Assembly: GCA_000004985.1 (NCBI GenBank) | Contig: GG738846.1 | Length of the DNA stretch: 64,000 nucleotides | Direction: 5' to 3' (one strand) | From: Naegleria gruberi | Lineage: Eukaryota | In this document: positions 1 to 64,000 of the stretch, piece after piece | Layout of the letters: each line of letters starts with the position of its first letter | Position numbering within the stretch: position 1 is the first letter of the stretch | Program-made: the position numbers and the translations under genes | Notes under the pieces: generated by a model | The model's input: the letters and a program-made list of their open reading frames with translations, nothing else | Database searches by the model: none | Told to the model about the DNA's origin: nothing

Positions 1-112
1 TTGGCATCGGCATTTTTTGCTGTTCTCTAGCCTTATCTTGAGTGCTACTAACACCTGCTTCACCTTGAGGTGTTGAACTAATGTCTCCCAATTTTTGATG
101 GGAAGAGTTCAT
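1..112 (-). CDS. Possible 5' end of a gene running off the window start; hypothetical protein
   Basis: ATG at 112..110 on the minus strand (MNSSHQKLGDISSTPQGEAGVSSTQDKAREQQKMPMP...) stays open to position 1. Too short for the ORF track. No similarity recognised. Confidence 0.2.
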   Translation of the reverse strand, partial: MNSSHQKLGDISSTPQGEAGVSSTQDKAREQQKMPMP

Positions 113-491
113 AACGTAATTTTTTTCACAAGTATTGAGTTTCGGTAATTTCGATTCCCCTTGAATATTCCTCTACAATCAGTTATTTAAATTCTTTGAA
201 TATTCAACTAGCAAATTACTGTCAAGTGAGCAATGTGTCGTATTTGAAAGCCGTACAAACTGGATAATACTTTTTTGAAGTTATTCCATCCCATTTAATA
301 TTTGGTACATTTCGAAAAGAAAAAAAGACTCTCCAACCTCAGTACTGATGTGGTACTAATGACCTGTTATTCTCTCATCAAAGAACAATCCCTTCACAAC
401 AATAAAGCCATTCCAGAGAGCGGTATTACAAAAGATTACTCCAAATGAAATGAACAGGCGGTTCTCCAATTCTCTTCTACTAGCCCACATA

Positions 492-3404
492 CTATCGACG
501 TTTGTTTTTGAAAAGAGATGAACCTCCACTCGAAACTACCTTCTTTTTTGAGGAACTGTTGTTAGTTTTTGTAGAAGTTGATTTGGTGGATTGTTTAGAG
601 GAGGAGGATGCCTTTTCTAATTTCTTTTGAGCTTCCTGTTTCCTCTTTTCTTCCTTTTCAATTAGAAAGATCTGCAGCTTTGAACATGTTTCACGTAAAT
701 TGTCAATTCCTAGTTGATTTTGAATATGGTCCCATATTTGTTGTTGGTGGTATGGAGTATTAAATAGTTCAAGAATGGTGGTATTTAGTTCTCTAAGTGA
801 TTTGGTCAACTTGGTGAGATAATCATCTTCTCCAATATCTTCATCTTGAACTAATTCCTTAACGTCTTGAACAATATTTCTCAAATCATCTTGGTATCGC
901 AATTCAATATCATCGATTGTGTAGAGTGGTTTGAGAGAATTCAAAAAGTCTGCATGCTTATCACATCCTTCATCGAGTATCTTTTTGAATTGATCATCTG
1001 AATAGTACTTGGATATTGTTAACAGCAAATCAAATTCTCTCACTTTGAAATCTTGAACATTTAAAGTGAATGTATAAAATGAGCATTGCTCACCAGTACT
1101 TTCGTTAATTAAATTGCAAAGCTCGCTCAACTTTTCAAATAGGAACTGATTCTTATATGTTGCTTTTAACATATTCCAATCCCTGTTTTTCAAATCATTG
1201 AGAATATAATTTTCATTAGGATAGTTTCTGAAAACATCTATCAACATTTCAATATCATGATTGGAATACCATTCAAAAACATTATGAATATTCAAATCTA
1301 TAAAATTATTCTTATAGTCGTATTCAGTCCAGGACTGTTTGATTAATGTTGAAACAGAGTAATAATCCTTATGCTTCTTCTTTTGTAAAATTGATTTTAG
1401 CTCTTTTTGTTTCAATTTGCTCATAATGTTCATGTTATAATAATCATAGTCAATTGAATTTTGATTAACATTTGAATTCACCCTGGTAGACATGGCAAGT
1501 TTTTCCTGTGTATATTTTAGCACCAAGTCCTCAATAGACTTTTGAATTAAAAATTTGTAGACATAGACTGTTTTGGTTTGTCCAATTCTATGGCAACGAT
1601 TGGTTGCTTGCTCGTCTGCATGTGGATTCCATGTAATGTCATATTCAATGACAACATTGGCCGAGATCAAGTTTAACCCAACCCCTCCAGCTTTTGTACT
1701 CAGAAGGAATACAAAGTCTTGTGAATTTTCATGTTGAAATGACTCCACAGCCTCTGTTCTTTCACTCTTAGTATTACTTCCATCAAATCTTTGATATTTG
1801 TATTCTTTTAACATTAAATAATACTCAAGAAAGTCCAAAGTTGTAGTATATTGACTGAATATTACAACCTTATTACCTTCTCCATAGTGTTTTTCCAATA
1901 AATAATCCAAAACTATTAATTTGCTACTAGAGTTGATAATTTTTGAAATTAAATGTTCTCTACAAGAAATAGTAGAAAGGAATTTCTTGTAATATCTTGT
2001 AGAATAAATAGGGTTATTGACTGAATCCTCTTCAGTCAATGTGCTGGTTGGAGCAACAGAAAATTGATCCAACAGATAAATAAATGGATGATTGGCAACC
2101 TTGATAGAATCTGAAACAAATGCCAGAGCATCATCCTTTTCGTATCTATTTCTCACATCTTCAAATGTTTCAATTTGAAGTGGTGTTGGTTCCAAAACCA
2201 AAAAATATTCCTCCTTTGGTTTGATAACACCAGCCAGAACTGATTCCTTAGTTCTCCTTAGCATGATATTTCTCATTATTTTCCCAAATCTGGTTTCGTC
2301 CTCCTGACAAATATGTCTAAATTCTTTAAAAGATCCAAACCCAGAGTCTTTCTTTAGGAATGTTATCAGTGAATAAAATTCTTTCAAATTATTTTGAAAA
2401 GGAGTACCAGTCAATAGTAAGAATGAATCGGTGCTGAGTTGACTCATTTTCTTGTATATTTTCCTCTTACTATCCGAAAGAAAATGGGCTTCATCCACCA
2501 CTACATATTTCCAAAATATTTTTGATAATAGTACTTGTTTACCGACAGTCTCTTTTGTTGTAAGGACGACATTGGGGAGTAAGTATCTGGCATTTGCTTC
2601 TTCTGAAAACATACAATATTTCTCTAAAGCTCGTTTTCTTGTTATGCCTCCGTGGTAGGTTATTATTTCAATGTGATCCAATTTCCAAGTTTTGAACTCA
2701 TTTTCCCATGTAGAGAGGACTGAGAGAGGTACAACAATTAAGAATGGTCCCTTAATTTTCTTATACTTGATTAGATAATTAATTGTAGATACAACTTGAA
2801 CTGTTTTTCCAATACCCTTTTTCGAATTAATATTTAGAAATGCTCAAATGTGGAAACATACCATATCATCTGCCAAAATTACATTATTTCTTTCAAAATA
2901 ATTTTTCAATAACCAAACAATCCCTTCTTTTTGATGTTTGTAGAGGGACAAGTTAGAACTTTCTGGATATAATTCAGAGTGAATATCAATATTCAAATCA
3001 GTCTCCTCATAAGATATTGGCTCCTTTGAAATGTACTCCTCTGCTGGATATTTGTTTTTAATTCTATCTGTGTATTGAGTTATCATTTCCTCGGTAATAC
3101 TATACTCCGACCTAGTTTGTTCATTATTCATTAATTCCACAATCTTGTTCGATTTTGTGAAAATTGTGATGCATCTATTTTCTATTTTCAATATTGTGTC
3201 CACTAATTTACTTTTATCAATGGTTGAATCTTCATTTTCTTCACCAACCATTTCTTCTTGCATTAATTCCTCATCACTTTCTTCGTCATCTGATTGAACC
3301 TTTCTTCGTTTCGTGCTGTCTTCCGAATCCGAATCTGTTTGATTTAACTCTTCGGGTGGGAGCATTAAACTGTCATTGCCGAGAGAATTTGCTTTTCGTT
3401 TCAT
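492..3404 (-). CDS. SNF2-family chromatin-remodelling ATPase (DEAH helicase), about 956 aa, 2 exons
   Basis: Exon 1 is 3404..2862 (ATG in AAAAAAATG context) and ends ...ILADDM; intron 2861..2817 (GTATGT..AAAAAG, 45 nt); exon 2 is 2816..492 and begins GIGKTVQ. The join restores SNF2 motif I (ILADDM-GIGKT). Other motifs: DEAH motif II (VVDEAH), motif III LLTGTPFQNNLKEFYSLITFL, and helicase-C motifs (LSTKAGGVGLNL, HRIGQTK). The C-terminal 350 aa with DYxY-rich segments suggests a SANT/SLIDE-like tail. Subfamily not resolved. Confidence 0.85.
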
Positions 3405-3644
3405 TTTTTTTGAAAATTTGGCGCCAGTTTGGTTCTAATTTTTGCTTGACTCTGTTAAAATAACACTAGTTGACCTTTTATTGGTCTTATTGTTAATTCA
3501 GTGAAATTATTCAGCTTTAACTATTCAAATTGCTCTGAGTATTTTTAGTATTCCAAGATCTTGGAATTGACAATCATAGGAATTATCTTCTCACCAGTGG
3601 AACAAAAATTCATCATGTTCCTGTTTCGTTCATCAAATAATCTT

Positions 3645-4121
3645 CTACAATTCATCATCATCAATTAAATTTTCATCATCATCAACCCAAAAGTCTTCAT
3701 CATCTTCTTCATCTCCTTCATCATTTTCCTCTTCATCGGAAGCTGCTCCTCTTGTACGTTCTCTGAGTTGGAGGAATCTCTTCTCCTCCAGTGAACCTAG
3801 TAGAGTGGTTTGATTCTTCTTGGTTGGGAATGAAGAAGGAGAACATTGTTGTGTTTTAAAATCCAAGCCAGCATATTTGCGTAATTGATTGTATTTTAAT
3901 CGGTAAATGCTTTCACCTGTTGAGAGTGATACAAGTTGGAGATTGGAGTTTGAACTGATACTCCTTTTAATTTCATTCTTTAATATTGTGGTTTCATAAG
4001 ATGCTGGAATTCTTGTAGAGAAGGCTGGTGGACAGGATGTATCGTCAATGGTTGCAGTCAAATTTTGGCTCATCGGATCATTTAATGATGAAATAAAATC
4101 GTCTTCTTCGTCTCTTATCAT
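3645..4121 (-). CDS. Hypothetical acidic protein, 158 aa
   Basis: Single ORF with ATG at 4121..4119 in ATTAAAAAATG context. C-terminus is very acidic (DEEENDEGDEEDDEDFWVDDDENLIDDDEL). No recognisable domain. Confidence 0.4.
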   Translation of the reverse strand: MIRDEEDDFISSLNDPMSQNLTATIDDTSCPPAFSTRIPASYETTILKNEIKRSISSNSNLQLVSLSTGESIYRLKYNQLRKYAGLDFKTQQCSPSSFPTKKNQTTLLGSLEEKRFLQLRERTRGAASDEEENDEGDEEDDEDFWVDDDENLIDDDEL

Positions 4122-4201
4122 TTTTTAATAATAAAAAAATTAAATCTATTCATAATTTATTAACAGAATTAAATAAATTAAATAATATTTATAATTACAA
4201 T

Positions 4202-6546
4202 TTACAATTTTGGTCTTGGTGGAGTATTTCTTTCAATGAATTTGGCAGCTGGTCTGTCAGGGTAGAAACGTTCATTATTTTCAGCCATTGAGAGTAAGAG
4301 CTTACTTGGCTTGAATCTGACACTACCATTTGATGAACCATATAAATCTGAAAGTTCTTTCAATCTCTTGACAATCCATTTAGCTCCCTTAGAGTCAGCA
4401 TATTGAAGTAGACCACCTCTGAATGGTGCAAAACCAGTGCCAAAGATCATACCCATATCAATATCTTGAGCTGTTTCAGCAACTCCTTCCTCTAAAATAA
4501 GACATGCTTCATTGACCATAAGCAATACACAACGATCAATGATTTCTTCTGGTGGGAATTTACGACGAAGCTTTGGATCATAACCTGGGAAGACTTGCAA
4601 AACATCAGGATTGATATCTCCCTTCTTTACCTTTTCAGCATGTTCTCCATAAAGGAAGATACCCTTTCCAACCTTCTTACCTAATAATTTAGCATCGACC
4701 AATTTCTTCAAATCAAAGAGAGAATTACCACTTGTTTCAGTAAATCTTTGACCAAGAACTCTCAGAGTTTCTCCAGAGTGATAAGCAACATCAGTACCAA
4801 CTTCATCCAATAATCTGAATGGACCCATTGGCATACCAAATTGCTCAACCATTACCTTATCAATTTGTTGAATTTCACCACCATCATTAATCAAACGACC
4901 TGCTTCAGTCATATAGATACCCAAAATTCTATTTACAATAAATCCAGGACCATCATGACATACAATTGGAATCTTACCCAAGTCGAGTGCCAATTTGTAA
5001 ATGGTTGCAACAGTTTCATCTGAAGTTTGCTTTCCACGAATAATTTCTACGAGTGGCATCTTGTGAACTGGATTGAAAAAGTGCATACCAACAACCAAAT
5101 CTGGATGTTTAGAAACTGTAGCCAATTCATTGATAGAAAGGGTAGAAGTATTGGTAGCAAAAATAACATTTCCAGAACTGGCAAAAGATTTTTCACATTC
5201 CAATAAAATCTTCTTCTTGAGATCCATGTTTTCTACGGCAGCCTCAATGACAACTTGAATACTGGAAGAGTTGTCAGATTTTGGATATTCAGTACCTCCA
5301 GAAACAAGCTTGATTCTGAAAAGAGCTTCCTCTCTTGACATTCTTCCCTTCTTTACATAGTCGTCCATGAAAATTCTCTCAACAATATTCATTCCATTCT
5401 TTACAAATTCAGGTTTGATATCCTTCATAAATATTGGATAATTTTTGTGTGCAAAAAGTTGGGCGATACCACTACCCATAACACCAGCACCAATCACAGC
5501 AACAGATGGAGCAACAGTTCCTGCCTTCTTGGCAGATGTTGGATCATAGGTTACCTTTGTGACTTGTTTCAATTTGTTCAATTTTCCAAATCTCTTCTTC
5601 CAATTCTTGGCATTTTCACGCATAAAGAAGACTGACATTAAATTCTTTGATTCAGCAGTAACTGCCATCTTGCCAAATAATTGTCTTTCCATAAGTAATG
5701 CTCTTCCATTAGACATACCAGATTTAGTGGAATTATAAACAGATTGCAAAGCAGAGTATGGAGCTGGATATTTGCCACGAGTTGTCTTGTCAAGATTTGA
5801 AAGAGCCATTTGAGCAACAAATTTACGTCCAATGAAATTACCTTCCAACAACTTGTCTTGAATTGTTTTTGGAACATATTTAGCAACTGATGGTTGTTTG
5901 TCAACTGTTTTTGCTCCAGCAAAATTTCTACAAGCTGAAAGGAATCTAAATTCATTTTCAATTCTATCTTGATATGGAATAATGACATCCACAATATTTG
6001 CCTTTTTAGCACGAGTAGCTGAGAGAGTCTTTCCAGGTAAAATCAATTCCAAACTCTTTTGTAAACCAACCAATTTACTCATACGAACTGTACCACCAGC
6101 ACCTGGAATCACTCCTAGCATGACTTCAGGCAAACCAACAGTTGTACTCTTATGATCACTGGCTAATCTGTGAGTTGTGGCAAGACATAGTTCAAATCCA
6201 CCACCAAGTGCAGGTCCATGAATGCAACTCAATGTTGGTACTCCAAGACTGGCCAATTTATCCATAGCATCTTGACCATACTTGGCTGCTTTTTCTGCAG
6301 ATTTCTCATCCAAGTTTGGATACATCATATTAATATCGGCTCCTACACAGAAACTATTATTCTTTGCTGATGTGATCAAGAGTGACTTGATTTTCTTTGT
6401 TTTAATACGAGCATCAATAACTTCCAAAATTGATTTGATATCGGAAATGAATTGTCCATCAATAACATTGACTCCAACCAATTCACCTTTAGTAGTTTTT
6501 AATGTTTCCAATATTTCATTCTCACTTTTAATTGTTTTTTCATTTT
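4202..6546 (-). CDS. Fatty-acid beta-oxidation multifunctional enzyme, FadB/HADHA/MFE-1 type (enoyl-CoA hydratase plus 3-hydroxyacyl-CoA dehydrogenase); main exon
   Basis: N-terminal crotonase fold (FCVGADI, GPALGGGFELCLA, GLPEV.LG..PG.GG). Central Rossmann fold VAVIGAGVMGSGIAQ and the HFFNPV signature of 3-hydroxyacyl-CoA dehydrogenase. C-terminus ends -PKL (possible weak PTS1). The track ORF begins with TTG at 6511 and there is no in-frame ATG before the crotonase motif (in-frame TGA at 6559..6557), so an upstream exon is required. A phase-1 acceptor exists at 6547/6546 (TTATTAG|AA). Confidence 0.85.
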
Positions 6547-6616
6547 CTAATAATATTCAATTATTATTAATTGAACAAATTAAAATTAAATTAATTTGTT
6601 AGTTGACAAAAGACGA

Positions 6617-6886
6617 TCAATTACTTAGTAATGAATCAGTGGAAATAAACTTACTAGCATCACCAACTTTTAAAAACTTTTGATTCAGTACAAGCCATCC
6701 CAATGTATCAGAATCAACAAATAAATCAAAACACAAGTTTGTATAATATTCAGTTATTCTTCCACTCTCGGAAAGTAAATACTTTTCTGTTGGTGAAGAC
6801 ACTTGTATATTCAAAGCTTGAAGAATTGGATGTTGTATATTTCTATACAGTGTTGATGAGACTGGTTCTTGTTGTCCTTGCATCAC
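6617..6886 (-). CDS. Small ORF (89 aa), probably the 5' exon of the downstream multifunctional enzyme gene rather than an independent gene
   Basis: Same strand, directly upstream of the enzyme exon. Internal GTAAGT donor at 6654..6649 leaves phase 1 (exon 6886..6655, ...FLKVGDA + A). This matches the only phase-1 acceptor at 6547 before the enzyme ORF, giving a 108-nt intron at 6547..6654. As a stand-alone protein it has no recognisable domain. Confidence 0.3.
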   Translation of the reverse strand: MMQGQQEPVSSTLYRNIQHPILQALNIQVSSPTEKYLLSESGRITEYYTNLCFDLFVDSDTLGWLVLNQKFLKVGDASKFISTDSLLSN

Positions 6887-7495
6887 TATTTTAAATAATC
6901 GGATAGGAAATGATGTTATTGTTTTTGAGTGCAGCCATCAATGATGAATAATATATTATTTGCTTAAAATTCTCCACTCTGAGCAAACCACATACCTTTT
7001 GATTCTTTTTTATGCTTGGAAATTTATTTTATGAGAGGAGAAAAACTTCAATCCGACCAAACAAATTAATTTTCCTTCCAGCTATGAACTTATCGATAGG
7101 ATTATTGTTTGAAAGCAATCGATCACAAGAAGAAAATAAAATGTAAAATGGGGTTCAATTATTATTAACTAAAAATCGCCTACATTGCATAATCAGGTAA
7201 AGAAGACCTCTTAATAATCACTGACTCGTCATACAAGTTGTTGAGTTAAATATGCGGGATAAGTTTTCATCATCAAGACATTCTCCACTATTTAACAACT
7301 CTTTGCATCTTAAAAATGCCATTTAATAAAATGCTTTTGGTTCCAAGATAAAAATGAATTTTTTCTTCTAAGAATATCGGCTGCATTATAACCTTTGATT
7401 CATGAAAATCATAAACAATAATTGATAATAATATTAATGGTCGTGAAACCTCTTAAATGTCTCCTATCACTCTACGATTCACATCAAAAAAAAAT

Positions 7496-9129
7496 ATGTT
7501 CATTCGAAATATCTTTTCCTCCAAGTCACTCTCAAAAAGTGGTAAGTGTGTGTTACTTGCAAGTTGTTGAGAATGACCCAACAACTACTTCTTGCTGATA
7601 ACTTTTCAACTGTGAATTAAATGTTATTCAATTTGAATTGATCGGAAATTTGACTTCTTCACAGCCTTGTCTGATGTGGTCGATGAAGAAATGTCGGATG
7701 ATGTTCAACCACAACAAATACCACAACCTGTTAAGAAGACTAAACCTATTGAAGATGCTCATGTTACCACTTGTTTATATTTTACAAATCAATTATTCGA
7801 TTCGTCTGATTTAATTGAAGAAACTGATTCGAAACCAATTGCAATGGGTGAAGTTTACTATTGTACAGATCAATATCCGGAAGATAAATTATCATACAAG
7901 GAATTAGATGCGAGGGATATTTTCGTCCAAAAATTGAAATATTTAAAATGTGAAAAGAAGAATCCAAGACAATTAGAAACTATTGCACAAGATTGTGTTT
8001 TAAAAGAACGTTTTAAACGTAGATTTTTATATAGAAATAGAGGTTTATCTGATACTCAATCCAAAGGTGATTGTGTTTTGAGTATTGGTATTGGTGTTGT
8101 TGCTGTTAATGATCATTTTCAACATCGAGTTTTGGAAAAATATCCAAATGAGGAAAATGGTCCATTCTTTCAATTAGTTCCTGTTGTGGGCAATAGATAT
8201 TTTGCATGGAATGATTCATCCATTATTAGTATGTATTTATTATTTTTAATAATGTTATATTTATTATTAATTTTATTTTATCATTTATTTAATAATAATG
8301 GATAAATATAGCTGTTGGACATAAGGTTAAGGCAGAAGTAACGACATTGGTTGATTTGGTAAAATTAGTCAACCAAGAACAAGTTGAGAAAATATTTAAT
8401 GATGTTGCAGAGGAGTGTTGTTATTGGAATTTGGAAAAATTATTTTGTTTTGATACCAATAATTCTTATCACTGTATGTTTCAAAGATATATTTCAAAGA
8501 TATTTATTAATCAAAATTATTTTCATACTAAATTTAATGCAGTTTTGAAAATTTTCCTTTCAAGAATATTATTATCAATTTCTCAACTTGCCAACACAAA
8601 TGATGAGCAGAGAATTATTTCCAAAAAATCCATTGATGAAATTATTGAAACCAAACTAACATACAGTATCAAGACATATGTCAGAGAATTTGTAGAACCG
8701 AGAGGTTTCTCCAGGGCAATTATTCCCCTCTCGCATAAGGTCAAACCATTTGCTCCTGATTTGTTGAATCAATTTGGATCTGATTATAAACCACTCGTTC
8801 AACAACAGGGTGCCAATACACTCACATTACCAATTTTATTCACCTCAGAGGAACAGTTATGCATTTATAAAAAGATTGTGGAAAGTAACATGTCAACCTA
8901 TTTCATGAGTGATGGAATTCAAGAGTTTCGTTTCTGGAATGTAAGTTTAACAATGACTTGTTATTTCCTTACGATATCATGTTAATATTATGCTTAAAAC
9001 AATTAGTGTTTGAGGAGAAAATTTTGTGTGGACAAGAGTGCTCCAGAAAATAATGGAGTATTGCAAATCATATTGAAAGATAAGGCCTTTGACTTGTATG
9101 ATTATATCACACCAAATCCACAGAGATAG
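7496..9129 (+). CDS. Hypothetical protein with a predicted mitochondrial presequence, about 453 aa, 4 exons
   Basis: Exons 7496..7541 (AAAAAAAAATATG; MFIRNIFSSKSLSKSG-), 7665..8228, 8312..8940, 9007..9129. Introns 7542..7664 (GTAAGT..CACAG), 8229..8311 (GTATGT..TATAG), 8941..9006 (GTAAGT..AATTAG). All phases are consistent: 1362 coding nt. It joins track ORFs 7667..8305 and 8347..8985 (both open with TTG/in-frame read-through) plus a 41-codon last exon. No family recognised. Confidence 0.55.
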
Positions 9130-9133
9130 ACTT

Positions 9134-10084
9134 TTAAAACTTGATTTCCATTAGAATAGGATAGTGATTCTCTTTAGAATACAGTGGATTTTCTGTTACA
9201 AACGATAGATGTTTCTCAAATGTCCTTTCATCATACCTTTCTTCCAAATTGACAATTGCATTTGGACATTGCTCCTTGAAAATGGCAAGAAAATTGTCCA
9301 AACTTTTGCCTCTCCTTGGATTAAACATGATTACTGTTGCTCCACTCTTTTCTCCAACTCTTTTCAACAGGATTGACAAATCTCTATGGAATGATTCGAA
9401 AAACAAACAATCAGCAGCAAGAATTACATCAAATGAACCAATTTTTTCAATTTCTTTGTCGTCTTGCCATAACAATTGAGAAGAGCTCATATTGGATTTA
9501 AATTCAGTCAAATGTTGCTTGATATTATACTTTAAATTTTCAATCACTGACTCATTACCGTCAGTGAGTACAATTTCCTTAATGGATGGAAATTGTTTGG
9601 CAATCAACAAACCTCCAACTCCCACTCCACATCCAATCTCCAATACTCTCCTATTCTCAAAGAATTCACTTCCTAAATAATTTATACAATAGTGAGCAAG
9701 AATTTCCTCTGATGGCCATACACAAATATTTCCAGTATTATCAACATGATCCTTGTCAGCAATATCCAAATCTTGCATGGTTGTTTCAGTTTTTAAACGA
9801 AGATTGATGCTCAAATTATTTTCCTTCAATGAAAAACAAGCCATTCTGTATCCTTCTTGATGTTGTGGTTGATCATCTACAAAATGCTCGGAAATATAAT
9901 TTTGATCCAACCATCCATAACTTGAGACACATCTAGTAACACTCATTGCCGATTCATTGGATGATTGTTTTTTGAGGAGAAAGTTTTTCAACAATTTCCA
10001 TCTCATTGAGGCTTTTGTATTTTTATCTGGACATGTTGGAACAACCTGTGGCAACAACTGAGCTTCACTATTACTTTGAGGCAT
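9134..10084 (-). CDS. CAMKMT: Calmodulin-lysine N-methyltransferase (CaM KMT), class I SAM-dependent methyltransferase
   Basis: Recalled CaM KMT signatures are present in order: RWKLLKNFLLKKQ, NTGNICVWPSEEILAHYCINY, the SAM motif LEIGCGVGVGGLL, FDVILAADCLFF and the C-terminal HYPILMEIKF. The track ORF extends to 10318 but overlaps the Cwc24 C-terminus (10188..10318); the likely start is ATG 10084..10082 (MPQSNSEAQ...). Confidence 0.85.
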   Translation of the reverse strand: MPQSNSEAQLLPQVVPTCPDKNTKASMRWKLLKNFLLKKQSSNESAMSVTRCVSSYGWLDQNYISEHFVDDQPQHQEGYRMACFSLKENNLSINLRLKTETTMQDLDIADKDHVDNTGNICVWPSEEILAHYCINYLGSEFFENRRVLEIGCGVGVGGLLIAKQFPSIKEIVLTDGNESVIENLKYNIKQHLTEFKSNMSSSQLLWQDDKEIEKIGSFDVILAADCLFFESFHRDLSILLKRVGEKSGATVIMFNPRRGKSLDNFLAIFKEQCPNAIVNLEERYDERTFEKHLSFVTENPLYSKENHYPILMEIKF

Positions 10085-10187
10085 TTTTTGTATTTTTTCA
10101 ACAGCAAATGAACTGAGATTTTGTATGAAATTTGCACAATTTATTGAATTTTCAATTAAAGAGTGTCCTAGAGTTGCAGTTTTAATT

Positions 10188-10985
10188 TTAATTCTTCTTT
10201 TTGAGTTTGTGAGCTGTATTGAAAACTCCCTTTGTATTATTTCCACAACATTGACAATTAGGATTTTTACCAGCATTATATTTTTCCAATGCACATTTGC
10301 TACAGAAATAGTGTCCACATATCGTCACCACTGGATCATTGAAAGTCTTTTTACAAATAAAGCAAGCATGTGGCACTTGTTCCTCTCCTTCTGCTCTCAT
10401 ATCCTTGGTTGATTGAGCTTCCAATTTCTTTTTTTGTTCTTGTTCCCACTTTTTAGAATGCTCAATAGAGCTTACATGTTGTTCACGAACGTGAGCAAAT
10501 TTACAATTGTCTCCATAGCCACAAAAACCAGTCTCGTAATAGTCCTTGCATATGTCTGGTTGATAATCCATTCTACTGGTAACTCTGACACTCTTAGATA
10601 CTTTTGTAGGCCCTAGATCCTTCTTTTTCTTATTATCCAAATCATCAAATTCATTGACATTTGTTGAGGTTATTCTATCCATGTAAGTTTCGTCTTGTTT
10701 TTCTTCTCTATTGGCATTTATAATTGTTTGATGTATTCCTAGTTGTGCCTTTTTGTTTTGTTTCGTTGATACAGCAAGTATTGAATTGTTTGATTTCTCA
10801 TTCTTTCCACTATTAGTAGGTTTTAAATTATTCAATTCCACTTCCACTTCCTGAGCATGATTTGTTGCAATTTCCTCCAAAACTTGATTCATAGTACCCT
10901 CCTCATTGCCATCCTCTATTTTCTTCTTCTTCTCCGCACGTTGATTTTCAGTAGAGGCCTTGTTGGTTCTCTTTTTGATGATCAT
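10188..10985 (-). CDS. Pre-mRNA splicing factor Cwc24/RNF113-like (CCCH zinc finger plus RING finger)
   Basis: ATG 10985..10983 in AAAAAAATG context. CCCH finger CKDYYETGFCGYGDNCKFAH is followed by RING CFICKKTFNDPVVTICGHYFCSKCA. The N-terminus is K/E-rich. The architecture is typical of Cwc24/RNF113A. Confidence 0.85.
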   Translation of the reverse strand: MIIKKRTNKASTENQRAEKKKKIEDGNEEGTMNQVLEEIATNHAQEVEVELNNLKPTNSGKNEKSNNSILAVSTKQNKKAQLGIHQTIINANREEKQDETYMDRITSTNVNEFDDLDNKKKKDLGPTKVSKSVRVTSRMDYQPDICKDYYETGFCGYGDNCKFAHVREQHVSSIEHSKKWEQEQKKKLEAQSTKDMRAEGEEQVPHACFICKKTFNDPVVTICGHYFCSKCALEKYNAGKNPNCQCCGNNTKGVFNTAHKLKKKN

Positions 10986-11089
10986 TTTTTTTAATAATTC
11001 TTTTCCAATTTTTCACCACCAGGCCAAAGAGCACTACAGGTTCTATTTTTAATTTCTACTGCTTCAATTTATTCATCACTGTTTTTAAA

Positions 11090-12001
11090 TTAGGCTTTGG
11101 TCGTCTCAATTAAAGAGTTAAGGATACCTTCTGGATCAGTTGAAGTTGGATATTTGGCCATCAGTCTTTTGCAAATATCTTTCATTTGGTCATCCTTAAT
11201 AATCTCTTCGTTCAAAACTAATTTATGATAAATAGCGTTTCTTTCTTCATATACCTTATCTGCAAATACGCGAAACTTGTTGAATTCAATCAAAGAAATT
11301 GGTGCATAGAGATGTTTTCCCTCACTAATTAATTGTTCTGTAAAGTAATCTGCTCCAACATTATCAAGCAATTTCTTTAACAAGTTACCGGTAGATGAAA
11401 CCAACTGCTCACAATAATGAGGGATCAACTTGATAACCATCTTATTTAACTTCTTAACTTCTTTTTTAAGGGATTGTATTTCTTCTGCATGCTCTCTTCT
11501 AAGGGCTTGTATTTCTTCAGAATGCTCTCTTCTGAGGGCTTGTATTTCTTCTGCATGCTCTCTTATAAGGGCTTGTATTTCATCCGAATTCTCTTTCTTA
11601 TAATCGGATAGTTCTCTTTTAAGGGCTTGCATTTCTGCCATCAATTCTTTCCTAGTCTCAGCATTTTCTTTTCTGACGACTTGAATTTGTTCAAATAATA
11701 CATCCATTTTTTTCTTTTCCATACTGGTTTGTTCTTTCAATTCTTCATTCTCTTTCTTCAACTCTAGGTTTTCCTCACCTAATTCTAGGGATTTTTCAGT
11801 TGCTTCAAAGATAGTATTGCTGGAAGAAAGACAAACATCTAGAAGGTTTTTATAATTCCTTGTTTCCATAGAGTTTGAAGGAAACCCGAATAAACTTCCT
11901 TCTCCTTCTTTTGAGATGGTGTACAATTCAGAGGTGGTTAAATCTGTGCGAAGAACAGGTTCTTCGAACAGGATTGGATAAACAACTTCTTGGTGACTCA
12001 T
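11090..12001 (-). CDS. Coiled-coil protein with a tandem 11-aa repeat (EEIQALRREHA, 4 copies)
   Basis: Continuous ORF; first in-frame ATG at 12001..11999 (the track start at 12025 is TTG). A 33-nt tandem repeat in the DNA encodes DEIQALIREHA/EEIQALRREHS/EEIQALRREHA/EEIQSLKKEVK. No enzymatic domain. Confidence 0.5.
   Translation of the reverse strand: MSHQEVVYPILFEEPVLRTDLTTSELYTISKEGEGSLFGFPSNSMETRNYKNLLDVCLSSSNTIFEATEKSLELGEENLELKKENEELKEQTSMEKKKMDVLFEQIQVVRKENAETRKELMAEMQALKRELSDYKKENSDEIQALIREHAEEIQALRREHSEEIQALRREHAEEIQSLKKEVKKLNKMVIKLIPHYCEQLVSSTGNLLKKLLDNVGADYFTEQLISEGKHLYAPISLIEFNKFRVFADKVYEERNAIYHKLVLNEEIIKDDQMKDICKRLMAKYPTSTDPEGILNSLIETTKA
11462..11584 (-). repeat. Coding tandem repeat, 33-nt unit, about 4 copies
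   Basis: Near-identical units gcatgctctcttctaagggcttgtatttcttc / gaatgctctcttctgagggcttgtatttcttc / gcatgctctcttataagggcttgtatttcatc are visible on the plus strand; they lie in frame inside CDS 11090..12001. Confidence 0.6.
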
Positions 12002-12287
12002 ATTGAACGAATTTTTTTTGTACAATATATTTCTTCAAGGTTTAAATCCTAAAGTTATTAATGTGCAATATGTATTGGTGCTTGTAACAGAACTCTACTT
12101 TAAAGTTTATAACATTAGACAATTAAGGCCACCTTTTAACTTTATCTTCTTCTAAGAGATTACAAAACATGTAAACCATGAACCAAAGCTCACCACAATG
12201 TTGGTACTTTTTTGTTGACATAAGTATAAAAAGATTGTTCATTAGTTTCACAGTGTTGTCTGTCTGGCAAGAGAAATTTAAATCAAC

Positions 12288-14430
12288 ATGATACACAAAA
12301 AAATGTCTTCAAATAATTTGCTACTTGTTGGGAGTGGAATAGGAGGTGGTGGATTTTTACTTGTTTATTTGGCACAAAAATTATATAATCATTTTAATTC
12401 ATCATCACCATCATCTATTACTACTACTACTACTGCTAATTCCGAAGAAAATAATTCGTTATATAATTTATCCTATTTGATGAATGAAATATTCCCTTTT
12501 CACTTTCTTCCCGATAATTCAAATAGTGGATCAACAGTGTTTGTTGAAATGAAATTAAATGATAAGAAGAAATTAAATCAATTAATTAGTCTTTTGAGAG
12601 ATTATAATACATGTAAACAGGCTATTTTCAAGGAAATGTTATTTCATAAACTTGCACGAATAATCAAGCCAGATACTACTTTGGAGGATGTTAATAGTAA
12701 GGAGTTTTTCAAGAGGGAGAAACAGATTCATACTTGTTTGTGGATTTTATTGCATTGTTTAGTTTTGGTTGGAAATGATTCAATTGATGTCTTGCTTTCA
12801 ATTTTTAGATTGGATGATTTTTATCAATTCTTTATGGAAAAGGATTTTACAAAACACCAAGCAATGAAAATATTCAATTTAAAAGGTGATTCAGTATTCA
12901 ATGCAAGTGAATCATTCTTGTTTTCCATTGATATTATTTGGTTGGCATATGCAATTTTAGGTCACTTGTATTGTCAATCATTGAATAGCGAGGAGAAGAA
13001 TAATTTGCAATATTCGAAAAAGCATTTGGAGGTTTTACAAATTAATAAGGAAATGTTTGAACAATTGCTTTATTTATCGCCTTCTGGAGTGAATAATTCA
13101 AAACAAGAGGGAGAAAGATACAAGAGGAATATCTTATTTACAAGTGATAATCAAATTGGATACGATAATTTAGTTAAATTTTTAAATACTACAAACTTAT
13201 TGATGAGATGTGATGACAATACTCTAGTTCAACTATCATTATCAATATTTGGCCAACTAGTTGCCAATGTACAGGATGAAAATGTAATTTTGAAGAATTT
13301 CAATGTAAGTTTGAGTTTATGAATTTTTGAGATTTAATATTCATAGTTTTTAAAAAACACTGAACATTTATTGCTATGTACCGATGAGAATGTTATTCTT
13401 TCCCTAGGAAAATGTATTTTCACTCTATTTATCAAGAATGTTGCTATAATTTCAAATATTGTTAATAATCCTAAAATTGTGAATGAAATTATTTATTGGT
13501 CTCTTAATTCACAACAATCATCAACTAGAATTCAATGTAAGTGTTTATATTAATTAATTTTAAATTTAACATTGTAAAGACATGAATATATTGTACATTT
13601 TAATATTACAAAGCGAGAAATTTACTATTCAAGCTATCACCAATCCTAAAATTAACATTCTTGGAAATATTCACAATTTAATTACCAAATCAGATCCAAT
13701 ATTAGAATTTGTTTTAGTGCAATTAATTTATGGAATTTCTACTCATCCATCCTGTCACAAATTTATTATCGAATTTCATCATGAAAAACTTAATTTTGTA
13801 ACCATATTGAAAAACTTGACATTTTCCAAGCACTCACTCATTCGATACTATTGTATAATGATCTGGAGTAATTTATTGACCATGTACACAAAGAGTTCAG
13901 AACAAGTGAATTATGAGAAAATTTATGACAATAGATTCACAAGATACTTGTGTAAAAATGAACAAGTACTCAATTTAATCATGTTTTCATTTAAGGAGGA
14001 GAAGGAATTACTATTGAAGAAATCAATAACTAATTTGTTGAAAGATATTTGTTCATTCAGACAAAACGATTATGAACGCATCATACTATTTGAGCATTTT
14101 AATTTGTTATTTGAATGTGTGGATTTATTACACTTTCAAGTGAACTATTTGATGGATGTTTATCAGAACAGGGATGGACAATTGGTTGAATCTGCAGAGA
14201 TGGAGACAGTCGAAGGAAGTTTACAATTATCACTTGCATTATTCCATCTCATCACTACCATCGTACGAATGTCTCCAGACTCTAATAATGAAACATTGGA
14301 CATTTTACTTAATCAGTACCAAATCAAGAGGTACATTACTGATCTACTTTTTATTTTACAAAAACGTGGAGATAATAAGAATGTTACAATAATTTCAACC
14401 TTGTCAAATTCAATTTTTAAACTTTCCTAA
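12288..14430 (+). CDS. Hypothetical protein, about 685 aa, 3 exons; N-terminal Gly-rich hydrophobic segment, helical repeat-like body
   Basis: Exons 12288..13304, 13347..13536, 13580..14430; the start could instead be ATG 12303 (CACAAAAAAATG context). Introns 13305..13346 (GTAAGT..TCATAG, 42 nt) and 13537..13579 (GTAAGT..TAAAG, 43 nt). Phases are consistent: 2058 nt. It joins three track ORFs. No family recognised. Confidence 0.55.
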
Positions 14431-14453
14431 TATACTATAATTAATCAAAATTG

Positions 14454-15659
14454 TTACTCTATTATACAATTACTGTTTCTCTTGTTGGGTATCGTTCCGT
14501 TATCGCTGTTAGGTGAGCCAGTTGTTGGCGATCTAGGCATGTATCTCACTAATTGCGACAGGGAATATTTACAGCTGTATGATATTGCTGTTTCTATTAA
14601 ATCGTGTGAGAAATGTTTCAAAACCGAAAACTTACCAATGCACTTCTTAACACCTTGTCCTGATTTAGCAGAAGTTTCAATATATCCAACACAATTACCA
14701 ATCTTGTTGGCCAATGCCACTCCTTCATCAAATGTGACCACTCCATACTTTGAAAATTTAGAATCGATATAATATTTGAGTGAACCTGATTCGTTGATAT
14801 TCGATATTCTCAAATCCAATTTGGTTCCACATAAAAGGATTGGAACATTTGGTGCACATAAATTTAATTCTCTTATCCAAATATTTAAAACATTTTGAAA
14901 GCTCGATGTGTTCATTAAATCAAAACAACATATAAACAAGTCACATCCTGTATAACTCAGAGGTCTATCAATTTGATTTTAAAGCAACATTTCAATAAAA
15001 ACATACCTTATTTTGTCATAATCTTCTGATCCAGCAGTATCTATAATAGTGACAGCCCATGTCTTGTTATCAAATGTTGAATATGTTGTAAAATTATCAA
15101 AAATAGTTGGAAGATATTGATCTGATAAAAATTCATCATTGGCAAACCTCCCCAACAATGAAGTCTTTCCAACAGCACCTATAAATAATGAATTATTTAC
15201 AAAAATAATTATTAACCAAGAAACTTACCATCTCCAACCACTTTGTCAACAAAAAGTTATTGTAAAAAACATAACAAGCCCCTACTTACCCACAATTTTA
15301 ACAGGCATTGATTGATTAACTGCACTTGAAGGTGAAATACTCAAGACATTTTCCTCACTACCAGTAGAAACTAGAGCTGAATTTAAATGATTTGCACTGT
15401 TATTACCATTATTAGAAGTGGAGTTTCCATTATTATTATTGGGTGAATGGAAGAAAATGTAATCTTCTTTACTCCACGGTGACTTTTTAAATTTGATATC
15501 TTTTTTCTCGAATGATCCTGTTTTTAACAATATAAAATCATTATACACAATTTCTGAATAAATATTTTTGAATTTTGTAATCTTGTTTCGTCTATTATTT
15601 GATTTTTGCATTTTCTGAGTTTCATTTGGATAAATCATTGAACAAACTGTCCCAAGCAT
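14454..15659 (-). CDS. Rho/Rac-family small GTPase with a 120-aa N-terminal extension, 4 exons including a 12-nt micro-exon
   Basis: Exons 15659..15290, 15240..15229 (TGGTTGGAGATG), 15178..15007, 14964..14454. Introns 15289..15241 (49 nt, GTAAGT..AAAG), 15228..15179 (50 nt, GTAAGT..TATAG), 15006..14965 (42 nt, GTATGT..GATAG). Spliced product reads ...[39 protein letters not shown]...[28 protein letters not shown]...LCGTKLDLR...ETSAK...CIIE. The P-loop, switch regions, DTAG, TKLD and SAK motifs are all in place. The track only shows the first and last exons. Confidence 0.8.
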
Positions 15660-15759
15660 ATATTAGTACAAATTATCGTGTGAATTTATCATCATTATTA
15701 AAATTATCAAATATATAAAAAGGCACACACATATTTCAAAGTAATTATTATAAATATGA

Positions 15760-16476
15760 TTAAATTAAATGTGTGTAAATAAAATCATTACCTTGTTCCC
15801 ATAAAATTTCATCTTCACAAGCTCTGTACCAACTCTTACAAACCAAACAAACTCTATAAAATGAAATTCCATTCAAATATGTAAATATTTTAATCAAAAT
15901 TTCATTTGGTAAATCAGATGCCAAACCATATAAATTTCTCATTGATCCATTTTCATCCAATCCAATCAACATTTGATTAGAAATTACATTTCCATGTATC
16001 GTAATTCTCCTATCATCATCCAATGTTCTCATTGAAACGACAGAATTTGCATACTTGACACTACTATTTCTCTTCTGACCAAATAAACCCTTCCTACTTC
16101 GATGAGATTTTACATATTTTGCAGGTGATGATGATGGTGAAGATGTTGGTGGTATTGTTGAAGCATTTATGGATGATGGTGATGATGATGATGAATTAAA
16201 TGAAGAAATTATATTATTCGAATTGGATGAAGAATTTAATGATGATGGAATGCTCACATCACTACTAGTGGTCAATGACAATCCGGGAATGTTCAAATTG
16301 TTATAATTATGATTGGTGGTAGTTATGTGAGGATTGGTAGAAGGAGAAAGTTGCCGAATGTTCGTTGTTGTGGTTGTTGGTGGTGATGTGTTGTTGTTGT
16401 TATTGATGGTGGACTTTCCACCTCCAACAATCAACATTTTTTCTTCTATTTTTATTAAACAAGTGACAATTTCCAT
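15760..16476 (-). CDS. F-box protein exon; low-complexity N/S/T-rich region then F-box LPNEILIKIFTYLNGISFYRVCLVCKSWYRACEDEILWEQ
   Basis: ATG 16476..16474, with an alternative ATG 16437 in GAAGAAAAAATG context. The F-box sits at the C-terminal end of this ORF. The last 10 codons (GNDFIYTHLI*) begin with a GTAATG donor at 15791, so the ORF may not terminate here (see finding on fusion to the downstream Rho GTPase). Confidence 0.6.
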   Translation of the reverse strand: MEIVTCLIKIEEKMLIVGGGKSTINNNNNTSPPTTTTTNIRQLSPSTNPHITTTNHNYNNLNIPGLSLTTSSDVSIPSSLNSSSNSNNIISSFNSSSSSPSSINASTIPPTSSPSSSPAKYVKSHRSRKGLFGQKRNSSVKYANSVVSMRTLDDDRRITIHGNVISNQMLIGLDENGSMRNLYGLASDLPNEILIKIFTYLNGISFYRVCLVCKSWYRACEDEILWEQGNDFIYTHLI

Positions 16477-16854
16477 CCTTTGAGAAATTTAAAGAATCTT
16501 TTTTATAACAAAGAAAGAAAATGGAACAACAACCTCTAAAATATATTGAAAAACTTATATTTTGTATTGTTTGTTACCTTGTTTCAAATATTATTCTTTC
16601 TTTTTACACAAAGGATCTGATGAAATAGTTCATCTTCATTACTGTTTGATATTAATATAGGAAGAAAAGTGGCTGGGTCTTTCATTTCTGGAGAGAGCAT
16701 TAAATGCACCACTATTAAAATATCATTTCTTTACAATAAAAATTCAACATCAAGTTCATATATTGTATTAAGGCTATTTTTTTGACCGTTTCAATTTGTT
16801 CACGACTTTATCCTAATAATTGGTGGGGCAGTGGTGAATATTCAACGGTTTAAC

Positions 16855-16862
16855 TTTCCCGC
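16855..16862. promoter_or_regulatory. E2F-like TTTCCCGC motif in the divergent intergenic region between the F-box gene and the PMCA gene
   Basis: The string tttcccgc sits in an unusually GC-richer patch (ggtggggcagtggtg...tttcccgcgttacac) of an otherwise AT-rich 580-nt intergenic region. This is a pattern match only. Confidence 0.15.
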
Positions 16863-17063
16863 GTTACACAACTGCACGATAAATACGTAAATTCTCTAAA
16901 AAAAAAGCCTTAATACACTCCCAAGCTCACTTGTTATTAGTCAGCACAAATATTGGATAATTGCTTCTGTTAAAATTATTTAATATTATCGCATCACAAG
17001 TATAACTTGCTTGTCCACTAGTATTTACACTTTTTAGGGAGTGTAATAGGTTTAACTTATTCC

Positions 17064-20000
17064 ATGGAATCATCGTATCATCAACAAGAAAAATCCGCAG
17101 AAGAAAACAAAGGTGCACATTTTGTACAACGTTCCTCAAGTAAAAACATGAACACTAAAGATGATTCTCACCATAAGGCTTCCAGTATGAGTAATGGCTC
17201 TTTTGGTCTTACAGTGGAGGAATTAACGGAGATGCATCAAACTAAAAACCTAAATATCTTATCCCAATGGGGAGGATTCACAGGTCTATCGAAACTCTTA
17301 CGAACAGACCTCAAAAGAGGTATTGATTGGGATAAAGAGGGAGACTTTGAAGAAAGAATTAATACCTTTGGCATCAACGTCTATCCCGAACCACCTGCTA
17401 GAAGTCTTATTAGAATATTCTTTGACTCGCTTAATGATACAACACTAATTATTCTTCTGGTATTTGCTTTCTTTTCTATGGTTTTCGGTGTTGCTTTCCC
17501 AGATGAAGAGGAGGAAAGACCATATGGTTGGATTGAAGGCTGTGCAATTTTGTTGGCTGTAGCTATTGTTACAACTGTAGTTACTGTAAATGACTACTCT
17601 AAGGAAAGAAAGTTTAGATCACTCACAAAAGAGTCTAAGAAAGTTCAAGTCAAAGTAATTAGAAATGGAAACAATCACAGTATTCTTGTAGACAGTATCC
17701 TTGTCGGCGATATTGTTGAAATTGAACAAGGTGATGGTATTCCAGGTGACGGACTGTGTATTGAATCAAATCAGTTAAAAACGGACGAATCTGTCATGAC
17801 AGGCGAACCTGATCTCATTAAGAAAAATACCACAGAAAGTCCATTCTTACTCAGTGGTTGTACAGTTGCTGAAGGATCTGGTAAAATGATTATTGTTGGT
17901 ATTGGTGTAAATAGTGAATGGGGAAGAACTCTTCAAAGTTTAAAGGAGGCTGATGAAGATAAGGGAGAAACCCCACTCGAACAAAAGCTAGACCAACTCT
18001 CTGTAAATATTGGTAAGGTGGGTATGCTCTTTGCTGCCTGTACTCTAGTGGTCCTTCTAATTGGTTATTGGATTAAAAAGTTAATGTACACCACAACATG
18101 GAATGATTCAACAAATGGATTTGAAGAAGCATGGGCTGATAAGAATATTGTTGAAATTGTCAAGTTCTTTGTCATTGCTTTAACCATTATTGTTGTTGCT
18201 GTTCCTGAAGGTTTACCATTGGCTGTCACTATTGCTTTAGCTTACTCTGTGCGTAAAATGATGAAAGACCAAAACTTGGTTCGTCACTTGGCGGCTTGTG
18301 AAACCATGGGAGGAGCAAACAATATTTGCTCCGACAAGACTGGTACACTTACTTTGAATCAAATGAGAGTGACCCATGCTTACTTTGGAGGTCGTTATTT
18401 TGGAGATCAGCTTGGATCGTTATTATCCACCCTGAGCTCAAACATTCTTCAAATTTTGATTGATGGTATTGTGGTAAATTCCAAAGCAAATCTTGTAAAG
18501 AATGAAGATAATAAGAATAAGGAGTATGCCACTCAGGGAAGTAAAACGGAGGCAGCTCTTTTGCTTTTGATTGTCAAACATCTCAATCAAACAATCGATT
18601 CCTACAGAGAACGAAGATCAGACCTGATGAGCGAAGAAAGAGGATGTCATTTGCAACTTCCATTCTCATCCAAGCTCAAAAGAATGAGTACCTTAATTCC
18701 AAATCCTGATGGAGATACAAAATATAGGTTATTTACAAAGGGTGCCTCTGAAATTGTTGTCAAACTTTGCTCTAAATATATGAGATCAGATGGAAGTCTT
18801 GAGACTATGACTAAGGAAAAAGAACAAGAAATTGTGCGTTACATTGAAGAAATGGCCAATCAAGGCCTCAGAACAATCTGTCTTGCATATAGAGATGTAA
18901 ATCCAGAGGTTGATTTTTCTTCAAGGGAGGAAGAAACAACATATCTTGATAACTTGGATCCAGTAAGTTTGGAAGAAAATCTCATCTGTATTGGTGTTGT
19001 TGGTATTAAGGATCCTCTCAGACCAGAAGTCCCAGCAGCTATTGCCCAATGTAAAAAATCTGGTATTATTGTTAGAATGGTTACTGGTGACAATATTCTT
19101 ACTGCCAAATATATTGCTAGGGAATGTGGTATCTTGAGCAAGGATGGTATTGCCATTGAAGGTCCTGATTTTAGAAAAATGACTCCAGAACAAGTTCATG
19201 AAATTCTTCCAAGACTCCAAGTTATGGCTAGAAGTTCTCCAACAGATAAGTATAATCTTGTCAAATATTTAAAGAAGAGAGGTGATGTAGTTGCTGTCAC
19301 AGGAGACGGTACTAATGATGCTCCTGCTCTTAAAGAGGCTGATGTTGGTTTGAGTATGGGTTTGAGTGGAACTCAAGTTGCTAAGGAAGCATCAGATATC
19401 ATTATTCTAGATGACAATTTTTCTTCAATTGTGAAAAGCGTTTTGTGGGGCAGATCTATCTTTGAAAATATCAGAAAGTTCTTAACCTTCCAATTGACTG
19501 TCAATATTGTTGCCTTGGTTTTGACCATTGTTTGTGCTATCAGCTCAACTTTTGTTAACCACTCGGGTGGATTTAAGCCTCCTCTCAGTCCTGTGCAAAT
19601 GTTGTGGATTAACTTGATCATGGACACCTTTGCAGCTCTTGCGCTCGCCACTGAACCCCCAATCCCTGAATTGTTGGACAGAAAACCTCATGGAAGAAAA
19701 GAAGGTCTAATAACCGTTAAGATGTGGATCTTTTTGATTGCCCAGGCTGTTTTCCAACTTACTGTTTTGTTTGTACTTTACTATGGTGCTAAGACATACA
19801 GAGCTGGTTCATTCTCCTTCGCAAGAGATGATGATGAAGTAAGAACTGTTGTTTTCAATGCATTCGTGTTTTGTCAAGTATTCAATGAGTACAATGCAAG
19901 AAAGATCAATTTTGAGTACAATATCTTTTCAGGATTGCACAAGAGTATCATGTTTGTTGTTATCAGTGTAATTATTATTGTTTTGCAAATTTTAATGGTA

Positions 20001-20258
20001 AATTTTGCATACTATGACCCTTCATTGCTTGCCACAGGAAAGGCTGATGGCACTCACCCATCTAACTTTACTCAAACCATTCCACTCAACTGGTATCAAT
20101 GGTGCTTGACTGTTTCCATTGGTTTTCTTGGTATCCCATATGGATATGTTATTAGATTTGTTGCTAGAATTATTTTTGCAATTATTGAAAGAAAGAGAAA
20201 GAACAAAGTTTTTGATGAGCAATCTGAAACCGTTACTACTCCAGACAGTGATTTTTAA
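17064..20258 (+). CDS. Plasma-membrane-type calcium-transporting P-type ATPase (PMCA, type IIB), 1064 aa
   Basis: Single continuous ORF. Phosphorylation motif CSDKTGTLT, the P-type hinge VTGDGTNDAPALKEADVGLSMG, TGES-like MTGEP, and 10 predicted TM segments. The N-terminal region has PMCA-like regulatory features. Confidence 0.95.
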   Translation: MESSYHQQEKSAEENKGAHFVQRSSSKNMNTKDDSHHKASSMSNGSFGLTVEELTEMHQTKNLNILSQWGGFTGLSKLLRTDLKRGIDWDKEGDFEERINTFGINVYPEPPARSLIRIFFDSLNDTTLIILLVFAFFSMVFGVAFPDEEEERPYGWIEGCAILLAVAIVTTVVTVNDYSKERKFRSLTKESKKVQVKVIRNGNNHSILVDSILVGDIVEIEQGDGIPGDGLCIESNQLKTDESVMTGEPDLIKKNTTESPFLLSGCTVAEGSGKMIIVGIGVNSEWGRTLQSLKEADEDKGETPLEQKLDQLSVNIGKVGMLFAACTLVVLLIGYWIKKLMYTTTWNDSTNGFEEAWADKNIVEIVKFFVIALTIIVVAVPEGLPLAVTIALAYSVRKMMKDQNLVRHLAACETMGGANNICSDKTGTLTLNQMRVTHAYFGGRYFGDQLGSLLSTLSSNILQILIDGIVVNSKANLVKNEDNKNKEYATQGSKTEAALLLLIVKHLNQTIDSYRERRSDLMSEERGCHLQLPFSSKLKRMSTLIPNPDGDTKYRLFTKGASEIVVKLCSKYMRSDGSLETMTKEKEQEIVRYIEEMANQGLRTICLAYRDVNPEVDFSSREEETTYLDNLDPVSLEENLICIGVVGIKDPLRPEVPAAIAQCKKSGIIVRMVTGDNILTAKYIARECGILSKDGIAIEGPDFRKMTPEQVHEILPRLQVMARSSPTDKYNLVKYLKKRGDVVAVTGDGTNDAPALKEADVGLSMGLSGTQVAKEASDIIILDDNFSSIVKSVLWGRSIFENIRKFLTFQLTVNIVALVLTIVCAISSTFVNHSGGFKPPLSPVQMLWINLIMDTFAALALATEPPIPELLDRKPHGRKEGLITVKMWIFLIAQAVFQLTVLFVLYYGAKTYRAGSFSFARDDDEVRTVVFNAFVFCQVFNEYNARKINFEYNIFSGLHKSIMFVVISVIIIVLQILMVNFAYYDPSLLATGKADGTHPSNFTQTIPLNWYQWCLTVSIGFLGIPYGYVIRFVARIIFAIIERKRKNKVFDEQSETVTTPDSDF

Positions 20259-20415
20259 TAAATTGAAAATGTACATAATTTCATTTCTCTTATTACATGA
20301 AGTGTTGTTTCACACATTTTAATTTGATTTTAGAAACACGTGTTTTTCATTCCTTTTTCTTGATGCAGTCCTTCCAATAAAAGCGATTGGTCTATTTAAA
20401 TCTCTTTAAAAAAAA

Positions 20416-21375
20416 ATGAGCACCAACACTGCTGAGCCACCTACAGAGGTAACAGGAACAAAAACTGGTGGTGTTGAACAAGTCTCACCAAATAAAACAA
20501 CACAAAGCGGATCATCATCTGTTGTAAATAAGAGTCATCATGGCATAAAAAGAATTATGAGTGAGATGAGAGAATTACAAAAAAATCCATCACCCGAATA
20601 TGAAGCACATCCTCTTGAAGATAATTTATTTGAATGGCACTTTACTATAGCTGGACCAAAAGAAAGTGCTTTTGAAGGAGGTATTTATCATGGTAGAATT
20701 ATTCTTCCACCTGAATATCCTCACAAACCACCAGATATTGTATTATTAACTCCCAGTGGAAGATTTGAAGTAAATACAAAGATTTGCCTCTCACTCACTT
20801 CCTATCACCCTGAAAGTTGGACACCACAATGGGGTATTAGAACTGTACTAATTGCACTACAAGGATTTTTCCCAACCGAAGCCAAAGGTATTGGAAGTAT
20901 TGATTATCCAGACAGTGTCAGAAAACGAATGGCCAATCAATCTAGAAAATGGAAATGTGATGTATGTGGAACTTGTAATGATGAAGTACTCAAGACACCC
21001 CAAGTTGTAGCATCATCATCTAGTAATAATACCAATTCAAATACAACTACTGCTACTATTACTACTAACAATACGAGTGAAACTATACAAACATCTACCT
21101 CAATAATTGAGGAATCAACATGTGAGGAAAAACGTTGTTGTAATAATACTGATCACACTCACCATCATTACGAAAATAAGGTTGTATCACGTGGAGGTCC
21201 AACACCACAACCAGCCACAACCACAAAACCGTCTGTACAAAAAAGTGGAGAATCAAACACAAAAACAGTACCAAAAAAGTCAACTGTTTGGATATTGGAT
21301 TTATTAATAGTGTTGGTAGCAATACTTATATCATATATTGTGTATATTAGATATTCTTCTTCTGGAAGGAGATGA
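20416..21375 (+). CDS. ER-anchored ubiquitin-conjugating enzyme E2, UBE2J/Ubc6 type
   Basis: ATG in AAAAAAAAATG context. UBC fold with HPxxW-type active site ...KICLSLTSYHPESWTPQWGI, followed by a Ser/Thr-rich linker and a C-terminal tail-anchor TM (VWILDLLIVLVAILISYIVYI). Confidence 0.9.
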   Translation: MSTNTAEPPTEVTGTKTGGVEQVSPNKTTQSGSSSVVNKSHHGIKRIMSEMRELQKNPSPEYEAHPLEDNLFEWHFTIAGPKESAFEGGIYHGRIILPPEYPHKPPDIVLLTPSGRFEVNTKICLSLTSYHPESWTPQWGIRTVLIALQGFFPTEAKGIGSIDYPDSVRKRMANQSRKWKCDVCGTCNDEVLKTPQVVASSSSNNTNSNTTTATITTNNTSETIQTSTSIIEESTCEEKRCCNNTDHTHHHYENKVVSRGGPTPQPATTTKPSVQKSGESNTKTVPKKSTVWILDLLIVLVAILISYIVYIRYSSSGRR

Positions 21376-21650
21376 TTGTAAATATTTGTAAAAATAAAAA
21401 TTTCAATTTTAAGATTTCAAAAAAGAAAGATTATTAATATTTCACAAGCTGTCTAACAGATTACAATTATAATTATTTGTAAAGAATTATCCAGATGCCA
21501 TTTATGACTTTAAGCTTTCAATTCTGAAATGTTTCAAACTCTTTCCTTTGAAAACCAGAGAAGATTGCTAATTAAAAGAACAGTCCATTAAAAAGAGGGC
21601 AAGAATAAGAATTTTAAATAAAGTGATTTATTTTTACATAGACCCTGAGC

Positions 21651-24600
21651 TTAATTGATGGACCAAGAGAGAATTTCACTTTGATTTTCATCACTTGCAA
21701 TGAAACCTTCATCAATAGAATTAATCATCATTTCACCACATAGTGGACATTCAGAGGATAAGATTTCATCCAACTCTCTCAACTCATCTTGGAGTTGAGA
21801 CAATTCCTTTTGATCGAGGAGACCACTATTGGAACCAGAACTTTGATTACCACTACTACTATTGGCATTCAATAATTCAACTTGTCTATTGTAGAGTCTT
21901 CTCTTTTCCTCTAATTGTTTTAACTTTTCTCTGCCATTTTCAGATTTGGTGTGCTTGATAACCTCTTCGACAAGGGCATCAGCTCTGAAAACATGTTGGC
22001 AAGGGAATAAGTAGAAATCTGTTGTTAAAACAGACTTGGATGAAAGATCACATTTGGCATTGGAAGTAATAAACCCATAACGATGTTTCAACTCCTTAAT
22101 ATCTTCTCTAATCTCACTAGCTGTTTGAGTTGCCAATTGCATATCATTTTTCAACTTTTCAATTTCATTCTTATATTGATCCAATGATTTACAAATTTCT
22201 TCCTTAAAGTCATCAATTCTAGAAAAATCAGGGAAGTATGGTAAAATATCTTCTAATTTGATCTTGTCGGTATAGCTCAAAAATTCAATAGCCTGTTTGA
22301 CACCAGTATTATGGTTAATAACATGCTTTGCAATCTTGAGCCACAACTTTTTCCTATTTTCATCATCATCAGGTTTATCAGCACATTCTCTGGCCAAGTC
22401 AATGTCATCATTTTCCAAGGCGAGATCCACAGCGTCATCAAATAATTGCATAGCACTGTATAATCTAACACATGCCTCTATCTTTTTCTTTTGACTGCAA
22501 ACACGAAGAGCATACTTTGGATCATAGAAATTATTTTCACCTTCTGTATCCAGGAAGGTCAAGAGTTTTTCATCATCATCTAAATCAGCATACAATGTTA
22601 AAAGTAAATTGTGGATAGCTGGATCTTCATTCTCTTGTTTCTTGATACACCACTCCAAGTATCTAATGACGTGATTTTGTTGATCATTTGTCAAGAGTGA
22701 GGAAAATTGTTGATTTTCGTTGAGTTTTTGTGTAATTTTGGCATTATCATCATCTTCGTCGAGAGATTCAGTCAGGGCATCTTCATCATCATCTTCTGGA
22801 GACTTCTTTTTAGTATAGCTTGACAACATGGAATTGTTACTGGAGAGAGCTGTAGTGATATTAAGGTTGTTAGTTAGAGTATGGAAAGTGCTATTGAGAG
22901 TGATTGGTGGTAGACTACCAGTATTATTCATAGAGGCTTGTTGATGGGAAATGTATCTCATCAGCGCAGGGATTAATTTACCAGAATCCAAGAAACGTTT
23001 TTGTGTCAATGTATTGACAGTTTCCTTTGGTAAATGTTGCATTAATATTGGAGAAAACTTGTAAAAGTAATCTTCGTACGCTCTTGTTGTACAAAACTTG
23101 TTAAGAATTTCTAAAGCTTCACTATACTCCTTTTCAGTAATACAGTGGCTAATAACTCTTTCATAATCTTCAATAAGCATGGCATAGTACAAAACTTCTT
23201 CTGTTTGGCCGTGACTGGTAATCAATCTGAATGTTGTTTCCTTGTTTAAGTATTTCTTGTTATCTTCGAGGAACTTTCTAAACTCATTCTTAATGACTGT
23301 ATATTGTTCTTCAAAGCTCACTTGATTAGAGCTTGTAATGTCACGTGTTTGTTGAGATTGAAGTGAAACCAAATCATACAATTCGTTAATCTTATCCAAA
23401 TACATTTCTGTTAACCAGGTACACAAACAACATAATTGTGTTGCATCTTGATTTTCTGTTTTGATATTCTTTTTAAGAGATTGTAATTTGGCCAAAACAT
23501 AGATACGTAAAGCATCTTTTTGACCCTTGTTATGGAAAGCTATGGAAACTTGTTCAAAACTCTTGGACGTCATGGCATAAATGTTGGCAGCATCATTGAA
23601 TCTACCAACTTTGAAGAAATAGTCAGCCTTTGCAGATAATACAATATCTTTTGTTTTTGGATCTTGTTTACATAATTTGAAGGCAACATCAAAATAGGAT
23701 TCCTTAGAAGATTTAGGATCCAAAGCTTGTTCCAAGTACAATTTCCAAACATCTCTTTCCTCATCCTCTATCAAAATTCTCCAAACACTTGAATTACTAT
23801 ACAAATAAATGAATCTATTGGAAGTATCTGTACACATTCCAATCAATTCACCACATGTTCCAACTGGGAAGGTTTTTTGATAGACAACCCTAATGTCTGA
23901 CAAGGAGATTTCGCCAACATTTGTAAGGGAAGCCATGAAGAGATTTAAATTATTACTACTTCCAGTAATGTTTGAATTATCAGTGGTGCCATATCCAAAG
24001 AATTTATCAATGCCTTGAATACCCTGTTGATTAGTTTGATTGTCATTCATTGGATCAACCAATAATGAGCTTAACATCATTGGGTTAACGCTACTAGCAG
24101 TACATAGACCTGGTGGTTGCATTAAAATTTGTAACTTTTCAGGATACAATACAAACATGTGGAATTCGCTAATAGCAATTGAAATAACTTGAGATGAACT
24201 CTTATTATCATATTGAATTACTTCGCTCTCAGTTATAATACTTGTGCCACTTTGTCTAGATTGAGGATTTGCAAAGTTCAAAACACCATGATAAACACCA
24301 GCATTACTGAGCCATGCAAATGATTCTTGATCAGTGAGAGAGGATGAATCCTTTTTGAATAAGTGCAATTCACTATTTGGTAACATGTCACTTCTCTTTG
24401 CAGGCAATTCCTTATATTTTAACAAATCAAATGATTGTTTGTATGAAGCAAATACATCTTGAAGAGTAGGACCTCCAATAAATTCGAACATTCTCAATCT
24501 TGTAGAAACAAGAACCAAATAGGTGTTGAATGAATTCTTAGTCTTTGGGAAGTGTTCAATTTCAATTCCTGTAATTGGTCCAGTACTGACCAACATGTCG

Positions 24601-25403
24601 CAATCGTTAAAGTCGAAAAGTAATTTCAATGAGTTTTTAACTGGATCTTTCAAATCATCATAGAGAATACATTCGAAAATCTTACTGTCATTAGTACCCA
24701 ATAAAATAGTTCCAGTTTCTTCTCTATTACATTGTTCTGCATCCCATCCAATACTTTCAATTATCATATTTTTCAATTTGGCAACCAATTTTGGGTTCTT
24801 GTTATATTGTGTGTTAAAATAATAGTTATCACCATTGGTCATTGATATCAAAACGTGGAAACCAGATGGATCAATGAAGCACTTGTGTATTTTTTCATCA
24901 TCATCATCATCATTGTGGGATAATCTAAATTCTCTATATCTTTCAAAATCATCATCAACATAGATACAAGTATTTTGATTTGTGGCCAATAATAAATTTC
25001 CTTTTGATGCGCGAACATGAGTGAAAGATTTAGAAAATTCAAACTTGATTTCTTCAACTTCAAATCTATCTTGTCCCATATTTTGTTGTTGTAATAAATC
25101 GGAAGGTAAAGTTTCACCATCGTGTTTGTTACTGGAGGCCAAACCTTCGTTTTCATCATCGTTATCTTCATCACTATCAATTCCATTTAAATTATAAGCT
25201 GATGATAATAATGTTGATGTATCATTGGTTTTTTTGTTGTTAGTTAAATTGGATGAGCTGTTTGTTTTATCACCAGCTGTAGTAAAATCCTTTGTTGTTG
25301 AAAAACCCAATTTCTTGTTGGTTGTTTGTCTGGATGAAAAACCACCCAATCCAACATCCCAATCACCACCATTTAACAAATCCTCTTCATCATGGGGAAG
25401 CAT
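21651..25403 (-). CDS. Vps18/Pep3-like HOPS/CORVET core subunit (beta-propeller, clathrin-heavy-chain-repeat alpha-solenoid, C-terminal RING-H2 and CxxC tail), 1250 aa
   Basis: Single ORF; ATG 25403 in CAAAAAATG context. A CHCR-like helical region is followed by the C-terminal zinc motif ...FPCQHVFRADALVEEVIKH... then a coiled coil and the ECPLCGEMMINSID tail typical of Vps18. N-rich inserts explain the extra length. Vps11, Vps8 and Vps41 are not fully excluded. Confidence 0.65.
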   Translation of the reverse strand: MLPHDEEDLLNGGDWDVGLGGFSSRQTTNKKLGFSTTKDFTTAGDKTNSSSNLTNNKKTNDTSTLLSSAYNLNGIDSDEDNDDENEGLASSNKHDGETLPSDLLQQQNMGQDRFEVEEIKFEFSKSFTHVRASKGNLLLATNQNTCIYVDDDFERYREFRLSHNDDDDDEKIHKCFIDPSGFHVLISMTNGDNYYFNTQYNKNPKLVAKLKNMIIESIGWDAEQCNREETGTILLGTNDSKIFECILYDDLKDPVKNSLKLLFDFNDCDMLVSTGPITGIEIEHFPKTKNSFNTYLVLVSTRLRMFEFIGGPTLQDVFASYKQSFDLLKYKELPAKRSDMLPNSELHLFKKDSSSLTDQESFAWLSNAGVYHGVLNFANPQSRQSGTSIITESEVIQYDNKSSSQVISIAISEFHMFVLYPEKLQILMQPPGLCTASSVNPMMLSSLLVDPMNDNQTNQQGIQGIDKFFGYGTTDNSNITGSSNNLNLFMASLTNVGEISLSDIRVVYQKTFPVGTCGELIGMCTDTSNRFIYLYSNSSVWRILIEDEERDVWKLYLEQALDPKSSKESYFDVAFKLCKQDPKTKDIVLSAKADYFFKVGRFNDAANIYAMTSKSFEQVSIAFHNKGQKDALRIYVLAKLQSLKKNIKTENQDATQLCCLCTWLTEMYLDKINELYDLVSLQSQQTRDITSSNQVSFEEQYTVIKNEFRKFLEDNKKYLNKETTFRLITSHGQTEEVLYYAMLIEDYERVISHCITEKEYSEALEILNKFCTTRAYEDYFYKFSPILMQHLPKETVNTLTQKRFLDSGKLIPALMRYISHQQASMNNTGSLPPITLNSTFHTLTNNLNITTALSSNNSMLSSYTKKKSPEDDDEDALTESLDEDDDNAKITQKLNENQQFSSLLTNDQQNHVIRYLEWCIKKQENEDPAIHNLLLTLYADLDDDEKLLTFLDTEGENNFYDPKYALRVCSQKKKIEACVRLYSAMQLFDDAVDLALENDDIDLARECADKPDDDENRKKLWLKIAKHVINHNTGVKQAIEFLSYTDKIKLEDILPYFPDFSRIDDFKEEICKSLDQYKNEIEKLKNDMQLATQTASEIREDIKELKHRYGFITSNAKCDLSSKSVLTTDFYLFPCQHVFRADALVEEVIKHTKSENGREKLKQLEEKRRLYNRQVELLNANSSSGNQSSGSNSGLLDQKELSQLQDELRELDEILSSECPLCGEMMINSIDEGFIASDENQSEILSWSIN

Positions 25404-25563
25404 TTTTTGAATCTAGATTTTTCTTCCTCGCGTTGTTGGGTGGGGTTTGATATTTTTTATTAATAATGTTGAGGCAAAATACAGTGATTTCTCAGCACAA
25501 AGAGCGACCACTACACATTCAATACCAAATATTGTTGCTAAGGCAGTTTGAAATATCAAATAA

Positions 25564-26928
25564 TTATTGTTTATTATTTGCTTGTTCCTTCTTCTTTTTA
25601 ATATCTCGTTTCTTCTTTTGAAGTGTGGAACGAACCTGGAATACATTCTCAATAGCTTGCTTGAAAATATCAAAGTTATAATTAATGAGTCCAACCTTTT
25701 CATAACTGTCCTTTGTTAATAGGCAAACCAAAGCCAAATACTTATTGACCTCTCGTAAATATAATACTGTTCCATTATTGAGTTTAATGACAGCTCCTGT
25801 TTCTTCATCATAGGCACTGCTTGATCCCTCATTTCCATTAATTCTATTTCCATAAATACAACTTATATCAATGACAACATCAATCATATCACTACACAAC
25901 TCATAGGTAGTATTATCAACAGGTGTTGCATCTGTGGCAATATAAATTTTAGAAACAACATCGAAAAGGAAGGCCTTTTCTAATCTGGAATTTGTAACGA
26001 GCATATCCAACAAGTTTTCCAATGTTGGTAATTGTGGAATTAATTTTTGAATAACCTTACTGAAAGCTTCAAAAATAGAGTGATCATAAATACTTGTCAT
26101 GTGGAATCTAATCTTGACATTTGGTGGTACTTTAACTTCGGAATCATTCAATTCATCATTAAGTCTTTGTTGAATATCTTGTTGGATTTGAATTTTGTGA
26201 TCATCACTAATACCGTCCATTTTGTGAATAAAAATCTCAAAAGCAATTTGATCATTGACTTTGCTTGCCTCTTGAATGGTTTCAGCCAATTTGCTAATAC
26301 TGTCCAAGTAATTGTCTTGAGCATCAACAACATATACTATGGCTCCACAACCACTGAAAATTAATTCACATTCAAAATTTTGTGTATCTCCAAATAAATC
26401 AATTTGTCCAGGGAAGTCCCAAATTTGAAATTGTACAAAGGTATTATTCGAAATATCATTCTTTACAATTTTGTTAGTTGATTCCAAGAATAAAGTTTCG
26501 TGTGGCGACATTTTCTGGAAGACAACTTTTTGAATACTTGATTTACCACTTCTTCTTAAACCCATGAGCAAGATACGAGGTTTATCATCATCGAGAGAAT
26601 TATTATTTTGTGCTATGGACTTTCTGAGACTTGAACTTAATTTTTGCTCATTGGCCATATTAGCACCAACCCCAACACTACCAATAACAACATGATTATT
26701 TAGACCGGAATCTTGTTTTCGGTTTGGTGTTGTTGGATTTCTTTGTTGTTTATCTAAATTATCGCCCACATTTGGCGGTTGAGAATAACTTCCAACAAAA
26801 TCTTCATCATCACCATAACCATAGTCATCTCCAGTAAAATTTATATTTTGATCATAGTCTTGATCCATATCATCGTCATATCTTTCATCAATTTCATCCG
26901 ATAAATCAAAATTGAATTGGTGAGCCAT
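25564..26928 (-). CDS. Rag GTPase C/D (Gtr2-like) of the TORC1 amino-acid sensing pathway
   Basis: Likely start ATG 26928..26926 in AAAAAAATG context (MAHQFNF...); the track extends to 27003. G1 motif [14 protein letters not shown] and WDFPGQ (switch II) are followed by the roadblock/longin-like C-terminal domain. D-rich N-terminal extension and K-rich C-terminus. Confidence 0.9.
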
Positions 26929-27111
26929 TTTTTTAAATTTATTAATTATTAATAAAAAAAATTGCCAATGACAATTATTGCATTGTGATATGAAATTCTT
27001 CATAATAAAATGTGTGGAGATGCGGGGGTAAAAGGGGGAATGAAGAAGGAATATAAGAATAGGGTGCTATTAAAACTGAAGCAAAGAAGACTTGCAAAGT
27101 AAAAAACTTAG

Positions 27112-27184
27112 TGGAGATGCGGGGTATCGATCCCCGTACCTCTTCCATGCTAAAGAAGCGCTCTACCATGTGAGCTACATCCCC
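27112..27184 (-). tRNA. tRNA-Ala (anticodon AGC)
   Basis: The minus strand reads GGGGATGTAGCTCACATGGTAGAGCGCTTCTTTAGCATGGAAGAGGTACGGGGATCGATACCCCGCATCTCCA. It forms a 7-bp acceptor stem with the G3:U70 alanine identity pair, a D-arm GCTC/GAGC, an anticodon stem CTTCT/GGAAG with loop TTAGCAT, and a T-arm CGGGG/CCCCG. CCA is not encoded. Confidence 0.95.
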
Positions 27185-27397
27185 TTACATAAACAGTTTT
27201 CGAAGTAAATAATCAATATTTAAAGAACCAGATTCCTTTTCCTCCAGTTCTTTGTTCTTAAATTGCATCCTTAAACGATTTTATAAAGAAATTCGATTCA
27301 ATTTTTCAATCTAATTTTCGACGACTTTATCCAACTAAAAGGAAATTCGATAGAACCGCACTAATGATGTCCACAACAATTCACAAGTCCAAAAAAA

Positions 27398-29149
27398 ATG
27401 ATTCATCCATCGGCTGCCACCTCTGGATTAGTAAACAGAAAAAAACTTGATGAAGAACCCATCATTAATTTACAAACATCAAATCAATTCATTCACAATG
27501 AACAACAATTTACACAAAAATCAATTTCCAATTATTTAATTATTTTCAGCATTATTATTAATATTTTACTTTTTTATTTTCTATTTATTGTCTTTCCGAG
27601 GAGGATAACATCCATTGGTGATGGCTATAATTTACCAAATACTAAATGGAATGAAGTAACATTTCTACATCAGCACATTCGATCATCACCATCATTTCCA
27701 AAATCATTTAACATTCATGATTTGATAGCAATCTTGCTGACCAATAAGGAAACTACTGTTGGATCCTATCAATGGTATAAAAATCAATTGGAACAGTTTA
27801 GTTTGTTGGGTACTACTAAATTTAAAGATAGAGTCATGACTAGGTTTGGATTTGATACAGAGAGAATAACTTCGCCAAATATGTTTAATTATTTTAGGAC
27901 ATTTAGTGTAAAGGATAATTGTAAATATCAACACTCATGTCAAATATATCCTTTCAATGATGCCATACGTGAATTTAATATGGGTAATCAATTGGATGCT
28001 GTACTGTATTATTACCATGAGCCTTACAAGTACATTTCTAAACCACTTCACAGTGAAAAGAAAGTTATTGGTTCTCTTTGGCAGAGTTTAACAAATTTTG
28101 ATTTGGAACATGTTTCATCAATGGAAGGTTTACAACAATTATCTGCCAAAATTGATGATTTGAATGGTGAAAATGTTTGGAGAGGAATGAGAACTCTTTC
28201 AATTTATATGAATAGTGAAGCACTTGTAGAGGAAAGATTATCAAACAAGATTCAACTTGTCAATGATAAGGATTCCATGCAAAGATTTTCTAATTCTCAT
28301 ATAGATATTACTTCTTGTTTTATGAAGAATTGTACAGTATGGATTAACTATTTGTATCAACCAATTGATTTAGACTCTCCAAAATTTGCATCTAAAAATC
28401 CAACCCACTCATCCATTTGTGCATTCATTTCCAATTGTATTGCTGGTGGTCAATTGCCACTAAGAAGACTTTTACTGCTTCGTAAATTAGGTCAATATGT
28501 TCCAGTGCGGCAATATGGAAAATGTTTTAACAATGCACAAGAAGGTCCAGGGGGAAAGGCCTTTGAATTGGAAAATAATTGTAAATTCTATTTTGCCATG
28601 GAAAATTCACTCGTACCAGATTACATTACTGAAAAATTCTTTGAAGGAATGAAAGCTCTTGAAAAGGGTGCTAAAATTCTAATGATCTACAAGGGTGCAC
28701 CAAATATTCACTCCTTCAATTTCCCAAAATCCATGTACATTAACATTGATGACTATGAGTCAGTGGATGAGTTGGGCAAGTATTTGAAATTTTTAAATGA
28801 TAATCCAGTAGAGTTTGAAAAGAGATTTGCTCAAATTACTAAAAGTGATAGAATACAAGCTAATAAGGCAATTGATGAGTTGAATTACAAATTAGGTAAT
28901 ACTATTCCTTGCAGATTTTGTAAATCTATTGGGCAAGTTAAATTGGCTAGATACCTTTTATTCAAAATTGGTCTAGTTCCAAAATATTATAAGGTAAACT
29001 TTGATGAATGGAAAGAATTCAGGTCTAAATTTAATTATTTAGGTGAGGAAAGGTTGGCAATTTTGGATTCCATTTATCAAATGGCTTATGCAAATCTATT
29101 TTGTCCTGAAAATTTCAGAAATGAGTTTAATCTTGGATTTCAATATTGA
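27398..29149 (+). CDS. Glycosyltransferase family 10 alpha-1,3-fucosyltransferase-like type II membrane protein
   Basis: ATG in CAAAAAAAATG context. N-terminal signal-anchor (YLIIFSIIINILLFYFLFIVF). The C-terminal catalytic region carries the GT10 motif FYFAMENSLVPDYITEKFFEGM and downstream basic residues. Confidence 0.8.
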   Translation: MIHPSAATSGLVNRKKLDEEPIINLQTSNQFIHNEQQFTQKSISNYLIIFSIIINILLFYFLFIVFPRRITSIGDGYNLPNTKWNEVTFLHQHIRSSPSFPKSFNIHDLIAILLTNKETTVGSYQWYKNQLEQFSLLGTTKFKDRVMTRFGFDTERITSPNMFNYFRTFSVKDNCKYQHSCQIYPFNDAIREFNMGNQLDAVLYYYHEPYKYISKPLHSEKKVIGSLWQSLTNFDLEHVSSMEGLQQLSAKIDDLNGENVWRGMRTLSIYMNSEALVEERLSNKIQLVNDKDSMQRFSNSHIDITSCFMKNCTVWINYLYQPIDLDSPKFASKNPTHSSICAFISNCIAGGQLPLRRLLLLRKLGQYVPVRQYGKCFNNAQEGPGGKAFELENNCKFYFAMENSLVPDYITEKFFEGMKALEKGAKILMIYKGAPNIHSFNFPKSMYINIDDYESVDELGKYLKFLNDNPVEFEKRFAQITKSDRIQANKAIDELNYKLGNTIPCRFCKSIGQVKLARYLLFKIGLVPKYYKVNFDEWKEFRSKFNYLGEERLAILDSIYQMAYANLFCPENFRNEFNLGFQY

Positions 29150-29243
29150 TTCTTTTGCTCCTAATTCATTCCACCATTGAGTTTTTTGCTCCTAATTCAT
29201 TTTTCGAGAATTGTGATATGACAGTGTTGTTATTAAAATAATA

Positions 29244-30005
29244 TTACAGGATTGGTTTTGAAGTGAATTGATCACAAAAACCATTCAACTTTTTGAGTAA
29301 GTCAGTTTGTTTCTTTTTCTTTTGTTTCTCCTTCTTATTTTCCAAATACTTCCTATAAAACTCATAGTATTCCTCTTCATATTTTGAAAGAATGGGCGAA
29401 ATTTTGTTTGTAGGAGTTTGTTCAGACTCTTTCTTGGTCTTTTTTAAAATAAATTGATTCAGAAAATCTCTAATAATCTTGAAAATTCGAAATTGTTTCA
29501 CCACATTTCTTCCATAAATTACCAAGGTAAATAATAATCCTAATATGAAATATATTAATAAATTAATTTTAAATTTGAGATTGCTTTGATTTTTAAAAAA
29601 GCCAACCAATGGATTATATAAATTAATGGATGCTTCATTCATTCTATTAAATGATGATTTATAACTCATGGTATTGTTATTTAATTCTTCTCCGAATTGA
29701 TTTGAAAATACTTGATTCCTTTCCGTTTGTTGTGAATTGTGTAATTTGTAAAATGATGACGGATAGGAAGTGTAAACATTACTATTAAAGTTATTGGTGT
29801 TATTATTATTGAATAAGTTGTTGTTGTTATAATTATTGTTGAAGGGAGATGAAGAATTTGTGACAGAGTTATATCCACCCATATCTCCTCTACTCATTAA
29901 ATTATTATTATTATTAAAATTTGTATCCTGATAAAAATCATTCCGAGAATAGGGCAATGATGATGGATTGAACATTTTTTTAATTTTTATTTCTAAATAA
30001 TCCAA
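29244..30005 (-). CDS. Hypothetical N/Y-rich single-pass membrane protein, 253 aa
   Basis: ORF with an N- and Y-rich prion-like N-terminus, one TM (LLIYFILGLLFTLVIYG) and a K-rich C-terminus. Its start lies only 40 nt downstream of the stop of the preceding same-strand gene, so the start/UTR is uncertain. Confidence 0.35.
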   Translation of the reverse strand: MDYLEIKIKKMFNPSSLPYSRNDFYQDTNFNNNNNLMSRGDMGGYNSVTNSSSPFNNNYNNNNLFNNNNTNNFNSNVYTSYPSSFYKLHNSQQTERNQVFSNQFGEELNNNTMSYKSSFNRMNEASINLYNPLVGFFKNQSNLKFKINLLIYFILGLLFTLVIYGRNVVKQFRIFKIIRDFLNQFILKKTKKESEQTPTNKISPILSKYEEEYYEFYRKYLENKKEKQKKKKQTDLLKKLNGFCDQFTSKPIL

Positions 30006-30044
30006 TAATTTGTATTCATTTCGAATAAATTGAATATTGATTAA

Positions 30045-31874
30045 TTATTGAGAACCTGGATATTTGCATGGGAGACTAGTTGGAGTGACATAACCAGCAG
30101 AACTAAACTTGATTGGTGGAAGAGGAATTGGAATACCATTATCATTACCAGCAAGACCAAATTCCATTTCAACAGAGAATGCAGTCCATCCCTTAGCTGG
30201 ATTTGGAACAAAAACATTGTAAGACCATGGATCATCAGGTGTGGTGGATCTGATAACGGTTGGTTCAAAGCTTTTACCTGTTTCAGTAATACGGAAATCT
30301 CTTGCCTTTTCATTGGTAGAAGCCCACAATGTTACTCTGAATGGAGTAACACCATTGAGAATTCTGATTTGAACATAGGCACCTTCTGGAGCATAGTTAT
30401 GAGAGAATGTATAGGTTGGAAGAGTAATGTTATAGAGAGTGGCAAATGAGAAGGTCAAAATGGTTTCCCAAATATCAGATCCAGCCATAGAGTGGCCAAC
30501 ATTAGGAATGTATCTTATTCTGTTGTCACATTAAAGTGGTAAGGTTGTAATAATTTCAAATTATTGAGATTATTGAAAAAATTAAATGAAACAAACCTTT
30601 TGAGATCATCACTACCAGGCAATTGTGGATAACTGTACAATGCCAAATCCTTTTTAAAATTAATTATTAAAATAAAATTATTGAAAACTTACAGGCCAGA
30701 AGAAGATATCTCCCAAACCATTGATAATAAACTTATTAATATTGGCATAACGTTCCTTATAAACGAGAGGATCAATAATTTGAGTCAATTGAGCAAATTC
30801 CTTAGTTTCCAAAAGATTCATAACACCTTGATCAGTGTAAGCCTCTGTATATATTATTTCACACCATTTTAAACATCCAAGTATGATTAATGAAAAAAAA
30901 TAAGCATTCATAAAGATATAAAATCCCAAAAAAAACATACCCATAGATTGTGGCCAAGAACAGAGAGAATTATAAACATGTTCCAAAATTTGTTTAAAGT
31001 TCAAAACTTGAATGACAATTGGAATAATTGTCTTGACTCTCTTATCAGTGGCAGCAACCAACCAAGTAGTCCAACCTCTCTTGGAACCACCCAAAACAGT
31101 AAAGTTTTCAATGAATTGACCACTTTTAACACCCATAATGGAATTAATAAAACTTTGCATAGAATCCATAGCAAGTTTAGCAGATTTAGCCATTGGTAAT
31201 TGAATAATCCAATCAGAGGCTGCTGAACCATCCTTTGTGTTATTCAAGAAATGTCTCCAAGTGAAAGCAGTAATTTCATCCTCAGTTCTACTTTGTTTAG
31301 CTGGATCACTTGCAAAGACAATTGGTTGATTAGGAATTTGAGTCAAATCAGCAATAATAGAACGTGTAACACTAGCCACCAATACAAGGTCATTGACATC
31401 ATTTGAATCAGGAATTGGTCTAATGTTATCACCACCATTGATCAAAAGGGAAGCTGTTCTCAAATTCTTATTTAAATTCTTTGGAACAACAACAGTAAGA
31501 GCATGTGTCCATATGGAACGAATTCCAACTTCTGATGGTGTTAAATAGGCTAAACTAGTCATATTCAAAATATAAATTGTTGCAGCAGGATTTTCAGTTT
31601 GAGAGGCGAGTTTATATCCATAGACTGGATCGGGAGTAGCCATGTACTTGTCGAGAATGGTATTTCCATCCTTGAAATTATTAGAAGAAGGTGGTCTATT
31701 CATGAGTGCAGCCATTGTTGTTGTTGTCATTGTCATCATTATCATGCAAAGCAGTAATACTGCTGATGATGATTTAAAATTAATTGATAAAATCATCGCG
31801 GGATCTATTGTTGGTTTTATAATATTGTTATTGTTGTTGATCAAAATTATTGATGATAAACGGAAGAAGCACAC
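30045..31874 (-). CDS. Secreted PhoPQ-activated-pathogenicity-related (PqaA) family protein, AprA-like; 3 exons, about 570 aa
   Basis: Exons 31874 (or ATG 31796, MILSINF... giving a signal peptide)..30693, 30649..30597, 30519..30045. Introns 30692..30650 (GTAAGT..AAAAAG, 43 nt) and 30596..30520 (GTTTGT..CAACAG, 77 nt). Phases are consistent and merge track ORFs 30678..31874 and 30045..30488. The hydrophobic signal region is followed by ...VLGGSKRGWTTWLVAATDKRVKTIIPIV..., reminiscent of PqaA-family proteins and Dictyostelium AprA-like secreted factors. Confidence 0.55.
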
Positions 31875-32124
31875 AGAGTTGTTGCTGTTGTTTTTTCAAA
31901 AAAGAGAGAGAATCAAATGGACCACTGTGTGGTGTGTGTGTTTCTCTCATTGATGCCTTAATATCCAAGTTGGAAAAAACCCTACCCCACACATTAAGAA
32001 GAAGCTTCACATTTAAATGCGGAGAAGCTTTTACAACGACAAAAACTCCTTGGGGCTGCAAATAGAATGAACTATTCACAGTCATTTATCTTCACAGTTT
32101 ACTTGAATAAAAAGTTATAGAACT

Positions 32125-32787
32125 TTACAATTTGTGATCGTCACCCAAACCACCTTGTTTGCAACAATCAACGAAATAACTAACAGATCCCTTTCCACTT
32201 CCAGTATTATAATAGGTCTTCCAGTATTGTGCTTGGTCTTGGAGAGATGTCGGAATTGCTGCTGGAATTGTGAATAAATTCAAACGAGCAGCCAATACAG
32301 AATATAAGGCACGTACACATTGTGTCCACTTTACACTTTTCCATTCAATACCCATCTTGTTATCTAATTCTTCGAATTTTTTGGCAAGGAAGGGATGAGA
32401 GGATGAATCTTGTGAGTTTTTAAATCCAATATCATCCACTGTTTTGTTTGTTGTTAACAGAGATTCCAATAATGAATCAAGTTCAATATGATCATTAAAA
32501 AGTGTAAGTGTGTGATCAACCACAAATTGATGATATGAATACAACTAACCTTGCCAAATACCTCCATAATATCCACTTCTATATGTTCCTGGAGCTTGCC
32601 CATAGTTTGATTCACACAAAGCAACTCTCTTCATAAAGAGATGAGTATTGCTATTCAACCAGCCCAAACCATCAAGCTCTCTCAATGCAGCATCAACCAC
32701 AGCTTCTCCCATATCTTGTGCACTGATCAAAGCACCGACTATTGACAATAATAACAATGCAACAAGAACAACAAGTATTCCTTTCAT
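32125..32787 (-). CDS. Secreted goose-type lysozyme / lytic-transglycosylase-like protein, 2 exons, about 185 aa
   Basis: Exon 1 is 32787..32550 (AAAAAAATG; signal peptide MKGILVVLVALLLLSIVGALISA). Intron 32549..32439 (GTTAGT..AAAACAG, 111 nt). Exon 2 is 32438..32125. The spliced product ...ALCESNYGQAPGTYRSGYYGGIWQVDDIG... matches the G-type lysozyme catalytic region (..SRESHAG...GLMQVD..): Glu in CES, Asp in QVDD. The two track ORFs are in-frame read-through. Confidence 0.55.
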
Positions 32788-32921
32788 TTTTTTATTAATT
32801 GTTGAATAATAATAATTAATACAGGATATTACAGTGAGTGGTCATAATCAATAGCAAGATTATATCTCTTTTAACAATAATATCAACAATTGTTGTCCTC
32901 TAGAAAGATGAAAATAAAAAA

Positions 32922-35900
32922 ATGAAGAAAATTATTGCCAATGGAAATGAAAGAAAATTATTGTTGATACATCAAAAATTTGCATCATCAACACTCCGAA
33001 ATTATTCAAAATCATCATCATCACCATCAGCTATTTTTGAAAAACCAATACAATTATTTAATATTGATAAAAGTAATACTCAACTTGCACATTTATTAAT
33101 TAATGATAAGAATAATTTTGGATATAGTATTAATGTTAAATTAGATAAGAGTCCTATTAATTTTCTAACTTATCATCATTTCAATAATTTAATTGTTGAG
33201 AAATTAAATTCATGTTTTAATTATTCACCTTATATTTATCCGAGTATATTTTCTATTGATACTCATCAAGAGGTACAAACATTTCAATTCACAACAAATA
33301 ATCAAAGACAATACAAACAATTAATAGATATATTTAATAATCAATTATTCTTTCCTAATTGGAATTCTAGATATATTGAGGAATTAGTTCTAAATTCATT
33401 AGAAGGTTTGAATGTGTTGAATCATACAGATGGACAAGCAAGATTTTCTAAATCTCTCATCAGTCATCTCTATGACAACACAATACCAAGCTATGAGGAA
33501 TGTGTGAATATTTTGAAAAATACCAATTCGTACAATTTGAGACAAGATTTCGAGTCAAAATATAATCCTAGTAATTCTCTCTTTATTTCTTATGGAGATA
33601 GTGCAGAGATGGTTGTAAAATCTTTGGAAAGTCTTCCAAAACAAACTAATAGTAGCAGTAGAAATGAATTAATTGTGGAGTCATTGAAAGATACCAGTAC
33701 ATTTGAATTTGTAGAACATGTTCCATTCGAGAATAATCTCCCAGAGAATGCCCAATCAAGAATTGCAATTGCATACAAGCTTGATTGTGATATTACAGTA
33801 AGTATCATTGAAAAACTACTACTAGTTTTCACACAACACCAATTAATTATAGAACCAACATGACTATATTCTCTTATCTATTCTGGCAAGATGTCTCCAA
33901 GATACTTATCCATTCGAGTTGGGTAACTTCTCATTGTCTCCACTCCAAATCAGTGGTATTAATGCTTCACACAATCAATGCTCGTTCATAATTGGTGTTG
34001 AAGGTGTTACTAATAATGATTTACCAATTGTAAAGAACAAGTTATTGAGAATGATGGAGAATATCAATACTAGATCTGCATCTCACTACTTGAATCAAAT
34101 TGAAATGGAATATTCTACACTCTTCAATTCAACATTGCGTATTCATGAAATTTTACTTCACTCTTGGGTTTCTGAGCAGAATATTGGTGATTCCCTCTCC
34201 ACTGGTAGTTCAAACTCTCTCATTCAATTGGCGAATATTAGAAAGGAAATTGATGAATGTGGTGGAATTGAAAGGATACTTTCTCAACTTGTTCAAAAGT
34301 ATTTTTCCACTAATAAGAATTATGTACTTCTCACTCAGACAGGAAACAAGAATGTTCATCTCCCTACCATGTCCAAGATTAGTGTGAATCAAAACTTGAG
34401 TTTTGCCTCTAATATTAATGAGAGCTATGATATTGATACTGATAGCTGTATTTCTGAATCATTTATTAGTAATTCTGTAGAGTCATACTTGAATGGTAGA
34501 TTTTTATTCAATATTCAGGAATCGAATGGAGATCTTATTGATATTTCTCTTGTAAAGTATGACAATGTTTTCGTTACAAAGGATGAAAATAGACTCCACG
34601 ACATTATTTATTATTCATCAATAGCAAAACTCATAACTCAACTTGGAGCTCGTGATGCGTCTAGAGAAGAAATGGATGAATTCAAAGAAAAGTACTTCCC
34701 AAGAGGAATACAAACTAGTGTCAAGATTTTACACGACAAATTTGATCCAAATTCTGTAAAGTGTGGTATTGTGCTGAGAACGCAGGTTATTAGAAAGAAT
34801 TTATACAAGGCACTGGATGTAATGGACGCCATGTTATCTGACTCTGAATTGAAAGATATGCCACCTCATTTATTAAATGATGAGCTTATAAAGCATATCA
34901 TTGATGAGGTAAATCAAGAGATATCAGATCAAATTGATATTATTGGGTTGGCTAGATTTTCCTCAGAATCCAAAACTTCTCCAATATCGGTAAGTAGTAT
35001 TTATATTATATCTATTGCTAAAACAATTAAAGAAATTAGAGGATGTTGCTGGTGGAACAACCCATTTAGCATTTTTGGAAGAAGCCAAATTAAAATCCCT
35101 TAAATCATTTAAGAATTATATTTCTCAATTCTATAGACAATTGACAACACGTTTTGGATATAAATTAATGCTTACTGCAAGTTCGAAACATAGGGACATG
35201 GTTTGTCAAGTTGCAAAAGATTTTATGGAATCCAATTCAGACATGTTACAGGAAGAAATACCAGAAAATAACAAATTTGGAAAGGTAATAGAAGCCTCCA
35301 AAGAAAAGAACAGATACATTACCATTCCACCAAATACTATTTTAGAAGGTTCAAGAATAATATGTAGAGGTGGTAAAAGCGTTCCACTAACTGATGACAA
35401 AGCACCTCATTTCTTCCTACTCGCGCAAATATTTAATGAAAAGCTTTTCAAGAATTCAGAGAGTGATTGCCGAGCTCATCAGTCAATTAATGGTTCATTC
35501 TCAATTATTGGAATTACTCGTGAGGACATCAAAATGTTCCTTTATGATCTTGATGAGCAAGTGAGATCATTTGTTGATTTTGCCATTGATGAGATTTCCA
35601 TTGAAGAATTTAATCGTTTAAAGATGAATGTGATGAGAGAATTGGGAGATTCTGTTACAATACCAGCACACGAGAGAGCTACCAAGCTATTCAATTATGG
35701 AATATCCTATGATGACTATTCAAAGTTCAAATCAACACTCTTAAAGAGTACCATTGAGGAATTAAAATCAGCTGCAAATTCCCAATTTGGTTTCCAACAA
35801 GAACAAGGATTTGTGTTAACTGTGATGGGTACTGAGCTTGATACTCCAGATGAAGTTAAAGTCATGTCAAAGGATAGAAATGGTTCTTGGGAAATTGTTG

Positions 35901-36016
35901 GTAGTTCCAGTACTAAACGAGTTGGGTTGGAAGAATACATGTTGGGCTCTCCAGAAGATGGTGAGGCCAAACAGAAGAGTGAAATAGAAAATCTAGATTC
36001 GAAATGTAGTTTTTAA
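32922..36016 (+). CDS. Hypothetical protein, about 999 aa, 3 exons; possible degenerate pitrilysin/PreP-like (M16) relative lacking the HxxEH zinc motif
   Basis: Exons 32922..33797, 33853..34989, 35033..36016. Introns 33798..33852 (GTAAGT..TTATAG) and 34990..35032 (GTAAGT..TTAAAG), both phase 0. It merges three track ORFs; the second and third open with TTG/read-through. Family assignment is weak. Confidence 0.5.
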
Positions 36017-36027
36017 TTCTTAGAATA

Positions 36028-39000
36028 TTAATTTCCTAGAGTTTGAACTTTTCTTTGTGAAAACATAGCAAGGGATTGGAAGCAAGGAGGCAAATTTTTG
36101 AATTGTTCCAATAAACTTTCTTTTAAAACTCCATAACTATAATTAAGCTCTTTTTGGGATGAAAAAACAGCAAACTCAATTAAGAATCGTACTGCAAATC
36201 CATTCTTATGTACAAGTTCAATTTTTACAGGGTGTACGCTATGTACATTGAGGTTTTTCAATTGGTCAACATTCACATCACTTTCGTGGGTGGCTTTTGG
36301 AATTGAAATTGGAATGATTATCCAAGTTGCAGAGGATGCAGTTGGTGAAACAGGCTCACCATTCACATAGACTTCACAAAACTCATTTTCAAATGTGAAA
36401 ATTTCCATTCTGTAAGTTGTTCCCTCACCTACACAGAACCATCTTTGCTTAAAATTGAACATTGAGACTCCTATATCATCCTTTATGTAAATCTCCAAGT
36501 ATTGAGATGAAGAATTTACTTGAGAAGAAACAACCTCATAAAACTTGTCCAATGTTTCGAGTCTAGAGCAAACATAACTATCTAGTGATAGAAGAGGTTG
36601 AACAGATCTTTCCTTTGTTTCGAAAAGTTCCTCATCAGTTACATTATTACTGGAATTATTTAGAATTTTACCTAGGTTCCCAGTCAATGCTAATCCAGAG
36701 GACCACCGAATTCTGTCTGAAACACTTTGAATAATAGTGTCGACCTTATCGTTTACAGACTTTTTTGGAGACAAGGTTGCATTTTCAGCTAATAAAGATT
36801 TGATACTGGATTTTAAATGATAGGCAACAAAATCCGTAACAAATGCTTCATAATCTTTGATGATTTTTGGAATTGTGGAAGAATCATCGAGATCCTGTTG
36901 TTCATCCCTTTTGTTTTCGTCCAGACTGATGTCTCTCATAAAAGGAGATCTATTTTGAGCGCTCTTAAATGCTTGTTTTGGATTAAAATAAATTGGGCTA
37001 ACCTCTGGTTGTTCAATTGTATCATCAAGTGAGCTATTATTTCTCTTTTCCTCTTTTTGTGGAGTTTTTACTGTTGCCTTATCGTCACTCCATGAGACTT
37101 TTGGCGTATTGCTTTTAGGAGTAGGAGAGTTTGTTTTCTTTGGCGTACCAATAAGTCTAGAGTTATTGCTTCTTGGAGAAGGAGTCATGTTAGTGAGAGA
37201 AGACGATGATCCTCTTTTTGGAAGTCCTTGATATTCTTTTTCAAAGAGTGAAGAGGTAAATCTGGAAGAAAACTGAATTCCATAAATACTGGAATCATCA
37301 AATAAAATACCAGGTTTGAAAATATGGAACAAATCTTTCTCTTCTACGACAGGAAGAATCATTGATGTCAATTGAATGTCGAACACTTTTTTACTCTCAA
37401 AATCTTCCAATGAGAGCTTGTTTTTGAAAGAAAGTGCCAAATTTCCAGTTGCAATATATTTCCAAGAGGTTTCTTCTTCAGTCTTTGAGGCTACGTACAG
37501 AACAACATCTTTAGATGCACATTTGACATCTTTATGTTCTTGCTCTTCTGCTATTCTCTTAATAGAAATGTCTAATGAATCTCTTTCTTTTTGTTTTTGC
37601 TTAGCAAAAGAGTAGTCTGTATACTGAAGCTTAGATCTTTGAGGATTTCTACCCAAATAAGCTTGTTTCATCTGTTGAACTAATTGCTTTTTCATTGGGG
37701 ATTCTACGTTTGTTAGTAATCTGTTTCCTAGGCGTGTTGCAAAGAATTTTCTTCCCTCAGATAAGGACATGTGTTCGAGCAAGCCTTCTATCTTCTGTCT
37801 GGCAGTTTTGTAGATGTCACTCAGTGAAGTGTCACTAAACTTAGCCAATGCAATTCTTCCCAGGCAGTCCAAAAATTCCACAAAGTTCATTAATCTACCT
37901 TCTTTGGAGACATGATCAGCTGGCTCACTAAAACTTTGGTTAATTTTACAGCAAGAGTCAAACATTTTAGCTAATTGTATCTTGGAGAACCATTTTGGAA
38001 ATATTTCAAAATCTGTACAGAACATGAAGAATTCGTCAACATTGAGAGTACTTAAACCCTTATTATAACTCACCCATTGCATTGTATCCTTGTGAGTTCT
38101 CTTTTTTTGAGTATAAAAAGTGAAGATCTTGTATATTACATCTTGATGTGTTGCCCAAAGACTGGCAACAGAGGGATCTGTCAATTCTGAAGGGGTTGGA
38201 TCGCTTGAGGTTTTTCCTGAATTTGGAAGAACCAATTCGAACAATAACTTTCTGAATAAAACTTTTACGTCTTCATCAAATTTGGACATGTCAGCTATTG
38301 TGTAGACTGGTAGTTTAGTATACTTTTTAACTGACATGAAGGCTAAGCCATTCAAAAAATCATCAAAATTCATTTTGAACGTTGGAGAGAATTTTGTTGC
38401 CTCCTCAAAGACAAGGAAAACGTCGTTAGAATGGAAAGTTTTGTCTGTAATTTTGCAGTCCTTTGCGAACTTGGCAAATTGATTACTTGTCATTTCATTA
38501 ACATCTGAGAAGGTGTGAATAATATTTGTGCAGTAGTAATTGTAAATTTCCAACAAATCCTGTTCATAACAGTAGATCAACTCAAAGTAGGATGGTCTGA
38601 TTGGATTTTCTCCTTTCCAACTCTCTTGAATGTTTGAATTGATTGAGAAATTTTGGGAAGATCCAAGTTTTCTGGAAAATTGCCTGAGGTCCAATACTGA
38701 ATTGTTGCTGTTGTTTTGATTGACGATCTTATCTTCAATTTTAAACACTGAATTTGTACAGGCAGCCAAGTAAATGGATCTGGATGCACAAAGTATTTTT
38801 CTTATTGGCTCAGATGTTTCTCCCAATATTTGAGAAGATTCTTTTGTTTCGTGATTATATTTGTAAACAGTGTTGTGTGTGGCCAGTATCATTTCCCCAT
38901 CAGAATTCATAGCTGCACCGTATAGTTTCTCAGCACTCTCTACAACTGTCCTCACAACACTATAATTTGCAAAGACCTGCCTAATTCTAGAATTTCCAAA

Positions 39001-39782
39001 GTCATTAATGTACAATGTATTTTCATGAGAAAATAAATCGGTAGGGGAATTAAGAATTGAGTTTTGAACTTTTCCATCCATAAATCCTGCTGTTCTTGGG
39101 TTTCCTGCTGCATTGGTCACGAAACCATTATTGATCCTAACAACTCTGTGATTTCCAGTATCCGAAACAAAGACATTATCCCCAATGACACAAATACCAG
39201 TTGGAGTGTCAAACATTACATCAGTTACTCTTCCAGTACTGCACCCTCTGTTTCCATTTCCCGCAAAATTTGTAATTCTTCTTCCATCCAAAGAAATCAT
39301 TTTGATTTTATGCTGTTGGGAATCACAAACAAGAAGAAAATTCTTATAAATTGCCATTCCTTTTGGATTTTGCAGTTGCGCTGAAAAGAAGGTTGTTACT
39401 ACTTTGTCTTTCATATTTACCAATCTAATTTGATGCTGTTCTGAGAGGAGGAATGAAGAATCGCCATGAGTTGTGTCATCTTTTGGAAGCATTACTATTC
39501 CTTGAATATCACTAAACCTCGCATCAGAAAGATCTCCATTCCTTAATCCAGCAAAGGATGGTTTTCCGCAAATGCACAAAGAGGCTGTCCCATCAATGTC
39601 TTTTGAATTGTTGTTCTTTAAAACTTACTGTTTGTTTCTATACCAGCAATTGTTTTTGATTCTACTGAATTTTCTACAGGGCTATCATTGTCAGAGGAGT
39701 AGGAGGCATCCCTCAACACCTTAACATTTGGCGATGAGGGAATGACAAAGTGGGAGGGGCTGCTATCCTCAATAAAGCTCAT
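36028..39782 (-). CDS. NHL-repeat (six-bladed beta-propeller) containing protein, about 1230 aa, 2 exons
   Basis: Exon 1 is 39782..39629 (AAAAAAAATG; MSFIEDSSPSHF...). Intron starts with GTAAGT at 39628; the acceptor is either 39600 (29-nt intron) or 39585 (44-nt intron, more plausible), both in frame. Exon 2 runs to 36028. N-terminal NHL repeats (e.g. FDTPTGICVIGDNVFVSDTGNHRVVRI) are followed by a large uncharacterised C-terminal region. Confidence 0.6.
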
Positions 39783-40089
39783 TTTTTTTGAAAGAAAATT
39801 TAAAATGTAACGTTCTATTGTTACAGCATTTTGGCGGTTGAGTAGAAAATTGTTTGATTTTCAATTCAGTGTCAATTTTGATGTATTACAGGAACAATAC
39901 TCTGAATACTTAAGAAATCTTGTCATAATCTCATTATCCGTGTATATTTTAAATAATAAATAATAATAACACTCTGAATACTGAAGATATCTTCTCATTA
40001 TCATAATAAAGTATCCATGTTTCCTCTTCATGTATTTAGAAGATATCGAAGACATACGTGTTTTGTTAATAATAAATCAGATTCAAAAA

Positions 40090-40464
40090 ATGACTGAACA
40101 AACATCAACAACGTCATCGGAGATATCCTCAGAACAAAAACCAACCAATAATGAAACCAATAATGAGCAAGTTGTTAAATTGTCAACAACAGAATCTATT
40201 CCTACCAATACTGATCCATTGGCAAACATGCCAGAATTTTTAAAGAGGGGAACTATCGGAATGATTCTAACACCTGGTTCCTCTTTGTCTCCAAAGTTTA
40301 TTAGGATTTTATTTGTTTCCTTTATTGCATTGATTGCTTGTTTGGCCTTCATGTACTACGTTCCCGGAATTGAAAAATATCACTCTATTGTCATGTTTAT
40401 TATCACTGTTGCCCTGTCAGCGACTTTATTCATGTATGTTGTTTTAAAACTATGTACTAAATAA
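40090..40464 (+). CDS. Hypothetical small membrane protein with two C-terminal TM helices, 124 aa
   Basis: ATG 40090 in TTCAAAAAATG context (MTEQTSTTSSE...). Two TM segments (FIRILFVSFIALIACLAFMYYV and IVMFIITVALSATLFMYVVL). The track start at 40030 is upstream and non-canonical. Confidence 0.45.
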   Translation: MTEQTSTTSSEISSEQKPTNNETNNEQVVKLSTTESIPTNTDPLANMPEFLKRGTIGMILTPGSSLSPKFIRILFVSFIALIACLAFMYYVPGIEKYHSIVMFIITVALSATLFMYVVLKLCTK

Positions 40465-41024
40465 CCCGACAAGTGTCATTCCAACACTGAGACAAATGAA
40501 AGAGGAGGATAAGCAAGAGCTTAGAAAAAAATTAATTCTGAGGAAGAAGAGAAAAATTTTGGAAGAAAGAGAAAGAAAACAAAAAGAACTAGAAGAAAAA
40601 CAAGCTGAAGAGACAAAACAGAATGAAAATATTGAGGAAAGTGAAAATTCATCTGGAAAGGAAAAAACTGAATAAATTAATATCAATTTAATTAATTGAA
40701 GGTGCTTAGGTTGATTATTTACAAAATTAGAAATAATGTGAAGCTATGCCATTAATCTAAAATATACGTTGTTATTTCCTAATTTCAATAATTTCAAGGA
40801 AATGCTTTTTAAAACTCTTTTGACCTTTTGAGGTGATGACTTTGTAAGATAAATCCATTCTTTCCAAAGGGTAATCAGGTCTAATATTTCCTTAGAATTG
40901 GAGATTTACTTCCTTCCTCCTCCTCATCCTCCTCTTTTAACTCTTCAGTGAGAAAGGTTGATAATTGCATTTGAAAACTCGTATTTGGCTTTGTTATTTA
41001 ATATGATACAAGAGAGAAATTAGT

Positions 41025-42315
41025 TTAACTTACTTGTGAATAAGTGTGGAGTTCTTTTACATGGGTAAATGCCTTTGAGAAATCTAGGTTGAGTTCTTTC
41101 ATAACATATCCAATTACTATTGATACACTCCTTGATTGACCAGCTAGACAATGAACAAGAATAGGCACATTCTTTTCCTTTCTTGCCCTATCAATAAAAG
41201 GAAAACATTGGTCAAATATTGAGACTATATCTTGTTTGTTGTCATCTGTTACTTGTAAATTGAGAATCTCATCAAAGAACTCAGAATATTGCTTTCCTCT
41301 AAATCCACTTTCCTCTGCAACATCAAAACATGACACATTGAGTACATATTTAACTTTGAGTACATCCACTAATAATCTTACGTTTTTGGCCGCTTGCATA
41401 GATCCTAAATAAAGATTGGGCATAATTTCTGTGGGCTATATAGAAACATTTTGGAATAATTATAGTTTCAAAATTGAAGAAACCTACAATAGTGTTCTTA
41501 ATATCGCATAATATGGTGTGATTGATTGTTACAAATTTGCTAGCACTAGATTTGGATTTACATTCTGTGTGATATTCTGCATCGCTCAGGGCATCATCTG
41601 CCTCGTACATGAATTCATGTGGAAGAGAGGAAATGTAGTTGAATCTAATGTCGAAAATAGTTCCTCTTTTTTGGAGAAGCATGATGAGTTCAATAGATGG
41701 GAATTCTGTAAGGAAATTCCATGATAAATTAATCTTTTTCAAAGTTTTTGGAAACACCTGTTCTAATATATTGACCTTCTCCGGTTGTTGAAGAAAGTCG
41801 AAATGAATTATTTTGGTAATTTTGTTGTTGGAAAAATCAATTTCTTTGATAACTGGCAAGTTTTTGAAATAGAATAATAAATCTACACTCTCCAAGCAAC
41901 CATTTGAGAAATCAAGAATACGTAATTTTGACAAAGATGATTTCACAAATGGCTCGGAAAAAGGATCTAGTTTGATTGATTCACAGAACAACACATGAAG
42001 TTCCTGGATTGACTTGCCAGAATATGACTTTTCAATATTTTGAATATCATCAATACTATTTTCCTTTGTATTTTCCTTTATAGTCTCCATGTTTTCACTA
42101 TCATTTTCATCTTCTGCAAAATAATCTAGACTAGAAAGTGGAATAGCAGAAACCGGTCCAAACTTTCCTTCGCCTTCAACATCATCATCACTTGGATAGG
42201 GATCTTGTCCGAGACTACTTGTTGAAATATTCAACACAAATTGCTTGTTCTTGTTTCCCCTCTTTTTCTTTTCTGTCTTGTTGGGTGGGGAGTTGGGAAT
42301 ATCCTTTCTTTTCAT
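41025..42315 (-). CDS. Leucine-rich-repeat plus dual-specificity phosphatase, MPL-type (MAP kinase phosphatase with LRRs), 2 exons
   Basis: Exon 1 is 42315..41488 (AAAAATG; LRR units ...LRILDFSNGCL..IDFSNNKITKI..INLSWNFLTEF...). Intron 41487..41436 (GTAGGT..TATATAG, 52 nt), phase 0. Exon 2 is 41435..41025 and encodes the DUSP catalytic domain with VHCLAGQSRS. The spliced junction reads ...CDIKNTI-PTEIMPNLYLGS. Confidence 0.8.
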
Positions 42316-42515
42316 TTTTTGATGATCTTTTCCGTTTAATAATTCTGTGATGAAGAGGAAAATGTAAACCAGATATTAAATTAAATTATTAGTATTTTAA
42401 TATTTAAATATTCCAACCTCAAGTATAAGTAAATTAACTAAAATGATTTGAAGATATTATTTGATGACTTGAATTTCCCGCCAATATTATTTACATTTAT
42501 TCAAGTCTAAAAAAA

Positions 42516-45500
42516 ATGTCATCAACGGATGAAACAATTGAGAAAGAACAACCAATATCCAATAACAATGAAAATACAATTCATCAAACAATCGATGTTG
42601 ATGATTGGAACTATCAACTCATAGAAAGAAAACTAGATAAAATAATTGAGGTGGTAAGTCTTGATGTTAAGTTCCGATATGTTTAACCATCCTATGAAGT
42701 TTTGGAAAATTGCAAAAACAGACACTCCCATCACTGACCCAATATCAAAGAGTGAACTATCAAATTTAGAAAAGAGAATTTCTACATTATTAAATCATAA
42801 TGAACAATATGGTCATATTCTCTCAAACATTTTCAAGAATATCAAGACAAGAGTCTCAAAACATAGCACTTGTTTTCAATTTGACCAATTTTTTGGTTAT
42901 ATGGAGAGAGTAGCATTCCATTTCACTTTGGTTTGGAGGAAGGAGGAATGGTTGAATTTCTTAATGTGTTTGTTGGCTTCCATCACAAAAAAAACATCTA
43001 ATTTCAAAAGCTTGCGAACACAAAGAACAAACAATCTAATCGGAAAGCTGTTTGATGAGAAGAAAATTTATTTTAGAGAAATAGATGACAAGGATCTCGT
43101 TAAATTTCTCAACAACAATGACATTAATGATACACTTTCGGATGACATTTATTGTTTGAATGAAATACCTAGTTTCAATGATTTGACTGGAGAGGAGATT
43201 AAATTAAGAGAACTGGATGAAATCCATCCAATATTGACTTTTACCAGGTTGATGGATCTTGGCAAACACTTTAATGTAAAGGGGGAAACTAAATATCAGA
43301 TTGGATTAAAAATTAAAAAAGTGGACAAACATTTTGAAAATTTGCTTCGCCTCTCATTACCTGAATCTGAACAGTTGCAAAATGTAGAATTACAACAAGG
43401 ATACGACAGCGAGGAAGAAATGATAATAGATGTCAATAAGAGGCCTAAGAGCTTTCTAATTATTGGAGATTCGTGTATGTTCATTCTTTCATGTTATATT
43501 TTAATTTTTAATTTAAACCCTAGTCTCTGGAAAGGGTCATATTGGAAAACAAATTTCAAATCACTACAATAGTGTAAGATTGGACCTTGAGGAGATGGCC
43601 AGAGAAGAATTCAAATCAAAGAGCTCAATGGGATTACAGGTAAGTGAGGTTAAAAATAACATTAACACAATTTTACAATTAATAGATTGAAAAGTATCTC
43701 AAGGAGGAACGAGCCATTCCAAACTCTTTACAAATTGAATTGTTTCAGAAATGGATTTCCTCTGACTATATTATGGATAGAGGCTATATTTTGGAGTGGG
43801 GCACTATTGACTCTGAGATTAGAAGCAGCATTGTACAGGCTCTCCAAGACAACCCTGCTAAATATGTAGTTAGCCTTCAAATGAATCCTGAAGAATCAAA
43901 GAATAGAAAATCGGAAATTATTTCAAAAATTACATCAAGAATTAGTGAGATAGAGTCACTTATTGATCAGGAGGATAATAAAGAAAGGCAAGAGCAAGAG
44001 GAGGAAAGAAGGAAACAAGAATTAAGGGAGGAAAAGAAGAAATTGATGCAAACTCAAAAATTGGAAAAGAAAAAAAAGGAACCATCAGAAGATGATGATG
44101 GAGAGAATGCTGACGAGGAGGAAACAGAAGAAGAACCTGAGGAAGAACCTGAGGAAGACGAGGAGGAAGAAGAACCAGAAGAAGACGAAGACGAAGAAGT
44201 AAGAGAGGAGAAGGAGAAGCAAAAAGCACAAATGAGAGAAAATCAATTTCTTGAAAGGTTAGAATAGTAAGTGTGATTGAATTCTTTCTTTAACTGTTAT
44301 TAGTTTTTACTTGAAAAAGAAAGCTTACCAAGAACAAGCAGATTTGGAACCACTTTCTAACACTATCCAGATAGCCAAAGAGCATTGTAAATTTTTAACA
44401 ATAGATACCTCATCTCAAAGTTTTAGAGATGCCTTCTTAATAGTTTTGCAGAAAATTGGAAGATCTACCCCTAATATTGTTGCAATTAATCCTGTCATTA
44501 TTGAAACCCCAGAAGAGGAACCTGATTATGAAGGGATAATAACAGCTCAAATTGAAAAAGGATATAAATGGAGTCGATGGAAGAAGTATTGTCCTGTTAG
44601 ATTTCATATTGATAGAGCGATTGTGGAAGGAAATATTCCAGCATTGTACAGAGGAAGACTGTATTTACTCTCCACAAAAGAATATCAAAATGAGTTTATC
44701 AACAATCCTAGATATTACCTAAAGAAGTTACCTGAGAAAAAGCAAAGAGTTTTATTTGTTTGGAACGGTGAAATTGGAGAAGAAATAATAAGAGAAGGTA
44801 AGTTTTAATATTTCGCACATCATTCTAACCAAGGATATTAAGTGTCTAAGTTTTACAAATCAGAAATTGTTAGCCTAGATCAATATGCAAAATATGCAGC
44901 CAGCCTCCCTCCTCCACCTATAAAAGAAAAGAAACTCGCTAAAAAGGTTACTATTGAGGGAGATGATGAAGATGAAGCCCCTGAGGAAGAACCTGAGGAG
45001 CAAGAAATTATGGAAGAAAATGTATTACCAGAAACTTCAGAAGATCTTCAAATATCCATCTTTGTTAGTGGAGGTTCTTCATCTTATGAAAATAGCTCAG
45101 TAATGAAATCTATTCTAGATTCTCCTGCCGAATCTCCACTCACCTCTATTGTCATTCTCACAAAGGAAAAATCCGAGCAAGAGGAAGGAGAAGAAGAACA
45201 TGCTACCGAGGAAAGTGCTGCAGTCGATGATGAAGAAGATAACAATGAAAATGAGGAGCAGGGCGAATCTGATCCAAAAGCAATAGATCCACCAGTTGAA
45301 AAGAAGGAAGTGATAGACTTTGTAAAGCTAGTCAAAGAAAAAGAGGAGTATTTACAAGCCAAAAAAATCAAATTTATAGAGGTTTCCTTTACTAACATAT
45401 GGGAAGGTGTATTAAGCGTGAGAAAACAAGTTGATCCTTTTCTAGTTGAGGCTGCAGCAGCTTCTATTGAACTACCAAAGGAAGACACAGATCCTTTCGA

Positions 45501-48391
45501 AAGAGAACATGTTCTATTGGAACAAGAAGAGAAAACGGAAGAGCAAGAAGGAGGGGACGACCCACAAGATGATGAAGAGCCTTCAAAGAAGGAGATTAGA
45601 CATGAAATTCTTGGTTTATCTGGAATATTTTGTCCAGTTACCCTTAAAAACAGACGGTTACTCGTAAAAGGTGATAGTTCGTTGTGTGTTTCTTACAAAG
45701 GAAAACACTATGTGTTTGACACACAGGAGGCTATGGATGAGTTCATACTTAGACCACATATTTACACGTCTGAAATTAGGAATACAACAAGCAATATTTG
45801 GATGATTGGAGTGGATGAACAATCTTCATACTCAACTAAAATTAGTGAAACATTCTCCCTTCCAATTGTTAAACTTGATTTAGATTTTCTTGAAAAAATT
45901 GGTAGTGAAATAGACACTGTAATCGAGTATATTAAAGAACTGGAAAAACCTATTGAGCATCCTAAAAAAGAAAAATCTGATGATGAAGAGGAAGAAGAAG
46001 AGGAGGCTCCAGAAGAAGAAGACGACGAAACAGCTAAAGAAGAAAAAAGGTTAAGAAGGCTCTGTAATATCCTCAAGTTAGTTCTCAAAGATCAAAAATA
46101 TGTAAATGGCTACATTCTTACCTCGATTCCATTGGGAGAAGTCACAGAACCCATACTAAACATTTTGGATGAACTAGAAGTTTTCCCAACCTTGTTAATC
46201 AACTTTAAGGTAAACGAGGAACAGTACGTAAAGAAAAATTTTGACAAGAATTTCTCCCAATACAAACAACACCTCCTACAAAAGAAAATTGATAAGAGAA
46301 AGAAAAAGGAGCAAGCAAAAATAGATGTCAGATTGAAGAAGAAAAAAGAGGATGATGATAATGAAGAAACTCAACAAGAGGAAGAGGAAGAAGAACCAGT
46401 TAAAACTAAGGATGAAATATTAGAAGATGTACAAAAATCATACTCAGATGCTTTTGAAAAGACAGAAGAAATATCTAACAGATACCTAGGAAAACGATTT
46501 GTTGTAAGAGATTTTGATTCAGCAAAACCAGAGAGAGTGGTAATGAGACAAGTATTAGATTTCATTTATCTTATGAAAGACAAAAAGCAAATATTTGATT
46601 TTATCACAACATGTGACCACGATACGGCCATCAAACTAGTTTTCGAAGGTAGAAAAAAGCTAGGATTTGGATATTTTGATAAGGTAGACAAATTGCAACA
46701 GACCTCACAATACCCTAAAATGGAAGGTAATTTCTTAACAATATGCCAAGATGAGGACCCATTCCAATACGTAGAACCACCAAAACAAGAGGAAGTTGCT
46801 CCTCAACAACCTGAAGAAAAGTCAAACAATGAAGAAAACCAAGACGAGGAACAAACTGATGAAGAAAAACAAGATGATGACGAACAGAATGAAGAAGAAA
46901 AGAACGAAGAAGAGGGAGATGAGCAAGAGGAAAAGGATGGTGATGAAGAGAATGAAGATGTTTCGGTAAAAAAGACTGTCAAGCCCCCAAAACCTGAAAT
47001 AAGCTTCCCAGTAGTTGTGAATAATCTTGTATTTTTCTTCAAAACAGAAAAGAATAGAGAAATCTTCCTTAAAGAGAGAACTAGACTGATAGAAACTGAA
47101 ATTGATCAAAAAGAATTCCGACCAAAAATCTTACTGTATGGAGGAGATCCGGAAAAAAGAGAAATACTTGCTAGAAAAGTTGCTGCTAAACTTGGTTGCA
47201 CTTATGTGAGTTGTCTTGAAATAGTACAAACTTTCATGAAGTATCAGACAGCAATAGGCAACCAATTTAGAAGTGAAGAAAATCCATTCCCTGAAGGTGA
47301 TGATCTTCTTTCCTATTTGAAACGTAGACTCAACCACTTTGACTGTGTGGTAAATGGTTTTATTATAGATGGTATTTTCCCAACCTATGAAGATATTAAG
47401 GAGTTTGCCAAAAAAGGTGACATTATTGATAAGGTTTTCTTTTTGGATAACCGAGAGTAAGTTTTTACAATTTCCATTCACAATAACCTGTTCTCATAGT
47501 AGCACAACTGTATCAAACGATGAGAGACAAATTGAAACATTATTCGAAATGGAAAGACCTTTCACAACCATAAGATTGGGAATACTTCCTGATTGGAGCT
47601 TAGTCTCTAGCATTGAAAGAGCTGTCACCAATACTCTACACAGACAATACAACTTTTTTGTCAACTCTTCCAAGAAGGAAATACCTGCCCCAATATTTGA
47701 TATTGGTATGGATTCTGATTTTTTCAGTGACCACATTTCAAGATTTAAAACATACTGTCCAGTCAAGTTTGTGGATGAGGGAATTCTTTTTGATACCATT
47801 ACAGACAGAACCCACACGAACAGATGTTTCTATGAGGATAAGATTTATTGTTTTAGTGATTCAAATGTCATGCAGATGTTTGTTTCAAACTATCACAAAT
47901 ACACAGACAAGAACATCAAGTTCCCAGAAGAATTACCACACGAGGTTAATGATATGCACTTGAGACATGTTTCTGAACTTCAAGAAGAGGAATACGATGA
48001 TAAGATTGCAGGTCAATATGGTTATTTGGGATTCTGTCCAATATTATTATCCTTGGGAATGGTTGTGTGGGGGAAATCCAGATTTTCTATCAAATATAAG
48101 GGTAAACTCTATAGGACGTACTCTAGTGAGGGACGAATCAAGTTTATGCAAAAACCATGGGAGTTTGTTTCCTTACAACTTCCAACCAAGTTGCCAGTCA
48201 GACAAAGAGATTGGCCAAATCTAGGAGTAGTGGAATACCTTGAAGAAAGTGTTGAAAAACTTGTTTCTTCTTCAGTTCTTGAATTGGCCAAAGTAAGACC
48301 ACTGTATAAAGGGTTGACAGTTAAGGAATCTGCAATCAAACATTTGGCCATTCTGTTGAAAAAGAATAACAAAAAATTAGAGAGCAAATAA
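42516..48391 (+). CDS. AK9: Adenylate kinase 9 (AK9/AKD1) ortholog: multi-AK-domain protein with repeated single-Cys YHS-like CPV...Y.G..Y.F.S.E..F...P..Y modules; 7 exons, 1869 aa
   Basis: Exons 42516..42653, 42700..43474, 43524..43639, 43686..44266, 44304..44797, 44843..47456, 47500..48391; total 5610 nt, all phases consistent. Introns 42654..42699, 43475..43523, 43640..43685, 44267..44303 (37 nt, short), 44798..44842, 47457..47499, each GTAAGT/GTATGT..AG. It merges five track ORFs; ORF 44311..44808 has no Met at all, so it must be an internal exon. Features: a P-loop at the exon 2/3 junction (LIIGDSF-SGKGHIGKQIS) and an AK LID-like GYILEWGTIDSEI. Four modules resemble the repeated modules of human AK9: KYCPVRFHIDRAIVEGNIPALYRGRLYLLSTKEYQNEFINNPRYY, IFCPVTLKNRRLLVKGDSSLCVSYKGKHYVFDTQEAMDEFILRPHIY, TYCPVKFVDEGILFD...YEDKIYCFSDSNVMQMFVSNYHKY and GFCPILLSLGMVVWGKSRFSIKYKGKLYRTYSSEGRIKFMQKPWEFV. 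Acidic E/D-rich linkers lie between modules. Confidence 0.75.
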
Positions 48392-48432
48392 AAGGAAAAT
48401 ATGATTTAATTCACCTTCAAGTTTTAAAAAAA

Positions 48433-49209
48433 ATGTTTCGTGATTTTGGCAGCAAGGCAGGCAGTGGTGGGCAACAAAGTGCCTCCTTGGCCAATGTTGA
48501 TCGGAGAGAAAGACAAACTCAACTAGCATTGGAAAATATTGATTTGGAAAAGGATCCATACATTATGAAAAATCACATTGGAAAATATGAATGTAAATTA
48601 TGTTTAACCCAACACAATACAATTGGAAACTATATGGCTCACACGCAAGGAAGAAGACACAAATATAACTTACACAAGAGAATTGCTGCGGATCAAAAGG
48701 ATACACCAATCAAGGGAATCCAAAAGCAAGAGAAAATGTTTAAAAAGACATTAAAAATTGGAAGACCTGGATATACAGTCTCCAAGAAAATTAATCCAGA
48801 AACTAAGCAAAAATCTCTCATCTTTGTGATACAATACCCTGAAATTGATAAAGAGTTACAACCTAGGTTTAGAATAATGAGTTCATATGAACAAAAACAG
48901 GAACCCCCAAATCCAAAATATCAATATTTATTATTTGCTGCGGATCCATACGAAACAATTGCTTTCAAAATTCCAAACAAACCAATCGATAGAGGTGAAG
49001 GTAAATTTATAACAGAGTGGGATAAAGATACCTATTCCATGACACTAAAGTTGCACTTCCAAAAAGAAGACCAAAAACAAATTCCAAAGATTCCTCCTCC
49101 TTCTGCAAAACTTCCTCCTCCACCTTCAAGTTTAGGTACAAGGAAACTAGCATTACCTGGCAAGGTTATTCCTCCACCTCCAATTAATGCACCACTCCGA
49201 AAGCAATAA
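48433..49209 (+). CDS. SF3A2: Splicing factor 3A subunit 2 (SF3a66/Prp11)
   Basis: ATG in AAAAAAAATG context. Matrin-type C2H2 zinc finger YECKLCLTQHNTIGNYMAHTQGRRHKYNL and the conserved SF3A2 core (KIGRPGY, LLFAADPYETIAFKIPN, ITEWDKDTY) are followed by a P-rich tail. Confidence 0.9.
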   Translation: MFRDFGSKAGSGGQQSASLANVDRRERQTQLALENIDLEKDPYIMKNHIGKYECKLCLTQHNTIGNYMAHTQGRRHKYNLHKRIAADQKDTPIKGIQKQEKMFKKTLKIGRPGYTVSKKINPETKQKSLIFVIQYPEIDKELQPRFRIMSSYEQKQEPPNPKYQYLLFAADPYETIAFKIPNKPIDRGEGKFITEWDKDTYSMTLKLHFQKEDQKQIPKIPPPSAKLPPPPSSLGTRKLALPGKVIPPPPINAPLRKQ

Positions 49210-49551
49210 TTAATCTCTAGTTTTTACTACATTTTGTTTGAATTGTTGGAAAGTTCTTGTTAATGATGTTAATTCCTTGTTGATGTTTTGTATTTCAGTT
49301 TCAATCTTTTCCTTGTCTGTCCTTTTTTCTAATTTCACTTCATCAGCCTTTCTCAGAAAATAAATATTACTTTTTTGTGTGTATAATGTTTTTGCTTTGT
49401 TTCCTTTCAATTCATAATCCAATAAAGTTTCTAGAGTGTACAATTTATTTTCCAAATCTTGTTGTTTTTGTTGTAAATCTGGCATTCTGATCCAAGCATC
49501 AACGTTTTTGAAAAAATCCTCTTCCGAAGATGATAATTGTCTGGTGGCCAT
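49210..49551 (-). CDS. Hypothetical small coiled-coil protein, 113 aa
   Basis: ORF MATRQLSSSEEDFFKNVDAWIRMPDLQQKQQDLENKLYTLETLL... is predicted coiled-coil with no TM. Its stop codon abuts the SF3A2 stop (convergent genes with zero intergenic spacer). Family not recognised; a prefoldin- or BLOC-1-like subunit is possible. Confidence 0.4.
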   Translation of the reverse strand: MATRQLSSSEEDFFKNVDAWIRMPDLQQKQQDLENKLYTLETLLDYELKGNKAKTLYTQKSNIYFLRKADEVKLEKRTDKEKIETEIQNINKELTSLTRTFQQFKQNVVKTRD

Positions 49552-49601
49552 TTTTTTAATTTAAAAATTTAATTTAAAAATAATAAAGTATTGAAAATAA
49601 T

Positions 49602-51602
49602 TTAATTGTCTTGCTCGTTCTTATTTTTCTTAGAATTGAGTTTTTGAATGACTCTGAATGGAACACCTCCCAATTCAAATTCATCTCTAATGGCATTAAT
49701 AATTTGTCTTTCAAAGTTGGTTGGGAACTTTTTGTTGGAGGTGTGAATGCAGAAAGTTGGAGGTCTAATGGCTACCTGTGAAATGTATCTCACTTTTGGA
49801 TAACTTTGAGGAATTGGTTTGGTTTCCAAGTATTGTCTGATAAATGTATTGAGTTGATGTGTAGAAATCTTTGAAGACCACTTTCTATAAGATTTCTCAC
49901 ATTCTTTGAGGAGGAGTGATAGGTTTTTACCAGTCTTTGCAGAACATACCACAACTGAAATGCCTTGCATTTGAGAGAGTGAGCTTTCAATTTGAGATTC
50001 AATTTGTTGAGCAACAACGTATGGATTTTTGACCATATCCCATTTGTTGCAAGCAATAACAAGAGATCTACCTTCCTTTTCAACCATTCTTGCAATGTCT
50101 AAATCTTGTTGGGTCAGCCCATAACCCTCACCACTGATATTATGTGTTGGATCAACAACGAGACAGCACACATTAGCATACTTGATAGTTCTGTAAGTAT
50201 CTTTTAGAGACATTTGTTCAATACGATCTGTGTCTGTATGTTTCTTTTTTCTGATACCAGCAGTGTCACAAATTAAGTAATGCTGACCGGTCTTTTCATT
50301 GATTGCTTCAACTTCAATTGTGTCACGTGTGGTTCCTGGTGTGCTTGAAGTACGAGTTCTTTCCTCACCAATTAAATGGTTCAAAAGAGTACTCTTTCCA
50401 ACATTGGATCTACCAATGATGGCCAATCTCATAATGTTATCCTCCTTCATACCACTGGAATTTACAAGTTCTTGCGGCTCTTCTGCTTCTTCCATTTCTT
50501 CTTCAACGTCTTCTTGTTCTTGTTGAACTACCTTTGGAGCTGGTGCAACATTTTCTTGTCTATAGTTTTGAGGTTTTGAACCCAAATTTTCAATATCTTT
50601 ATGGGTAATCTTGACTGTTTCAGTAAAATCACGTGAACTAGGTACGGTTGGTAAATTTTCCCATTCACCCTTAAAGTCTCTAGGTTGGAAGAAATTAGTT
50701 TCATTATTTTCGTCGGCTAGATCATATTCAGATTCACACATGACTCCATCATCGAGCGTAATGTAATCACCATCATTCTTAGACACCCTACTTTGATTAA
50801 TTGACTCAATGACAGATTGGTATAATTCATCTCTAGTTTTTTGTAATGTTTCCTCGTTTAAACTTTCAGTCAAAAAATGATAAGATTGAATTGCTGAAAC
50901 AATTTGATCCATTCCAATTTTCATTTCACTTGAAATTGGAATAGGCTTTCCTAGTGAAGGTATAGTATTTTTGGAAATAACTTCTTCCAATTCATCAGAA
51001 TCTCCTCTCATTAATGGGCCATCACACTTGTTCAAAATATGAAGGGCTGGAATTCCTTTCATTTCCAAATAATTGGCAACATGATAATCCCACTTTTGAA
51101 GTCCATCACGACAATCAGTTACCAATAAGGCAACATTTGAGCTAGCAATACTATCCTGAGTTTGTTGAATAATAGACTCCATAAAGTTTGCTCCAGGAGT
51201 ATCAATGAATGTACATGAAATCTTCTTGATGAGTCTCTTTCTTGCCTTTTTATCAAAAACAACTTCGGACACATTCATTGGATATTTCAATTTGATTTGT
51301 GTTTTTGCTTCTTGACAATCTCTTGTAACACCAGGAGAATTGTGAACAATAGAATGTTGTCTTCCCAATAGAGAATTAAATAATGTACTCTTTCCAACAT
51401 TTTCTCTTCCGATAATAGCAACCCTAAGATTCTTCTTACTTCTCACCATTTTCAATACTTTTCCTGCATAGCTACTTGTTGAATTGTCGTCAAAAGTTTT
51501 CATATTCCCTGAAGCTGATGATGATTTACTGGTCATTCTTCTTCCGAGTTGATGAACAACTTGACCAAGCATTGTCGAATTCCCTCCATTCAATAGTTTC
51601 AT
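49602..51602 (-). CDS. Der/EngA-type double-GTPase (ribosome biogenesis GTPase, probably organellar)
   Basis: Likely start ATG 51602..51600 in AAAAAAATG context (MKLLNGG...); the track starts 18 codons upstream. Two tandem Era-like G domains (VAIIGRENVGKSTLFNSLLG...TRD and LAIIGRSNVGKSTLLNHLIG..TPGTTRD), an acidic linker and a C-terminal KH-like domain. The N-terminal region is presequence-like. Confidence 0.9.
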   Translation of the reverse strand: MKLLNGGNSTMLGQVVHQLGRRMTSKSSSASGNMKTFDDNSTSSYAGKVLKMVRSKKNLRVAIIGRENVGKSTLFNSLLGRQHSIVHNSPGVTRDCQEAKTQIKLKYPMNVSEVVFDKKARKRLIKKISCTFIDTPGANFMESIIQQTQDSIASSNVALLVTDCRDGLQKWDYHVANYLEMKGIPALHILNKCDGPLMRGDSDELEEVISKNTIPSLGKPIPISSEMKIGMDQIVSAIQSYHFLTESLNEETLQKTRDELYQSVIESINQSRVSKNDGDYITLDDGVMCESEYDLADENNETNFFQPRDFKGEWENLPTVPSSRDFTETVKITHKDIENLGSKPQNYRQENVAPAPKVVQQEQEDVEEEMEEAEEPQELVNSSGMKEDNIMRLAIIGRSNVGKSTLLNHLIGEERTRTSSTPGTTRDTIEVEAINEKTGQHYLICDTAGIRKKKHTDTDRIEQMSLKDTYRTIKYANVCCLVVDPTHNISGEGYGLTQQDLDIARMVEKEGRSLVIACNKWDMVKNPYVVAQQIESQIESSLSQMQGISVVVCSAKTGKNLSLLLKECEKSYRKWSSKISTHQLNTFIRQYLETKPIPQSYPKVRYISQVAIRPPTFCIHTSNKKFPTNFERQIINAIRDEFELGGVPFRVIQKLNSKKNKNEQDN

Positions 51603-51756
51603 TTTTTTATTCGAGGTTTTTTGATTGAATAATGATATTATTATCAAATAAAACAATGAAATACATCATAGTATTTATAATATGAATTTTAATCTATTTT
51701 TCTCATTAGCTATTATAAAAAGTTGTCTAATATTAATTAATGTAACAATTAAAAAA

Positions 51757-53064
51757 ATGAATCTGAGAAGGATTTCATCTTCACTGTTATTGTTTAAAAA
51801 AACAAAGGAATCATCGTCATCATCATTGCGGTGTGGATATCATCAATGTAGTGCAAATAATAATATTGGAGTAAATTCCCAAATGATGAATAGTGTTACA
51901 ACATCAATATTTCCGAATAATAAGAAGTTTAAACAAAATAATAATAATAATAATACAGAGAGCATACGTAATTTAATTCTAAAACATGCTCGATTGGGTC
52001 AAGTGAAACAAGTATTGGAATTACTCTCTCGTATTACATTACCAAAAAATTCACCGAATGACAAGATTAAAGAAATTGAATTGGAAAAGGAAAATATAAT
52101 CCATACACTCATGTTGGCCTATGCTAAGAAGGGCTCACTTCACAAGACTGAAATTCTCTTTAGAAAATTACAAAATCCAACACTTAAATGTTATACAATA
52201 TTGTTGGGAGTATATGCAGAAAAGGGATTAATAGATAAGGTTAAACAATTGTTTTCCAAAATTGAAAAACCAGATCAAGCATGTTATGTTGTATTAATGA
52301 ATACTTACTCGAAATTGGGCATGTTTGACAAGATTCAAAACATTTATTCCAATATTTATTACAAGTTGTTGAATTCCAAATCCTTGGAAGGCAACAATGA
52401 AACCAAGAGTGGAAATGAATTACTAGTAGATTTGACCCAAGTTATCAAGAGTAATTATAAGGAAGAATGCAAGGAATTTAAATATTATAAGGATATATTT
52501 ATAGTTGTTTCGGGATTCAAAATGTATTACCACTTGAAAAAGAAGGAATATTTACTAGTTGAAGACACATTCGCTAAAGCTAGGGAATTTATTAATAACG
52601 ATAACATTAATATTCTGAATGTTTACCTACAATCACTAATTCATAGAAACACTAGTATAGAACAAATTGAACACTTTATTAAGAATTCTATTCGAAATCC
52701 TGACCATGTTACATATCATTTATTAATGGTTTACTATCACAAATTGAAAAATTATGACAAGGTAGAAAAGTTATACAAGGCAGTAACTCAACTCGACGAT
52801 ATTGATACACAAAAGAGAAATTATTTTGATGCCATGATTATGACAATGTTTTATGAAAGAGAAATGTTTGATAAGGTTGAAAAGATTTTCAGACAAATCA
52901 AATCTCCAGATTACAAATGTTATTTGATTTTGATGAGATGTTACCTCAAACAAATGGATTCAGATAAAATGATTCAACTCTTCAAGGAAATGCCAAACGA
53001 ATTGGTTAATGACAATCTGGTTACAGAGATGATGCAAATGACTCTCCATGCAAATAGGAAATAA
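51757..53064 (+). CDS. Pentatricopeptide-repeat (PPR) protein, probably mitochondrial
   Basis: Likely start ATG 51757 in AAAAAAAATG context (MNLRRISSSLLLFKK..., presequence-like). Several 35-aa PPR-like units (e.g. CYTILLGVYAEKGLIDKVKQLFSKIEKPDQACYVVLMNTYSKLGMFDKIQNIY). It is transcribed divergently from the Der GTPase gene with about 155 nt between the start codons. Confidence 0.7.
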   Translation: MNLRRISSSLLLFKKTKESSSSSLRCGYHQCSANNNIGVNSQMMNSVTTSIFPNNKKFKQNNNNNNTESIRNLILKHARLGQVKQVLELLSRITLPKNSPNDKIKEIELEKENIIHTLMLAYAKKGSLHKTEILFRKLQNPTLKCYTILLGVYAEKGLIDKVKQLFSKIEKPDQACYVVLMNTYSKLGMFDKIQNIYSNIYYKLLNSKSLEGNNETKSGNELLVDLTQVIKSNYKEECKEFKYYKDIFIVVSGFKMYYHLKKKEYLLVEDTFAKAREFINNDNINILNVYLQSLIHRNTSIEQIEHFIKNSIRNPDHVTYHLLMVYYHKLKNYDKVEKLYKAVTQLDDIDTQKRNYFDAMIMTMFYEREMFDKVEKIFRQIKSPDYKCYLILMRCYLKQMDSDKMIQLFKEMPNELVNDNLVTEMMQMTLHANRK

Positions 53065-53204
53065 ATGATATTCAAGACTACAATTTTTTAAATAGTTAAT
53101 AAATTTATTGTGATTTTACAATATTAGTTATTAGTATTTTATTATTTATTATATTTATTATTTAAATTTTAATGCACACAAAGATTGGCGCCAAGATTAA
53201 AAAA

Positions 53205-53938
53205 ATGCCGCCAAGAAGAAGAGCATCATCAGACGAAGATGATAACATCAGGCTAAGTGGTTTTCCTCAGACTATGACTAGTTCGCAGAGAATGCAACAG
53301 ACTAGAATAACACCAACAGGTCAATTGACAACAGCATCTTCATCAAGAACAGGAGCTGCTTCCAGTAGTTCTACCACAAGGAGACCAACAACTGCTAGCA
53401 GAACAACACGATCATCCGAGAGTGATGATGAAAGATCTAGTGGTGATGATACACCACCACCAAGAACGACACCATCCCGACAAAAAGCCACAACAACAAC
53501 ACCAGCAAGAAATTCTGCAGGTGTGCAAAAACAGAAAAAGACAACAACATCAAAATCCACAGCTAGAAGACCACCTAGTGGACCAAAGAGAAGACCTGGA
53601 GAAAAGGCTTTGGCAGAAATTAGAAGATATCAAAAAACTACACATACACTTATTCCCAAATTAACATTTGCTCGTTTGGTGAAGGAAATTTCGGAAATGG
53701 TTGCTGTGAATAGTCGTCTGAGGTGGCAAGCCCATGCTATTGATGCTGTGCAAACAGCTGCTGAGGATTATTTGATACACTTGTTTGAAGATTCGTATGT
53801 ATTTCAATATCATTATTCTTAATTGACCTTTTCAGAAATTTATGTGCCTCTCACGCAAAACGAGTTACCATTATGGTAAAAGATATTCAACTTACGAGAA
53901 GAATTAGAGGTGTAGCCAGAGAAGCTGTCTACCATTAG
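53205..53938 (+). CDS. Histone H3 variant with a long S/T/R-rich N-terminal tail, likely CenH3 (centromeric H3); 2 exons
   Basis: Exon 1 is 53205 (AAAAAAATG; an upstream ATG is at 53172)..53794. Intron 53795..53835 (GTATGT..TTTTCAG, 41 nt, phase 2). Exon 2 is 53836..53938. Spliced histone fold: ...[102 protein letters not shown]. It is divergent from canonical H3 (..LIRKLPFQRLVREIAQ...[33 protein letters not shown]) and has a tail of about 140 aa. Confidence 0.7.
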
Positions 53939-54277
53939 TTCAATCCTAGTGCTCTTAATACTTCACTTAGTATTAACACGAACATTTGTGAAAATTTTGT
54001 AAATTAAACACCAAAATAGAATGGGGCTGGCTGTGACATTAAAGTTAGGTAATCAAGCTATTCCACTAAGAAACTCAAAATAACAACTAGTTTAATAAAT
54101 TTCTTTTTTATTGTAAATTGTGTGAATGGTGATTGAAAATTAGTAGAAACAAAATCTTAACCTAAATGGGATACCTCCATAATGGATGAAAAGTATATGA
54201 GTAATATCAAATGTTGTATATTGTACTATAGTGATGTTCGTTTAAATACATCTCCTAAAATTGTTGTTGTAATAAAT

Positions 54278-54745
54278 TTAAATGTTTTCCTTTTCAGCAT
54301 AGACTGCATCGGTTCCGAGTAAATCCAATGGAATTGGTTGTTGGGCCTCATATGTATGGACATCTTCTGGGAAGATATGTACTCTGCTCATTTTCAGTTT
54401 TCTCGTAGTACTATTACTCTTTGGAAGCATTCTCTTGATGGCTGTTTCCAAGACATATGTTGGGAATCGTTCATGTCTTTGTTCAGCAGTGTATTCCTTT
54501 AATCCACCAGCATATCCAGTGTGCCATCTATACATTTTACGCTTCCATTTATCACCAGTGAGAGCAACATGTTTAGCATTAACAATAACAACGTGGTCTC
54601 CACATTCTTGTCCGAGATGAGGCGAATAAATTGGTTTATGTTTACCCATCAAAATAGGTACAATCTTTGAGGCCAATCTACCAGCAATTTGGTTCTTGGC
54701 ATCAATGAGATAAAAAAGTTTTTGTCCTGTAACAACAGTGTTCAT
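54278..54745 (-). CDS. MRPL13: Mitochondrial ribosomal protein uL13m (bacterial-type L13)
   Basis: ATG in AAAAAAAATG context. Resembles bacterial L13 along its full length (..IDA..Q.AGRLAS.I...L.GKHKP.Y.PH...GD.V.V.NA..V..TG.K...K.Y..HTGY.GG...LPK...). Confidence 0.9.
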   Translation of the reverse strand: MNTVVTGQKLFYLIDAKNQIAGRLASKIVPILMGKHKPIYSPHLGQECGDHVVIVNAKHVALTGDKWKRKMYRWHTGYAGGLKEYTAEQRHERFPTYVLETAIKRMLPKSNSTTRKLKMSRVHIFPEDVHTYEAQQPIPLDLLGTDAVYAEKENI

Positions 54746-54862
54746 TTTTTTTGAATTATTTTTATTTTTAATTAATTAATCAATTTTCGTTTTTCATTTG
54801 AAAAATATTAACCATCCTGATTCTGCAGGATTCATATTGGAGCTAACTTTATTGAGACTTTA

Positions 54863-56353
54863 CTATTTGAGTGATGTATCAGATTGAGTCTTTTCCTTCT
54901 TTTTTGCAATTCCCTCCTGTACAGTTTCGAAAGAAACGAGAACTGTCACTATATCAATTGTAGAGTCTGCCTTAATATTGTTAGAAATGATTACTTTAGA
55001 ATGAACAGTGTCTTCCATTTTCATTTGATCCAATTTTAACAATTTCAAATCATCCAACACTCTGCACATTTCCTTAACTTCAGCATAGGGAATATTTTCA
55101 TTGGTAAAATCTTGCATATAGTCATTAAATGTTCGTATCACATGATCCAGGGAAACAGTCTCGTAAAATACCAATGATGAAATGTCTTCTCGATGTTTCA
55201 ATACAAGATCTTCACTATCAGAGCTCTCTAACAGCTTGTTAAACTGGATTTGTTGTTCAATATTTTGAACAATCGATTGTTTACGAGTCAATACTTCCAA
55301 TAATCGATGTTGGGAAAATGAAAGACTGCTAATAATTGATACTGGATTTCTTGTGGCCAGATCACTGGCAGCAATTTGGAAAAATGATGGAATATTGACT
55401 TGATTGGCATTCTTAAGCATACATAAAGAAATTACATTCTTTATCAATTTCAGAACGTGCCTCATGTCAAACTCTTCAAAGTGTTTTGATATAATCCCAA
55501 TTAAATTTCTATCAAACATTGGTTTTTCTGTTCTCTCAATAAAGGTTTTCAATTTCTCATTCAAAATTATGGTCAAATCAGTTGATGATAGTGGTCTGAA
55601 AATTAAAAGATTTTCATGACTCACAATCTGATTAGTTGTAATGCAAATAAATATACAATTGAAAGAATCAGCCCATTTCTTCAACTGTTCCCTCACTTTT
55701 GGTTTTTCAGTAATTAAACAATCTGCCGAATCCAAAACTATTAATCTCATCTTTTTGCACTTTGTAAATAGCTTGGATGGGGTAATTGATTTTAATTCTC
55801 TCTTATTAAATGACAAGTACAATATCTTACATAATTCTTTCAATGAATCAATTTGATTTGTTGAACAATCCAAAAATGGAATAGTTTCAAGTAAACTACC
55901 ATTTCCTTTCATTTGATTGATAATAAATTTCATCAAGTGAGTTTTTCCACATCCTTCCCTTCCAAATAAATGAATCACTAGGCCTCTTTGTTTTTTGATA
56001 CTATTTTCAATTTTTTGTTTAATATTCTCATACTCTTCCAGTCTTGCTTGGGGAAGAGAATTGAAATTTTCTTCATTAAAATCCTTCAACATTTGCTCAT
56101 AAATTTGTTGAATACACGAGACATTGTTTGTTGAATCGCCTTGTGAACTATCTTGGTTTGATGATTCCGATGATATCACTTTTTGGGAATTGATGACACG
56201 AACTTTCTTCCTAATTGATTGGTTTGATATTTTCCTCTTGTTTTTTTCTGTTACTATAGAATCACTATCACAGTCATCATCGGAAAAAGTTTCCTCACCA
56301 CTGCTACTATCAATGACACCTCGAGCTACAGAAGACCTTGTTCGTGGAGGCAT
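54863..56353 (-). CDS. ORC/Cdc6-family AAA+ ATPase, most similar to origin recognition complex subunit 5
   Basis: ATG in CAAAAAAATG context. S-rich N-terminus, then Walker A LVIHLFGREGCGKTHLMKFI and a Walker B/sensor region MRLIVLDSADCL (compare ORC5 IVLDKAEYL), then a helical lid and a winged-helix-like C-terminus. Subunit assignment is tentative. Confidence 0.5.
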   Translation of the reverse strand: MPPRTRSSVARGVIDSSSGEETFSDDDCDSDSIVTEKNKRKISNQSIRKKVRVINSQKVISSESSNQDSSQGDSTNNVSCIQQIYEQMLKDFNEENFNSLPQARLEEYENIKQKIENSIKKQRGLVIHLFGREGCGKTHLMKFIINQMKGNGSLLETIPFLDCSTNQIDSLKELCKILYLSFNKRELKSITPSKLFTKCKKMRLIVLDSADCLITEKPKVREQLKKWADSFNCIFICITTNQIVSHENLLIFRPLSSTDLTIILNEKLKTFIERTEKPMFDRNLIGIISKHFEEFDMRHVLKLIKNVISLCMLKNANQVNIPSFFQIAASDLATRNPVSIISSLSFSQHRLLEVLTRKQSIVQNIEQQIQFNKLLESSDSEDLVLKHREDISSLVFYETVSLDHVIRTFNDYMQDFTNENIPYAEVKEMCRVLDDLKLLKLDQMKMEDTVHSKVIISNNIKADSTIDIVTVLVSFETVQEGIAKKKEKTQSDTSLK

Positions 56354-56459
56354 TTTTTTGTTCTAATGTTTAGAGGAATTTATTGAAATGTTTTGTTGAA
56401 GGCCAACAAATTTGTTGTGAGAAGAATTATATCAATCACACATTATTAATATCAATGAA

Positions 56460-59400
56460 TTAATCATCTTCTTCAATGTCGGCATACTTGGATTTTGGAT
56501 GTTTTGATGGAGACCAACCAGAATCGTCAATCCAATCCTCCAAATCAGCAAAGGCATCACTGTAATTTGCATCATCCTCAACACACAAGGCGTAATCAAT
56601 GAATTTGTTCTTACTTCTCAGTGAACTGGTTTGAGATTTCTTTCTCTTTTTTGATTGGCTGGATGAGGACATATTTTTTCTCTTCTTCTTATTATCTGTT
56701 GATGATTCAGTGTTGAGTTTAAAATCAGCCAGTTCATCCAGCACTTCAAGAGTAGGGAATTCTTTTGTTTTTTTCATCTTTTTCTTATATATTTTGGACA
56801 AGTCTCTAATATCAAAACACATTTTCTCTATCAATTGTTCCAATTTTGTAAAGTTTTTGGTAAGGTTAAGTTCTGTATTGTTTTTGGCATTAATAGAACT
56901 TCTAATTGATGAAACCTTAGAAAGTGTATCATAAATACAACTATAATTTTCAGAGACAATCTCTAACCTTTCAATATTTTCCTTTTCGAGAGATTTTCTA
57001 ATCCTCTTTTTAAATGTTGATGAGCTATTCACTACATAGGTACATAAACCCATCATAATCTTCTCCAACTTGGATATTATTAAATCTCTATTCAAATGAA
57101 TATTATCAGATTCTGCAAATATTAAATCAACTGAATTGATAACACAATCTCTAATCTTGGAGAATAGAGCTAGTGGGCAATTTTCATCATTCAAAAGATT
57201 AGAGGAGAGGGAAAATGAAGATCCAAAACCTTTTGAAATGGTACTAGTTGTGAAACGTGTTTGCTTTTTGAATTGTTGATTGATTTTTGCAACAATGAGT
57301 TCAATGTAGGAAAGGGAAACCACAATTGTCTTGGTTGGAGAATCTTTAGACTTCATCAAGTTTGATATGTTTAACCGCGTAGGCAAATTAGTAGAGCTAT
57401 TTGGCAAGGCAGCCACCATACACGACTGAATAGAATCTGCACAATAGTCTAAAGATTTGGCAACTGTTGAAACATTCAACAGAAACATGAGTGTCTGATT
57501 AATGATAGGTGTTGTTACACTTGAAGATAAATCTTCATTGACAAGCATTTCCATCAATACACAAACAGTATCCAATCTTGCACTGCATAAAGATGAATCA
57601 GTCATTTCTTCATCTGAGTCACTATCTTCCTCCTCATCATCATTATCTTCCTCATCATCATTCATTACTCTCTTGCCATTAGAAATACCAATTGAAATTG
57701 TCAATGGATGAACACTTGATAATGTCTTGATCAACTTTAAAAAGGCACTACAAGATCTACTAGTCTTATAGGTATCTAAAAATAGTAGTTTTGTAAAGTA
57801 AAATGTTAAGGTTATAAAATCAAGTGGATTGATTGTGAAATCGTTCACAATTTGTCTTCTCCTGTTGGCTCCAGAAATATCAATTTCAAGTGGATGATCT
57901 CCATGTTCTAACATTGAAATGTTTGATGTTATAGTCTCTTGGATCTGTTTTACATTAAAGACATACTTGATAAACTTTTCCAATGATTTCATCTTACCAA
58001 ACGAATCACTAGTGCTCAGCTTGACACCCTCAAAATAAACTTGCATCAGATTGAGGATTTTAATTCTCAGTCTTTCGAGAATAGAAGTTTCTAATGAAAT
58101 ATTTTTGAGGTATATCGAATCTCTACCAATGCAGTCCTCAATTGACTGTAAGAAGGATGATTTGACAAGTCTAATTTTTGACCTCCTTGCCTGTTCTTGG
58201 TTGTATAAAGTTATAAAGAGCGTGAAAAGCGAACGAATAGTCCTAATAAGAGTAAGACTCTTTTGAGAGACTTTTCCCAATACTTGAACTTCCTCAATAC
58301 TTTTAACAGTTATCATTTTTAGGAAATTATCATTAAGTTTTTCTTTTAAAGATTCAGCATGAAAAGTTGTGTGGTCTATGAGATTAATAAGAGACATGAG
58401 CCATGACTTGTTCCATTCTACATGTTCTCCACGTATCTTGTCTGCCAAATCCACAGATAATAGAGTGCATGTATCGAATGTGAAAAGTGTATCCTTTTTC
58501 TTTTTGGATTCCTTTTCGATTTTTTGGATGAGTGAGGATATTTCTAAAAGTTCTAAAATTTCCCTTGTCATTTCTTGTTTCTCTTGGAAAATTTCCTCTA
58601 TCAATACCTGTATTAAAGGCAATATAATTGAGATTCTGTTGAATACTGACAGGTTACTATCAGAATTGTCCATATTTAATAGGCTACACAATTTAGGAGC
58701 ATCCCTAAAACTTTGCATTAGACTTTCATAAATTTTCTGAAATAATCCAATAGGACCTGATATTGCCTTTCTAGAGAGTTTGTCTAGAGTAGAAAAGCAT
58801 TTGAAAAGCTCATGTACACACTCAAGTTGTCTGTAGGAAGGCACTTTTGCATCTTCGTTCAATACTTCAAAGCAATTCATAAAATTAATCTCATATCCAG
58901 AAGATGTTAGCTGAAAAACATGTACAACTTTCGATTTCAATATTTGATATAGAATATTACTGGCCTCATCAGTGAGACAACATTTGCATTCTCCATTTAA
59001 CATTTTCTGCATTTGAAAAATAGTTGTTAGCAAATTGAAAATATCACACTAATACCTACCAAAAGGGAACTAGTCAAACACTTATACAAGTGAGATTTAA
59101 GCTCTAAATCATTGAATTTGAATGCATACTGCAGAGATACCAGAATACTCATCTGATCATCTTGGTAACTGGGTATAGATAAGAGCATCGATAACCCAAA
59201 TATTGCCAATTTCCTTCGCTCCATTATATTTTCTCTCTTTACTTCTGAGCACATCTTTTCCAACTTGGAAAGTAACTCTCCTCGTACATAATCTGATATT
59301 TCAGTCACTGGAAGCAGAGCTAAAAGTATTCTGCTACTTATTTGATATGAATATTGATCAAATGTTGACAAGTAATCGTAAAATCTTTCAATAATTGTGC

Positions 59401-61300
59401 AGAAAGCAAAGGCTCTTTCCTCTTCAAGTAATGCCTCCAATATGACAATGTTTGTATCTTTCGGGAATGGACCTTGACATTCTTCTGCGATGTTTCCAAT
59501 AACTTTTTGTAATATTGTACTCCTACTACTTTCGCAAGCTGTAAATAAGAGAATTGTACCACTCTTTCCAAGTGCAACAAGTGACTTGTTGTTCATCCTG
59601 CACCATTCCCCAAAAATGGATAGTAGTTCTTCAGATACTATTTCAACACTACATGCTGCTTTAATTATTGACTAAGAGACCGGTTATTAACAATACATTA
59701 ATAATAGAAGAAAACCTACCTCAACATATGAAATATCGCTCAATTCTAAAAGCTCTGTATCATCTTGTGGGTCTGAGGAAGAGCCACCAGATGTAGTTTT
59801 TGACTTGGGTGCAAAAAATGGTTGAATTTCTGATAATCTTTGCTCCTTAGGATCCACATTTTTCAGAAGAGACAATATATATTGATTAATATGAGAGAAG
59901 ACCTTTTCCTTAACCAATTCATTCTTATAGGCCAGTAAGAGCATCATAAAATCACAAAAATGCTCTGCAAAATTGCATTTTGAAATACTGTTAGGTTTTG
60001 TAACATAAAATTGCTCAACCGATTTGAGGAGTATAGTTAGTAAAGGTAGGGAATATTGAAAAGCTGATTGAATAATAAAATATAGATTAAGTTTAGCATC
60101 GCGATTACTATCACATTTTGAGTAGACTGTCTTGATTACTTGAATATATTCCAAATTAGTGAAATTTTGAATATTGTATAGCTCTGATAATTTCAATAAT
60201 ACTTGGACCATGCCAGAGAGTTCAACACTTTTAGGAATGGCTTGAATTTTTCTAATAATACAAACATGGAACTATTTCAATGTTTACAATTTTTCTAATA
60301 GTTCAAGAATACTTACATTTGAATCTTCCTCTATTTTCACATCTAGAAATACATTTAGTAAACTAATAAAATATTCTGCCTTCCATTGTTTTTCAAGTAT
60401 AAAGTTAATAACCTCCACATCTGTCTGTTCCTTAAATCCAGAGGATAGCCTTAGTTGACCAGAAAGACTTTGGCATGTTGAAATCATTATTGGTAGTAGT
60501 TCAATAAATGCTATTCCCCCGTTTACATTTATATTTTGACGTCTATTGTTACTATTCAAAATTATATTAATTTTTTCAATCACAAATTCCTTGATATCCT
60601 TTAGAATATGCAAAATAGAAGCATTTAATGACTCGGAAGAAATATTAGCATGTTGATAATCTTTTAACATGATAGCTAAAATATCATATCCATTAGTTGG
60701 TTTGGATTGACTAGAAATATTTGTCAGCTCTTCCTCCTCTTCATCATAAAGTAATAAAGTACTTTCTTTCCCATTGAAATCACTCCTCTCCAGTGTTAAT
60801 ATTGAAGTTGTGTTCCTAAAATGATACAAAGTAGAGTGCAGTTCACTGACTAGAGAAATAATAATTCTTCCTGAAATTTCAATATTGCTCGATTCATTGG
60901 TCGTCAATATATCGAATATAAAGTCCAAACAGCGCCTCCTGCTTTTTTCATACAGCAAAATGCACCTAATAATACTAGTGAATTGCTGTATTGTTGTGTC
61001 TTTTTCAAAATTTGTCAAATGTTCTCGGGATATGTACAGGGCTGAATTTGATAATTCTGTGAATATATTTTGTCTACTATTTACAGGGTGTTTTGAAGTG
61101 TGAAGTGATGAATCGAGAAGGAGAGTGATAGATTTTAAATCTGAACAATCCATTGCAAACAAAAGATCGGAGCAAGATTTTCCGAAAATTTGGTCATTCA
61201 CATTATTTACAAATCGATGAGATGATGCACTAGAAACATCATCATCAAAGATTATAAAAGAGGTCCCCTCATCATGTGAATCACGAAAGTTATTTATCAT
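56460..61300 (-). CDS. Large hypothetical alpha-helical (HEAT/ARM-like) protein, 1564 aa, 4 exons
   Basis: Exons 61300..60317 (ATG in AAAAAAAAAATTCATG context), 60271..59720, 59671..59060, 59006..56460. Introns 60316..60272 (GTAAGT..AAATAG, 45 nt), 59719..59672 (GTAGGT..TCTTAG, 48 nt), 59059..59007 (GTAGGT..ATGCAG, 53 nt), all phase 0; total 4695 nt. It merges four track ORFs whose apparent stops are intronic. Carries an acidic D/E/S cluster (DEEDNDDEEEDSDSDEE). No family recognised. Confidence 0.55.
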
Positions 61301-61351
61301 GAATTTTTTTTTTAATAATTTAAAATTTGGATCTGAAAAACAAACTAAACT

Positions 61352-62698
61352 TTATCGACTTTCTTTTGGATTTAAATACTTATCTCCTTGGATTTCTAAC
61401 ATTTCCTGTCTCACTCTCCATCTATGATTCTTTTGTTGGGATTGCTGATTTTTAAGGAATGGATCATTTTTCCACATGGCATTCATTTCTCTCCACCTAT
61501 TGACTGGATCATTCACCTTCTTTCGGTAGGTTACTGGCTTTTTAACATTTGATTTGAAAGGAAGTGGTTTTGCTGACTGACAGGAAATACTCGAAGACGT
61601 TGATGATCTTACCATACTAGAATTTTTACCTGTTTGTGAAGAGTCTTTTGGTGATTCTGATTTACTGGGTGTCTTGATAACAGGTTCCTTAATAGGTGTT
61701 TTTACAAGTGGAGCTGATTTAGGTCTACTAACAGGAAGAGAAGGTGGTGTATAATTACTTTCCTCAAGTGGTTTGAATTTCACTTTTGATGTTGGTGTTT
61801 GGAGATCATGGTGTGTGACATCTCTTGAAGTTATTGGTCTATGGTAATCATCATGATCTTGACTCTTTCTATTCGGTGAAGAGAATGGATAGCTAACTGT
61901 TTCAACCTTTTTCGGTGTTGAGAGATGATTCCTAGTTGGTGAAGTAAACATGTTGTTTGTTGATGTTCTTGCTGGTGAATTATATACATTTGGGGAAGGG
62001 ATATTATTAATTGTTTGAGGAGGTGCTTGAGGTTTGGTACTGAAACTAGAATTAAAACTTGTATCTCTCGCCATGTCAACCTCTTTCATAGAGGACGAGT
62101 AGTGTTTTCCATAGTATGTTGCTGTGTCATAACCTTCATCATCACTATGATTATAGTCTTCCTCATTGATATGATTGAAACTTTCATTAACTGCTGTTCT
62201 CTTAATTATTTGAACCCTTCCATCCTCATCTTCATCATCCACAGTGTTGTTATTGTTTAAGATTGGAGTATATTCTGGGAGATAGGTATTAAGTTCATCT
62301 TCTTCATAGTCATGTTCGCTTTCTGTCACTGGCACGCTTTCCTCTTCCTCCTCTTCCTGATCTTCTTCGGCTTGTTCGTCATCTTCGTCTTCATCATCTT
62401 CAGGAAGAACAGATGAAGAGAGTTGAGTTGTATTTTCAGGGTCTTCATCTTCAACCTCAATATTTTCAGTTTTAAGTTCTGCAATGAATTCCTGAACAAC
62501 GTCTTCAGGAACATCCTCATATCCAAGCCTCTCTAATTGTGCAATTAAATCACATCTCTTCATCTTTATACTTGTTGTTGATACTCTATCGTTTTGTTCT
62601 TCATGATGACTTATGTCATATTCACCTTCATCATCCTCCTCGGTTAAGGAATAGCGACTGATATGAGAGGAATTGCCACCATAGGATGATACACTCAT
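61352..62698 (-). CDS. Hypothetical acidic low-complexity protein, 448 aa
   Basis: ATG in CAAAAACAAAAAAAATG context. D/E-rich N-terminal half and S/T/P-rich C-terminal half; no recognisable domain. Confidence 0.4.
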   Translation of the reverse strand: MSVSSYGGNSSHISRYSLTEEDDEGEYDISHHEEQNDRVSTTSIKMKRCDLIAQLERLGYEDVPEDVVQEFIAELKTENIEVEDEDPENTTQLSSSVLPEDDEDEDDEQAEEDQEEEEEESVPVTESEHDYEEDELNTYLPEYTPILNNNNTVDDEDEDGRVQIIKRTAVNESFNHINEEDYNHSDDEGYDTATYYGKHYSSSMKEVDMARDTSFNSSFSTKPQAPPQTINNIPSPNVYNSPARTSTNNMFTSPTRNHLSTPKKVETVSYPFSSPNRKSQDHDDYHRPITSRDVTHHDLQTPTSKVKFKPLEESNYTPPSLPVSRPKSAPLVKTPIKEPVIKTPSKSESPKDSSQTGKNSSMVRSSTSSSISCQSAKPLPFKSNVKKPVTYRKKVNDPVNRWREMNAMWKNDPFLKNQQSQQKNHRWRVRQEMLEIQGDKYLNPKESR

Positions 62699-62901
62699 TT
62701 TTTTTGTTTTTGAAAAATTGCAGATTGTATCTCAAAGGCGCCAAATTTTGGCGCCATCCCCTTTATTTTTGTAAGGGAGCTAATATTGGTTTCAAGGTAA
62801 TTGCTCAATGTCATATATTGGCGCTAAATCATCTAATTGTATCTAACCTTCTCGTTGACATCACTAACTTTTGTTATTGATAGAAAACCATTTCACTATA
62901 A

Positions 62902-63342
62902 TTATCTTCTAAAATCCTTCTCCACTCTAGGTCTTAAATGATCTTGGAAATAATAGGAATCAATAGAGGTTCTGGTCATATTGGCAGAACCTTCAATTGA
63001 CCTTTTCGCCTTGTTTACTGCCAATCTTTCTTCCAATCTGGAATTTTCCACAGTTACAGCAACAAGAGTTATGATACCAACAATTAGCATTACAATAAAG
63101 GTGTAGCTTCCTTGTTTTGATGGAGTCAAATATGTTCTTCCCTTCAGTTTATCCATCACGGAATTAATTTCATCCTGGTTAAAGTTTGGATGTTCTAATC
63201 TCTCGTAAACATTCTTATCATTAACTTTAACTCTTCCAAATAATTTAAATTTTCTCCAGTAATTATTTTGACTCAATTCCGATTGATGACGACGAAGAAG
63301 TGATGGCTGTGCAGCTTTAAATACCGATTTTGCATTTCCCAT
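62902..63342 (-). CDS. Hypothetical N-myristoylation-motif single-pass membrane protein, about 147 aa
   Basis: Preferred start ATG 63342..63340 in TCAAAAAAATGG context gives MGNAKSVFK (an MGxxxS myristoylation consensus). One TM (YTFIVMLIVGIITLVAVTV). The track start at 63387 is 15 codons upstream. Confidence 0.4.
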   Translation of the reverse strand: MGNAKSVFKAAQPSLLRRHQSELSQNNYWRKFKLFGRVKVNDKNVYERLEHPNFNQDEINSVMDKLKGRTYLTPSKQGSYTFIVMLIVGIITLVAVTVENSRLEERLAVNKAKRSIEGSANMTRTSIDSYYFQDHLRPRVEKDFRR

Positions 63343-63367
63343 TTTTTTGATATTTTTATTAAATAAT

Positions 63368-64000
63368 TTAATCTGAAAGATTTTCATAATCTTGATAATC
63401 TTCTTCTAAAATTGCACTGTAATCATGATCTGTATTATCAATCATATTATCTATCAGTTCTTGTGTATCTATGGTAGGTTTGTATTGAGGTTTCACAAAT
63501 ATTGCACTTCCTTTGCTGGTATGGTTGTTGGGTGGTAATGCAAGGGCTTGTTTGGTAAGAAGGAGGGGTTTCTTGGCAGTTGCCTTAATGCTTTTTTGAT
63601 TTGGAGAAGAAATTTGTGAAGATTCAATATCATCAGCTGATAGTATCAAGGTTGCATCATTATCTACAGTTCTGGTGCCACTAGTTGTTGTTGGTTGACT
63701 CTTTTTCATGGTTTCTGAAACTAGTTTTGTAATGGCTTCAAAATTTTCCCAAAATGATTTCGTCTCGTTCTTTTGTAATAAGTCCTTCAAGCTCTCATAG
63801 AGAAAACTATTCTTTCTTAAAAGACTCAATTGTGATCTCATACTGTCCGAGCTAAGTTTTAAAATTCTGTTTTCCTCAAGAGTTGTTTCAATAAGACGAC
63901 TCTTTTCTTCAAGCTTTCCCTCCATATCCTTTAGTTTGAACTTTTGTTTTTCATTTTCCTTCTTCAAATTATCACCTTTTTCTGCACGTTGCACAGCCTT
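63368..64000 (-). CDS. Coiled-coil protein, 3' part; gene continues beyond the window end
   Basis: ORF open to position 63994+ (the track 'M' is GTG). It encodes K/E-rich heptad-like sequence (KENEKQKFKLKDMEGKLEEKSRLIETTLEENRILKLSSD...) and stops at 63368. The 5' end lies outside the window. Confidence 0.4.
   Translation of the reverse strand, partial: KAVQRAEKGDNLKKENEKQKFKLKDMEGKLEEKSRLIETTLEENRILKLSSDSMRSQLSLLRKNSFLYESLKDLLQKNETKSFWENFEAITKLVSETMKKSQPTTTSGTRTVDNDATLILSADDIESSQISSPNQKSIKATAKKPLLLTKQALALPPNNHTSKGSAIFVKPQYKPTIDTQELIDNMIDNTDHDYSAILEEDYQDYENLSD

What the first reader, a model, noticed from the sequence alone, without database searches (positions are those of the whole stretch)
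14454..16476. Possible F-box plus Rho-GTPase fusion gene
The F-box ORF (16476..15760) and the Rho GTPase ORF (start 15659) lie on the same strand with only 100 nt between the apparent stop and the next ATG. The last 10 codons of the F-box ORF begin exactly at a GTAATG donor (15791). An acceptor CAG at 15648/15647 would splice ...DEILWEQ(G|TT=V)CSMIYPNETQK... in phase, giving a 145-nt AT-rich intron. The result is one 578-aa protein: N/S/T-rich region, F-box, 120-aa linker, complete Rho/Rac GTPase domain ending CIIE. An F-box N-terminal to a substrate-type domain is the normal SCF-adaptor layout, and a small GTPase in that position would be an unusual architecture. The phase match has a one-in-three chance of arising by accident, so this is an inference.
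Basis: partly seen in the sequence, partly recalled or inferred. Interest (0 to 1): 0.7.

Follow-up and report, generated by a model that had tools for sequence, protein, structure and literature searches.

The report
Known Naegleria F-box–Rho GTPase fusion gene
The two neighbouring reading frames are one spliced gene of the amoeba Naegleria gruberi, not a dictyostelid, that joins an F-box to a Rac-like GTPase. This exact gene model and this domain combination were already published in 2021, so the finding is correct but not new.

Summary
The F-box ORF is 16476..15760 (-). A GTAATG donor starts at 15791 and a CAG acceptor ends at 15647. The resulting 145-nt intron (21% GC) joins ...CEDEILWEQ-V-CSMIYPNETQK in frame.

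The splice is real:
- Adjacent residues 251|252 of the N. lovaniensis orthologue map to the two sides of the gap.
- That orthologue's annotated gene has an intron at the same codon and phase.
- Two relatives encode F-box plus GTPase as one uninterrupted ORF.
- The spacing across the junction is gap-free in all ten family members aligned.

The organism is Naegleria gruberi (Heterolobosea), not a dictyostelid. Herman et al. 2021 (PMC8296547, Table S8) list this protein, with the same junction, as the corrected model of XP_002682912.1: 'Rac', extra domain 'F-box'. Their supplement states that F-box is the commonest extra domain on Naegleria Rab, Rho, Ran and Gα GTPases.

The best model has 564 aa (551 from the second Met), not 578. 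It has five introns, including a conserved 12-nt microexon inside the P-loop.

The GTPase is Rac-like but has Ser where the catalytic Gln61 sits, and it ends in CIIE. It is probably a membrane-tethered SCF adaptor, comparable to RhoBTB–Cul3. Its function is untested.

The parts
15792..16476 (-). Exon 1 (685 nt). It encodes a disordered N/S/T-rich N-terminus with two family-conserved short motifs, KRNS (16074..16063) and RRITIHG (16011..15991), followed by the F-box. A second possible start, Met14, is at 16437.
   Evidence: ORF list; splice model; family alignment A1; motif coordinates.
15793..15912 (-). F-box core, LPNEILIKIFTYLNGISFYRVCLVCKSWYRACEDEILWEQ (aa 189-228). It ends exactly at the exon 1 / intron 1 boundary.
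   Evidence: Pfam F-box-like PF12937, E 6.7e-16, 58.2 bits against a cut-off of 24.3; F-box PF00646, E 2.9e-10. The best solved-structure sequence match is the Skp2 F-box, 1fs1_A, E 5e-6.
15647..15791 (-). Intron 1: 145 nt, phase 1, GTAATG...TACTAAT...CAG, 20.7% GC. It contains the apparent stop of the F-box ORF (15762..15760) and the ATG at 15659.
   Evidence: only open-frame acceptor; orthologue residues 251|252 flank it; N. lovaniensis intron of 151 nt at the same codon and phase.
15290..15646 (-). Exon 2 (357 nt). It encodes the family-specific linker, with the conserved YPNETQK (15632..15612) and LLKTGSFEKKDIKFKKSPWSKEDY (15530..15459), a low-complexity N-rich stretch, and the start of GTPase strand β1 (PVKIV).
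   Evidence: Alignment A1. In the AF2 model of the orthologue the equivalent linker is helical or ordered, with pLDDT about 70-89. No solved-structure sequence match beyond the F-box.
15241..15289 (-). Intron 2: 49 nt, GTAAGT...AAG.
   Evidence: The matching intron in N. lovaniensis is 72 nt, at the same codon and phase.
15229..15240 (-). 12-nt microexon, TGGTTGGAGATG. It supplies V-V-G-D of the P-loop motif [11 protein letters not shown].
   Evidence: Without it the invariant [13 protein letters not shown] is broken. The same 12-nt exon is annotated in N. lovaniensis, L001 5272-5283. The published model also reads [14 protein letters not shown].
15179..15228 (-). Intron 3: 50 nt, GTAAGT...TAG.
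15007..15178 (-). Exon 4 (172 nt). It encodes the rest of the P-loop, switch I (YLPTIFDNF, 15116..15090) and switch II (DTAGSEDYD, 15041..15015). The TCA codon for Ser402 (15029..15027) sits where Rac1 has the catalytic Gln61.
   Evidence: Alignment to TC10 and Rac1; coordinates.
14965..15006 (-). Intron 4: 42 nt, GTATGT...TAG. This position is not shared with N. lovaniensis.
14636..14964 (-). Exon 5 (329 nt). It encodes TKLD (14825..14814), an extended Rho insert (14810..14736) and TSAK (14675..14664).
14594..14635 (-). Intron 5: 42 nt, GTAAGT...TAG. It is in frame and has no stop codon, so it reads through as an ORF. An alternative CAG acceptor lies 6 nt downstream.
   Evidence: The TAG acceptor gives CIETAISYSCKYSL, which matches N. 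lovaniensis CIKTAISCGCKYSL and Rac1 FDEAI without a gap.
14454..14593 (-). Exon 6. It encodes helix α5, a hypervariable tail and the CAAX-type end CIIE (14468..14457). The stop codon is 14456..14454.
   Evidence: A Cys at position -4 is conserved in all full-length family members.

Best explanation
The region 16476..14454 (-) is one six-exon gene of Naegleria gruberi. It corresponds to RefSeq XP_002682912.1 as manually corrected by Herman et al. 2021.

The product has 564 aa (551 aa from the second Met). In order, it has:
- a disordered N-terminus of about 185 aa;
- a canonical F-box;
- a conserved, partly helical linker of about 115 aa;
- a Rac-like Rho-family GTPase domain with a prenylation-type C-terminus.

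Shown here: the gene structure, the domain content, the family conservation across Heterolobosea, and the replacement of the catalytic Gln61 by Ser (Ser or Pro in relatives).

Inferred, not tested: the F-box docks the protein on Skp1–Cul1. The Rho domain, with nucleotide-binding motifs intact but probably hydrolysis-impaired and therefore mostly GTP-bound, is tethered to a membrane by its CAAX end. It serves as the target-recognition module, bringing Rho-effector-like partners to the SCF ligase. This would be a Cul1 counterpart of the RhoBTB–Cul3 arrangement.
For: Gene structure:
- The in-phase GT..AG splice is the only one that gives an open frame and keeps the F-box.
- The N. lovaniensis orthologue (P0001, 569 aa, E 3.9e-154) reads DDEILWEQVCTINYPKETQ across the junction. 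Its residues 251|252 map to 15793|15647.
- Its annotated CDS has a 151-nt phase-1 intron after the same ...ILWEQ and the same 12-nt microexon.
- P0005 (Logan contig) and P0004 (three JGI metagenome contigs) encode F-box plus Ras in single uninterrupted ORFs.
- All ten aligned members show no gap between LW and YP.
- Table S8 of PMC8296547 gives the identical sequence and junction for N. gruberi, labelled Rac with an F-box.

Domains:
- Pfam Ras 1.1e-37 and F-box-like 6.7e-16.
- The best solved relatives are TC10, Rac1, Rac3, ROPs and RhoA at E about 1e-40. Foldseek on the orthologue model returns only Rho-family chains among the listed top 50.
- The F-box is closest to the Skp2 F-box, solved in complex with Skp1.

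Mechanistic hints:
- GDGAVGKT, T35, TKLD and SAK are kept, but DTAGSEDYD replaces DTAGQEDYD.
- A Cys four residues from the end is conserved: CIIE, CIIQ, CIIG, CGIM, CGIA, CGLM, CKFM.
- The authors of PMC8296547 themselves propose 'GTPase-dependent ubiquitination'.
Against: - No transcript data for N. gruberi could be examined here, so the splice rests on comparative evidence and on a published curated model. The basis for that curation (sequence inspection) is not RNA evidence either.
- The functional model is entirely inferential. Skp1 binding, nucleotide state, prenylation and substrates are untested.
- The terminal residue E in CIIE is, from general knowledge, a poor fit to known farnesyl- or geranylgeranyl-transferase preferences.
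- F-box proteins are often themselves SCF substrates, so the F-box could control turnover of the GTPase rather than recruit third-party targets.
Confidence: 0.85

Rival explanations
1. There are two independent genes. One is a 238-aa F-box-only protein ending ...WEQGNDFIYTHLI*. The other is a separate N-terminally extended Rho GTPase starting at ATG 15659. The in-phase GT..AG is a coincidence.
For: Both ORFs are individually open and start with ATG. A phase match alone has a one-in-three chance. No N. gruberi transcript data were available.
Against: - Orthologues and paralogues in at least three heterolobosean genera carry both domains in one protein, with gap-free conservation across the junction.
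- The intron position and phase are conserved in N. lovaniensis.
- Intronless single-ORF versions exist.
- The 10-codon tail GNDFIYTHLI has no counterpart in any homologue.
- The published curated model is fused.
Confidence: 0.02
2. The gene is fused, but the F-box works mainly in cis. It recruits SCF to ubiquitinate and destabilise the GTPase itself, as a built-in turnover switch possibly dependent on nucleotide state. It would not present other proteins as substrates.
For: The architecture is the same as in the best explanation. From established knowledge, many F-box proteins are auto-ubiquitinated within SCF, and RhoBTB2 is both an adaptor and a substrate of Cul3.
Against: - The conserved switch I and effector face, and the conserved loss of Gln61, suggest a stably GTP-bound, partner-binding domain rather than only a degradable cargo.
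- A 115-aa conserved structured linker is typical of F-box proteins that position a substrate-binding domain.
- Nothing here distinguishes the two experimentally.
Confidence: 0.25
3. Both kinds of product are made. The fused mRNA is one isoform. Retention of intron 1 gives an F-box-only protein, or an internal promoter gives a GTPase-only protein.
For: Intron 1 contains an in-frame stop 10 codons in and an ATG in the downstream frame. Intron 5 is in frame and stop-free, so its retention would also give a viable protein.
Against: There is no positive evidence. The ATG at 15659 and the tail of the short ORF are not conserved in N. lovaniensis, whose intron differs in sequence.
Confidence: 0.1
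4. It is a decaying pseudogene from the large, fast-turning-over Naegleria Rho expansion.
For: Herman et al. note birth-and-death evolution and putative pseudogenes among Naegleria GTPases. The catalytic Gln is lost and the CAAX ends in E.
Against: - All six exons are open with canonical splice sites.
- It shares 56-58% identity with N. lovaniensis over the whole ordered part.
- The Gln-to-Ser/Pro change is shared by the whole family, so it is a family trait and not decay.
- Table S8 does not flag this entry as a pseudogene.
Confidence: 0.01

Closest known systems
N. gruberi 'Rac' XP_002682912.1*, the manually corrected model in Herman et al. 2021, BMC Biol 19:142, Additional file 10 / Table S8 (PMC8296547)
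   Same: It is the same gene. The sequence is identical over all ~400 residues that the held copy of the table shows before truncating the entry. That includes the junction CEDEILWEQVCSMIYPNETQK and the microexon-derived [14 protein letters not shown]. It is annotated 'Rac' with additional domain 'F-box'.
   Different: Their model starts at the second Met (MLIVGGGKST, window 16437). The stored table truncates the sequence after ...DYDKIRPLS, so their choice for the last intron could not be compared.
Naegleria lovaniensis C9374_000127 (UniRef 'F-box domain-containing protein', 569 aa), Willaertia magna ABK040_012760 and Acrasis kona 'Rho-related protein RAC'
   Same: They are orthologues or close family members. 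They share the order of RITxHG motif, F-box, YPxET, LLKTGxW...KKSPWSKEDY linker, Rho domain with DTAG[S/P]ED, and CAAX. N. lovaniensis shares the intron 1 position and phase and the 12-nt microexon.
   Different: Identity is 56%, 48% and 35% in the alignment. The N-terminal disordered regions are unrelated. The later intron positions differ: N. lovaniensis has an intron after CFDLVNSS and none at the two last N. gruberi positions. There is no shared synteny with the N. lovaniensis locus.
RhoBTB proteins (metazoa, Dictyostelium RacA, and Naegleria according to PMC8296547)
   Same: They are atypical Rho-family GTPase domains fused in one polypeptide to a cullin-RING ligase adaptor module. From established knowledge, the BTB domains bind Cul3. 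This is the nearest functional analogy.
   Different: The adaptor module is a BTB tandem placed C-terminal to the GTPase and acts through Cul3. Here it is an N-terminal F-box, implying Skp1–Cul1. RhoBTB lacks a CAAX box, whereas this family keeps one. The two are not homologous outside the GTPase domain.
Other Naegleria F-box–GTPase fusions (F-box–Rab-like clades, F-box–Ran, Gα with a nested F-box, and other F-box–Rac paralogues such as XP_002671699.1 and XP_002676320.1)
   Same: They share the same design principle of an F-box N-terminal to a Ras-superfamily GTPase domain, described as the most frequent extra domain in Naegleria GTPases.
   Different: Those Rac paralogues place the F-box at the extreme N-terminus. 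They keep DTAGQ and lack the RITxHG and KKSPWSKEDY motifs. The gene studied here belongs to a distinct lineage that also occurs in Willaertia and Acrasis.
Skp2 and other canonical F-box substrate receptors
   Same: The F-box sequence is closest to that of Skp2. The layout of F-box, helical linker and C-terminal binding domain matches.
   Different: The C-terminal module is a small GTPase instead of LRR, WD40 or other repeats.

Membership tests
Rho-family small GTPases (Rac-like) | G1 P-loop GxxxxGK[ST] | tested here: met
   GDGAVGKT (aa 350-357) is identical to Rac1. It is assembled across the 12-nt microexon.
Rho-family small GTPases (Rac-like) | Switch I with the conserved Thr35 (YxPTVFDNY) | tested here: met
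   YLPTIFDNF (aa 373-381) aligns to Rac1 YIPTVFDNY.
Rho-family small GTPases (Rac-like) | G3 / switch II DxxGQE with the catalytic Gln61 | tested here: not met
   The sequence is DTAGSEDYD. Ser402 aligns with Rac1 Gln61. All other full-length family members have Ser or Pro there. This marks an atypical, probably hydrolysis-impaired Rho.
Rho-family small GTPases (Rac-like) | G4 [NT]KxD and G5 SA[KL] guanine-specificity motifs | tested here: met
   TKLD (aa 456-459) and TSAK (aa 506-509).
Rho-family small GTPases (Rac-like) | Rho insert between β5 and α4 | tested here: met
   The segment RISNINESGSLKYYIDSKFSKYGVV aligns to the Rac1 and TC10 insert region and is about 7 residues longer. It is low-confidence in the AF2 model.
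Rho-family small GTPases (Rac-like) | Best similarity to Rho-family rather than Ras, Rab or Arf members | tested here: met
   The top 60 PDB sequence hits are all TC10, Rac, ROP or RhoA. The top 50 Foldseek hits are all Rho family.
Rho-family small GTPases (Rac-like) | C-terminal CAAX prenylation box | tested here: inconclusive
   CIIE has the Cys at -4, which is conserved family-wide. X = Glu is not a typical prenyltransferase-preferred residue (own knowledge). Lipidation is not testable here.
F-box proteins / SCF substrate receptors | F-box motif above the curated threshold | tested here: met
   PF12937 scores 58.2 bits (cut-off 24.3) and PF00646 scores 40 bits (cut-off 20.5) at aa 187-230. 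There is an LPxE...VCKxW...LW pattern similar to Skp2.
F-box proteins / SCF substrate receptors | Binding to Skp1 and assembly with Cul1–Rbx1 | not testable with these tools
   This needs co-purification or a two-hybrid assay.
F-box proteins / SCF substrate receptors | A protein-interaction module C-terminal to the F-box that recruits substrates | tested here: inconclusive
   A folded linker plus a Rho domain occupies that position. Whether it binds substrates is unknown.
Heterolobosean F-box–linker–Rho family (the lineage of XP_002682912.1) | One polypeptide with RITxHG, F-box, YPxET, LLKTGxW..KKSPWSKEDY, DTAG[S/P]ED Rho domain and CAAX | tested here: met
   All motifs are present and aligned without gaps to the Naegleria, Willaertia and Acrasis members. 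The sequence is identical to the published N. gruberi entry.
RhoBTB | Tandem BTB domains C-terminal to the Rho domain | tested here: not met
   There is no BTB hit in Pfam, and the protein ends about 45 aa after the GTPase domain. The resemblance is an analogy only.

The most novel reading that the evidence does not exclude
This is one member of an ancient family found in Naegleria, Willaertia and Acrasis. In this family a GTP-locked, membrane-anchored Rho domain would itself be the substrate-recognition module of an SCF (Cul1) ubiquitin ligase, so that Rho effectors or regulators are ubiquitinated where the 'active Rho' sits. That would be an independently evolved Cul1 counterpart of RhoBTB–Cul3. 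It has only been hinted at in a supplement and never tested.
Probability: 0.35. Interest if true: 0.55.

Novelty: already known. Interest (0 to 1): 0.28.

Why it matters

Biologically, F-box–GTPase fusions link two major regulatory systems, small-GTPase switching and cullin-RING ubiquitination, in one polypeptide. The lineage studied here is conserved across heterolobosean genera and has lost the catalytic Gln. That makes it a tractable candidate for testing 'GTPase-dependent ubiquitination', the idea raised by Herman et al. 2021.

The architecture and this exact gene model are already in the literature and in public annotations of sister species. The finding therefore adds no new kind of object. 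What remains open is function.

Tried and rejected
- **Dictyostelid origin: rejected.** The best homologues are Naegleria, Willaertia and Acrasis, and the sequence is identical to a published N. gruberi entry.
- **48-nt last intron with a CAG acceptor (my first model, 562 aa): replaced.** The 42-nt TAG acceptor restores ETAIS and aligns without a gap to N. lovaniensis and Rac1.
No coordinates or PAE were available, so linker–GTPase packing could not be examined.
- **Second homologue search with only the F-box plus linker (178 aa): nothing returned (15 candidates, none significant).** The first search proves homologues exist, so this is a limit of the word index and not evidence of absence.
- **Foldseek against afdb50: unavailable.**
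- **Literature search for F-box, Rho and Acrasis: no papers.** A broader search for F-box plus Ras-superfamily architectures found nothing more specific than PMC8296547.
- **tblastn of the protein against the whole window: no paralogue elsewhere in the 64 kb.**
- **Exact-sequence cluster lookup of ten alternative gene models: prepared but not run.** The first homologue search had already shown no near-identical protein in that collection.
Full report
**1. Observation**

On the minus strand the ORF 16476..15760 encodes 238 aa with an F-box near its end. The next ORF starts at ATG 15659, 100 nt after the stop.

The sequence ...GAA CAA G|GTAATG places a donor with its first intron base at 15791. 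The sequence ...GGGACAG|TT TGT TCA places an acceptor ending at 15647. Removing the 145 nt (20.7% GC) joins G15792 to TT15646-15645 as GTT. The product reads ...CEDEILWEQ-V-CSMIYPNETQK. The intron carries a near-consensus TACTAAT about 20 nt upstream of the acceptor.

An exhaustive scan of GT/AG pairs in the region finds 15647 as the only acceptor that gives an open frame. Of the four in-phase donors, only 15791 keeps the complete F-box.

**2. The rest of the gene**

Four further short introns are needed to read the GTPase:

| Intron | Coordinates | Length |
|---|---|---|
| 2 | 15289..15241 | 49 nt |
| 3 | 15228..15179 | 50 nt |
| 4 | 15006..14965 | 42 nt |
| 5 | 14635..14594 | 42 nt |

Between introns 2 and 3 lies a 12-nt microexon (15240..15229, TGGTTGGAGATG). 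It supplies V-V-G-D of the invariant [11 protein letters not shown].

Intron 5 is in frame and free of stop codons, which is why it reads through as an ORF. With its TAG acceptor the protein reads GVKKCIETAISYSCKYSL. This aligns without a gap to N. lovaniensis GVKSCIKTAISCGCKYSL and to Rac1 ...FDEAI.

The product has 564 aa from Met1 or 551 aa from Met14.

**3. Is the fusion real?**

Pfam finds F-box-like (aa 187-230, E 6.7e-16) and Ras (aa 345-518, E 1.1e-37) in the spliced product.

A search of public proteins returned full-length relatives that all carry both domains:
- Naegleria lovaniensis C9374_000127 (569 aa, E 3.9e-154);
- Willaertia magna ABK040_012760 (558 aa);
- Acrasis kona 'Rho-related protein RAC' (472 aa);
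- several environmental or EukProt sequences.

The N. lovaniensis protein reads DDEILWEQVCTINYPKETQ across the junction. In tblastn its residues 40-251 map to 16395..15793 and residues 252-569 map to 15647..14457. Consecutive residues therefore flank exactly the proposed intron.

Reconstructing the N. lovaniensis CDS on its genomic locus shows a 151-nt phase-1 intron after the same ...ILWEQ and the same 12-nt microexon.

Two relatives encode F-box plus GTPase as one uninterrupted ORF: P0005 on a Logan contig and P0004 on three JGI contigs. For them the fusion does not depend on any splice prediction.

In the ten-sequence alignment the distance from the F-box LW to the following YP is constant, and the segment has no gaps. 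The 10-codon tail of the short ORF (GNDFIYTHLI) has no counterpart anywhere. I put the two-gene alternative at about 2%.

**4. Identity of the locus and prior knowledge**

The window is Naegleria gruberi, not a dictyostelid.

Herman et al. 2021 (BMC Biol 19:142, PMC8296547) list in Additional file 10 (Table S8, sheet N.gruberi) a 'Rac' with additional domain 'F-box', ID XP_002682912.1*. The asterisk marks a manually corrected gene model. The printed sequence is MLIVGGGKST...CEDEILWEQVCSMIYPNETQK...[15 protein letters not shown]...[15 protein letters not shown]..., which is identical to the product derived here.

[quoted passage not shown] The architecture and this exact model are therefore published. 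Sister-species orthologues are annotated as fused in GenBank and UniRef. I found no functional study.

**5. Anatomy of the protein**

The family alignment and an AlphaFold2 model of the N. lovaniensis orthologue (mean pLDDT 55.6 because half the chain is disordered) give this picture.

- (a) About 185-210 N-terminal residues are disordered. They hold two conserved short motifs, K-R-x-N-S (aa 135-138) and R-I-T-x-H-G (aa 157-162).
- (b) The F-box helices follow. Their sequence is closest to the Skp2 F-box, solved in complex with Skp1.
- (c) A family-specific linker has helices and one short strand at pLDDT about 70-89. It contains YP(N/E)ET and LLKTGxW...KKSPWSKEDY and has no solved-structure sequence match.
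- (d) A Rho-family GTPase domain has TC10, Rac1, Rac3, plant ROPs and RhoA as its best solved relatives (E about 1e-40).
  - GDGAVGKT, switch I [9 protein letters not shown], TKLD and TSAK are present, along with an extended Rho insert.
  - Switch II is DTAGSEDYD, so Ser402 (TCA 15029..15027) stands where Rac1 has the catalytic Gln61.
  - All other full-length members have Ser or Pro there. This is a family trait and not decay.
- (e) The hypervariable tail ends in C-a-a-X: CIIE here, and CIIQ, CIIG, CGIM, CGIA, CGLM and CKFM in relatives.

**6. How it most likely works (inference)**

The layout is F-box, structured linker, then C-terminal binding module. That is the layout of SCF substrate receptors.

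The Rho domain keeps everything needed to bind nucleotide and effectors but lacks the catalytic Gln. From established knowledge of Ras and Rho Q61 mutants and of atypical Rho proteins, this predicts a mostly GTP-bound, GAP-insensitive state. The conserved Cys at -4 predicts membrane anchoring.

I therefore favour a membrane-tethered SCF adaptor whose 'permanently active' Rho face recruits effector-like partners for ubiquitination. This is functionally analogous to RhoBTB–Cul3, but it is built with an N-terminal F-box and retains the CAAX box. I give this reading about 0.45 within the fused-gene scenario.

The main rival (about 0.25) is that the F-box acts in cis to control the GTPase's own turnover.

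Uncertainties:
- The X = Glu of CIIE is atypical for prenyltransferases.
- The alternative start codon is undecided.
- Intron-retention isoforms are possible.

**7. Membership**

It is a Rho-family (Rac-like) GTPase by sequence, fold and insert. It fails the Gln61 criterion, so it is an atypical Rho. It is an F-box protein by curated Pfam thresholds, with Skp1 binding untested. It is not a RhoBTB, because it has no BTB domain.

It belongs to a lineage of F-box–linker–Rho proteins found in Naegleria, Willaertia and Acrasis. That lineage is distinct from the other N. gruberi F-box–Rac paralogues in Table S8, which keep DTAGQ and lack the linker motifs.

**8. Verdict**

The fusion interpretation is supported, with corrections to taxon and length. 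Novelty: already known. Interest is low to moderate. The object is correct and biologically appealing, but it is documented, and only its function remains open.

Noticed in passing
window 15229-15240 (-); L001 5272-5283: A 12-nt microexon (TGGTTGGAGATG) encodes V-V-G-D in the middle of the GTPase P-loop. It is flanked by 49- and 50-nt introns. Its position, length and phase are conserved between N. gruberi and N. lovaniensis. Gene predictors can easily skip such an exon in frame, which would give KIVGAVGKT. That may be why the RefSeq model needed manual correction.
   Followed up: partly
window 14594-14635 (-): The last intron is 42 nt, in frame and without stop codons. Read-through gives a plausible-looking but 14-aa-longer protein. 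A second acceptor (CAG) 6 nt downstream is also in frame. Only comparison with orthologues picks the TAG acceptor.
   Followed up: yes
window 15027-15029 (-), Ser402: The catalytic Gln61 of Rho and Ras is replaced by Ser. Every other full-length family member has Ser or Pro, whereas other N. gruberi F-box–Rac paralogues in the published table keep Gln. This suggests a constitutively GTP-bound subfamily.
   Followed up: partly
window 15991-16011 and 16063-16074 (-): Two short motifs in the otherwise unalignable, disordered N-terminus are conserved across Naegleria, Willaertia, Acrasis and environmental relatives. They are R-I-T-x-H-G, about 27 residues upstream of the F-box, and a basic K-R-x-N-S. 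Their function is unknown; they could be a phosphorylation or docking site.
   Followed up: no
window 14431-14453: The stop codon of a convergent + strand ORF (13582..14430, 282 aa, no Pfam hit) lies only 23 nt from the stop codon of the F-box–Rho gene (14454-14456). If that ORF is a real exon, the two 3' UTRs must overlap.
   Followed up: no
window 17064-20258 (+) and 20416-21375 (+): The divergent neighbour, 587 nt upstream of the F-box–Rho start, is an intronless 1064-aa P-type Ca2+-ATPase of the plasma-membrane type. The next ORF encodes a ubiquitin-conjugating (E2, UQ_con) domain protein. The proximity of an E2 to an F-box gene is probably coincidental. The N. lovaniensis orthologue has different neighbours (IG_AIR9 and a CPSF_A/RSE1 β-propeller protein).
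   Followed up: partly
L001 5567-5610 versus window 14965-15006 and 14594-14635: Intron positions in the 3' half of the gene differ between the two Naegleria species, while the first three introns are shared. This indicates recent intron gain or loss (or sliding) within the genus.
   Followed up: no
P0015 (EukProt Trinity transcript, 661 aa): In this unrelated-looking relative, a Rho GTPase domain appears split. The N-terminal half is followed by a 2OG-Fe(II) oxygenase-type region and an F-box before the C-terminal GTPase part. This may be another F-box/GTPase arrangement or an assembly chimera.
   Followed up: no

Follow-up and report, generated by a model that had tools for sequence, protein, structure and literature searches.

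A 12-nucleotide (nt) segment on the minus strand of Naegleria gruberi DNA (15240..15229) very probably serves as a real internal coding exon, one that the mRNA of a gene for a fused F-box/Rho protein normally includes. We refer to the whole stretch of 64,000 nt that was analyzed as the window, and coordinates are positions within it unless another locus is named. Evidence for this reading includes the anatomy of the sequence around the exon, the uniqueness of the splicing path that runs through it, a match to the Ras profile that begins at the first profile position, the structure of the gene in N. lovaniensis, and the pattern of conservation between the two species. The gene has these features.

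14454..16437, minus strand: the whole coding region, with 6 exons and 5 introns, a stop-free translation of 551 amino acids (aa), and a CAAX-like CIIE at the end, followed by TAA.
15792..16437, minus strand: exon 1, with the ATG at 16437, a low-complexity N-terminus, and the F-box at residues 174-217 (located with tblastn).
15647..15791, minus strand: intron 1, 145 nt, GTAATG...ACAG, phase 1, at a position common to N. lovaniensis (151 nt there).
15290..15646, minus strand: exon 2, 357 nt, a linker region that ends with M P V K I V plus G.
15241..15289, minus strand: intron 2, 49 nt, GTAAGTAGG...GACAAAG, phase 1 (same position in N. lovaniensis, 72 nt).
15229..15240, minus strand: exon 3, the micro-exon, 12 nt, TGGTTGGAGATG, on the unique path that completes the P-loop.
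15179..15228, minus strand: intron 3, 50 nt, GTAAGTTTC...TTTATAG, phase 1 (same position in N. lovaniensis, 48 nt).
15007..15178, minus strand: exon 4, 172 nt, starting with (G)AVGKT and ending with (R).
14965..15006, minus strand: intron 4, 42 nt, GTATGT...GATAG, absent in N. lovaniensis.
14636..14964, minus strand: exon 5, 329 nt, RPLSY...TKLD...Rho insert...TSAK...KKCI.
14594..14635, minus strand: intron 5, 42 nt, GTAAGT...TAATAG, absent in N. lovaniensis.
14454..14593, minus strand: exon 6, 140 nt, the C-terminal tail, NCIIE and then the stop codon TAA.

The upstream F-box exon was found by comparing the window to the N. lovaniensis ortholog (P0001) with tblastn, which placed residues 147-251 of that protein at 16116..15793. 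In the 551-aa model, residues 174-217 match both the F-box-like family of Pfam (PF12937, 58.3 bits, with a cut-off of 24.3) and the F-box family (PF00646, 40.1 bits, with a cut-off of 20.5), and residues 332-509 match Ras (132.2 bits). Among solved structures, the closest are TC10, Rac1, plant ROPs, and RhoA (E values of 1e-40 to 1e-34). When the protein is aligned to TC10 and Rac1, the G3 (DTAG), G4 (TKLD), and G5 (TSAK) motifs are all present, and between G4 and G5 the segment RISNINESGSLKYYIDSKFSKYG spans the insert region of TC10 and is longer than TC10's insert. Because the closest structures are Rho-type and the aligned region includes the Rho insert, we assign the GTPase half of the protein to the Rho family. 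The original prediction of a Rho GTPase was right about the family, but the gene does not encode a plain Rac: the product is a 551-aa F-box and Rho fusion from six exons. We looked for a second Rho gene within the 64-kb window and found none.

In switch II (DTAGSEDYD), the position of the catalytic Gln61 of Rac1 is occupied by serine in Naegleria and Willaertia and by proline in Acrasis. Because serine replaces Gln61, the protein is probably an atypical Rho that is deficient in hydrolysis; its membership in the family by sequence stands. At the place of a putative CAAX prenylation box, the C-terminus is C-I-I-E, and the orthologs end with CIIQ, CIIG, and CGIM. The fusion of an F-box to a Rho domain is also found in N. 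lovaniensis, Willaertia, Acrasis, and several proteins from metagenomes or transcriptomes, and one relative with this architecture (P0298) has added Kelch repeats. The F-box is the adaptor motif of SCF (cullin-1) ubiquitin ligases, and RhoBTB proteins combine a Rho domain with a cullin-3 substrate adaptor. The domain content suggests that the F-box/Rho protein is a putative SCF adaptor. It resembles RhoBTB by analogy, in that an atypical Rho domain shares a polypeptide with a module for recruiting a cullin-RING ligase (here, the F-box). Unlike in RhoBTB, there is no BTB match in Pfam, which rules out membership in that family; also, the F-box lies N-terminal to the Rho domain and the CAAX-like tail is kept. 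A literature search returned nothing specific on F-box/Rho fusions.

Around the micro-exon, the minus strand reads GTG G, GTAAGTAGGGGCTTGTTATGTTTTTTACAATAACTTTTTGTTGACAAAG, TG GTT GGA GAT G, GTAAGTTTCTTGGTTAATAATTATTTTTGTAAATAATTCATTATTTATAG, and GT GCT GTT GGA AAG ACT. Extraction by coordinate places the end of exon 2 at 15290 (...ATG CCT GTT AAA ATT GTG G) and the start of exon 4 at 15178 (GT GCT GTT GGA AAG ACT), so the exon at 15240..15229 and the sizes of the 49-nt and 50-nt introns that had been proposed were correct in every number. The micro-exon encodes the last two bases of Val335, then Val336, Gly337, and Asp338, and then the first base of Gly339. These residues correspond to V8-D11 of Rac1 plus the first base of G12. 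The P-loop (GxxxxGKT) is GDGAVGKT at residues 337-344, and this G1 motif is present only if the micro-exon is included. The borders, at 15244..15223, read AAAG, TGGTTGGAGATG, GTAAGT, with a canonical AG upstream and GT downstream of an exon of no more than 15 nt.

Introns 2 and 3 are both phase 1 and GT-AG. They are ordinary short U2-type introns, each with a strong GTAAGT donor. The micro-exon is symmetric (phase 1-1) and encodes the last part of strand beta-1 together with the P-loop's first glycine. Intron 2 has an acceptor (ACAAAG) that looks weaker than those of the neighboring introns (ATAG or TTAG); AAAG acceptors are also seen among the window's candidate introns and in intron 4 of the N. 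lovaniensis gene. If intron 2 is retained, an in-frame TAG follows 9 nt in (GGT AAG TAG), which is the in-frame stop on read-through that had been claimed. If intron 3 is retained, TAA follows after five codons (GGT AAG TTT CTT GGT TAA).

From the Met codon at 15308 to 15165, we enumerated all GT..AG paths that contain zero, one, or two introns, each 20 nt or longer. There were 208 such paths. Of these, 34 are open and keep the downstream exon in frame, and exactly one of the 208, the micro-exon path, gives the complete 11-residue P-loop segment. The original prediction went further and held that the reading frame itself could be completed only through the micro-exon. This holds for the P-loop but not for the frame: removing 15289..15179 as a single 111-nt intron also leaves an open, in-frame path, which reads MPVKIVGAVGKT. 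Skipping in this way keeps the reading frame but loses VVGD, and with it some of strand beta-1 and the P-loop's first glycine. Donor and acceptor of the 111-nt composite intron are both good. The predicted mRNA is ...AAAATTGTGGGTGCTGTTGG... with skipping and ...AAAATTGTGGTGGTTGGAGATGGTGCTGTTGG... with inclusion. The two products differ by 12 nt, and the junction strings that distinguish them are CCTGTTAAAATTGTGGTGGTTGGAGATGGTGCTGTTGGAAAGACT for inclusion and CCTGTTAAAATTGTGGGTGCTGTTGGAAAGACT for skipping. Public RNA-seq data for N. gruberi have the accession PRJEB23822.

We also weighed two-intron paths with exons of 2 or 3 nt and did not adopt them. One of these, MPVKIVGNGAVGKT, formally retains GxxxxGKT. 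We rejected it since it depends on a GTAGGG donor and an exon of 2 nt; furthermore, it matches no ortholog and ignores the conserved GTAAGT donor.

With the micro-exon, the match to Pfam's Ras profile scores 133.6 bits and covers profile positions 1-157, versus 119.0 bits and positions 8-157 without it. Also, a search of both strands of the 64-kb window for AG-TN-GTN-GGN-GAY-G-GT gave a single match, versus 0 in 100 shuffles. This single occurrence, together with the single path to the P-loop, argues that the micro-exon is more than a chance arrangement.

A comparison of intron positions in Rac genes of related amoebozoans had been proposed. N. gruberi belongs to Heterolobosea (Discoba), not to Amoebozoa, and we redirected the comparison accordingly. 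The best relative of the product of exons 2-6 is a 569-aa F-box and Ras protein of N. lovaniensis (63% identity over 99% of the query), followed by proteins from Willaertia magna (558 aa) and Acrasis kona (472 aa). The N. lovaniensis ortholog, C9374_000127 (F-box domain-containing protein; P0001, at locus L001), is 57-63% identical. We mapped the public ortholog proteins from N. lovaniensis, Willaertia, and Acrasis exactly onto their own genomic DNA. The exons of the N. lovaniensis gene lie at 3001-3754, 3906-4199, 4272-4283, 4332-4566, and 4611-5025 of L001. The third of these (4272-4283) is 12 nt long, reads TGGTTGGTGATG, lies between introns of 72 nt and 48 nt, and encodes VVGD; the public protein maps to its genome only with this exon. 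Introns 1-3 share their positions and phases between the two species, so that N. lovaniensis has the same micro-exon at the same place in the gene.

The two genes are alike in their domain architecture as well, and they differ in other respects. The flanking introns are unrelated in sequence, and introns 4 and 5 of N. gruberi are missing from N. lovaniensis, which has instead a 44-nt intron (L001 4567-4610) that is 63 nt downstream of the position of N. gruberi intron 4. The persistence of a conserved micro-exon amid intron turnover in the same gene is mildly interesting. The N. lovaniensis genome was annotated by using BRAKER1 with RNA-seq hints (PMC6125883). This RNA-seq-guided model supports the micro-exon at best indirectly, as support for the junctions is assumed from the annotation method.

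The second genome also bears on whether the two introns could be spurious. If an error in the assembly or sequencing, or decay of a pseudogene, had inserted extra bases into contiguous P-loop codons, then two introns might be mimicked. Nothing speaks for this beyond the general possibility of a sequencing error that was raised with the original prediction. In N. lovaniensis, for which there is an independent PacBio assembly, the exon and intron positions are the same and the lengths and sequences of the introns are different, and both of the supposed inserts in N. gruberi have canonical GTAAGT...AG ends. Finding this structure in another genome that was sequenced independently excludes an assembly artefact. 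A pseudogene is at odds with the intact open reading frame and the signature of purifying selection (see below). Overall, we give this explanation practically no chance.

In Willaertia and Acrasis, the four residues are not split off by short introns. In Willaertia, VVGD is contiguous with the upstream codons, and the Acrasis ortholog has no introns, so VVGD is uninterrupted there as well. Because VVGD is contiguous in both of these genes, the residues belong to the protein. The 11-residue P-loop segment that contains VVGD is invariant in all five of the proteins that we aligned: the Naegleria, Willaertia, and Acrasis orthologs and P0006 (a further F-box-Rho protein). The micro-exon as such is carried by two species, N. 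gruberi and N. lovaniensis, which limits the depth of the conservation test. The only intron of the Willaertia ortholog (L002 4100-4147) splits GCT G/TT GGA AAG, which is 6 nt downstream of where intron 3 lies in Naegleria, with no difference in phase. Either this intron slid, or it may have been inserted independently at a nearby site. We also looked for an ortholog in N. fowleri, or in an N. gruberi-like metagenome contig, by synteny with the RagC gene; none was found, and the synteny is not kept.

Between the two Naegleria species, 11 of the 12 bases of the micro-exon are identical, and the sole change (GGA to GGT) is synonymous. In the DNA alignment, AG/TGGTTGG(A/T)GATG/GTA(A/T)GT (with slashes at the splice sites) forms an island of identity. 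The interiors of the introns have an identity of 0.62, as compared to 0.68-0.71 for shuffled controls, which is no better than shuffled sequence. Across the GTPase part of the gene, identity is 0.80, 0.87, and 0.45 at the first, second, and third positions of codons, which indicates purifying selection on the gene. Because the micro-exon is an island amid randomised introns and changed only at a third position, the 12 bases evolve as coding sequence.

These comparisons also speak to whether the 12 nt might never be used, so that 15289..15179 is one 111-nt intron, the protein is a degenerate pseudo-GTPase without VVGD, and the match to the P-loop is a relic. It is the case that a simple scan that joins open reading frames, and is blind to the micro-exon, picks exactly the 111-nt path, and that the protein is already atypical, with serine in place of the catalytic Gln61. 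But a relic would decay like the surrounding intron, and yet 11 of the 12 bases and both of the internal splice sites have been kept. Synonymous sites are saturated between these species, and at a neutral per-site identity of about 0.49, the probability of such a match is about 0.003. Furthermore, all of the other G-motifs are intact. We consider it highly unlikely that the 12 nt are a relic, and we return to the micro-exon as a coding exon.

How might so short an exon be spliced? In a genome with introns of 40-50 nt, splice sites are presumably paired across the intron. Twelve nucleotides would probably be too few to hold a complex at the upstream 3' site and a U1 complex at the downstream donor side by side. 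If the exon cannot hold both complexes, then introns 2 and 3 are most likely removed one after the other; the order in which this would happen is pure inference. After the first splice, the micro-exon would be joined to its neighbor in an exon of 184 nt or 369 nt, and the remaining intron would then be an ordinary one. Steric hindrance on short exons is known from classic experiments. For plant micro-exons, it has been argued that the two flanking introns cannot be spliced simultaneously and are removed sequentially (PMC8831610). Retention of either intron would end translation ahead of the GTPase domain, and skipping of the micro-exon would cause the in-frame loss of VVGD and remove the first glycine of the P-loop. 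That retention and skipping would both be harmful explains the purifying selection on the micro-exon and on both of its splice sites.

Since skipping is open and in frame, the micro-exon could also be a regulated cassette that is alternatively included, in which case the isoform without VVGD would have a dead or nucleotide-free GTPase module. Besides the frame, the good donor and acceptor of the 111-nt composite intron would allow it, and exon skipping has been detected in transcriptomes of N. gruberi generally (PMC6142364). However, the flanking introns are randomised, so there are no conserved intronic elements, and nothing points to regulation. The structure of the pre-mRNA is ordinary: around the micro-exon, we found no unusual fold that would pair the splice sites (the minimum free energy is -20.1 kcal/mol versus a mean of -21.7 for shuffled sequences, z = 0.55), and we rejected an RNA structure that brings the splice sites together on this basis. 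Also, the loss of four residues from beta-1 and the P-loop would be more likely to misfold the domain than to yield a useful variant. Regulated inclusion is thus unlikely in our judgment. We regard with slightly greater doubt a specific version of it, in which this conserved, frame-neutral micro-exon would act as a splicing switch between a nucleotide-binding protein (inclusion) and a putative SCF adaptor with a dead P-loop (skipping).

The introns on either side of the micro-exon had been described as minimal. They are not, as the same gene has two 42-nt introns. We made a crude scan of the 64-kb window by joining open reading frames across donors of the GTAAGT or GTATGT type. It found 39 donors, and 16 of these 39 had a compatible acceptor at 55 nt or less, which suggests that 37-55 nt is the common class of intron in the window. 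Given the two 42-nt introns in the gene and the 16 donors with a short acceptor, sizes of 49-50 nt look ordinary. (In N. lovaniensis, the median length of introns is 80 base pairs; PMC6125883.) At the donor at 15289, the crude scan settles on the 111-nt skip and is blind to the micro-exon, which illustrates how prediction from open reading frames fails.

That such exons are usually missed by gene finders was part of the original prediction. We searched a database of 5.8 billion clusters with the product of exons 2-6 and with a profile built from five orthologs; neither search gave an N. gruberi or N. fowleri protein for this gene. The database includes the N. gruberi proteome, as a neighboring protein was present. 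Exact look-ups of four models (551, 547, 223, and 219 aa) found none of them in a collection of 15 billion sequences that includes sets derived from transcripts. We conclude that the searched protein sets contain no model with the GTPase half. There may be an N. gruberi model with exon 1 only. The N. gruberi gene seems to have been missed or mis-modelled in the public protein set, as expected, but in N. lovaniensis the gene is annotated and the annotation has the exon.

At other loci, we noticed two gene models that may be incomplete. In the window, an intron-less open reading frame for a RagC/D-like protein (25564-27003, minus strand, 479 aa from the first ATG) is 100% identical to XP_002682914.1 (NAEGRDRAFT_60190, whose scaffold is about 1.0 Mb long), which has 364 aa and covers 76% of it. 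Relatives from N. fowleri (449 aa) and a metagenome (458 aa) cover 91-94% of the open reading frame. From these lengths, the XP_002682914.1 model probably lacks some of the protein, most likely at its N-terminal end. In N. fowleri, a Ras-superfamily gene (L009 14581-15389, minus strand) has an annotated product of only 131 aa. Its P-loop (GDSGVGK) does not share the frame of the putative start exon (MSNTKKTGDVDIKVVMLG), and this model may be truncated around a P-loop intron.

By Pfam or motif, the window also encodes a P-type cation ATPase (17064-20258, plus strand), a Vps18/Pep3 homolog (21651-25403, minus strand), a family-10 fucosyltransferase (27398-29149, plus strand), and a PPR-repeat protein (51682-53064, plus strand). 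The exact ATPase open reading frame has no entry in the gene-position index. A motif scan identified another open reading frame (49602-51656, minus strand) with two GKS P-loop motifs, which is possibly EngA/Der-like. The lowest G+C content in the window (0.274) is at 12001-14000, just downstream of the Rho gene, and this region has candidate introns of 42-43 nt on the plus strand at 13305 and 13537.

Conserved micro-exons are documented in animals as well as in plants. Plant micro-exons of 15 nt or less lie in conserved domains; for example, a 9-nt exon of AP2 encodes VYLG (PMC8831610). Like the Naegleria exon, they are very short, often phase 1, within the core of a domain, conserved along with the gene structure, and often unannotated (PMC8831610). 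They belong to another kingdom and other genes, have longer flanking introns, and are backed by RNA-seq, whereas the Naegleria case is known from sequence. That tiny exons are missed by gene finders is already well known. At 12 nt, this exon is at the short extreme, and none seems to have been described in Heterolobosea; our literature search returned nothing specific on micro-exons in Naegleria.

Some other genes of the Rho family also have introns near the P-loop. A Rac1-like gene of a shark is interrupted by a phase-2 intron in its Gly12-equivalent codon, one base from the position of Naegleria intron 3, and in a Dictyostelium Rac gene the P-loop is in a 41-nt exon. A walnut RAC2 gene and the Rac gene of Thecamonas have no P-loop intron. 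Among the genes compared, no intron position was identical to the Naegleria pair and no exon was as short as 12 nt. We also observed an unrelated Rho paralog on a Naegleria-like metagenome contig (L011 60-875) with consecutive exons of 37 nt and 39 nt around the P-loop (the second small exon is CMLYCYANNQFPE), with intervening introns of roughly 36-41 nt. In Naegleria-like organisms, small P-loop exons seem to recur.

The practical value of the finding is in annotation: a conserved Rho-family gene of a model amoeboflagellate is apparently absent from the public protein set, and a homology-guided look at one split P-loop recovers the whole gene. It also shows that Heterolobosea, whose introns are few and very short, have exons of 15 nt or less and conserve them, and it provides a data point on intron-defined splicing with exons that are too short for two spliceosomes. 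In biological terms, the combination of an F-box with an atypical Rho domain, which extends from Acrasis to Naegleria, is probably more interesting than the micro-exon. If the doubtful idea of a splicing switch were true, then Naegleria would tune a hybrid of a ubiquitin ligase and a Rho protein by the choice of a micro-exon, for example during the change from amoeba to flagellate.

What the first reader, a model, noticed from the sequence alone, without database searches (positions are those of the whole stretch)
30045..32787. Adjacent pair of secreted, bacteria-like proteins: PqaA/AprA-like and goose-type lysozyme-like
Two neighbouring minus-strand genes both begin with signal peptides and both have their closest recognisable relatives among bacterial or bacterially derived families. 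The first is a PhoPQ-activated pathogenicity-related (PqaA) domain protein, the family of Dictyostelium secreted chalone-like factors such as AprA. The second is a G-type lysozyme / SLT-like glycosidase with the catalytic CES...GIWQVDD signature. Both needed manual splicing; the lysozyme is two track ORFs joined by a 111-nt GTTAGT..CAG intron. A bacteriolytic enzyme next to a secreted signalling-type protein may reflect a bacterivore feeding/defence locus or an old horizontal acquisition.
Basis: partly seen in the sequence, partly recalled or inferred. Interest (0 to 1): 0.5.

Follow-up and report, generated by a model that had tools for sequence, protein, structure and literature searches.

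The report
Secreted lysozyme-like and AprA-like gene pair
Two neighbouring genes of a Naegleria-like amoeba encode secreted proteins: an ordinary AprA/PqaA-type hydrolase, and a lysozyme-like protein from an uncharacterised family that in phages sits where the cell-wall-cutting lysis enzyme normally sits.

Summary
Both minus-strand genes exist, with a hydrophobic N-terminal leader and GT..AG introns that restore frames matching homologues. The genome looks heterolobosean (Naegleria-like), not dictyostelid.

- **Gene 2 (30045-31796):** a full-length PF10142 PhoPQ_related protein (E 3.9e-93) with an invariant Ser-Asp-His triad. AprA-like secreted proteins are already reported in N. fowleri.
- **Gene 1 (32125-32787):** not a recognised goose-type lysozyme or SLT member. 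Pfam and NCBIfam give nothing.
  - It hits PHROG phrog_3108 ("unknown function", E 5.7e-16). Its family has 2,821 cluster representatives.
  - In phiKO2 and the PMBT28/K21lambda1 phages, relatives sit beside holin and spanin-like genes, in the endolysin slot.
  - Eukaryotic relatives include stony corals, Lingula and Amphiura. Unnamed multidomain relatives are often fused to VWA or chitin-binding domains.
  - Profile comparisons align its conserved E-S...G-I-W-Q-V-D with the E73...D97 region of goose lysozyme, below significance thresholds.

Most likely it is a secreted peptidoglycan-cleaving enzyme of phage or bacterial ancestry. The pair is also adjacent in N. lovaniensis with unrelated flanks, but not in Willaertia. 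A functional link between the two genes is unproven.

The parts
32125..32787 (-). Lysozyme-like gene (183 aa, stop included): exon 1 32550-32787, exon 2 32125-32438
32439..32549 (-). 111-nt spliceosomal intron (GTTAGT..CAG), phase 1 in codon V80
   Evidence: Removing it restores the invariant GGIWQVD motif. The position differs from the two introns of the N. lovaniensis orthologue, and W. magna has none.
32719..32787 (-). Predicted signal peptide of the lysozyme-like protein (about residues 1-23, MKGILVVLVALLLLSIVGALISA)
   Evidence: It is the only hydrophobic segment of the protein, with 19-aa Kyte-Doolittle means up to 3.1. Heterolobosean, metazoan and delta-proteobacterial relatives also start with hydrophobic leaders, whereas phage copies do not. 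The cleavage site is inferred.
32434..32613 (-). Putative catalytic region E59-S60 ... G75-G76-I77-W78-Q79-V80-D81, interrupted by the intron
   Evidence: Codons checked and conservation. hhalign aligns it to the ES...GLMQ motif of Slt70/MltC/D/E (P 4.9e-5). An HMM of the family aligns it to goose lysozyme E73...D97 (E 0.03-0.06).
31797..32124 (.). 328-bp intergenic spacer between the two same-strand genes
   Evidence: The equivalent spacer in N. lovaniensis is 95 bp (L073 10648-10742).
30045..31796 (-). PqaA/AprA-like gene (511 aa, stop included): exons 30941-31796, 30693-30844, 30597-30649, 30045-30519; introns 30845-30940, 30650-30692, 30520-30596
   Evidence: Gene model. PF10142 matches at E 3.9e-93 over profile positions 1-367 of 367. 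Exon junctions were validated by alignment A3. The putative triad is S238 (31083-31085), D331 (30708-30710) and H363 (30492-30494), invariant in 14 sequences.

Best explanation
These are two independent nuclear genes of a Naegleria-like amoeba, each encoding a secreted hydrolase of ultimately bacterial or phage ancestry.

Gene 1 encodes a small, all-helical enzyme of the lysozyme superfamily. It belongs to an unnamed family whose phage members serve as the endolysin. I infer that after export (secreted, or delivered to phagosomes/lysosomes) it cleaves the glycan strands of bacterial peptidoglycan. Glu59 at the C-terminal end of a helix would act as the general acid. Asp81 in G-I-W-Q-V-D would occupy the position of goose-lysozyme Asp97, which favours hydrolysis (muramidase) over lytic transglycosylation. 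It would serve prey digestion and/or antibacterial defence.

Gene 2 encodes a secreted alpha/beta-hydrolase of the PhoPQ_related (PqaA/AprA) family with an intact Ser-Asp-His triad. Its substrate is unknown. It may act as an AprA-like density or repellent factor, or as another digestive hydrolase.

Shown here: gene structures, family memberships, fold, motif conservation, phage lysis-cassette context, and conservation of the pair in N. lovaniensis. Inferred: secretion, enzymatic activity, substrate, direction of transfer, and any functional coupling of the two genes.
For: - **Motif:** E59, S/T60, G76, Q79 and D/E81 are each conserved in at least 140 of 152 sequences.
- **Profile comparisons:** hhalign places ES...GGIWQVD on the SLT ES...GLMQ motif (P 4.9e-5, probability 68%). 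With a wider family profile, goose, swan and a third g-type lysozyme are hits 2-4 of 177,635 PDB sequences, aligned over E73...D97.
- **Weak Pfam hits:** six of the 17 sub-threshold hits among 63 members, including the three strongest, are to Phage_lysozyme2, SLT and Transglycosylas.
- **Family:** phrog_3108 matches at E 5.7e-16 over the full length. Six uncharacterised phage proteins match the model with TM 0.66-0.76.
- **Phage context:**
  - In phiKO2, gp54 lies after the annotated putative late promoter, between a 3-TM holin-like gp53 and TM/lipobox spanin-like ORFs. PhiKO2 is listed with a two-component spanin in PMC6139136.
  - In PMBT28 and K21lambda1 the homologue abuts the annotated holin, followed by an N-terminal-TM protein with an embedded lipoprotein ORF. 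PMBT28 has no other annotated endolysin.
  - A Marinicellulosiphila prophage shows small-TM protein / homologue / TM protein / terminase.
- **Eukaryotic relatives:** many carry VWA or chitin-binding CBM_14 domains, which fits extracellular glycan-directed roles.
- **Genuinely eukaryotic gene:** it has a spliceosomal intron and housekeeping neighbours.
- **PqaA-like gene:**. Secreted AprA-like proteins were already reported in N. fowleri (PMC6831594).
Against: - No member of the family has been assayed.
- All sequence links to GH23/SLT are below conventional significance: no Pfam hit for the window protein, PDB HMM E 0.03-0.06, and Foldseek against PDB best E 0.5 with TM 0.43-0.48.
- The best Foldseek match is a chitinase, so the substrate could be chitin.
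- In the marine phages JH01 and Vibrio 1.049.O the upstream small ORF has no TM segment, so an endolysin role is not evident there.
- Secretion is inferred from hydropathy only.
- The choice of muramidase over lytic transglycosylase rests on one conserved acidic residue.
Confidence: 0.65

Rival explanations
1. The lysozyme-like protein acts on chitin or on the amoeba's own cyst wall or other beta-1,4 glycans, like the GH23 chitinase of Ralstonia, rather than on bacterial peptidoglycan.
Against: The phage members sit in lysis cassettes of Gram-negative hosts, where the substrate can only be peptidoglycan. The catalytic motif is shared across phage and eukaryotic clades. CBM_14 is absent from the Naegleria protein.
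Confidence: 0.12
2. The lysozyme-like protein is a non-catalytic binding or signalling protein that only keeps the lysozyme fold, as alpha-lactalbumin does.
For: No activity data exist. VWA and EGF fusions in animals could suggest adhesion roles. Sequence similarity to characterised enzymes is sub-threshold.
Against: The Glu and the second acidic residue are retained in more than 90% of 152 diverse members from phages to animals. That level of retention is what purifying selection on catalysis would produce. The window protein keeps both residues.
Confidence: 0.08
3. The adjacency of the two genes has no functional meaning. It is a small block of neutral synteny inherited from the Naegleria ancestor.
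For: W. magna has the lysozyme-like gene without a neighbouring PqaA gene. None of 70 bacterial loci carrying the lysozyme-like family has a PqaA gene within about 5 kb. Naegleria genomes are gene-dense, so close same-strand neighbours are common. From the 208 predicted secreted proteins reported for N. fowleri (PMC6831594) and my own rough figure of about 13,000 genes, I estimate that a few adjacent secreted pairs are expected by chance.
Against: The pair is the only thing shared between the 64-kb window and the 20-kb N. lovaniensis locus. All flanking genes differ, so the pair has survived rearrangements that broke up its surroundings.
Confidence: 0.55
4. The genes are bacterial or phage contamination, or a mis-assembly, and not amoeba genes.
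For: Both families are abundant in bacteria.
Against: One gene has one GT..AG intron and the other has three, and all are needed to restore frame. GC content (0.31-0.34) matches the rest of the window. The neighbours are eukaryotic housekeeping genes (Vps18, RagA, UBC, P-type ATPase). Orthologues exist in the N. lovaniensis, N. fowleri and W. magna genomes.
Confidence: 0.01

Closest known systems
Goose-type lysozyme / family-1 lytic transglycosylases (CAZy GH23; Pfam SLT PF01464)
   Same: Both have an all-helical lysozyme-like fold and a catalytic Glu followed by Ser at the end of a helix. The G-[IL]-[WM]-Q-V-D motif has its Asp at the position of GEWL D97. A YYNTxxGxG segment is colinear with AYNAGxG at low confidence. 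Size (about 160 aa mature) and secretion also match.
PHROG phrog_3108 (phage proteins of unknown function, e.g. Klebsiella phage phiKO2 Gp54)
   Same: There is a significant full-length HMM match (E 5.7e-16, positions 3-155 of 160) with the same conserved residues. The predicted structures are similar (BFVD TM 0.66-0.76).
   Different: Phage and most bacterial copies have no signal peptide, are about 150-175 aa long, and form clades separate from the secreted eukaryote-type clade (99-100% NJ bootstrap support). Identity to the window protein is only about 25-30%.
Known cases of phage or bacterial cell-wall hydrolases domesticated by eukaryotes (GH25 muramidases, T4-type lysozymes of bivalves, Tae/Dae amidases; recalled from my own knowledge, not read here)
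   Same: The family shows a patchy eukaryotic distribution (Heterolobosea, stony corals, Lingula, Amphiura) next to abundant phage and bacterial relatives. The eukaryotic copies gained signal peptides, and their introns sit at positions that differ between species.
   Different: It is a different protein family. The direction and number of transfers are not resolved by the NJ tree.
Dictyostelium AprA / Salmonella PqaA (Pfam PhoPQ_related PF10142)
   Same: The match is full-length at 312 bits. The protein has an N-terminal leader, and the GxSKRGW, GDxFF and PNxGH motifs are invariant. Three AprA-like proteins in the predicted secretome of N. fowleri have been reported (PMC6831594).
   Different: AprA's chalone and chemorepellent function has not been tested in any heterolobosean. 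Bacterial homologues (36-41% identical) are nearly as close as the Naegleria paralogues (41-47%).

Membership tests
Pfam SLT / goose-type lysozyme (GH23) | Match to the SLT family model above its gathering threshold | tested here: not met
   The window protein has no SLT hit at E<=1. Among 63 relatives scanned at E<=10, only 2 touch SLT (best E 0.013) and 3 touch Phage_lysozyme2 (best E 0.0074).
Pfam SLT / goose-type lysozyme (GH23) | Lysozyme-like alpha-helical fold | tested here: met
Pfam SLT / goose-type lysozyme (GH23) | Catalytic Glu in an E-S motif at the C-terminal end of a helix | tested here: met
   E59-S60 end helix 46-60 of the model. E is conserved in 147/152 sequences and S/T in 152/152. 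The motif aligns to Slt70 E478 (hhalign P 4.9e-5) and to GEWL E73.
Pfam SLT / goose-type lysozyme (GH23) | G-L-M-Q motif, with the Asp that follows in g-type lysozymes (GEWL D97) | tested here: met
   The motif is G76-I77-W78-Q79-V80-D81. G is conserved in 150/152 sequences, Q in 143/152 and D/E in 140/152. It aligns to GLMQVD of swan and goose lysozyme.
Pfam SLT / goose-type lysozyme (GH23) | A-Y-N-x-G motif in the C-terminal lobe | tested here: inconclusive
   YYNTxxGxGTV lines up with AYNAGPGRV only in a greedy, low-confidence extension of the hhalign alignment.
Pfam SLT / goose-type lysozyme (GH23) | Muramidase or lytic transglycosylase activity on peptidoglycan | not testable with these tools
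   This needs an enzyme assay.
PHROG phrog_3108 | Significant full-length match to the family HMM | tested here: met
   E 5.7e-16, residues 23-175 on profile positions 3-155 of 160. Bacterial and phage relatives score 1.8e-31 to 8.7e-51.
Phage endolysin (functional class) | Gene located in a lysis cassette next to holin and spanin genes (for the phage relatives) | tested here: met
   This holds for phiKO2 gp53-gp57, for PMBT28 and K21lambda1 and for a Marinicellulosiphila prophage. It is not evident in JH01 or Vibrio phage 1.049.O.
Pfam PhoPQ_related (PqaA/AprA) PF10142 | Match to the family model above its gathering threshold, over the full length | tested here: met
   312.5 bits against a cut-off of 20.3, E 3.9e-93, residues 48-430 on profile positions 1-367 of 367.
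Pfam PhoPQ_related (PqaA/AprA) PF10142 | Alpha/beta-hydrolase-type Ser-Asp-His residues (GxSKRGW, GDxFF, PNxGH) | tested here: met
   S238, D331 and H363 are invariant in 14 heterolobosean, mollusc and bacterial sequences. Their role as a catalytic triad is inferred.
Dictyostelium AprA-type chalone/chemorepellent | The secreted protein slows proliferation or repels cells | not testable with these tools
   Only homology-based naming exists. AprA itself was not aligned here.

The most novel reading that the evidence does not exclude
phrog_3108-type proteins are a so far unrecognised glycoside-hydrolase family: phage endolysins distantly related to GH23. The family has been domesticated as secreted antibacterial or digestive enzymes by eukaryotes as far apart as Heterolobosea, stony corals, brachiopods and brittle stars. 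In Naegleria it is kept together with an AprA-like serine hydrolase as a two-gene bacteriolytic unit.
Probability: 0.4. Interest if true: 0.6.

Novelty: new variant of a known kind. Interest (0 to 1): 0.45.

Why it matters
If the activity is confirmed, this family would be a new class of peptidoglycan hydrolase. It has 2,821 cluster representatives and no Pfam or NCBIfam model, and every named copy seen here is labelled "hypothetical", "uncharacterized", "unknown function" or just "Gp54". Confirmation would do three things:

- Fill the missing-endolysin gap in N15-like and PMBT28-like phages.
- Supply a new enzybiotic scaffold.
- Add another case of cross-kingdom transfer of antibacterial genes into bacterivorous protists and marine invertebrates.

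For Naegleria biology it would add a candidate prey-digestion or defence enzyme. The PqaA/AprA-like gene is a routine family member and was already noted in N. fowleri.

Tried and rejected
- **Sequence searches of PDB.** Searches with the single protein and with the 13-sequence profile found nothing relevant. Only the broader 63-sequence profile brought up goose-type lysozymes, at sub-threshold E-values.
- **Family libraries.** NCBIfam gave nothing for the window protein or its bacterial relatives.
- **Fold libraries.** The afdb50 fold library was unavailable. Foldseek against PDB was weak.
- **Species identification.** Exact-sequence look-ups of window ORF 27398-29149 and of P0013 and P0014 found no contigs. 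I could not name the species or check whether N. fowleri and N. gruberi keep the pair.
- **Co-transfer hypothesis.** I looked for a PqaA gene next to the lysozyme-like gene in 70 bacterial loci (608 kb) and found none. I reject co-transfer of the pair from bacteria.
- **Wider synteny.** I compared the window with the N. lovaniensis and W. magna loci and found no shared genes beyond the pair.
- **Literature.** The Casjens 2004 phiKO2 paper is not held under the PMC id I tried, so I could not read its authors' view of gp54. A search for phrog_3108 found no paper.
- **Dictyostelid origin.** I rejected it because the best hits are Naegleria and Willaertia.
- **Contamination.** I rejected it because of the introns and the eukaryotic neighbours.
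- **Sequence from memory.** The E. coli Slt70, MltC, MltD and MltE sequences were taken from NC_000913.3. The independent PDB search used deposited sequences.
Full report
**1. What is in the sequence**

The window is AT-rich (GC 0.27-0.38) and carries intron-containing eukaryotic genes. On the minus strand between 30045 and 32787 lie two genes.

The upstream gene has two exons, 32787-32550 and 32438-32125. They are separated by a 111-nt GTTAGT..CAG intron in phase 1. The gene encodes 183 aa.

The downstream gene starts 328 bp further on. Its four exons are 31796-30941, 30844-30693, 30649-30597 and 30519-30045, with GT..AG introns of 96, 43 and 77 nt. It encodes 511 aa.

Homology supports every junction. 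The first gene's splice recreates GGIWQ|VDD, which is continuous in the intronless Willaertia magna orthologue and nearly invariant in the family. The three junctions of the second gene align without gaps to the N. fowleri orthologue and to bacterial homologues.

Each protein has a single hydrophobic segment at the N-terminus and no other TM-like segment. This fits a signal peptide, but I could not run a dedicated predictor.

**2. Which organism**

The best hits for both proteins are heterolobosean. For the first gene they are N. lovaniensis (64%) and W. magna (61%). For the second they are N. fowleri (64%), N. gruberi (46%, presumably a paralogue) and W. magna (43%).

The window is therefore from a Naegleria-like amoeba, not a dictyostelid. 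Exact look-ups did not find the species.

The neighbours are ordinary eukaryotic genes: a P-type ATPase, a UBC, Vps18, RagA, a GT10 fucosyltransferase and an M16C-like protease. Together with the introns and the uniform composition, this excludes contamination.

**3. The PqaA-like gene**

It matches Pfam PhoPQ_related (PF10142) over the whole model, at E 3.9e-93 and 312 bits against a cut-off of 20.3.

In an alignment with six heterolobosean, one bivalve and six bacterial homologues, S238 (GGSKRGW), D331 (GDxFF) and H363 (PNxGH) are invariant. This fits an active alpha/beta-hydrolase.

After the heterolobosean paralogues and one mollusc protein, the next hits are almost all bacterial or unnamed metagenomic PF10142 proteins at 35-41% identity. 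The search found 3,778 proteins at E<=1e-10.

UniRef already labels an N. fowleri paralogue "Autocrine proliferation repressor". Liechti et al. 2019 reported three AprA-like proteins in the predicted N. fowleri secretome (PMC6831594). This half of the finding is correct but already known. Its biochemical substrate remains unknown.

**4. The lysozyme-like gene: what it is not**

The window protein has no Pfam hit to SLT or to any lysozyme family, even at E<=1. It has no NCBIfam hit and no PDB sequence hit. By the usual criteria it is not a goose-type lysozyme or SLT-domain protein.

**5. The lysozyme-like gene: what it is**

It belongs to a large family without a name.

- **Size of the family.** A profile search of 1.84 billion cluster representatives found 2,821 proteins at E<=1e-3 and 301 at E<=1e-30.
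- **Named eukaryotic members.** These come from N. lovaniensis, W. magna, the stony corals Orbicella, Porites, Montipora and Desmophyllum, the brachiopod Lingula and the brittle star Amphiura. All are labelled uncharacterised or hypothetical.
- **Multidomain relatives.** Of 68 scanned, 28 carry VWA domains and 8 carry chitin-binding CBM_14 domains. A few have EGF domains (3), and single proteins have MAM or LDLa.
- **Bacterial members.** A scan of one genome per bacterial species found 70 loci. Most encode 150-175-aa proteins without signal peptides.
- **Phage family.** These bacterial proteins and the window protein all match PHROG phrog_3108, annotated "unknown function". The window protein scores E 5.7e-16 over the full length.
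- **Phage records.** tblastn finds the family in 28 phage records.

**6. Genomic context in phages**

- **Klebsiella phage phiKO2.** The homologue Gp54 lies downstream of the annotated putative late promoter. It sits between Gp53 (101 aa, three TM segments, holin-like) and Gp55 plus a lipobox ORF (VALAGC), which look like spanins. Kongari et al. list PhiKO2 among phages with a two-component spanin (PMC6139136).
- **Salmonella phage PMBT28 and Klebsiella phage K21lambda1.** The order is terS, homologue, annotated holin (three TM segments), a 156-aa protein with an N-terminal TM segment, an embedded lipoprotein ORF, then terL. PMBT28 has no other annotated endolysin in its 68 genes.
- **A prophage in the complete Marinicellulosiphila genome.** The order is tail-fibre-like gene, 76-aa TM protein, homologue, N-terminal-TM protein, terminase.

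In three unrelated phage groups the family thus occupies the endolysin slot. The marine phages JH01 and Vibrio 1.049.O are less clear, because the upstream small ORF has no TM segment.

Two chromosomal bacterial copies (Limnobacter and Pseudoalteromonas) are followed by small signal-peptide proteins, in a layout that resembles effector-immunity pairs. The Pseudoalteromonas copy has a weak N-terminal PG_binding_1 match.

**7. Fold and catalytic motif**

An AlphaFold2 model built on the 13-sequence alignment is confident (pLDDT 87.3, pTM 0.83) and all-helical.

- fungal muramidase 8b2e
- MltE
- Cj0843c
- phiKZ gp144
- the Ralstonia GH23 chitinase
- Slt70
- FlgJ
- phi6 P5
- T6SS muramidase effectors

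Foldseek against PDB is weak. The best match is the GH23 chitinase at E 0.5 and TM 0.43-0.48. Against BFVD, six uncharacterised phage proteins match with probability 1.0 and TM 0.66-0.76. Weak hits to destabilase, muramidase and SLT proteins follow.

In a 152-sequence alignment the conserved residues are:

| Residue | Conserved in |
|---|---|
| E59 | 147/152 |
| S/T60 | 152/152 |
| G76 | 150/152 |
| Q79 | 143/152 |
| D/E81 | 140/152 |

R131, P142 and the YWK-YYN block are also nearly invariant. E59-S60 close helix 46-60 of the model.

hhalign of this alignment against E. coli Slt70, MltC, MltD and MltE plus GEWL gives one local hit (P 4.9e-5, probability 68%). It places vES...GGIWQVD on ES...GLMQI. 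A greedy extension puts YYNTxxGxGTV on AYNAGxGxV.

With a 63-sequence profile that includes the phage clades, black-swan, goose and a third g-type lysozyme become hits 2-4 of 177,635 PDB sequences (E 0.03-0.06). They align across E73 to D97.

Six of the 17 weak Pfam hits among 63 members, including the three strongest, are to Phage_lysozyme2, SLT and Transglycosylas.

GH23 is the closest characterised family and the catalytic Glu and Asp positions correspond. But the relationship is remote and below every family threshold.

A 2024 survey of metazoan g-type lysozymes found none in hydrozoans or anthozoans other than two soft corals (PMC11576321). Stony corals carry this family, which confirms that it is not counted as g-type.

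**8. Evolution**

A neighbour-joining tree (160 columns, 100 bootstraps) gives a secreted "eukaryote-type" clade with 100% support. It contains the metazoan sequences, a monophyletic Heterolobosea (100%; window plus N. lovaniensis at 94%) and two signal-peptide proteins from delta-proteobacterial MAGs. The phage and bacterial clades are separate (99%).

Relationships inside the eukaryote-type clade are unresolved, so the number and direction of transfers cannot be stated.

Intron positions differ among orthologues:

- W. magna has none.
- The window gene has one, in codon 80.
- N. lovaniensis has two, in codons 72 and 160.

This pattern fits an intronless ancestor, such as a transferred gene, that gained introns later. 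That remains an inference.

**9. Is the pair a unit?**

In N. lovaniensis the lysozyme-like gene is followed 95 bp later, on the same strand, by the orthologous PqaA-like gene. That gene is mis-split into two gene calls.

Nothing else is shared between the 64-kb window and that 20-kb locus, so the pair has outlived its surroundings.

Against a functional unit:

- W. magna has the lysozyme-like gene next to unrelated genes.
- No bacterial locus links the two families.
- I had no genome-wide microsynteny baseline.

I rate a functional link as possible but unproven, at roughly 0.3-0.45.

**10. Verdict**

The PqaA/AprA-like gene is a routine and already reported family member. The lysozyme-like gene is the more interesting half. 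It is a secreted member of an uncharacterised family in the lysozyme superfamily. That family is probably the endolysin of several phage groups and has been taken up patchily by eukaryotes.

The most likely function is cleavage of bacterial peptidoglycan during feeding or defence (confidence about 0.65). The main rival is a chitin or cyst-wall substrate.

Novelty lies at the level of a new family within a known superfamily, and a known evolutionary phenomenon. Interest is moderate.

Noticed in passing
window 32439-32549; L073 10216-10262 and 10526-10582; L074 10001-10549: Intron positions in the lysozyme-like orthologues are not conserved. W. magna has none. The window gene has one (phase 1, codon 80). 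N. lovaniensis has two (phase 2 in codon 72, phase 1 in codon 160). This suggests lineage-specific intron gain after an intronless origin.
   Followed up: yes
L073 10743-11384 and 11420-12648: The N. lovaniensis annotation splits the PqaA-like orthologue into two gene calls (213 and 273 aa). tblastn with the window protein spans both.
   Followed up: partly
L054 4695-5625; L028 4404-5701: Chromosomal bacterial copies of the lysozyme-like family in Limnobacter and Pseudoalteromonas are each followed by a small protein with a signal peptide; the overlap with the upstream gene is about 10-30 nt. The layout resembles an effector/immunity pair. The Pseudoalteromonas copy has a weak N-terminal PG_binding_1 match (E 0.13).
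   Followed up: partly
L016 4893-5570: The copy in a 'Stappiaceae' MAG clusters with a VWA-fused eukaryote-type protein (NJ 91%) and lacks part of the motif. This may be eukaryotic contamination of the MAG.
   Followed up: no
L018 4914-5483 and L015 4692-5183: Limoniibacter endophyticus (an alpha-proteobacterium) carries a phiKO2-type copy almost identical to that of Pseudocitrobacter. This is either assembly contamination or an N15-like plasmid prophage in an unexpected host.
   Followed up: no
L003 3867-5417; L004 28-1302: In a Rhodospirillaceae MAG the domain is the C-terminal about 140 aa of 424-516-aa proteins with long low-complexity N-terminal regions. Many library representatives likewise carry it at the C-terminus of 850-985-aa proteins, an architecture reminiscent of virion-associated lysins or polymorphic toxins.
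   Followed up: no
window 29244-30005 (-): The gene just downstream of the PqaA-like gene encodes an Asn-rich, low-complexity protein of about 250 aa with one hydrophobic segment. It has no Pfam match and no counterpart in the N. lovaniensis locus.
   Followed up: no
window 30650-30692: Intron 2 of the PqaA-like gene is only 43 nt long with 9% GC. It is short but required for the frame, and the homologue alignment supports it.
   Followed up: yes

What the first reader, a model, noticed from the sequence alone, without database searches (positions are those of the whole stretch)
42516..48391. Five track ORFs assemble into a single 1869-aa adenylate kinase 9 (AK9) ortholog
Track ORFs 42661.., 43740.., 44311.., 44842.. 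and 47369.. each end in or begin with GT..AG introns of 37 to 49 nt with consistent phases. ORF 44311..44808 contains no Met codon at all, so it cannot be a separate gene. The product has AK-like P-loop/LID segments and four copies of the single-Cys module CPV(x8-12)Y.G..Y.F.S.E..F...P..Y. That module also recurs in human AK9 (KWGRTCPVNLKDGNIYSG...YCLSSEEALKPFLLNPRPY, HFCPVVLKENF..., QFCPVSLAESQ..., GYCPVTYKDGNQ...), judged from recalled sequence. It also has similar long acidic linkers and a conserved C-terminal LPxKLPxxR segment. AK9 is usually discussed with cilia and nucleotide homeostasis in animals, so a full-length ortholog in a non-ciliated amoeba-like genome is notable. The repeated module itself (YHS/TRASH-like but with one Cys) is poorly characterised.
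Basis: partly seen in the sequence, partly recalled or inferred. Interest (0 to 1): 0.5.

Follow-up and report, generated by a model that had tools for sequence, protein, structure and literature searches.

The report
Naegleria ortholog of ciliary AK9
The ORFs do join into one 1869-residue gene that is the Naegleria gruberi counterpart of adenylate kinase 9, a known head protein of a flagellar radial spoke; this is expected, because Naegleria builds flagella.

Summary
Seven exons (42516-48391, + strand) joined by six GT..AG introns of 46, 49, 46, 37, 45 and 43 nt give one 1869-aa ORF. The N. lovaniensis ortholog (1847 aa, 49% identity) aligns across five junctions without gaps; a one-residue gap lies just after the sixth.

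The AK9 call is right. All named hits outside Naegleria are AK9. Matches to mouse and bovine AK9 are colinear over their whole length. The four single-Cys CPV modules sit at the same positions as in vertebrates. A model of the C-terminal 296 residues finds only AK9 chains of radial spoke 3 (RS3) structures at significant scores.

The framing is wrong. The next gene is 100% identical to N. gruberi NEG-M SF3A2, and Naegleria is an amoeboflagellate with flagella. Published work places AK9 in the RS3 head with AK7 and LRRC23.

Three points are new:
- No N. gruberi protein for this locus appears in the protein collections searched.
- Only kinase domain I keeps a Walker A lysine. The loops of domains II-IV are degenerate in three Naegleria species, which suggests a mainly structural role.
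- The N-terminal 295 residues are found only in Naegleria.

Verdict: an ordinary new member of a known family, of modest interest.

The parts
42516..48391 (+). Whole AK9-ortholog gene. Exons: 42516-42653, 42700-43474, 43524-43639, 43686-44266, 44304-44797, 44843-47456, 47500-48391. Product: 1869 aa, 219.1 kDa, pI 4.8.
   Evidence: only open chain; junction conservation with N. lovaniensis; mass, pI, net charge about -127.
42516..43446 (+). N-terminal extension, residues 1-295, with no counterpart in animal AK9. Contains intron 1 (42654-42699).
   Evidence: Animal AK9 alignments start at residue ~285-293. A phmmer search of 1.84 billion representatives finds only N. fowleri XP_044560135 and two short fragments. 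No Pfam family.
43447..44036 (+). Kinase-like domain I (residues ~296-460). Walker A GDSFSGKG (residues 302-309) is split by intron 2 (43475-43523). Intron 3 (43640-43685) also lies inside.
   Evidence: Pfam ADK E 2.8e-8. hhalign 97.5% to animal AK9 domain I. P-loop Lys kept in three Naegleria species; the DGFPR arginine is absent.
44267..44303 (+). Shortest intron (37 nt), GTAAGT..TAG.
   Evidence: Unspliced, the frame stops at once. Spliced, it reads ERLEYFYLK, identical to N. lovaniensis across the junction.
44557..44739 (+). YHS-like single-Cys module M1 (residues 622-682, Cys633).
   Evidence: Aligns to vertebrate module 1 (stretch 2).
44746..45438 (+). Segment at the position of AK9 domain II (residues ~685-900). 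Loop is WNGEIGEE. Contains intron 5 (44798-44842).
   Evidence: Positional and colinear only. Profile comparison gives no support for a kinase fold.
45601..45780 (+). YHS-like module M2 (residues 955-1014, Cys965), the best-conserved copy.
   Evidence: Pfam FAP206 E 6.7e-9 and YHS E 1.3e-6. AF2 model pLDDT 82. It superposes on bovine and mouse AK9 with TM 0.81/0.80 and rmsd 0.6/1.0 A.
45793..46728 (+). Domain III region (residues ~1019-1330) with an acidic insertion. Loop is GVDEQSSYS.
   Evidence: The core (NGYILTSIPL...) gives hhalign 83.5% to animal domain I but only 27% to animal domain III.
46999..47103 (+). Fifth, Cys-less and shortened module (residues 1421-1455) before domain IV.
   Evidence: Aligns with the Cys-less vertebrate copy ('DPVKL...YIYFLSSKETKEKF') at the same position. 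No Pfam hit on its own.
47122..47701 (+). Kinase-like domain IV (residues ~1462-1640). Loop is GGDPEKRE (Lys to Arg). Contains intron 6 (47457-47499, with an alternative acceptor at 47502).
   Evidence: PDB AK8 and bacterial AK matches at 1444-1578. hhalign 88.9% to animal domain IV. Motif status.
47726..48184 (+). Modules M3 (residues 1649-1712, Cys1659) and M4 (1742-1801, Cys1752).
   Evidence: pLDDT about 90 in the C-terminal model.
48179..48367 (+). LPTKLPVR segment followed by a DPY30-like two-helix docking domain (residues ~1815-1862).
   Evidence: Conserved columns from Naegleria to mammals. Foldseek top hits are AK9 in 9d2f and 9fqr, followed by weak DPY30 matches. Leung et al. describe a C-terminal DPY30 domain in AK9 (PMC11779644).

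Best explanation
This is the single-copy Naegleria gruberi ortholog of adenylate kinase 9.

Shown here:
- A seven-exon gene encodes a 219-kDa, very acidic protein with the AK9 layout.
- The layout is kinase-like domain I, then repeated units of a YHS-like single-Cys module followed by a kinase-like domain, then two more modules, an LPxKLP segment and a DPY30-like C-terminal docking domain.

Inferred from the mouse, bovine and Tetrahymena work:
- In the flagellate stage the protein forms the head of radial spoke 3 together with AK7 and LRRC23 orthologs.
- It is anchored through its C-terminal DPY30-like helices onto CFAP91.
- Its acidic loops face the central apparatus.

Inferred from sequence:
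- In Naegleria the protein acts mostly as a scaffold.
- Only domain I keeps a Walker A lysine, and even it lacks the DGFPR arginine.
- The P-loops of domains II-IV have been degenerate since before the N. gruberi / N. fowleri split, so any adenylate kinase activity is limited to domain I.
For: Gene model.

Organism: (neighbouring SF3A2 identical to N. gruberi NEG-M).

Orthology:
- Every named hit outside Naegleria is AK9.
- Five colinear blocks cover mammalian AK9 residues 28-1838.
- Number and order of the CPV modules are the same.
- The C-terminal 220-260 residues align to the C-terminus of AK9 in all animals tested.
- The AF2 model of the C-terminus (pLDDT 80) hits only 9d2f_A (mouse RS3 AK9, E 2e-13) and 9fqr_Xf (bovine sperm, E 9e-12) at significant scores.
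- The module model superposes on AK9 at 0.6-1.0 A.
- Mass 219.1 kDa and pI 4.8 compare with 219 kDa reported for mouse AK9.

Role of AK9: RS3 head with two AK7 and two LRRC23 (bioRxiv 10.1101/2025.05.19.654877; PMC11779644; Tetrahymena, PMC12399478).

P-loop status.
Against: - There is no transcript or protein evidence for N. gruberi. A spliced-junction search found nothing.
- Flagellar localisation is not tested.
- Presence of AK7, LRRC23 and CFAP91 in N. gruberi could not be checked.
- Identity to animal AK9 is only 18-22%.
- Domain II cannot be shown to be kinase-like.
- Catalytic inactivity is inferred from motifs alone.
- Vertebrate AK9 domains are themselves non-canonical: domain I has no arginine at the R36 or R88 position and mammalian domain IV has none at R88. 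Motif loss is therefore an imperfect guide to activity.
Confidence: 0.75

Rival explanations
1. The protein is an active multi-site adenylate kinase, as proposed for mammalian AK9. Its main job would be local ATP regeneration in the flagellum, with the degenerate loops still binding nucleotide in a non-canonical way.
For: Domain I keeps GxxxxGK[GS] in three species and has an arginine at the E. coli R36 position. Vertebrate AK9 domains also lack some canonical arginines yet are treated as catalytic.
Against: In domains II-IV the Walker A lysine is replaced by E, S and R respectively, and the glycines are lost in all three Naegleria species. Such changes normally abolish P-loop NTP binding (general knowledge of Walker A mutants).
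Confidence: 0.15
2. It is a non-orthologous multi-kinase flagellar protein, comparable to Chlamydomonas FAP42 or CPC1 of the central apparatus, that merely resembles AK9.
For: FAP42 (7n6g_6M) gives a weak hit to domain I only (E 0.0017).
Against: AK9 matches are colinear over the whole protein and include the AK9-specific modules and C-terminal domain. No other family matches outside the kinase domains.
Confidence: 0.04
3. It is a cytoplasmic nucleotide-homeostasis enzyme of the amoeba stage, unrelated to flagella, as the first reader's 'non-ciliated' framing implies.
For: None found here. Expression stage is unknown.
Against: The organism makes flagella. The conserved parts are the ones that published structures assign to docking and partner contacts in the RS3 head: the C-terminal DPY30-like domain and domains I and IV, which contact LRRC23. 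The catalytic loops are not conserved.
Confidence: 0.04
4. The ORFs are separate genes or a decayed pseudogene.
For: No N. gruberi protein from this locus is in the collections searched.
Against: One ORF has no Met. Only one exon chain is open, over 5.6 kb of a 33%-GC sequence. N. lovaniensis and N. fowleri have single annotated proteins of 1847 and 1807 aa that align end to end at about 50% identity, with no gap at junctions 1-5 and a one-residue gap after junction 6.
Confidence: 0.02

Closest known systems
Mammalian AK9 (mouse, PDB 9D2F chain A; bovine sperm, PDB 9FQR chain Xf), the head subunit of radial spoke 3
   Same: Same order of kinase-like domains, four single-Cys YHS-like modules plus a Cys-less fifth, acidic linkers, LPxKLP segment and DPY30-like C-terminus. 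Same mass (219 kDa) and similar pI. Colinear sequence matches and fold matches.
   Different: Only 18-22% identity. Naegleria adds 295 N-terminal residues. Mammals have four canonical Walker A loops (GKPGVGKT, GPQSSGKT, GPHGSGKT, GPPKSGKT), whereas Naegleria keeps one. Domain II is not recognisable by profile comparison.
N. lovaniensis XP_044547708 and N. fowleri XP_044560135 ('hypothetical protein'; UniRef 'Adenylate kinase')
   Same: True orthologs. They are about 50% identical over the full length, including the N-terminal extension and the same degenerate loops.
   Different: They are already in the databases, though not named AK9. The N. gruberi protein is not in the collections searched.
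Tetrahymena Ak9 (RS3-dependent ciliary adenylate kinase)
   Same: A protist AK9 assigned to RS3 by proteomics of RS3 mutants (PMC12399478).
   Different: It was not retrieved or compared here. Tetrahymena is an alveolate, whereas by general knowledge Naegleria is a heterolobosean (Discoba).
YHS domain (PF04945) / TRASH-type metal-binding modules, and the C-terminal part of the FAP206/CFAP206 family model (PF12018)
   Same: Module M2 reaches the YHS whole-protein cut-off (31.3 vs 30.3 bits). All four modules hit positions ~197-253 of PF12018. The fold is a hairpin plus helix. Weak Foldseek matches go to toluene, phenol and methane monooxygenase hydroxylases; Pfam's description of YHS lists some phenol hydroxylases (my recollection).
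   Different: Only one Cys (CPV) is conserved, and none in the fifth copy. From my recollection of these families, YHS and TRASH domains usually carry several conserved cysteines, so metal binding is unlikely. The structural matches outside AK9 are not significant (E 0.4-3).
Chlamydomonas FAP42 / CPC1 (multi-kinase proteins of the central apparatus)
   Same: Large flagellar proteins with nucleotide-kinase-like domains.
   Different: Only a weak match to domain I. No modules and no AK9 C-terminus. Chlamydomonas is reported to lack AK9 and to have a short RS3.

Membership tests
AK9 orthologous group | Colinear similarity over the full length of animal AK9 | tested here: met
   Blocks Ng 293-716 / 923-1012 / 1413-1570 / 1646-1865 match mammalian or bird AK9 from residue 28 to 1838. 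There are 295 extra N-terminal residues.
AK9 orthologous group | Best hits outside the genus are AK9 (forward best hit) | tested here: met
   All named non-Naegleria hits are AK9, E 2e-24 to 8e-6. The reverse search against a Naegleria proteome was not possible.
AK9 orthologous group | Four single-Cys YHS-like modules at fixed positions (before domains II and III, and two before the C-terminus), plus a Cys-less copy before domain IV | tested here: met
   Cys 633, 965, 1659 and 1752, plus residues 1421-1455. Vertebrates have the same layout.
AK9 orthologous group | AK9-specific C-terminal region: LPxKLP segment and DPY30-like docking domain | tested here: met
   Conserved columns. Foldseek gives only AK9 chains at E below 1e-11, then weak DPY30 matches. 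Pfam Dpy-30 itself is not hit.
AK9 orthologous group | Kinase-like domains I and IV | tested here: met
   Pfam ADK E 2.8e-8 for domain I. PDB AK/AK8 hits for domain IV. hhalign 97.5% and 88.9% to the matching animal domains.
AK9 orthologous group | Kinase-like domains II and III | tested here: inconclusive
   Domain III core gives 83.5% to an animal kinase domain but 27% to animal domain III. Domain II gives below 1%. Both are placed only by position.
AK9 orthologous group | Subunit of the radial spoke 3 head with AK7 and LRRC23, docked on CFAP91 | not testable with these tools
   Known for mouse, bovine and Tetrahymena. No Naegleria data. The adjacent LRR gene is not recognisably LRRC23.
Active adenylate kinase (NMP kinase, EC 2.7.4.3) | Walker A GxxGxGK[GST] in each kinase domain | tested here: not met
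   Domain I has GDSFSGKG (Lys kept, second Gly changed to Phe). Domains II-IV have WNGEIGEE, GVDEQSSYS and GGDPEKRE. The same holds in N. lovaniensis and N. fowleri.
Active adenylate kinase (NMP kinase, EC 2.7.4.3) | NMP-site arginines (E. coli R36 and R88 of DGFPR; reference sequence recalled from memory) | tested here: not met
   Domain I has an Arg at the R36 position but EWGTI in place of DGFPR. Domain IV has IDGIFP and no arginine at the R36 position.
YHS domain (PF04945) / TRASH metal-binding modules | Profile match above Pfam's cut-off | tested here: met
   31.3 bits against a 30.3 cut-off for the whole protein, through module M2. M4 is weak (E 0.1). M1 and M3 match only PF12018.
YHS domain (PF04945) / TRASH metal-binding modules | Several conserved cysteines for metal binding (family property recalled from memory) | tested here: not met
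   A single conserved Cys per module, and none in the fifth copy.

The most novel reading that the evidence does not exclude
Naegleria AK9 is an almost complete pseudokinase. The radial spoke 3 head would then have existed in the last common ancestor of Discoba, alveolates and animals, and the conserved, selected role of AK9 would be architectural (spoke-head scaffold and contact surface with the central apparatus) rather than ATP regeneration. Which kinase domain stays active appears to be lineage-specific: unnamed protist homologs each keep only one canonical P-loop, at differing places along the protein.
Probability: 0.4. Interest if true: 0.45.

Novelty: new member of a known kind. Interest (0 to 1): 0.3.

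Why it matters
N. gruberi is a standard 'ciliated' reference species in phylogenetic profiling of cilia genes. A 5.9-kb AK9 gene that is missing from its protein set would be scored as an absence, so adding it corrects the record.

It also places the AK9-type RS3 head in Discoba, in addition to animals and ciliates, which supports an ancient origin.

Three of the four P-loops are lost while the modules and the docking domain are conserved. This gives a natural test of whether AK9 matters as an enzyme or as a spoke-head scaffold, which is relevant to AK9-linked male infertility.

None of this is categorically new.

Tried and rejected
1. The divergently transcribed upstream LRR ORF (41350-42315, minus strand) might have been the AK9 partner LRRC23. 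It gives only generic LRR matches in PDB (best E 0.004) and no Pfam family at E <= 1e-5, so I dropped the idea.

2. I looked for an existing N. gruberi annotation. There was no N. gruberi hit in the full-length search or the C-terminal profile search. The exact 1869-aa sequence is not in the 15-billion-protein collection. Contigs carrying the neighbouring SF3A2 gene are short metagenome or Logan pieces, not the annotated genome. I could not read the GenBank record itself.

3. I looked for transcript evidence. A 33-nt spliced junction across the 37-nt intron gave 0 matches in metagenome contigs.

4. I tested the C-terminus against Pfam Dpy-30 and found no hit at E <= 10. The DPY30-like call rests on weak fold matches and on the literature.

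5. I searched for relatives of the N-terminal extension and found only Naegleria sequences. No fold was assigned.

6. I tested domain II for a kinase fold by hhalign. There is no support.

7. I searched the literature for Naegleria together with AK9, AKD1, LRRC23 or AK7 and found nothing relevant.

Full report
**Observation.** The region contains the listed ORFs. It has six strong donors (five GTAAGT and one GTATGT), each followed by an AG 37-49 nt downstream. I tested all combinations of nearby acceptors. Only variants of one exon chain give an open frame from ATG 42516 to TAA 48391, and the variant that uses the first AG after each donor is 1869 aa. The exons are 42516-42653, 42700-43474, 43524-43639, 43686-44266, 44304-44797, 44843-47456 and 47500-48391. 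The introns are 46, 49, 46, 37, 45 and 43 nt. ORF 44311..44808 has no Met. The only detail left open is a tandem acceptor at the last intron (47499 or 47502, giving 1869 or 1868 aa).

**Independent support for the model.** The best database hit is N. lovaniensis XP_044547708 (1847 aa, 49% identity, 99% coverage). It aligns with no gap at junctions 1-5, including the P-loop split by intron 2 and 'ERLE|YFYLK' at the 37-nt intron; a one-residue gap lies just after junction 6. N. fowleri XP_044560135 (1807 aa) is a second single-gene ortholog. No transcript evidence was obtainable.

**Organism.** The ORF 41 nt downstream (48433-49209) is 100% identical to N. gruberi NEG-M SF3A2, XP_002682705.1. 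The window has 27-38% GC and ordinary eukaryotic neighbours: Vps18, a P-type ATPase, RagA, an EngA-type GTPase and a PPR protein. N. gruberi amoebae differentiate into flagellates (PMC2114796).

**What it is.** Pfam finds ADK (residues 300-440), FAP206 (964-1016) and YHS (976-1009). Against PDB sequences the best matches are mouse AK9 (9d2f_A) and a 1910-aa chain of the bovine sperm doublet (9fqr_Xf), in colinear stretches from the first kinase domain to the C-terminus. All named hits outside Naegleria are AK9. Domain tables against twelve homologs, nine of them named animal AK9s, show the same colinear blocks.

Vertebrate AK9 has four Walker A loops and four CPV modules. Naegleria has modules at the equivalent places: Cys 633, 965, 1659 and 1752. 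It also has a fifth, Cys-less copy before domain IV, which vertebrates share.

The C-terminal 220-260 residues align to the C-terminus of every animal AK9. An AF2 model of this region (pLDDT 80) retrieves only AK9 from the mouse RS3 structure (E 2e-13) and the bovine sperm structure (E 9e-12), followed by weak DPY30 domains. A model of module M2 (pLDDT 82) superposes on the AK9 chains at 0.6-1.0 A. It otherwise finds only weak matches to toluene, phenol and methane monooxygenase hydroxylases, which is compatible with the YHS assignment but does not establish it. Mass (219.1 kDa), pI (4.8) and net charge (about -127) resemble those of mammalian AK9.

**What is known about AK9.** Cryo-EM and proteomics place one AK9, two AK7 and two LRRC23 in the head of radial spoke 3 (RS3) in mouse and bovine cilia and sperm. 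AK9 is RS3-dependent in Tetrahymena. It is reported absent from Chlamydomonas, which has a short RS3. Leung et al. describe four catalytic domains, binding of LRRC23 to domains I and IV, and a C-terminal DPY30 domain that pairs with AK7-B and docks on CFAP91. Human AK9 mutations are cited as causing asthenozoospermia (reference list seen).

**How it most likely works in Naegleria.** By homology it should be the RS3 head subunit of the flagellate stage, docked through its conserved C-terminal helices, with acidic loops facing the central apparatus. This localisation is inferred, not shown.

The sequence shows a clear difference from animals. Only domain I keeps the Walker A lysine (GDSFSGKG), and it has EWGTI in place of DGFPR. 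The loops of domains II, III and IV are WNGEIGEE, GVDEQSSYS and GGDPEKRE, and they are equally degenerate in N. lovaniensis and N. fowleri. The domains themselves remain about 50% conserved between species about as far apart as this genus has been sampled here. I read this as selection for structure rather than catalysis.

Two caveats apply. Vertebrate AK9 domains are also partly non-canonical. Domain II of Naegleria cannot be shown to be kinase-like at all.

**Other differences.** Residues 1-295 have no counterpart in animal AK9. In 1.84 billion representative proteins they match only Naegleria sequences.

**Annotation status.** Neither homology search returned an N. gruberi protein, and the exact model is not in the collection, although the neighbouring SF3A2 is. 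The gene is probably unannotated or absent from the distributed NEG-M protein set. I could not inspect the record itself.

**Verdict.** The gene is a new member of a known family, with modest points of interest: a likely annotation gap, extension of the AK9-type RS3 head to Discoba, and pseudokinase-like degeneration of three of the four domains.

Noticed in passing
window 47457-47502: The last intron has a tandem (NAGNAG-type) acceptor, CATAG|TAG. Using 47499 gives ...NRDSTTV (1869 aa). Using 47502 gives ...NRDTTV (1868 aa), which would remove the one-residue gap against N. lovaniensis after this junction.
   Followed up: partly
window 48392-48432: Only 41 nt separate the AK9 stop codon from the ATG of the SF3A2 gene on the same strand. 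The AK9 3' end and the SF3A2 promoter/5' UTR must overlap or be extremely short.
   Followed up: no
window 41350-42515: A 321-aa leucine-rich-repeat ORF lies head to head with AK9, separated by 200 nt (42316-42515), which suggests a shared bidirectional promoter. Its exact sequence is not in the protein collection, and it shows no specific similarity to LRRC23.
   Followed up: partly
window 36028-39579 (- strand): This 1183-aa ORF has a p25-alpha/TPPP domain (E 7e-9) and an NHL repeat. By recollection, TPPP-type proteins track with cilia across eukaryotes, so this may be a second flagellum-related gene in the window.
   Followed up: no
proteins P0136, P0138 and P0141: The same single-Cys 'CPV' module occurs as tandem arrays of 3-6 copies in short, Ala/Gly/Arg-rich unnamed metagenomic proteins (one is called 'YHS domain-containing protein' by JGI). 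In P0141 the precomputed Pfam list combines PF12018/YHS with thioredoxin-type families. The module is therefore not restricted to AK9 or CFAP206, and perhaps not to eukaryotes.
   Followed up: no
database entries seen: Many C-terminal AK9 fragments in UniRef are named 'Cilia- and flagella-associated protein 206', apparently because their modules hit PF12018. The PDB table lists the 1910-aa AK9-like chain 9fqr_Xf under the molecule name 'CFAP276'. Both look like naming artefacts.
   Followed up: no
proteins P0002, P0032 and P0042: Unnamed protist-like AK9 homologs of 2040-2224 aa carry N-terminal extensions or large insertions. Each keeps only one canonical P-loop: near the N-terminus, at the domain I position, in P0002, and near residue 1700 in P0032 and P0042. 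P0002 is encoded by an intronless 6.1-kb gene on a 25-kb JGI metagenome contig.
   Followed up: partly
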